A DNA stretch of 32,186 bases from Perkinsus olseni (lineage: Eukaryota). A program made the position numbers and the translations under genes. The stretch lies in contig JABANN010000404.1 in assembly GCA_013115125.1 (NCBI GenBank), forward strand, positions 1-32,186. Direction: 5' to 3'. Below are positions 1 through 32,186 of the stretch, in pieces; the first letter of the stretch is position 1, and each line of letters opens with the position of its first letter. Under the pieces are notes generated by a model that had not been told where the DNA came from, ran no database searches, and was given only the letters and a program-made list of their open reading frames with translations.

Positions 1-429
1 AGATGAGTTCATACACCAAGTTTCGGGCCCTGAGTCACAATCGCTACGGAGAAATTAGAAAAAAACTTCATGTTATATAATTTTGTGGACGGGTTTATTC
101 ACACAACCATCCCTACCCTTCTCGTCACTGCTCTTGATTCGTTCCTCCAGGCTCTTAACAGCGGTCTGCAGAACCTAGAACACCATCATACTCACTGTGA
201 AGAAATCATCACGCACTACAAAGATTCCCCAAGATTCGCAGACATTGCCCTCGAACTCCGCGAACCAGACACGGATGACCGACTTTTTTGATAGAGTGTC
301 CCGAAAGGACGGAGGAAACGGAAATGACGGCACCATAAAGAATTTTCCGTAAATTCAGAATTTGTAATTAGTTTTGTTCTAATCTGATTGTGCACGACAA
401 CCCAAAAGTCGATCCTCCCCGCCGGGAAG

Positions 430-3400
430 CTATACGTAGCCTACCTCGTTGCTTGACTTCTGCGACTCAACCTCAGCCCTCGCAACATTGAGCATTCTCT
501 CCAGCTGAGGACCACCGCCGCTAGAGGCGCTCGGAGTCGCCGAAGACTCCCCGGCAGCAGCAACCGGAGGAGGAGAGGGAGATCCGATAGAAGCTCGACC
601 CTGGAGAGGGAGAAAACATAAAGATTCACAGCGGAGCGAAGCACAATTTCCCACCTTATACAGTTTTATTTTGTCAAGCAATGATTGCTTCTCGACGCTC
701 CAACTGCGCCGCTCATCAGCAAACTTCGAAGATTCCTGACACCAGCAGCAGCTTGCATGCGGACATACCAACTTTTCCGTAACAATTCTCACCTCCTCCA
801 GCCGCTTGATCGATTCCTTCGAGGAGCTCAAGGTGGAGCTCTGCTCCTCATACGCAGATCGGTAAAACACAAGACTGAGGGCGGCAGCGCAAAGATACTC
901 TGCGCACAGCCAAGATTTCGCCCTACTTGTTCTTCAATTCTTCCATCTCGCGAAGGACCTTTTCTGTCTGCTCTCTCGCCATCTCCCGCGCGCTTTGAGT
1001 CTCCTCAGAAACTCCTAGCAATCGAGCCACCCAGGTTCGAGCCCCACATGTCGCATGTTTACTCTTACTCTGTTGTGTTTCCACCAACAGACTTGCGATC
1101 TTGGCCTTCTCCCCCAATACAGCCTGCAGCTGCTCACTGAACTGAAAGTGGGATATATCATTAGACTCGACCCTTTTTGTATCTTTCCCGCTCAACCTCA
1201 AGATACTTACAACTTCAACTCGAGCTTGAGCACTGTGCATCTTCTCCAACGCTTCCGACTTTTCTCGCAGCGCTATCGATCGTTCGTGCACGACCTGAGA
1301 GGAATCTTAGGTCAATGCGAGGCGAATACAGGAAGCTCTTACCGTTTTCACAGTGCCTTCCAAGGTGGCATTCTGCGCCGCTAAAGATGCGCTTCTCTTC
1401 TCAGTCGTTCTTGCATCGTCCTCAACCCTCTTCAAGGACGCCCGCAGCTCCGACATGGCCTCGGAAATGACCGACTGAATCACGCGATTTGCGAAAGGAG
1501 TGGTACGAGGCCCCCATCTCCCATGCCCACCTTTCTATCCTTCTCAAGTTGCAGCATCGTCTTCAGCCTTATGCTCTCGGTACTCAACTTCCTATTCTCC
1601 TCCCTCAGCGAGGCAGACTCTTGTCGTATCAGGTCCAACTCTGAAGATGGCCAGTCGCTATTACTAGGTGACAGAATGGTTGTTGAAGGCTCATGAAAAT
1701 AATTAATAATCCAGGCTGTTCATTCGCTTGGACGAGCAGAATGCGTCGGAGTTGAGTGTTAGTGGAGCGGTATCTTTGAGCTTAGATGGTATAACAGAGG
1801 TTAACCTAGCGACAGCCAGAATGCAAGATTCCCATCCCTACGTTTCTGTGATTCGGTCTTCACCGTCTCCAACTTGTCTTGGAGTAAACTGATCTTTCTC
1901 TCAGCACTCGACGACCCTCGTGAGGGCGAACTACCAGAGCCCGCTCCAGCATCCCCCGTACCTGGAGGATATCCTTAGGTCTACCATGCAAGATACGGAA
2001 TAGGTTGGACTGCTAACACTTACCATCAGCCTGTGTTGCTGCTGAAGCGGTGTCCTGTAGTGACTTCCTCAACTCCTCAATCTGCTGCATCATCTCCTTC
2101 TTCTCCTTGTCAGCTCGAGAGAGAAGACCCTCGTACGTCGATCGATCGGTTTCTCGGGCCTTCGCTCTGAACAAACAGTAGCAACATCGTCACGCGCCAC
2201 GAAATTACTGATCCGAAGTCGGCGGAAAAGCACCCAAGGCTGCCCCAACAGAGGTCGAAACAGCACCCTATGCTGAGTTGATGATAATGCGGCTCAAAGC
2301 GAAGTACCCCTCCTCTGATGAGTATTCGAGGACGCGACGGCCATTAGCGCCCTCAAGCCACGAAGATGCCCGAAACGTCACGCGCCACGAAATTCACATC
2401 GTGAGCGCCGAGGGTGACGGCAAGTCGACGTGCAGAAGGATGCCCTGATGACCCTGCCAACTCACAACTCCTTGTATGCCTCATCCATCTTCTGCCAGTC
2501 CTCCCTCAGCTGTGCCAACTCCTTCTGGGCTTCAATCTCACACTCATTCCTCAGCCTCGCCACTGATGCCTTCAATGATGTATTCTGTGATACCTGCAGC
2601 AGCAGCAGCCCAGCTGCATCCTCAAGCGGTCCATCAACAGCAGGTGCGGGATCCTACCAACTCTGCGACTGTCATGAAGGATGGTGTGGACCCCTCCGCC
2701 GGCGTGGCCCCTTCAATCGAGGACGACGATATCGATGATCTGAGAACAATGACAATGGCCTCGGCTAGCGCCCGCGAAAACACCTAAGATATTCCCTTCT
2801 TCTCAAATATTTGATAAACAAGGCTCCATTTTTACGCACTACATGCGCCACAACGGAGCATCAGCCTTGCCACGATGACCGGCGATCAGTACCCAATTTC
2901 CCACCACTTCCACCAGATATCACTACCTCGTACCCAATACGCCCACCGAGCTCGCCCTTCCCTGCCGGTGTTACCTTCGTCTCTTCTTCCCACCGCCCCC
3001 CTTCAACAGCTCCACCTCGTGCAGCAGCACCGACGTCTGGTTAACCTGCTCCTGTAGTTGGAGCCTTAGACTGGACACACTGGCCTCCATCTGCCGTCGA
3101 GTATGGGACTCGCTATTCAACCTATCATGACATGCTACTTGGATGAGCCTCGAACTTGGAGCTCCCCGAGTAGATGAGCCAAGGAAAGCCTCATACCACA
3201 CCATCCCGAACTTATCTTACTTTTCCTTGGTCTCCCTCAATCGTGCGTTACCAATTTCTATCTTCTCATCTGAAACATGACAACAACTCGACCTGTACTA
3301 GCTCGAGGTCGAAGATACTCCCTCCACGCGATGCTAATACATACAGGGAAGAAATGAGAATCTTACTTGCATACTGGAGCTTCACAATAAGGTCATCATT

Positions 3401-6400
3401 TTGACGTTGTACGGCGTCAATCTCAGGCGCCTTGGCTTCAACGTACCCATTGACCTCATCAAGGAGATCTTCCAAATGTCTGACCATATCCAAGGTCGAC
3501 GCGTGCAAGATACGAAGCAGGTCAAGAAGGATGCCTTACGCATTAGCCTTCCTAAGGTCTGTAGTCTCATTTCTAGCTGCCATCAATGCATCAACCAACG
3601 CCGAGAGAGGAAAGCCTCCCTGTGGAGCTGAAAATGAAATCTCCATTTCACCCACGACATCCGATAAGAAATCCGGATCGAGATGGCTGATAAACGACGT
3701 GACCAGAAGACGGCATCTTCAATACTCTCAACCCCAACCTAATGCTCAGCCGAGACGCCTCACCTTCCACTCCGAGAACCTCAGCAGCAACATCCGTTAC
3801 GGATCGCCGTCGCCCGCCCTCCGTAGGAGTATTGGCAGCAATCTACCATACACGTACGTCAATACAACCTCACTCGTATCCTGCACGCTCCGACCTTCTC
3901 TCTAAGATACTTTTCCTTCTCGTCTTTCAATTCATCTCTCTCCTTCATCAATGCCGCCCTCTCCTTCTCAACCGTTTCAGCCTTCCCTCGCGCAACAGAC
4001 AGCGAGCACAACGTCTAAAAGATACGCCCCTCCGAAAGGTCTACCTAACCTAGCCGCGAGTATCTTTACTACATTATTCAACTCCTGCTTGGTCTCAGCA
4101 AGCTCCCCGCTCTGCGTCTTCAGCTGCTCCTCGAGATTGGACACCATTTGCTGCTTCAAACTAACGATGCCCTCCAAGCTGGATTTCTCAGTCGCTCCGT
4201 TCTCTCTCGCCGAGGCCAAATCTTTCACCGTATCTTCCAACCTGTGCAAGCCTAGCATCAACCTCAGCTTCCTCAATTATACTACTTCCTCTCAGCGTTC
4301 TCATGCAGCTTGGTCAAGCGACGGCACTCTGCCTCAGCATTTTCAAGGCGGCTCTTCAATCCCGACAGTTGGGTGTTGTGGTCCAACCTGATGCAGCAAC
4401 CTCCCTACAGCTAGCCCTTCTCCAACTAACCACACGCCCCGCCTCCTATCGCTACTGCAGTGGTCACTGAGACGTTATTAAAAATACTGCTGTGTCTGGA
4501 GGTGCGAGTATTGGAAATATTATATTTCCATCCGGGAATACCACACTGCAGCAGATTGAATACCATTCCAGGTGCGCAGTACCGCAGTTTAACCAATTCT
4601 CGCCAGAGCAGCTTCCACAGCCTCCGTAAGCGGTCGAAGTCCCATCTACGCCCCTTGGACGTCCTTCAAGAACTTCAAGTTGCGGTATCGCGCACATCCA
4701 CAGAAACGAACACTACCGAACACTACCGACCTCGCATCAATCTAATGTACCTCTCCAAGACGCTTGCGTACTTAACTACGATCAGACCTTCGAAACAGAG
4801 ATCACCATACAACACCAAAAGGTGATCTACACCCTAGATTGTAAGGCCGCGAAAAAATCGCCGACCGATCCCCCTATCCCTGGGTCTACTCTCGACCGGC
4901 CCATCACGGCGTCACACTATTCCACCACAGCAGCACACACAAGCCAATTGCCCCTCGCCCAGTATGACCTCGTTTTCTGCATTTCAGTAACGGTCCTCTC
5001 CTTATCAGTAGTAGCATGCTCAACCAGTTGCCACAACTCCTCCACCTTCGACCCCAACCTCTTCGTCTCAGCTTGCAACGATTGATTATCAAATTCTAGC
5101 GGACGTAGTCGACCTACACACCCCGTGAACTTCCTATAAAGCTAGCGGAGCGATGCTCCTGTCATTACTATTTGCGTCGGACAGTTGACACTGTAGAGAC
5201 AGCTTCTCGGACTGCAACTCCCCCAGCTGGCGTGTCAATACCATCAACTCTCGTGTTAGCCGAGACACCCTACACAGCAGGATGAAGCAGAGATCATTCG
5301 AGGCAGCAATCAACCGTGCAATACGAGAAGCAACAACAGACGCAGCTGCCGGGAGGGCTCATCAAACATTCAAGGCGCCATCTAAGCCGAGATAGCGGCA
5401 CCCTGCCCCCCCCAATCAAGACTGGTGTAGAGAACCGCCCTCTCCCGGGTACTACTCAGCCGTTGATCCATCTGCCCTATCAGTAGTGTCCACAGACTGC
5501 TGCTGCTGGTCACTGTCCGACTCAGTGATCCCCAGCGATGATGATGGCGCAGCTTCGGCGGCAGCAGGCGTGGCCTGATAACCCTGTTTCCCCATGATGG
5601 ACCAAATAACAACACTCCTACCCGCTCTTCAGAAGTGTTATCCTCGCTAGAACCCTCATTTACGTTTCCTCCCTCCGGCGATGTCTACAGCATCATCATC
5701 ATGCTAATACACATACCACACCATCATTACCTCAGCCGCTGCTGCTGCCGCTGCCTTGTCCGTGGGTGTCTCCACATGAGCGACCTCCTCTTCCTGTTGC
5801 TCGTGCCTTCCACTCTGCAGCATTGACCATGTACTACTACCACCTTACACCAGTATGGCGTACATCGTCCAGTTCAGCGTCCATTAGATCATCAAACATC
5901 GCCATCTCCTCATCTTCCTCGTCAGCAGCAGCAGCAGCAGCCGTATGAGCTGTCGGACGAGCGGCTAGGAAGCAAACGAATAGAGGCAGTAGCACTATAG
6001 ACTAAGCGCACTACGGAGATTCTCATTTCCTCTGGCCGGGCATCAAGCGTTAGTCAGAATCGATTTACCTCCGCAATACCCCAGCATCATGCCGAGAAGA
6101 CTAGTAGTAAGCATACCAGTGATGAGCTTCTGACAATCAGTACAGCCACCCGCACTACCATGCTGGTAGTCTTCTGCAGTGGAGCTGCTGTTGTTGCCCT
6201 CCTCTACAGTAACGGCCGCTACTCCCGACTGTTGTTGTTGTTGCTGGTCACCTGACACAACGGCCGTTCACTTATAGTATACAGTGACACGCGGCAAAAA
6301 AGAAGACAAAAACTGTCACCAGGTAGCCGGTGCTACGATATTCGAGACTTCAAAATTGCGCAAAAACGAAAAAAGCCACTGGGCCCCACACATGGACTTT

Positions 6401-6665
6401 CCCGAAGCCTGAAAAGACCTTCGCAACATGAAGGCTCTCTTCAACTGGCGGCCCAATGCTAGTGTGCGGGTATCGAGGGAAAGCGGGACGACGCACAAGA
6501 CCCCTCACCATCGTTATCCTCAAAGGTGTCCGCCCCTGCTGCTGCTGCTGCTGCTGCTGGTTGTTGTTGTGTGGTATCATTCTCATCACTGGTGCTGAGA
6601 TGGACCGATCCCTCGCTGTCCGATACGACGCCAGGAGGTGCGTCGGACGGTGATGATGATGACAT
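430..6665 (-). CDS. Large multi-exon coiled-coil protein (gene span including introns; ends approximate, could be two genes)
   Basis: Many short E/K/Q/L-rich heptad-like exons on the - strand (e.g. SLKQQMVSNLEEQLKTQSGELAETKQELNN, ERSIALREKSEALEKMHSAQARVE, DNQSLQAETKRLGSKVEELWQL) separated by short GT-AG introns. Low-complexity S/A/D N-terminal exon starts at ATG 6665. Confidence 0.6.
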
Positions 6666-6946
6666 CGAGTAACGAAGGACGACCTGCCGGCCCTGGCAAG
6701 GTCATTGGAGTACTTTTCAACTCAAGGCACTAGTAGTACGGATGGTAACGTTAATGATAGATAGAGTTTGATAAGTAGTGATGATATAATTTGTAAAAAA
6801 ACATACGAATCTTGGCGGAGCGATGCTTTCATGGCAGAGGTCCCCGGTTCGATCCCACCACATCACAATATTACATTTTGATCACCGTCTCTGATTTACT
6901 CGACTCTACGGAAGAACGACGATCCGAGACGGCGAACTCTACTAGT

Positions 6947-8185
6947 ATGACGTGTGCATCTTCTATTCTAACAATCGTCATCTACCAAGCGTTGATGGAC
7001 GCCCACTGTGAAGGGGCCGTATCACCGACAGCCTTGCCGCCTGAGCACTCCGAAGACGGTGGTCTCAACCTACCCATCGACAAAGGGTACGTCACGATTA
7101 CTATAGACAATCAGGATCTGCATCTCCTGCTCGACACCGCTTCGCCCCATCTCATAGTGATGGACGGCCATTGGCATGAGAGTAAGTTCGGCGTGGAGAC
7201 CTGCAAGGCATCTGCCAATGCTGGCTGCTTCTACTGCCCCAAGGACGACCCCTGCGACTTCGAGAAGGAGCCCAATGTCTACCGAACAGTGTATTACGAT
7301 GGCCTGGCCGTTGACAGCATCATACGCTATGGTTCCTTGACCCTTGGAGGCCATAAAGTTGATGCGTTCCCCTTTCGTGTATCGAGACTGGTTTTATCAG
7401 CATCAACTGCCAGCAGCCCTCCCCGGTTGAAAGGCTTCTTCGGTGTCTCTGGTCTTCCGCCTACCTCCACGTCCTTCAGCTGGGATCGTGATGTAAGAAG
7501 CCTCCTCGACGCCCTCGTGCATTCGAGCGCTATAACTCGACCTGTGTACTCTATCCGAGCCCATTCACAAGCATGTGTAGGGTCGATGCTCATCACTGGT
7601 GACTTCATGCTTGGTGACACGAATGAGAATGCATTGATGGCATCAAAAGCACGCGGCTCCTTCCACTTCGTCGCTGACAAGGAGTACCACGAAGCGCTCC
7701 CTACTGTGCAAATATCGTCGCTAAGGTTATCAGGTGCAGATGGTTTCCTACGCGAGTATCCGGTGTCTTTAACGTCCCCTCTGGACACTGGCTCCACCGC
7801 CCTTTTCCTTCCCATCCCAAGCATCCTGAACGACATTGCCGAAGCACTGAGTCGGAATCTCAGAAGGAGAGGATACTTCGACCACGAGATCTTGGAAACT
7901 TTTGAAATAACGGACAGGGGCACGCTTGGCGTCTACGGGGCTGTTGTTGACTACCTCCCTGTGCTGAGCTTTGACCTCGGTGATCACAAAAGGAGCATGC
8001 GCGTTCAGCTCCACCCGAGGGAGTATTGCCACTGCTCGCTCGCGTATTGCCGAGTCGCGATAAGGGTGAGTAATTCTACTAGCCTCGGGTCGCCGCTTTT
8101 CCGGGCCTTCAACGTACATGTCGACTATGACGATCGTGAGATATCTTTAACCAGCAAGGAACAGAACAGAAACGAACATCTCTAA
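6947..8185 (+). CDS. Pepsin-like (A1) aspartic protease, intronless, probably secreted
   Basis: Two catalytic motifs LLLDTASPHLIV and PLDTGSTALFLP, flap-like YYDG, GFFG motif, C-terminal LGSPLFRAFNVHVDYDDREISL. First ATG at 6947 is followed by a hydrophobic leader. Confidence 0.88.
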   Translation: MTCASSILTIVIYQALMDAHCEGAVSPTALPPEHSEDGGLNLPIDKGYVTITIDNQDLHLLLDTASPHLIVMDGHWHESKFGVETCKASANAGCFYCPKDDPCDFEKEPNVYRTVYYDGLAVDSIIRYGSLTLGGHKVDAFPFRVSRLVLSASTASSPPRLKGFFGVSGLPPTSTSFSWDRDVRSLLDALVHSSAITRPVYSIRAHSQACVGSMLITGDFMLGDTNENALMASKARGSFHFVADKEYHEALPTVQISSLRLSGADGFLREYPVSLTSPLDTGSTALFLPIPSILNDIAEALSRNLRRRGYFDHEILETFEITDRGTLGVYGAVVDYLPVLSFDLGDHKRSMRVQLHPREYCHCSLAYCRVAIRVSNSTSLGSPLFRAFNVHVDYDDREISLTSKEQNRNEHL

Positions 8186-8329
8186 TAAAGATCATGTTTA
8201 TTTTACGATGTTGTTTGGTGTCCATGGCCCGCGGCCAGTGAGGCGCGTTAGTAGTGTCCAAATGCCCAAGACGAGACAGGTTGCTTCGAGAGCTGCAGCA
8301 GTAGCAGCACCCGGAGGGCGTCACGAAGA

Positions 8330-9080
8330 TGTATGTCCCCTCATACCCTATCACAGAAAGCTGTGCAGTTCAGAACACCAAGCGCATCATGACGCTCAGA
8401 GACAGGCCCGACGAGCTTCACAGGAGAACCTAGCCAGCAGTGGGCATTCTGCTCCGGTGGTCAATAGGGCGCGGGGAGGCACTGGCGGCTGACTCCTTGG
8501 CGATATCGGGCTACAGGGAGAGAAATTCTCTCAGAGAATACTGAAGTGTCCCGACTCCTGTCCACCGGATTTGGAGCATCGAGGGTCACTCAGTCAGTCG
8601 AAACGACTCAGCAGCTCTGGCAGTAGCGGCAGCGACTGCGTTGCCTAGCTTGACTCTTCGCAAGCTGGCTGTAAGAAGGACCTTTTCTCCAGCTTCGACT
8701 GCTAGCTACAGCACCAAGATACACTCGTCAAGACGACCCTCCTCGGGAACCCCCGCTTCAAGGGTTACAACCTGCGAACAGCGGACTATAGTGATGGATG
8801 AATGTAATAGAGCTTGGTCCAATGATACATTTGTGTCCGTGCTCATCCTTCGGAACGCTGCTCGTAACCTAGCGTCTTCCCAACTGTCATGAGACGCAAC
8901 TCCACCACCAGCTTACGATACACTTTCAATGGTTGCCAATTCTATTTTACCGTCAGTCGAGGATACGATTCAGCTCGGGACAATGTCACGCCACAAGAAG
9001 CGGAAGTTATGGTACACCAGGGCATCATCATCATCATCGGCCGCCGCCGCCGTTGCACAGCTGCCGTGCACTACCATCAT
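8330..9080 (-). CDS. Hypothetical multi-exon protein (structure uncertain)
   Basis: ATG at 9080 (MMVVHGSCATAAAADDDDAL) followed by short exons bounded by GT/AG (IELATIESVS/WEDARLRAAFRRMSTDTN/VVTLEAGVPEE). No family recognised. Confidence 0.35.
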
Positions 9081-9137
9081 GATGATGACGCAGTAACAGC
9101 GTGAATGTTATGAATGCATAAGGGATGATGAGCCTTA

Positions 9138-12100
9138 TTATCTGGCCATCCTTGGAGGCGTACCGGACCGTGGCTGAGGGCCTACCAACAGGAGAAACAC
9201 CTACACTATCATAATAATCATACGCCTCTCACCTAGGCTGCCGTCCCCTCCTGCCATGCCTGGCCCCCCCTCGCTGCCAACAACAGCAGGGCCCGTTGAG
9301 GACCTCATGATCGTGCTGCTGGCACTATGCTGATGATGGTGGGGATGGTGACCATGGCCAGCGCCTTGGTGCGGCCCATGATGGCCACCACCAGCTGCTG
9401 CATGGGAGCCGCCTCTCATGCCGGTCGACGCTTGCACTGCATCAGTCGACTCCAGGACTAGATCTCGGAAAGAGCCGTCCACCGATCGCTTGATGTCCCC
9501 AAAGGTCGCCAGCACACAATCGGCACCGTCCTGACACAAGCAGCGCTACGCAGTTATCGGAAGGATCTTCTACCCCACCTTGCTGCCTAGCGTGATGGTC
9601 TCATGCAAGGTGCCCACGTCTGCTTTGGCCAGGCCATCCAGAACGTGGTGGAGGTTGTTGGCGACCTGCAAGGATCATAAGCCCTGGTAAGAGAGACTGG
9701 ACTCACCATGCTGGCTGGAGGAGAGGTTCCCGGTACCACTTGCCCGAAGAGGTACTCCATGAACATATTAACCTAACAACTCGGACAAGTGCGAAGTGCA
9801 GGGGGCCTCGACTCACCAGTTGTCTTTCGTCCATTTGCTGCGCGTTCATATTTTTAGCCCAGCTCGGCCGCTCCGCTACGTTGGCTCCCAGAGTATTAGG
9901 CCTGGGACAGATCTTGCTCCGAGAACCCAGCAGATTTCGAGTTTGAGATCCGCTGGGGATTCTCAAACCTAGTGAGTTTCGCACAACCATTTTTTTACGG
10001 AATAACGTCGGGTCTGGGATTCGAACCGGAGACTCTCGCGTGTAGTGAATATTTCATCATCTCAATCAACGGCTTCGCTGTGCAAATTCTGCCACTTCGT
10101 CATGAAGGCCTAGTTTCAAATCTCCACGCGAATCCTACTGAAGCGCCCTATTCCCGCCTACCGTTTATTATCCCCGTTGCTGGACTGGGCGCTTCGACTG
10201 GCGTTCCGATCCAGCGCTGAAGCATCAGTGGACGGGACAGAATTCTGATGGTAGGATTTAGAAGGCGGGCTACTACTGGAGTTCATGGGGTAGCAGTAAG
10301 CAATGGTACCTAGAAGTCACATCTTGCTTCCTTACACATTCTTGCATTTCCTCCACGTGTGCTCACATAGTTTGATCAATAATTTCAGCATCCTCGAGTT
10401 GTCCACCTCCAGTTTAAATTCGTTCAAGAGCATGTCAGTCGTGAACAGAGAGCTTTCGAACTGAATCAGATTCACGAAGGTGGACTATGCCCGGCAAAAC
10501 GATGAGTTCACCTTGTTAACAATATGGTTGCAGTACTTGAAGGCGAGCTGCTCTGAGGTGGGGTAGTTGGACAGGTCCTTGACTTGGGTCAGGAGAATTT
10601 GGGCCAGTGATTTCAGATCATCCGAGTAGCTCGGGTTCGCCATGAATCCCGCTCCATTGGAGGCGTCCATCTCCTCGGGAATTTTCAGAGCATTGTCACT
10701 GCGCCCTGAAATTCACCAAAGAGCAGTCCGGTACGATTGCCGTCATCCAATGGCGGCTCACCGGTTGCCATGGACAGGATGAGCCTCCCTAAACATATCA
10801 GGTCCTTCTGCTGTTGATGGGCGATCGAGCTCTGCTGCTGCTGCTGGTGTGGTTGGGACATCGGGGCTGGGCCAGTCCGTGATGACCCAGCCCAGGCCGT
10901 TTGCGGTGCCAAGCCGGTTCGAGAGGGGGGCTGAGGGGTGCAGCAGAATCAGAAGAACGGTCGCGTGTGTGTGAGTTTTAAGTCCAATGCCGATAAGCCA
11001 GCAACGACGAGTTCAGTGGTGCGTTATGCAGTAAGCCCGGATGCTGCTGCCACTACGAGCGAACGAACGTTGCAGTGAAAAGCTTACGGATTCCTGTGCC
11101 AAGGCATCCAATAGGCCAACGCAGTTCAAGTATACCCTGGGTGGATAGAGGAAGGCGGTGTCGGTGACCAGAATCTGAACAACGCGAGAATTGCCCCCGC
11201 CAAGACGCAGGAGGTAATACGGTCACCTTAGTTGGATGAATAACCTTCGCAGAGAGTCCGTGGCTGTGGATATACTTGAGACACATGATCAGTTGACTCA
11301 ACACGTCCTGCAACGCAAAAGTACTCTTCCAATGTGGCGCGACGGTATCATTCGCAGCCAGCAGCCCCAAGACCCCGGTTCGACCCTACCACCCTCACCC
11401 ATATAACATGCTCAGGTATCCCCCCAGTCCCGTTCTGTTTAAGCGTAGGAGAGTCTATGAACACTGACTGCAATGTTGCCACCGAGGGTATATAATCATA
11501 CACGTACACCTATCAACACTCATGATGATGAGCTCCTAACCCTCCCGGCGACTCCTCACCAGGGACCCTCCGTCCTGACTCGGATTCTCAGCCTCGATGA
11601 AGTCCCTCGTCCCGAAGGCTTGTCGCAATGGTACTATGCACGGATGATGCTGAATAATAACGGAATCCAGTATTATCAAACGCTGCAGCCTGCTGTTGAT
11701 GATGGCAGTCTTACTATGGCACTCCACGTCCTCACAGCTTCAGTGACCAAGTCGAAGTTACTCAGGCTAAACCCATCAACTCGGCATAGACAATAGACAT
11801 AGGAGTCCTACAGACAGGATGAGGGCTGGTCGGGGTAGCATGATCGAGTAGATGAGGGGCGGCGAGCATACACGAACAACCCCGGGGGTGGCGAAGGGAT
11901 GTTATACGAGAGCCAAGGCAGATAATTCTAAGAGCTAGATTCGTGACGTTATCAGTAATAATACGATCGCTACGAGGTGCTCAGCGTGCGGTACGACCGC
12001 TACTAATACAGCCCGGTCGATGAAAGCTCGACAGTGTCTAAATGCCGTGCAGCAACTTGTGATAAGTTACCCATACCAAACGCTCGGGCGTTCGAAAAAG

Positions 12101-13733
12101 CAGAGAAGCAGTCCCGCGGCACCACCCTCTTACCGCCACCGAAAGGGCCTTGTAGAAGTACGTCTTGTATTGGTACCCGAAATAAGATCCGTTACCAACA
12201 CTACCACTGCTACCGCTGCTGCTGCCCTTCGTCTGCTGTCCATCACTCGAGGCGGCGGCAGGCACGGCATCCCGAGTACCGCCCCCTCCCTCGGGCAGTG
12301 ACAGGAGTGTATGATACTTATTCTGGACGAACTCGGGGACTACAGAGAGACAACAGCAACCAGGAAATCCACTCCACCTACGGTCAGGCCTAGCAGCTAC
12401 ACACCGTCAACCCAGCACTTCTATGTGATGCGAGCCTTCGAGTAACGCCAAAATCCGACCGAGCAGTACAAGGGTGCCATCACCAGTTTGCGAGGCGAAA
12501 GACTCTGCTCCCGGAATTTTCATATATTTTTCCAAGAGTCACCCAGGCGCGTGCCGGGTCCCCCCACGAGATGCCCTACCAGCCGGCATGTTAGAGTCGA
12601 CAGGATAGTCCCTGTTCGAGAGTACGGTGTTTACCCGATGCATCTGCAGCTCCTTCCGAATGGTCTGAGAACACCAGCAAAAATGATGCAAAAGAATAAT
12701 CGCTTCGCTCCGCCTACAGGGTCAGCACTCAAGGAGGTTGCGTGTGGTGGGGGTCGCTCTAACATGTAGGGCGGCAGCGGCGCCGGCTTTTCCACCGGCG
12801 GGATGGGAGACCTCGGCATCCTGTTCGGAGGCCTCACGCCTCTTCCAACTGCTGATGATGGTAATACGAAGGGAGGGGCACCAGAAGAGGAGGAAGAGGA
12901 GGGTGGAGGAGGACGGTTAGGGGAACTGAAGGGGATGAGATATACAGAGGCATCTAACCTCCCACGTATCTTGCTATGTTCAACCTAAGATACGGCGAGT
13001 GCACGCTCCTTCCGCTCAAGATGGTGCAGCGAGACTTCGCAGGGAGAGTGCGTTGAATAAGATACCCCTAGCGAAATGAATTTAACTCAGATCAATCCCT
13101 TGCACAGCCGTGAGAGTCAGGGCCACTGAACTCATCACGAAACCGGGAAGATCCTCGAAAAACGAGGAAACCTTCTCACGGATACAAGTCCGAGCTGTCC
13201 TCGCCCCACGACATGAGCATTGCTCGGCGACCGCGCGTCGCGGAATTCCTCCGTTCCCCCAGTCCATGAACAGTACGCTACTACAACGAGGCTTGAGTCT
13301 GCCCGAGAATGCCCAGAAGGTGTTATACCATCTCTCCCCCTCCCTGAGTACCTTCCCGTAGTCTTCTGTGGTGAATCCATCGGCTGCTGCTGCTGCTGCT
13401 GAGAACTCTGTGGCGTCGTCGCATCTCCTGCTCCCATCACGGCAGCATTCCTCACACTACAACCACTACCAGCCGCTGTACTCTGCGCAGGCCTGTGGCG
13501 AGGAGCAAGTATTACCCCAAGGGCTGCTGATACCCTCCTTACTTTGATGATACCTTGGGTACGGCTGGTGGAGGCCCGGGAGGGGGAGGGGGCGGAGGGG
13601 GCATCCCCGGTGGTGGTCCCCAGACTGATGATGCCAGACCCGTAGTTGAGGGCGGCGGCGGCGGCGGCGGACCCCAGCAGGGCCCACGCGAAGGCGGCTG
13701 CTTGGATAGTGGGGGTGGGGAACCTGAGATCAC
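9138..13733 (-). CDS. PAN3: PAN2-PAN3 deadenylase subunit PAN3 (pseudokinase plus C-terminal domain), multi-exon; 5' end uncertain
   Basis: Spliced exons give PAN3 motifs in the expected order: IRKELQMHR; KYHTLLSL; YFYKALSVA/DSYVYCLCRVDGF; HPCIVPLRQAFGTRDF; QLIMCLKYIHSHGLSAKVIHPTKILVT; QQKDLICLGRLILSMA; YSDDLKSL; EVDNSRMLKLLIKL; MFMEYLFGQV; HHVLDGLAKADVG; DGADCVLATFGDIKRSVDGSFRDL. Pro-rich N-terminus. Stop TAA at 9138-9140. Confidence 0.85.
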
Positions 13734-14039
13734 TGCTCATTCCCTCAACCGTGAAAAGAGTCGTGCAGCAGATTTCCTGTCGCCCCACACGTAGAGTTAC
13801 TACTGCCCTCAAGATCAATCAACAAGAAGCCCTAGTGCGTTTTCCCCACTATCCATACTGTTGCCCGCTAATCCCCCTCAGATGACGAAGGGGCCCTCAG
13901 TTGTCTTGAGCCTCAGAGAGAACCATCACTGATGGTCGTGTAAGTGTTCAAAACGACCACGATTTAGTTACTATCCTCATGGGATTCTTAACTCTGCCCG
14001 ACCGGTCATGAGGCTCTCCCATGAATCCGAGCGAACCCC

Positions 14040-15141
14040 TCACTCACTTGCAGCCTTCTCAAGTGCACTACTGCTTGGAGGCAACCTAAGATACTCAAAG
14101 ATACTCCCAAGGCCGCCCCTAGGTAACCTATCGGTACTCAGGGAATGCTGATCGGGAGAGCGGAGATAGAGCCCTTCGTGCGTAGTCCGGCGGTGGTGAC
14201 GCTGCTGCAGCCGGAACGGCGGGGGTGGCAGGCTGCTGACAGGAGGCAGCCGCTCGAGGCCCTCTGGGTTCGCGGATGCCATTACATCACGATCTCTCGG
14301 CCTGGTGAGGACAGTCTTCGGTCTGGCTGCTGCTGTTGAGGCCCCACCACTGCTGCTACCACCTAGAGTTGCGGAAGTTGTGGTATCATGTTGGGAAGAA
14401 CGCGTGATGATACCACTGCTCTTCCTCCGTCTCGTGGCTCCCGAGGAGGCTGCTTGCTTGTGGGTGACGGCACTCGTCTGATTGCCGCCGTTGGTGTGGC
14501 CCGACCGGCCGGAGATAGATCGATTAGGTGAATGATGGGCGTAGGTACAGGAGTCCCCAAACTCACTGAGCAAGATATCCAAGGTCGAAGCTTGCAAGAT
14601 ACGGAATAGGTCGAGTCCCGTTACTACCATTTTCCTAAATATGTCCAATTCCGGCAAGGTGCCACCCCTGAAGTGTCATTGTTGTTATTATTGTTCTCTC
14701 TTCGACTCATTAAAGACTAAGATACCTCTGAAGTCGACGGGTGAACTACTGGAGAAGAGGGCGAGCTCCTTACCTTTGAGATTGATACAATTATAATGAT
14801 ACTGATGTGGCAACCTCTGATGCTGCTGGCTACAACAAGTGCAACGGAGAGCCGCAACAAACGCTGAACGAGGAACCTCTGATTTCGTGGCGAGAGACAC
14901 TCTACCCGCGTAATTGATTGATAACTGTGAACGCAACTGTCGGAGAGAATCTTATCAACCTATTCTGAATCTTCCAACTCAACCTGCAGGATGCGCTCAG
15001 ACGTATTTCACGGACCGGCGGACACAGCAAGATCAAAATGGCGAACGCGCACCAAAATCGTAGCGGAGCGATGCAGTGCCGACAACGATAGAGAAATGTA
15101 GAGATATCCCGACTGTTGTTGCGCAACTCGTTGTTGGCCAT
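14040..15141 (-). CDS. Hypothetical low-complexity S/T/G/R-rich exons (separate gene or 5' extension of PAN3)
   Basis: Long open frame 14040-14657 containing a GT-AG intron near 14567-14627, with further open segments up to ATG 15141. Confidence 0.35.
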
Positions 15142-15454
15142 TGATGAATGATGACAGAGTAGTTGCGTGGAGCAACCAAAACAAAGTGTTTAGTTGTTCA
15201 GAAGAGTCCTCGGCCCTCACGTCTAGTACGGCGCCTAAAGTCGATTCTGAGTTCCAGTATCAGTTGACGGAACAACTCCGAGTTATATTATCACGGAGAG
15301 CTTCAACTTATACCATGTCTTCATCCAGGCGTCCCTCTTCCACACACGTCCCGCCACTTCGCCTTGTGGTTCTCTGTTTTTCCCTATTTGCCATCAATCT
15401 ATCGGTTTTGTTGAGTATGTTGTGAATGGGCGAGTAGTAGCCTCTGACTTTACC

Positions 15455-18400
15455 ATGACCGGTGGAGGCGGGGCGGGTGCAGGGGCGGCCGTTTACGCCT
15501 CTGAGAATGAGCAAGTACTCTATGCCAGAGATGTTAGAGTCAGGATAAGGCCGCAGGAGAGGGAAGAGTAATCCCGACCTTCTCTAGTATCTTCACGCTC
15601 AACCTCCAAGATACTTCATCTCGGCGTCGGTATTAGTTTCCACACTAGAGCGGTCGTTGACGTCACCCGACGTTTGGATCACCAACTGGACTACTGTTCC
15701 TCACTCGACTAACCAGGAGGTCTCCGGATCAATCCCTGGCTTGGACAGGTACTCCGCCAATCTCACGTTGAAGCTTTCCCTACAGACAGCGAGCAGCTCT
15801 TCCAGTTCTGGCAGTGGAACACGAGCAGCTGTCTCGTCCAGCGGCGCTCTGATGATCACTATTACGGACGGTCGGGACCCATTCTTCCTGTAGTGGCGTG
15901 TTGTAGTGCAATTTGGGAAAGGTGTGGTATGGAAGGTATACGTTATCCCTTGCTGAGACCGACTACCACACCCTCAAGACAGAGCAGAGGTTACTAGTGG
16001 ACTTCCAGAATTTTCCCAAGATGATAACGGAGCTCGTCGCGGAATGCGTAGGTTCATGGAGAGTTATCAATTTCTGTGCTCCCTTCAATCGCCACGAACA
16101 TAACCATATGGACCCTTCCTGCATTCGTTACTCCGGATTAGGCCCATAACGGCGGCAGCCCACCAGCAGGAGGTCAGAATATGTCCGTCTACCTGACAGT
16201 CGGCGAGTCAACTGTTGAATCGACGCTCAGCATTATAGAGGCTAATCAGTTCAGAGAGATCACACATTTGTGCTTGAGGATGCGGAAAGGTAGTGAGTCT
16301 ATCAGAACCCCGTCTCGGTTGGCTGAGGGTCTCTCCGTTGTTGAAGATCGGCTCGGAAAGGCTAGGACTTCACACGGATCTGCTTAACTGAGTGGGAGCG
16401 GATATCACGCTATTTCTAGTCGCGACATCTCTCAGGCACGGACGAAGTGTTGAAGCACTATTTGGCGTCTAAGTTGAGTCACTTCCAGCAGCTGTCTGAG
16501 AGGCTCGAGGAGACATTGTGCAACACAGAGAAGGAATTAAGGTAGGCTCAATCATGCATAAGGGGTTTGAAGGAGGACGATGGTCAGACGGGTGGCGGCG
16601 GAGCGACAGTCCCAAGCGGAGGAGATAAACTTGATGAAGGTCGGTAGCTGGCCTCCCTCTTTCTCGCGGGTGTTGATCGTCGGGTCCTGTAGCTCAGTGG
16701 TTAGAGCGACGGTCTTATGAGCCGTAGGTCGTGGGTTCGACCACCGCCGGGACTACATAAGATTGCCATTTCTTGCAGGCGGAACGATGTCAACTGGAAC
16801 AGAGCATGAAGGCTGGTCACGAGAGAGAGCTAGCCGAGCTTAGCGAGCGCCATGCTCGAGAGATCCGGGATAATCATCATACGTAGCATCATCGCGAACG
16901 CAGTTCAACAACAGAGTCCTACTGATTTCTGTTAGACTCACTGCTGAGCGGGACAATGCAGTTAAGGAACTAACAGCTCAGCTTGAGGCCGCCCAGGCAG
17001 CTGCAGAGTCATCAGCGAAAGCAGCTACCGAGGCTCAGCATAGGGTGAACAGAAGTGCCTGGTGCTCTACTTGGACCCGGGGTGTCCTGCAGGTTGTAGC
17101 ACTTGAGAACTCTCTATCGAGTTCGAGCAGAAAATTGGAAGCTGCCTTGAAGGAGTTGGAAGAGGACAAGGAACGGTACGGATCGACGAGCGCTGAAGTG
17201 AAAAGGCTCGAAAAAGAGAAGTAGTGCTGGCGCTTATCGACGCCCCCATTAAAAGACTCCGCTCATCAGCTACATTTTGGAGAAGCAGTTGTCCGAGGCA
17301 GGGGTATCTTTAGCGCTCTGCAAGGAGCAGCTAGCGGCCAAGGAGGAACTCGCCAGTAGTACCCGGGACTACCCTCGGGATCGGTAGCAGCTGACGCCGA
17401 TTCCACTGCTCGTGAACGAACGCTGCCGGGTATCCTTTAATATAATCTCGCCGTCGCCGCGTTGGGCTGCCGGGCATCCAAGCTGTGTCGTTCCAGTTTG
17501 AGTGTCTGGGCGCAGATAAGTCGAAGGAATTGCTGGAGCAAGCGAATCAGCAGAAGTCCTCACTCGAGGAGCAGATACAGATGTGTGTTGGAGGCGTGCC
17601 GGTAGCGGGACTCGAACCGGGGACCTTCTCGTTGACAGGTATCGGACGAGTCTCGCTCAACTAGAAGAGAAGTTGAGTGTGAGCTTCAAAGAGACTACGA
17701 AGGGCAATGAAGTGATCAAGAAACTGCAGGATCAGATAAAAGCATACAAGTCCAGAGTGAAGGGGTTGAAGCAAGTAATGAAGGCATCAGCCGAGCCGAG
17801 GACTCCCTCGGGAGTCCCGAGTCGGGACCAATGGTGGGGTCCATACTCCATCAGCTCATGCCAGTGCATGTGGTGCTTGCTGTATGACACCGTACAGCAC
17901 AACGGTGTGGCTTTCGAGATTTTTGTCGGCGTTCATCTTGATGCTCTTCTCCAGCCTGCCTCTGATGGAAGTTAATTTGGTGAGCGACGCCTTTTGCCTG
18001 TAGGCAATGCAGACACACGAGGAGACGATCCATGAGCTCGATCATCGTCTACTCGAGGAGCAACGGTCTCATGATGACAGCAAGCTCGAGCACAAGCGTA
18101 CTGTTTGCTGCTCATCATCAGTTATCTTCATCAGCCTTGTAGGTGCCCTAGACGCCTTGGACAGAGCCCAAGAGGACTGCGAGGCGACGAGGGGGAAGTT
18201 GGCAGAAGCACATAAACTACTTGAGTCGAACGAGCAAGTCATCTCCTACCTCAATAAGCGGCTGACTGATCGAGATGTTAAAGTAGCTCTGGCATCTCTG
18301 TGGCCCGTTGGCTGGATCAATGCCATCAGGTCCTATCAGGAGTGGAGCCCTCAACGTCGTCATCTGCTTCCGGGTACTCAGCCTTGAGTCTGCCAATACT

Positions 18401-18936
18401 ACCATCACACAGACAGCATCCAACGCAAGCCTCTGCCCTCGGTGCCGCTGCAGCTTCAACGAGTCATCATCACTCGGGGACTAGTAGCAGCAGGAGCCAC
18501 TCTCCGAGCACTTCGAGGCCAGTTGGAGGAGGAGTCCTGGCCAACAGGACCAATGGTACGCTGTAAACGACGTCTCTTGTCTCTAGCACTGCCTCAGTTT
18601 TCGAAGGGAGCAGCGGAGCGATGCAGCTAGCTAACGTTGGTCGGCAGCCAGCACCACCTTACCAGAGTGGCCAGAGGTTGGCCTCGGGCTTCACTATACC
18701 TGGGGGACCATCGGCTAAGAGGCCCAACTTGGAGGAGATATCAGCGATTGGTGGGTTCGTCACGGGACGCCTTCGTCGTAGTAGTGACTAGGACAGCGGG
18801 TCGTCGTGTAGGTCATCATCAAGGGACGAGAATGGAGAACCAGCCTCCGTCTTCAGCTACTACCATCACGCCCTCCTCTTCCGCCCTTCAGAGCAGGCTA
18901 GCGGCGGGGCCTGTACGATTCTTGCCCAAATCTTGA
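15455..18936 (+). CDS. SAS6: Centriolar/basal body cartwheel protein SAS-6, multi-exon
   Basis: Spliced N-terminal head domain: ITDGRDPFFL/YTLSLAETDYHTLKTEQRLLVDFQNFPKMITELV, IIEANQFREITHLCLRMRKG/TDEVLKHYLASKL. Followed by coiled coil (KGNEVIKKLQ, SNEQVISYLNKRL) and a low-complexity tail. First intron 15568-15748. Confidence 0.92.
16683..16755 (+). tRNA. tRNA-Ile (anticodon TAT), intronless, inside a SAS-6 intron; possibly a pseudo-tRNA
   Basis: 73 nt cloverleaf: acceptor GGTCCTG/CGGGACT+A, D arm GCTC/GAGC, anticodon stem ACGGT/GCCGT with loop CTTATGA, T loop TTCGACC. Position 53:61 is G:A instead of G:C. Confidence 0.85.
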
Positions 18937-19101
18937 GATAATTAGCTCGTGTCCAGCACCGCCTACTCAGCATGATTGTCCATTCCCATACTGCCCTAGC
19001 AAGGTTGTGGTGTTGTGAGCACTCCGAGGAGGGCGAGAGTCGGTACTCCTCCAGTTTATACCCGCCTTCCCATCATCATTAGACAGACAGACTGTGGAAG
19101 A

Positions 19102-20209
19102 ATGACGAGCTCAACCTCCTTGCAGTTTGAGGAAACGCAGGCAGTGGAACCGACCGTCGTGATGTAGCCCGGTGGACCCCGCCGGCCCGCACGATTTGGT
19201 GGATGCCAGATCGCCCTCCGATGGACAGCCACCCGATGTAGAGTCACTAACATCGAGGCTGTCGCTACCGGAGATACACTTCGACCTCACCAAGGGCTTC
19301 CCGAGGGTACCACACAAGCTCAGCTTGAAGGAGAAGGCCGTGAAGATCGTTGAAGCACTGATGACGACGCCACCAGTACATCTGTTGTTACTGCTTGGCC
19401 AAATACTCGCCTGCCTGCTCTCCGCCATGTATGCTATCTCCCAGCTCATTGTCGTAGGAATTCCGAGGTAAGGCAGCTCAGTCGGTGGGGGGTGCATCGC
19501 CTCCCGCAGGGTGCCGTCGTACTTCCAACTCTCCCCTGAGGCCCTCGCCGACACCCTGGAAGGCTACTTTCGGTCCACCTGGAGTGGTGTTCTGTGAGAG
19601 CCGACTGAGCAGCGTATTTGATACGACCCTTGACTTGCATGGCCCTTCAGTTCCTGCTCGATCTACTCCTTGCTGTGCCTCTGGACTACCACTCGGATAG
19701 TGAAGCAGGTTTTCCTATTACCACTCGATCGAGGTGAGTGAGGCATTTTGTCGGGCCCCGAAGGCAGCCTAGAGAGTAGATTCAGAGTACACAGGTTATG
19801 ATGGCGCTGCTGCCCCCGTCTCGCACGAGTCGTGCTAGGGTTCTTTCGTCCGCCATTTATGATGTCATGGTGACCCACCCTGTTCTGGATGTATCCTCTC
19901 AGGCTCCTCGGCATCGCTGCTTCAACCCTTCAACCCTCCGTCATCATCAACTACTGCTCGTCGTTCTTGCTCACGACTCGACTGTCTTCTATCGCCATGG
20001 CGAGCTCTCGTTCGGATCATCAGGATATACCTGGACTATCGTACCTCATGGTTTTGGAAGAGGTAGGTCGGAGGGGGGCAGTAGAAGGGCTGCAGCTCTT
20101 CCACAGACCTATACTTATTTCCAGCTATTTTTACACGTCAAGATCAACCTTGTGGGCCCTTTTGACACTCAGAGGAGATCTGTCAAGCATCCGCGCTGCG
20201 AGATTCTGA
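19102..20209 (+). CDS. Hypothetical multi-exon membrane protein (3' structure uncertain)
   Basis: ATG 19102. An intron at ~19164-19209 restores the frame into a hydrophobic segment VHLLLLLGQILACLLSAMYAISQLIVVG. Further GT-AG introns and hydrophobic exons follow. Confidence 0.5.
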
Positions 20210-20550
20210 GGGGCAAACTGCGCTCGACGAGGCTCGATTATGTGCAACCCAGCCTAGGTGATGGTAGAAGCTGAGTAGGCTAGTCCCCTGGGTACGAGTT
20301 CCCGCTGAACCGTGTTTGAGACTGAGAGTTCCGCTCTCTCCATGAACTCAATTCGATAGGCGAAACCACAACCAAGACGGCCGAAGAAGCCTGTGACAAA
20401 TCAGGCCGTGCAGTCACGTTCGGTGCCCTGTATTGATTACTTGCCGTCAACTGCTTTCCTCACAGAACAACAACAAAAGCACTAGCCAATCGTGGTTGAT
20501 AAAAATACAACAAGAGCATCGCGGCTTATCATCAGTGATGATGATTGTCA

Positions 20551-21164
20551 TTATTCGTCATCCTCACTTTCGTCATCTCTGGCCTCGCTTACCGTCCAGC
20601 TACTCGTCTTCCGGAGGACTTCGAATTGACTGCAGACCTTGGTATAGAAGTCAGGGAATATACTGGGAGCGTTCATAGCCACGTGGAGCTGCTGAACAGC
20701 GTCGTAACAGTACGTCGCGGTTATACGGTATGTGCCCAGCGGGTTAGCTCTGCTGCCGACAGCGGGGAAGTTTCGGCTGAAGAGAAAATGTCGCGCGATG
20801 ACGTTTGGTTGGCGTGCCCGAGCCTTACTTGTAGTATGAATGTGTTGGGCAGTCGATCGATCTCGTAACAATCGATTGACTGTCTTGATCGATTTTGAAG
20901 CGCCAAAACAACTCACCTTGACGAAGGGGGAAGTAGCCATGCTTGTCGTCATAAGCCACTTCACATGTTTTCTGAATTGTGGTCACTGTGACGTCTTCCA
21001 TCTGACAGGACAAGTCGTGCCATCACAGCATCTCTGCTCATGGTCAAATGTGCTACTACATCTAGTGGACCACTAGCCTTGTGTGGGGTCGCGCCCTTTG
21101 ACGTACGCAGGGCAGAGGCAGTGAAGGCGCAGACTGCTAGAAGTACAGGGGAGAGAATTGTCAT
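20551..21164 (-). pseudogene. Secreted Cys-containing family, copy 1, with +1 frameshift near 21023
   Basis: Signal peptide MTILSPVLLAVCAFTASA. The homologous body (SCQME...CEVAY...WRFKID...IDCPTHSYY) is in a different frame. Intron 20777-20828, acidic tail. Confidence 0.7.
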
Positions 21165-23219
21165 AGCTTACGGTGCGAGCTGGGGAGTGCGGGAAATTGG
21201 GCGTTGCTTGAGACGAGCGTCGCGTAAGAGCGCGCCCGAGACAGGATTATCCGGCTCCAGCGGGAGAGAGTAGATGGGCAGAGAAGCACGAAAGCTTCTT
21301 CAGTGCAGGTGGCGAGACTATCAGAGAGATTACGCTATAGGCTGTGCAGCGTAATCTTCATAACATTTCAAGGTGGCGAGACTATCCCGGCAACATCAAA
21401 TCGAGTTACAGAAGCCAGTCGAACCGGCGTCAGTCGCTACATTGTTTCTTCGCCGCGAAAATGCTTCTAGGCGTTACCCTAATACCTCAGCATGCCTCAC
21501 AGTTGAGGCATGCTAATGGCTCTCTTGTCCGCGAACATGAAAGCTTGAATACGTTGCGTTCTTTTTGGTTTTTCTGGTGAGTCTCACAGCTGTATGTGTG
21601 ATAACTCACGGGGAGCAGTCACTGGGCACCGGCTCACGGCGGGCAAGCTGGTACGGAGTCATCATCCAGAGTATGTATGGGGAGGTCCTGCAGACTCTGG
21701 ATTCGCATGTCATACAATAAGTTATTGCCGGTAAACAGCGATGGCTCATAAGTGAGGCTGCACACAGCCCTGCATCCGGGATAGAGTACTGAACAGAAGC
21801 GGTAGAAAGCAGTGATTACGACAGCCCATTCGTTGCCCCTGCGACAATACCCGCAGTCACCACTGATGCACCAAGTAACTTAAGGGTGTAGGAAGACGAA
21901 ACTGCCGCCGCTGGTACGATTCAGTACGGCCGCATGATTAGTGTTTTTGAGGCAGGCAGGCCGGACGCGGGTGCTCGCTCTGCGATTATTCCAGGCGTGG
22001 GTCCTGAAGACACCACGCCTGACTCACTCGCATACGCCGTACACGCGTCCACCAGCGGGACATCCGACGTTTAGAGCCAATCGAAGAGGAGTATTATCGA
22101 CACTCAACGCTGTGAGGTATGGCAAGGTGTAAGTAGCAGTTCTTACTAGAGAAGGAACCCCGATAAGTGGCGCACAGTCAGATTGAGTCAATCATTGGCT
22201 TAAATTAACCGGGATTGGTTGACGGTTTTTCGGTAGCTACAGCGGCCTCTGCAGGGAGTAACTTGGCTGGAGAGGACGAGTCCAACAAGGTCAACGATCC
22301 GCTGAGAGAGTTTAACACCCGCAATGAAGGTGAATGTAGTAGCATGCCAGCACACCCGAACGTGCATAGTACGAGGCGAGTTTTGGCCGCTGAGCTGCTG
22401 AACTTGAGGGGTGCTCAACGACCACAATAGACGCGCCTTGCACGGTAGGTCATCAACGATGCGTAATCTGCCGAGCAAAACTGGTGGTTCGGATCATCAG
22501 AACCTGATGGTCCGAGACGATGTTGTGCAGCTGCAACGGAAGCTAGCGGAAATCATAGCGCACGCGTAGTTGCGCTATTGCGACGCGGCAAGATAGCAAG
22601 TGGAACAAGAAGCCGCCGTGACATGGGAAAAATCGAAAGTGGGATAGTTCTCGAAATATTGCACGTTGAGAACCCGTTTTAAATGATATATCAACAGAGG
22701 TGAACAAGTGCCACTGAATGGTGCAACTTTAAACGAAGTTCAACGGTTTAAAATGAATATCAAAAAAACGCAACACCCCTTCTGAGACTGATAGGTTTTC
22801 GCTGGCGCTCTGCTGATTTTTATCGCTCGCCCGGCGGGGCCCTCCCCACTCCGGCTCGCGGATCGTCCGATCCCCATGGGGGAGGTTCCACCCAGGAATG
22901 GCTCAGACCTCAATGTCAACTCCACTAGGGGGGCATGTGACAGTCATCAACGGAGGAATGTTTCGCTGGTTCAACAACAGGATGATGGGGTTATCTATTC
23001 ATGCCGGACGAGTTACTCGTGTTGCGGTTCGAGATTGCCTCTTATGACGCAAGTGCTCGTCCATAACATGATCGCGGCTAAGAGTCTCAAGGCCTTAAAA
23101 TAACGCCGATGCCCCGAAGCACGGCGGTGGTGAATGGTCCGAAGTCCTGAACAAGCCACCAGTAGCAGTCGGTCGCACACGATCTCCTTCTATTGGGCGC
23201 CTCAACAATGCCTCATGTA

Positions 23220-23708
23220 AAGGGTGTTTCAAAACCTCGTGAGCACTTTTGAGTACGCGTAAGTCAGTGTCCTGCAAGAGTTTCGGGTGAATTTTTGTGT
23301 GGCTTATGGCCAGTGTCCTCCTCAAGCGGCAAGGCGAATCTCGTCGATTTACGTGGCTGGCGACGAAAGACATGGCCAATCAACGCGCTCTCGGAGGTGG
23401 CTGGCTCAGACGACTTTCGATTCGCTCAGCCACTGTTTCTCAGCGCACTGAGTTGCAAAGTGTCATGCCATTTCGGCCCTCCCATCGGCATTTCGGCTCT
23501 GAGTTAATCGAAAGTCGTCTGAGCCAGCCACCTCCGAGAGCGCGTTGAATGGTCATATCTTCCGTCGCCAGCCACGTAAATCGACGAAATCCGGCATGCC
23601 GATTGGTGGGGATGTTGGCCATAATACCCAAAAAATTTGATTCGAAACTCTCACAGGGCACCGACTTGCACGTACCCAAAATTGCTCACGAGGTTTTGAA
23701 ACACCTTT
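23220..23708. mobile_element. Foldback/MITE-like element, ~210 bp inverted arms, flanked by TA
   Basis: TA|AAGGGTGTTTCAAAACCTCGTGAGC ... GCTCACGAGGTTTTGAAACACCTTT|TA. Arms ~23220-23429 and ~23499-23708, ~70 bp spacer, no transposase ORF. Confidence 0.8.
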
Positions 23709-23767
23709 TACAGGAGCAACAACAACAACAGCTGGAGAGTGGTACGCCGCGAGTGACGGACTACATA

Positions 23768-24348
23768 TCAGTCTTCGTCACTCTCGGCCTTGGTGATGCT
23801 CCATCTTGACGAGGCATGGCGGACGGTGCTGTCGAATTGACGGCAGATTCCCCCGTAAAAGCGAGAGAAGACGCTGGAAGCATTCATAGCTGCATGAAGC
23901 TCTTCAACAGCATCGTAGCATTTTTGCGATGCAATGTGATAGGAGCTCATAGGGTTGGTACGAGCCTCTATGCCGGGGAAGAGACGACTGAGAGAAAAGC
24001 ATGGCAGCCAAGATGCGATGAGGATACGTACTTGGTATAAGTATGCTTGGAACACTCGATAGTTTGCGTTATAATGGTTTTATCTTCTATCCCGAAGAAC
24101 CAATGCATTTCCCTTGCTCGGCAGGGGAAGGTCTCGCACTCAGCTTCGTAAGCCATCTCGCAAATGTCACCTAGTGTGTAAACTCTCACGTGTTCCATCT
24201 GACAAGAGAGGACATGACACTGTTGAAAGCTATGCTTCGGTACATCCAGTGGATCGCTTGTCTCATGAGGGGCTACACCCTTGGTGGTGCGGAGTGCAGA
24301 GGCAATGAAGGCACAGGACGCTAAGAAGACGGGGGAGAAGAACACCAT
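23768..24348 (-). CDS. Secreted Cys-containing family, copy 2 (intact, two exons)
   Basis: MVFFSPVFLASCAFIASA signal peptide. Intron 23988-24031 (phase 2). Ends ...CYDAVEELHAAM...FYGGICRQFD...KAESDED*. Confidence 0.8.
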
Positions 24349-25433
24349 TGGAGGTTTGGCTCGGGAAGAGTGGAATCCTGAGGTTGCTCGAGGCAGGCAA
24401 CGACAGGAGTGCCCGCCCGAGCTTTTCTTTCTCCGGGCGCCCAGCAGCTTTTCCCACTGCGCTACTAATGGAACACCGTGAACCACTGTACTCTCGGGGG
24501 CCACTGATGTGGATCGACACGTATTCTCAGCTTCCCAGCGTAGGTTGGGACTCGCGCCTTATCCTGCCTTCGCCGCGGCAGCCGTCAGGCCAACAGACAT
24601 AGTTCTAGCTCTGCGCTTATAGCCTGTCTGCAAGGGTGAGCACTTCTGTCGCAAGAGTGGGTTGAGCGGCCCTCGCCTCACCGTATTCCTGTGTTTTGCA
24701 AGGGAGCCTCTCATGGCGAGTGGAAGCCTTTCCTGACTGGTTCAGTGGTTACTGAGTATAGTGCTTTCCGAGCCGTTAATTGTAGATTGTGTCGCTCCTC
24801 AATACGCTTTTGTAAATAGTCCAATCTTCAACTCTGTCGGAAGGCCGAGCAAATCTCCATCGACCTGCGCCTCCGACGGAGTCGAGGCATCGTGGAGGTC
24901 GGGCTGGGTGGCTATTCAGCTATGCGAAATCCTCCGGCTGATCGTCACAATCATAGTCCGGGACGATTTTCCGTGGCGCGACTCAGAGTTCAGATGCTCA
25001 AGTTCAACGCAAAATCCACTCCCGTGGAGCACTCGACGAGTCGGCCCGACTCAGTCGGGACAGAGCGGCGGGCCGCATTTCTGACAGCGCTAGCTGGCCT
25101 AAGGCTCATTCCTGAGGCTCCCGCGAGCGTAAGGGTTGAGCAAAAGTGCAGCTTACTCCCTTCTCTCACCCGCTCGAGGTTATACCGATTCAGTTAACTT
25201 CTAGATTGCGTCAGCGTCTCAGGGATGACATTTTGTACTCGCTTTCCTGCCAGTAAGAGAAGTGTCACGCGAACCAGAAACTGGCCGAACTAGAGACAAA
25301 GTGGCTCGCGAGGCGTCCGGCGGACGCCGTCCGCATTTACGAGCAGAGCTGGGAATCACGGTCATTGAATATCATCATGGATGAGCTCCACGGAGAGCAC
25401 TTGTTGACCATTGCTTGTTCGCTCAATTGCCAT

Positions 25434-25465
25434 ACTCGAATGACTCGAATGACTCGAATGACTCG
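25434..25465 (+). repeat. Short tandem repeat (ACTCGAATG)x3 plus partial unit
   Basis: actcgaatg actcgaatg actcgaatg actcg. Confidence 0.8.
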
Positions 25466-25658
25466 CTCCGTTGCTCCAGCGGGCGAGACCATGATGTCGA
25501 GGGGCATACCCTAATGGTTGGGAGCCGGCATCACCAACATTCGTAGTCCTCGAGTGACTCGATATGGAAGGGGCCGATTTTGTCGCCGGTAGGCGTCATT
25601 AACCGCAACGTAGATACATTCTGAGTCAAGTGATTGACGTGATCATACAAAGCTCGGC

Positions 25659-27967
25659 TTGGCTGGAGCTGGGAGGAGTAGATGTGCTCTCCGTCGGAGG
25701 AAGAACTCAAGTGCTCACCCTTATTCGAGGTGGAGGGCAATGGCGCAGTGTCAGGTGGCCCCGCCCCGTCTATTAATGAGCCACGCCTTTCTCTTATCTA
25801 TCGACCTGTTATCCGCACCGCTACTGTATTACCATGGCTGTGTGAAGCTAGCAGTTGCTTTTGACGCTGCGATCGACTTGGGGTGAGAGCTGATGGCTGA
25901 GGGCCTCCGACATTCTGCCAATGCTTAGATACGCCTTTGATTGGTTGTTAGGACTGCCGTCTTTTGTCTCTCTTTTCTGTCCAACCAAGTGGTATGCATT
26001 GCACCACGATACGTTCACAGTAGTTGATATAACGATGCCTGGACCGGTATGAGGCTCAATGGCAGATATTTCTATCGACTGTACTCCCTCTCGCGGCTGT
26101 GACGATGAACTTCTATCAAGTAGGGGCAGCATGTTGCCACATAGAGCGGACGGTCTACTCGGCCTAGTCAGATCGATAAGTTGACACTCCGAGGGGAACC
26201 CTTCGCGTACGACACCCACCATACGATAGGTGCTGGCCGATTCTCCAGAAAATCAAAGCGAGCTAAGTCAGGATTCTGCGAGTTGTGGCATAGTTTCTGC
26301 CGTTACCGGCGTGCGTCAGGTTCGTATGGCTTCTGTCGTACATCATGGTGCTGATGAGCTCGTGGGCATTGGGCCTGTTTGCTGTCATTTACACTGCTGT
26401 CACCCAATTCGGCACCGACTGCGGGTCGGGCTTCGACCCCTTGGCGTGGTGCCGATGGTCTGTGAGACCGTTTTTGGGAGTAACCAAGCGACACGCCTGG
26501 GAAAGAATTAGCTCACTTCCTCAGCCGAATGCTTGTGACTGCCGTTTGGTGGTGGGCCAAACACATACATTGGATGAGGAACATGGAGGATCCAACTGTG
26601 CAGTCCTGCCAGAGGTCATCATACCATCATCTACCCGGGTGTACTCAGCCCTGCTCCGTTTGCGAGACTTGGCGAAGTCGGCTCCTCGTCTTGGGCCACT
26701 GAATACTCGAGCGTGACTCCGTCCTAGATAACTGCTCGCTGCCTTTTCGGTTACAAATTACAAAACAGTTTTGGATACAGTCATGACTAAGTCCTGAGCC
26801 CGCCCACAGAGGGGTTTTACGGAGAATTCTCCGATAATGCAGAGGAACAGACTGTATCGAGCCCGCCTCCAGAAAGTGCGAGCGTTGTTGTTGATTATTC
26901 CCATAGGTGCTTGATCGATGGCCCAGAGTAGAGTATCTCGTCATGTCTCCTACGCCCGATGTACTCTGGCATTGCTCGGTAGATCATCCTCTAGTTGGCC
27001 GAGTAATTGTAGCGGTCCGTGTCAGATCGACGATGACGAGGTGGATTGGGTTTCAGAGAAAATGCGCTTCGTCAAAGTGCTCAGTCTGCCTTATCAGAAT
27101 ATAACAAGACTCAACCAATCATTCGGGACACTTACGTCACTCAGCCTCCCTTACAATTTCCTAACGCGACTTGAGGCGGGAGTTCTGCGAATGAACCCAG
27201 GGCTGGAGCACTTGTCCGTAGAGATGAACAATCTGTCGGAGTTGCCGAATGAGGTCTTCAGCATGAGCCGGCTGCTGGGCCTAAGTTTGATGGGGAACCC
27301 GGTGTGCTCGAGCCCTGAGTACGATGGTGCCTTGGAAGACCTGGCTACCCGTGGGGTGTCACCGCTGTGTGGTGACACGCCCTGGGAGAATAAACGGAAC
27401 CATCGGGAGAGAACGCAGAACGATGATTATTCCGAGTGAGGTGACCATTAAGGCATTTGGAGACCACTGACCCTCTGTGTTCCAGATCGCCTGTGAAAGA
27501 TGAAATCATTTGCGGTGCCTCACCGCGGGCCGATCCTCTCGCCTTCGCCGCAGTCTACTACAGAGGGATTTGCGACAAATATGAACACTCGTAAAGCGCA
27601 GTTGCTCCTCGCTGCCTCTCCATTGCTCGTGACAGGCCGAGTAGCGAGTGCTTGGCCGTGTGCGATGAAGTGGCGTCCTGGATCTCCTACACTTCCGAGG
27701 ATGACGACGATATATTGTCTCTCTCCGAGGTAGACCCTGACTCAGCTGTGCCCCGGTGGCAGTCTGGTTGAGTAGATGAACCGCTACCTGCAGCTCATCG
27801 GCATCCGACCCTATTCGTCTCAAGGGGAGATGGAGTGCATGGTCCGCGTCATGGATTGCAGACAGGGCCCGACGTCGCCCGCCTTCCCTCCCACCCCACA
27901 CACTATCGCTATGATGATGTCGGGCGGCGTTACCGACTGCAGGCACTGCCCGTATCATGTCCGATGA
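25659..27967 (+). CDS. Transmembrane leucine-rich-repeat protein, multi-exon (5' end not determined)
   Basis: Hydrophobic exons (FVWLLSYIMVLMSSWALGLFAVIYTAV), then a Cys-rich cap, LRRs (LTSLSLPYNFLTRL, LEHLSVEMNNLSELP, LLGLSLMGNPVC) and a Cys-rich C-terminus ending at TGA 27967. Confidence 0.65.
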
Positions 27968-29094
27968 ATGATGTGGTTAAGTGGAGTTAGACATCCCATC
28001 TTAGACAGCATATGCTCTTCTTCTGACAAGTTGAATGTGTTGTTGGTTTCAATATTCACATAATTGAAGTCGTATTTGTAGTGTAACGTCCAGTGGAAGT
28101 AGACTACTGCTACCATGCTCTTGATGATGATGCCCTCACGTATATACTCAGCCTCTCCCTTATGCGTGGCTTGAGTTAAGCAGTTCTACTAAGGGGTGAT
28201 GACAAGTTCATAACGGCAGCGTCCGACAATGGGTCTCCGTTGTACTGGGGAGTAATGGCGAATAGTTCTCGTCATCATCCTTCAGGGCATTCGTCGAACA
28301 TTCTGGAGGCTAAGAACTTGAGTTCCTCATACACTCCGCGCTACTTGAAATTCTCCACGTTGCCCGGGCTGACGATAACGGGGTCGTTGCATCCGAACCA
28401 GCACTCGCAAGGTGCAGAGGGTGTGCTAGATAGCAACGCTTGTGGCATTTTTCAACCCATCCGTGCGATGAAGAGTCATTCGCCTTGTGCCATGGCCATA
28501 CCCAATCACCGTTCGGGAAGCTCAAAGTTTGTAGCTCTCCCAAAGGGGACTGATTTGTGCACTGTGGATAATGAAGAAGCTCCTGGCGAGCACTTTGCAA
28601 GCTTGGGCAGCTTCACGAATCGTTACAGCCTACGAAAGGCAGAAATTCCAAAGCAAGGCAGGTGCAAACTCTTTCGCCGTACTTAAATTCTCACCGCCAA
28701 TCTCACGGCTATAAAGTTCCAAATTACACCCATTAATCTAAGTTATTATTCTGGGGTTCGAGTGCAAAACTCATCTTTGGACAGTTGTTGAACACGAATG
28801 GCGAATGGCGGAGGTAAGAGGGACTAAACTGCGAACAGCTGATAGCACGTTCGTGTTCGTGGTAACACATCAGGTTCCTGCGAAATGCCCTTAATGTACC
28901 ATAGTGTTTTTGTGATGAATTCACCGATTCGCACGGATGATGCCCGGCGCGAAGTTCCTCTCAATCAGGCCAGCCGCTCTCGTATGTCACGCTTGCACTC
29001 GATACTCGTAATCGACACTTTTAAGGTGTGACATGTACAACAACATCGTGATGAATAATGGAGAATGGCAAAGATTTGCTTCAAGCAATGCAAG

Positions 29095-30101
29095 CTAATG
29101 CAACAGGTTATCATCATCATCCTCCTGTTCGGCCTTACTGAACTGCCAATTCTTCGAAGACTTGGTAGCGTAATGCTCCTTGCAGACAGCGAGATAGAAG
29201 CCAAGGAATCCATCAGAAGTTTTCAGGGCTGCATGGAGCTGCTGTATAGCACCATCGCAGCTGTCCGCTGTGATGCGGTAGGGAGCCAACGGATTAGCCT
29301 CGCTGTCCGATTCAGGGAAGAGGAGACTGAGAAAGCGTGAGGCAGGCACTTACACTACGTCGTAAATCGGCTACTCCTTACTTGGTATAAGTATACTGGT
29401 AGCATTCAATTGATTTCGTTTGAAGGTTATGGCTCACTTCATCGATCTTGAAGTACCAATGCACTTCACCGAAGCGATTAGGGAAGAATTGGACTGCATC
29501 GTGGTACATGAGATGACATATACCATCTTTCGCCGAGATCAGGACACCTTCCATCTGATGAGAGATATTATCGTTCATCAAATTCACTGAGTGATGTTCA
29601 TGCTTCACTACATCTAAAGCATCGCTAGGCTCGTGTGCTGTTATAAAAACCCATGGCACGGGAGTGTGGGAAGGGGATAGCACTCAATGCCCGTATGCTT
29701 GTTATCCGATCAATGGTCGAGGCATTGGTGCTGTCCATGTCTTACGATAGTGTCACACCGTTATATCGGTTGAGTTGGTAAATCAAGTTCACGGTGAACT
29801 GTTCACCATCGTTAGACATCTCCCTACCTAGGATTAAAAAAAAATCTGACAGCATGAGCGCCACAGGGCTGCGTATTTAGCCACTCACTAAGTAACACCA
29901 TGTCTTTGAACGCATGAACAGCGACGGCGTTTCTTCGCTGTGCGGTCTCATGATGTCACAAAGCTTGCGCACGCACACACTCTCGTCCTGCGTGTTTTTA
30001 CTATCGCTGCAATTCTCTCCGCTAACAATATCCTTGGCCGTGCGAACTGCAGAGGCCGCGCAGGCAAGGGCCACGAATAGCATTGAGCAGAAGGTTAGCA
30101 T
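29095..30101 (-). pseudogene. Secreted Cys-containing family, copy 3, interrupted by ~385 bp after the signal peptide
   Basis: MLTFCSMLFVALACAASAVRTAKDI (30101-30028) resumes as TAHEPSDALDVVKH...QME...CHLMY...WYFKID...IECYQYTYTK at ~29641. Intron 29327-29381. Confidence 0.65.
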
Positions 30102-31470
30102 AAGTCTCTTGCAGGAAGGGGGCAGAATGGTGTAAGGAATCGGTTGCTGCCCGAAATGCTGCCTCAAGGGTGCGCCCGAGACATGATCGTGTTCTGGAGA
30201 TCTGCCTCAGTTGCAAGGGATGGTGTCGAACTTCCGAGCGACGCCAGGTAACATTAGCGCGGTCACTCAGAGCGCAGCGATAGCAGCAATTCGCTCTGCA
30301 TCATCTCTGCGGTATGACACTTGTCTACGGCGAGTCTCGCTGGGGCCACTCTCGTGCAAATAGCATACCTAGTGAGCAAGGTCTCGTGCCTTTTGTTCGA
30401 TGCTTGGCAAGCTTAGAATGAGATCAACGCCCCAGTGCTGGGTGTCTCGCGAACTTGGGAGGCCTGATGATGCGAACTTCGATGCGTTCATCTGGTGGAC
30501 TGATGGTGCGTAGCTTTCTAGGAGACTTTGAGAGAGTGAACTCAATTTTCGGAAACTACAGTCATCTGAGTTCAGTGGAGCACCGGAGGTCAGTAGTTGC
30601 CTGCAGAATGGCGAAACGAAGAAGGAAGACAACCAATGTCTCAATGAGTGAAGTAACACAATAACAAGGTTACGCGATTCGCGCTCGAGTTCCGTTACGA
30701 CGGCTTCTGGTTCCTGATGTTACGACTCGTAATATAAGAGACCCAGAGCTTAGGTGACAACTCTCGTGAATGGTAAGAGCTGGAATCGTTTGCAAGTGGC
30801 GACCTCAGCGCTTTCATGGTAGGCGGCCAATGGTCCGTGACAGCGCCCATTCACTGCTGTTACGACGGCCTAGTGTTGATCAAAATGAACGTATACAACT
30901 CCGTCGTGTTCACTCCTCAAGTAGTTTCGCACGTAATTTTCGACCACGGACACCGGAGGCACGGACAGTAAGAACCGCGGGAGATTCTACTGCTAGATAG
31001 AGAAGCCGCTATCCAACGTCGTAGTTGGCAGTAAACATGCGACGCATGGTACACAGCTATTACTCGGTTGCTGACGCTACAGATTTGATGAGAAGCCTTA
31101 CGTCGCCTCTATGGACAACTGTGCCGATTGTATTACTACTCAATGGCAGGCTAGAGAGTGGTACAAGAGTAGTGGCACCCGAATGAGTCCACGGTTTGGA
31201 ATTTGATAGGGCTCAGCGCGACATATTTCAACTATACTGCCCGGCGATAACCGCGCTCAACTGCTTCGTACAATGAAGGGTACGATACTTAAGGAAATCT
31301 TCTGACGAGCCAACCTCCTTGGTCAGGAAACGAGGATTGTTAGACATCCCCGTTCTCATATCGCGGGCGCTCCGTGTGATAGGGTGTTCAGTGGTCTTCT
31401 CTCGCAACGCAAGACTGCCATTGGGCACAGCAACAGCATTTACGGTTAATCGAGGCGTGTAAAGGTGAAT

Positions 31471-32129
31471 CTAGACTTGCAAATGATTAGCATCATCAAA
31501 CATCATGCAGAGGTCAGCAAGCATGGCGGTATAATCGTATAAACTTCCCGGGTGGCTCTGGCCATTATTGATCATCATTTCGTGAAGCTTGTTAACTGCC
31601 CCCTTGCACTCACCCTCCCTGTCGTCAACGGCTCTCCTAACTTTCACAGTGAGACTTAAGACTGGGTCCAAAAGACACGTCCTGCCGGCCTTCAGATGTA
31701 GCGGTCGGCGAGGATCGTTGTTGGTCTCATAGGCGTGTAGTTCGGCAGTGGAGTCGTGGCTGACGAGAAGTGGTGGAACAGCGGCTGAGTACTGTTCACC
31801 TACCAAGTATAGTAGTGGGCAGAGCATTCAAGTTTAATCGTCTTCAACTTGTTCTCGCCTTGGTCGATGGTGAAGCCCCAGGAAGCCAGAACACCGGGGT
31901 GGTCGGGCTTCCTCACCACCAGCCAACAGTCGTTCTCGTGGGAGGGCAGGAAACTGACGGCGCCGCCGTCAATCTGAGAGAGAGGACCGATGCCGCACCA
32001 GTACCGCAGCACGATGAGTCTTACTTCATGGCTCAGTAGCTGATTAACTTTCGTACGCTTTCTGTCACCAGCTCGGCCCAGAGAGGTCAGTGGCAGCAGC
32101 AGTAAGGAAAGTACTGCGTCGAATACTAT
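31471..32129 (-). CDS. Secreted Cys-containing family, divergent copy 4 (no in-frame ATG; ATA at the expected start)
   Basis: WGFTIDQGENKLKTIKLECSAHYYT and CKGAVNKLHEMM...LCMMFD match the family motifs. Intron 31760-31803 lies at the same position and phase as in copies 1-3. Confidence 0.6.
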
Positions 32130-32186
32130 GTGTGGTAAAGTGCGCACACGAAGTGTTGGGGTTCTAGTGGATGTAAATCACACACA

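Follow-up and report, generated by a model that had tools for sequence, protein, structure and literature searches.

A four-block repeat of ~42 bp in introns of three neighbouring Perkinsus olseni genes, a candidate miniature mobile element

A repeat unit of ~42 bp, consisting of four conserved blocks (RTATCYT, AGGTYRA, AAGATAC and AGGTYRR), recurs in introns of Perkinsus olseni, a parasite of clams; its three host genes are neighbours and encode a coiled-coil protein, PAN3 and SAS-6. The unit is most likely a very small, intron-dwelling family of mobile DNA; we give a probability of about one half to the reading that it is a miniature introner-like or MITE-like repeat, presumably mobile, whose blocks would be kept through recognition by a protein. 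The window analysed is one whole contig of 32,186 nt, of which mapped introns make up 5,991 nt, exons 6,127 nt and the rest 20,068 nt; it holds eight copies, and abundance across the genome is presumed from this one contig.

Architecture, kinship and distribution of the copies

The copies and their surroundings are as follows (E-values refer to a joint profile of the copies).

c1, 1165..1206, minus strand: GTATCTT-G-AGGTTGA-N6-AAGATAC-N5-GGGTCGA; E 1.2e-8; in coiled-coil gene intron 1142-1210 (69 nt), same direction as the gene
c4, 1969..2010, plus strand: ATATCCT-T-AGGTCTA-N6-AAGATAC-N5-AGGTTGG; E 2.8e-10; fills coiled-coil gene intron 1962-2023 (62 nt), opposite direction to the gene
c5, 3486..3527, plus strand: ATATCCA-AGGTCGA-N7-AAGATAC-N5-AGGTCAA; E 4.4e-9; family D6, ~85% identical to c6; fills coiled-coil gene intron 3480-3539 (60 nt), opposite direction to the gene
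c7 (looser), 3862..3910, minus strand: GTATCTT-N7-AGGTCGG-N7-AGGATAC-N5-AGGTTGT; E 0.15, weak; straddles an exon-intron border of the coiled-coil gene
c2, 12952..12993, minus strand: GTATCTT-AGGTTGA-N7-AAGATAC-N5-AGGTTAG; E 7e-8; in the last 68 nt of PAN3 intron 12926-13351 (426 nt), same direction as the gene
c6, 14575..14616, plus strand: ATATCCA-AGGTCGA-N7-AAGATAC-N5-AGGTCGA; E 1.2e-10; fills PAN3 intron 14566-14627 (62 nt), which directly follows the first coding exon; opposite direction to the gene
c8 (degenerate, 3 mismatches), 14953..14994, minus strand: GCATCCT-GC-AGGTTGA-N5-AAGATTC-N5-AGGTTGA; E 2.4e-8; pair I22; between PAN3 and SAS-6, 243-284 nt upstream of the PAN3 start codon
c3, 15572..15614, minus strand: GTATCTT-GG-AGGTTGA-N5-AAGATAC-N6-AGGTCGG; E 7.6e-7; in the 5' part of SAS-6, opposite direction to the gene

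A sequence-only reading of the window had described six copies with GTATCTT, a 14-base gap and an inverted half-site, and all six were recovered at the same places and with the same letters; two were added here, at 14953-14994 and, more loosely, at 3862-3910. The gap between GTATCTT and AAGATAC is 14 bases in seven of the eight copies, the inner AGGTYRA block sliding by 0, 1 or 2 bases while the other side compensates so that the total stays at 14, and this constancy looks like a constraint on geometry. Across the eight copies conservation sits in the blocks and the spacers diverge. The earlier statement that spacer sequences vary freely does not hold, as related copies have spacer letters in common: overall identity ranges from 59 to 83%, with best pairs at 83%, 80% and 77%, and spacer letters are shared in the pairs c5/c6, c1/c3 and c4/c6, while a GCGTGC spacer is common to c5 and c7. 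The copies are homologous and do not merely carry common motifs.

Chance or a by-product of base composition is a negligible explanation, and for the full copies it is already refuted. The pattern GTATCTT-N{5,7}-TMRACCT-N{0,2}-WRGATAY is matched by the six copies only and never in 100 shuffles, and the inverted-repeat pattern with up to three mismatches gives eight matches against a shuffle mean of 0.84 (largest 3), namely the six copies, the degenerate seventh at 14967-14994 and a probable chance match at 21875; none of the 100 shuffles reached the observed counts. GTATCTT itself occurs 22 times against 2.69 expected (largest shuffle count 8), an approximately 8-fold excess, with 15 occurrences in mapped introns, two in exons and five in the rest. 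Since about three are expected, the two exonic ones (3904 and 4230) and a lone, probably coding one at 17304 may be such chance occurrences. Seven copies score between E 1e-10 and 8e-7 against the joint profile, which was built from those same seven, so that its informative part is the absence of further matches: nothing else in the window falls below E 0.15. A strict 37-nt pattern has four matches here, one in JGI metagenome contigs, one in 596 Gb of prokaryote genomes and none in IMG/VR; the matches in those other collections are due to chance only.

The copies are clustered. All eight lie inside 15.6 kb, as do 21 of the 22 GTATCTT blocks (left of 16 kb), and the remaining 16.5 kb holds no copy, though it too has genes. 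The earlier observation of none to the right of ~18 kb holds, the profile finding nothing to the right of 15.6 kb at E < 1.

Host introns and splice borders

Fifty introns were mapped in the window, all with GT-AG borders and the shortest of 41 nt. The coiled-coil gene (P0005, minus strand) has an exact 29-exon protein-to-genome map, the 5' region of PAN3 was mapped in the same way using the N-terminus of P. chesapeaki PAN3, and SAS-6 lies on the plus strand, with SAS-6_N matches in the ORFs at 15907-16149 and 16142-16387. With SAS-6 set on that strand, the earlier count of four sense and two antisense copies, in the orientation used there, is correct. All copies had also been placed in introns, and this has RNA backing in just two cases, intron 1142-1210 and the intron with the copy at 12954, the latter at its 3' end; the other copies are placed by protein-to-genome maps, and c7 straddles an exon border.

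The joint of the c1 intron (1141->1211) appears in RNA from four of four runs and in the exact P0005 map, and the donor actually used, GTAAGT, lies 4 nt before GTATCTT. Copy c2 is no separate short intron but belongs to the end of the 426-nt intron; from the mapped end of the unit it is 26 nt to the acceptor, and from the last AGGTYRR block 28 nt, and at this acceptor the RNA contig piece 12718-12925 stops in three runs. Around c3 no RNA joint was seen, and the nine of nine frame-keeping GT-AG solutions listed excise the unit, or all of it except the last 4 nt. The P. chesapeaki protein runs uninterrupted through the c4 site. In c7, intron 3843-3894 has its donor at the AG|GT within the first AGGTYRR block, and GTATCTT is coding, as part of a KYLREK that is kept in P. 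chesapeaki P0009.

Partial copies and lone blocks occur at further places.

875..926, minus strand: partial copy; RNA-confirmed intron of 52 nt; single GTATCTT in sense at 892-898, then N7 and CCGCCCT
1295..1342, minus strand: half-unit; 48-nt intron, 3' part TTGACCT-AAGATTC-CTCTCAG
3270..3366, minus strand: partial copy; 97-nt intron in which GTATCTT runs into TCGACCT-N11-AGGTCGA
4015..4072, minus strand: partial or rearranged copy; 58-nt intron GTAGTA-AAGATAC-N8-AGGTTAG-GT-AGACCT-N11-GTATCTT-TTAG, with palindromic blocks
14086..14137, minus strand: PAN3 intron ending in GTATCTT-TGA-GTATCTT-AG|GTTGCC; 5' border uncertain
14719..14725, minus strand: single GTATCTT with AG directly after it, 8 nt before the start codon of PAN3

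Each of the partial copies already noticed near 3312, 4019-4065, 14088 and 14719 contains an exact GTATCTT. The acceptor of the intron at 14086-14137 sits within a GTATCTT+AGGT pair, and the GTATCTT-AG at 14719 could mark where a 5'-UTR intron ends or serve as the acceptor of an outron. Lone GTATCTT blocks are sense in seven cases and antisense in two, a bias that a pure DNA parasite does not predict. The starts of PAN3 and SAS-6 are divergent, and around them lie the intron at 14086-14137, c6, the block at 14719, c8 and c3.

Among the eight copies, which are too few to define classes, some splice sites are found 4 nt upstream of the unit and some within the first AGGT block, others at a distance of 6-15 nt or of more than 300 nt. 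The heads and tails of the host introns are dissimilar between copies, so the unit has no fixed splice-site pair. Measured from the unit, the real 5' and 3' splice sites sit at differing distances, so that it is no splice signal; the sequence-only reading had likewise disfavoured one. Short host introns minus the unit would be 19-27 nt long; the shortest mapped intron being 41 nt, the unit and its intron probably arose together.

A specific version of the splice-signal idea is that GTATCTT or ATATCCT is a U12-type donor and that these introns are removed by a minor spliceosome. A U12-type intron begins with the donor consensus RTATCCTT and has a TCCTTAAC-like branch site that precedes its 3' end by 10-15 nt, and both ATATCCTT in c4 and GTATCTT are similar to the donor. 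We consider this very improbable, as it is contradicted by the mapped splice sites: the RNA-confirmed c1 intron is cut at GTAAGT and c7 at AAG|GTCGGA, the ATATCC ends are on the strand opposite to the host genes, and no TCCTTAAC-like branch site was found near the intron 3' ends. In the available text of a paper on Amoebophrya, moreover, the minor spliceosome is reported as absent in other alveolates (PMC7789003). A relic of the spliced leader, from recycled cDNA, was rejected as well: the Perkinsus leader exon (sequence from PMC9399869) has one match with three mismatches in the window against 1.07 expected, and its local alignments to the eight copies give p = 0.08-0.92.

Probable spread of the unit and comparison with known systems

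Among the alternatives of the sequence-only reading, the relic of a mobile element fits best, because the copies are homologous, relatives reside in different genes and in both directions, and all are clustered in 15.6 kb. The c3 copy is the nearest relative of c1 (80%), and the two run opposite to and along with their hosts, respectively; c5 and c7, with their common spacer, also have opposite directions. Both directions relative to the host argue for copying at the DNA level, since copying at the RNA level would give one direction only. The other marks of such an element were not found: by eye, the flanks of the eight copies, a small sample and hence a weak test, show neither a target-site duplication nor terminal inverted repeats, be it at the borders of the unit or at those of its intron, and a Pfam scan of the 43 ORFs of the window revealed no transposase-like gene.

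In the scenario that we favour, the ~42-bp units would form a family living in spliceosomal introns of P. olseni that spread at the DNA level, by transposition or related copying, into nearby genes in either direction; the clustering is compatible with such local hopping. Insertions would persist only where the spliceosome excises them. GT and AG abound in the unit (GTATCTT, two AG|GTYRA, the AAG within AAGATAC) and its reverse strand has two branch-site-like TYRAC motifs, so that either direction could be spliced with whatever sites are at hand, which would account for the varying splice borders. The lone GTATCTT blocks of other introns would be broken or decayed copies. Conservation of blocks over spacers calls for a constraint, either in source elements or in place, simple decay being insufficient; the four blocks and the fixed 14-bp distance may be kept because a copying protein recognises them in source elements.

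Similar introns in several unrelated genes, a mark of introners, are seen here with seven solid copies and one weak copy in or beside introns of three genes. One close parallel is in the lineage sister to Perkinsozoa. Available portions of a preprint on dinoflagellates (Symbiodinium and Polarella glacialis; Roy et al., bioRxiv 10.1101/2020.10.14.339549) describe introner-like elements that likewise produce sequence-similar introns in unrelated genes, some classes going in either direction, and report for some P. glacialis classes a flexible use of splice sites taken from the element, the flank or an AGG(H) duplication, comparable to the unfixed sites seen here. Those elements, however, carry target duplications of 3-8 nt as well as inverted repeats that end on the 3' splice site, neither of which was found in the P. 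olseni unit, which is only ~42 bp long, has an internal inverted repeat and conserves its blocks far above its spacers.

The introner elements of Amoebophrya, also an alveolate parasite, are repeated introns that contain inverted as well as direct repeats and are predicted to form stem-loops, and for which, as here, no matching transposase was found, according to the available text (Farhat et al. 2021, PMC7789003). There, inverted repeats of 8-20 nt join the intron ends, direct repeats of 3-5 nt overlap the borders and many introns are non-canonical, whereas the mapped P. olseni introns are GT-AG and those that host the unit have neither an end-pairing inverted repeat nor a border direct repeat; the 7-nt repeat with its 14-nt gap is internal (intron positions 5-11 and 26-32 of 69 in c1, mid-intron in c4-c6) and does not bring the ends together. 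The symmetrical sister (stw)introns of Hypoxylaceae, as far as the available text describes them (Fekete et al. 2021, PMC8469720), share with the unit proliferation, similarity, internal symmetry and a lack of flanking duplications, and differ in their terminal inverted repeats of 45-55 nt and nested introns; DNA transposition was excluded there because flanking short tandem duplications are missing. For the P. olseni unit, in contrast to those introns, the presence of both directions relative to the hosts argues for a copying step at the DNA level.

The unit also resembles MITEs (miniature inverted-repeat transposable elements) in being short, non-coding, multi-copy, equipped with an inverted-repeat motif and free in direction; in MITEs, too, subfamilies that differ in their interiors may have recognition motifs in common. 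The features that define a MITE, terminal inverted repeats and target-site duplications, were not seen here, and 42 bp is below the usual size.

A bolder version, which we regard as tentative and rather unlikely, is that the unit is no decaying relic but a living recognition module constrained in geometry, with GTATCTT half-sites locked 14 bp apart and two AGGTYRA repeats. If so, it would be either the smallest known introner, making introns of 43-69 nt in either direction from its own GT/AG-rich blocks, or an intronic binding platform that P. olseni has retained for a sequence-specific, perhaps transposase-derived protein.

Possible recognition of the unit in RNA or DNA

A protein-binding site, on RNA or on DNA, is a serious rival to a miniature mobile repeat. 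At the RNA level, a splicing factor would bind to GUAUCUU in the intron, or GUAUCUU would influence which splice sites are chosen; it could act by itself or within a hairpin of 7 bp and a 14-nt loop, as the 5' arm. The sense bias of the lone blocks and the three introns that end in GTATCTT(N0-2)AG or GTATCTTTTAG point in this direction, as does the pairing of the arms: where the arms of c4-c6 and c7 have changed, the sense RNA retains G.U pairs and the antisense RNA has A.C mismatches, with 45 of 49 cells paired against 40 of 49. The G.U pattern, however, amounts to about three independent changes, and a transcription-linked A>G, C>T bias fits it too; the block, moreover, has no fixed position in the intron. 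A structured intronic hairpin was not supported, since the six host introns show no surplus of fold stability on either strand (z -1.05 to +1.29), no pair is changed on both sides, 246 of 500 shuffles attain the observed pairing, and the hairpin is absent from the fold predicted for c4-c6. We regard an RNA element as quite unlikely.

Alternatively, the unit could be a working DNA site for a sequence-specific factor, be it a regulator, a chromatin organiser or a recombinase, that selection maintains in place. Two GTATCTT half-sites separated by exactly 14 bp, so that their centres are 21 bp or about two helical turns from each other, would together with two direct AGGTYRA repeats form such a module, and the earlier proposal of a multimeric DNA-binding or recombinase site has gained one argument in the fixed 14 and the compensated sliding of the inner block; the relic of a mobile element nevertheless fits better. 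Conserved blocks between unconserved spacers, the use of both directions and the clustering at the divergent PAN3/SAS-6 start region would suit a DNA site as well. The copies in the coiled-coil gene, however, lie 2.6-5.8 kb from its start, with none in its first nine introns, the gene-bearing right 16.5 kb lacks the unit, the spacer letters common to related copies fit shared descent over convergent sites, and no binding factor is known; we regard a DNA site as rather unlikely. One more observation favours it: another short motif, GCGGAGCGAWGC, is present 6 times against 0.54 expected, within introns as well as in intergenic DNA, from which it appears that short common non-coding blocks may be a habit of the P. 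olseni genome.

The repeat and its copies

The six copies of a roughly 42-bp unit proposed by the sequence-only reading are present where it placed them, and a spaced pattern, GTATCTT-N{5,7}-TMRACCT-N{0,2}-WRGATAY, matches exactly these six sites in the window and nothing in 100 shuffles of it. GTATCTT by itself occurs 22 times in the window against 2.69 expected, with 21 of these occurrences left of 16 kb. A profile built from the copies recovered one further good copy (c8) and a looser one (c7, E = 0.15); beyond the copies, the scan of the window returned none at E < 0.5 and zero right of 15.6 kb, in agreement with the earlier remark that the repeat is absent right of ~18 kb. The count of four sense and two antisense copies likewise holds in the orientation used by that reading.

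Copies of the unit, with host gene, position and basis of the placement
c1, 1165-1206 (-): coiled-coil gene; intron 1142-1210, donor GTAAGT 4 nt upstream of GTATCTT; RNA and protein map
c4, 1969-2010 (+): coiled-coil gene; fills the 62-nt intron 1962-2023; protein map
c5, 3486-3527 (+): coiled-coil gene; fills the 60-nt intron 3480-3539; protein map
c7, 3862-3910: coiled-coil gene; spans a border, with the AG/GT in the first AGGTYRR serving as donor of intron 3843-3894; protein map
c2, 12952-12993 (-): PAN3; in the final 68 nt of intron 12926-13351, which is 426 nt long; protein map and RNA
c6, 14575-14616 (+): PAN3; fills the 62-nt intron 14566-14627, directly after the first coding exon; protein map
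c8, 14953-14994: between PAN3 and SAS-6
c3, 15572-15614 (-): SAS-6 (+ strand), 5' part of the gene; SAS-6_N matches downstream

A stricter 37-base pattern matches four of the original six copies in the window. Elsewhere it produced one match among JGI metagenome contigs, in an AT-rich unrelated contig (GTATCTT 4 times there against 1.73 expected), a single match in 596 Gb of prokaryote genomes, in a Fervidobacterium MAG, and zero matches in IMG/VR viral contigs; the two outside matches look like chance and are uninformative on Perkinsus. A full-text literature search for GTATCTT returned primer lists only.

Read in one orientation, all copies follow the arrangement RTATCYT-N0-2-AGGTYRA-N5-7-AAGATAC-N5-6-AGGTYRR, in which blocks 1 and 3 are mutual inverted repeats and blocks 2 and 4 are direct repeats. 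The gap between the inverted blocks is 14 bases in seven of the eight copies: the inner AGGTYRA begins 0, 1 or 2 bases after block 1, and the other spacer shrinks equally. Identity among the copies ranges from 59 to 83%, the best pairs being c5/c6 (83%), c1/c3 (80%) and c4/c6 (77%), and such pairs have spacer letters in common (e.g. TGC-AAGATAC-GGAAT). This pairwise likeness, together with the common spacer letters, marks the copies as a family related by descent, beyond a mere motif. The blocks are far better conserved than the spacers.

Host genes and splice sites

The deposited P. olseni protein of the coiled-coil gene (hypothetical protein FOL46_006339, partial) maps letter for letter to the minus strand, in 29 exons separated by 28 GT-AG introns. 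PAN3 was recognized from a 98-residue exon translation 96% identical to Perkinsus olseni PAN3, with P. chesapeaki and P. marinus also matched, and SAS-6 from plus-strand ORFs downstream of c3 that match the SAS-6_N domain; an ORF on the minus strand at 15704-15973 had no match in a protein search. Intron borders were taken from exact and tolerant protein-to-genome maps and from RNA contigs of four runs. In the two minus-strand genes 50 introns of 41–581 nt were mapped, at least 13 of them supported by RNA contigs from the four runs, including 1142-1210, the host of c1. The placement of copies other than c1 comes from the protein maps, the acceptor of the c2 intron having RNA support as well, in that pieces of RNA contigs from three runs end at it.

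CAG/CTG runs in coding exons of two genes (5922-5943, 6532-6559 and 13381-13402) gave rise to false long joints in the RNA contigs (5942 to 9334 and 5943 to 13382), which are assembly chimeras and involve no splicing; the loose ends of RNA contigs had no match anywhere within the window. In addition, 5965-6158 is spliced in RNA contigs of the four runs, whereas the deposited protein model has 5965-6068 and thus extra coding sequence, a discrepancy due to an alternative acceptor or to an error in the annotation.

The association with introns extends to lone blocks. Of the 22 GTATCTT, the mapped introns (5,991 bases) hold 15, the exons (6,127 bases) 2 and the rest of the window (20,068 bases) 5. 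Introns with lone blocks, according to the protein maps, are 875-926, 1295-1342, 1641-1841, 3270-3366, 4015-4072 and 14086-14137, and lone GTATCTT are sense in seven cases versus antisense in two. The intron of c1 is confirmed by RNA, and c2, c4, c5 and c6 lie in introns of the protein maps; c7 spans an exon border, and its GTATCTT is coding (KYLREK, a peptide also found in the P. chesapeaki protein). For c3, each of the nine frame-keeping GT-AG solutions listed either excises the whole unit or leaves just four of its bases behind.

In c1 the donor precedes the unit by 4 nt, in c7 it falls inside the unit, in c2 it is more than 300 nt away, and in c3–c6 it is 6–15 nt from the reverse unit; the acceptor follows the unit by 21–28 nt in c1, c2 and c7 and by 6–9 nt in c4–c6. 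These differing offsets bear out the initial view that the unit is not a splice signal. A U12-type donor was rejected despite ATATCCTT in c4, as such ends occur on the strand opposite to the host gene and the cuts mapped fall at other positions. An RNA hairpin likewise lacks support, given that the host introns fold with no greater stability than shuffled sequences (z between -1.05 and +1.29). No stem pair changed on both sides, and the stem pairs better in sense RNA (45 of 49 cells) than in antisense RNA (40 of 49) on account of about three changes. Similarity to a spliced leader is not significant, which dismisses a relic of that kind, and a tRNA or SINE origin was discarded, Rfam having no match at the copies and no tRNA-like match at 6740-6920 or 12900-13400; AGGTCGAGTCC resembles a T-arm only superficially. 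A putative intron-bearing tRNA-Ala called by ARAGORN at 13174-13270 (minus strand), inside the 426-nt PAN3 intron, had no Rfam match even at E = 10 and is probably a false call.

Origin of the unit

The unit is most likely a miniature mobile or duplicative DNA-level repeat that persists in introns, introner-like or MITE-like and unusually small. The sequence-only reading had raised a mobile relic as one option, and this part is favoured by the homology of the copies, by the occurrence of near relatives in separate genes and in either orientation with respect to the host (c1 versus c3; c5 versus c7), and by the clustering of all copies within 15.6 kb; on the other hand, neither terminal repeats nor target-site duplications were seen by eye in the flanks of the eight copies. 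That copies are found in introns is a further argument for this origin. If the unit were taken away, only 19–27 nt would be left of the short host introns, too little for an intron by itself, so that these introns are unlikely to predate it. No transposase gene was seen in the window.

The conservation of blocks over spacers and the locked 14-base distance require some constraint. The main rival explanation is that the unit is a working binding module, at the DNA or RNA level, whose blocks are constrained in place, and the conserved blocks and fixed distance are compatible with it. If the unit is instead a mobile repeat, the constraint could have acted on source elements, through a copying protein that recognises the blocks. 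One strand of the unit supplies GT and AG and the other TYRAC branch-like motifs, which may aid splicing of the unit in either direction. The varied borders recall the flexible classes of introner-like elements in Polarella, which are described as variable in splice-site use, and they count in favour of the mobile-repeat origin.

The window is a complete contig of P. olseni, a perkinsozoan parasite of clams, and the Perkinsozoa are sister to dinoflagellates, which are rich in transposon-made introns. It is plausible that the eight copies on this one contig represent introner-like elements of a new, small type, in a lineage from which none is described. Full-text searches directed at Perkinsus turned up, among the papers listed, no description of a repeated intron element there; the supplementary tables of introner surveys (PMC9860276, PMC12130899) may list P. 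olseni. The two papers that name both Perkinsus and introners include Perkinsus for comparison only. If the unit occurs throughout the genome, introner-like intron turnover would reach into Perkinsozoa, and would do so with an unusually small unit; being bidirectional and devoid of the usual transposon ends, the unit would bear on intron origin and on the minimal sequence needed. If the blocks are conserved in place, they would constitute a novel recognition element within introns of a shellfish parasite of commercial importance. The four-block pattern is, in either case, a ready probe for genome scans.

Other features of the contig

A tRNA-Ile with anticodon TAT (16683-16756, plus strand; Rfam 57.6 bits, ARAGORN) lies within the SAS-6 span, between the exons matching SAS-6_N and those encoding the coiled coil, and is probably nested in a SAS-6 intron. 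At 6797-8185 (plus strand), an ORF of 462 codons lacks introns and encodes a pepsin-type aspartyl protease domain (E = 2.2e-9); it is flanked by two intron-rich genes and has near-zero RNA cover in three of four runs. The right half of the contig contains a foldback-like 218-nt inverted repeat (23212-23716; arms 84% complementary, 69 nt between them). Two linked repeat segments, 62–79% alike, occur in three copies (20826-21085, 24029-24269 and 29379-29637) spaced 3.2 and 5.35 kb apart; nearby ORFs have no Pfam family, and either a dispersed repeat or paralogous genes may account for the segments.

Another short motif, GCGGAGCGAWGC, is present six times in the window against 0.54 expected, at 631-642, 5145-5156, 6815-6826, 12702-12713 (minus strand), 15063-15074 and 18613-18624. 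Three sites are in mapped introns, in either orientation with respect to the host, and the other three are in unannotated stretches, among them the spacer between PAN3 and SAS-6; two of the six sites have a GTATCTT-like block (GAATCTT / AAGATTC) 1–3 nt away.
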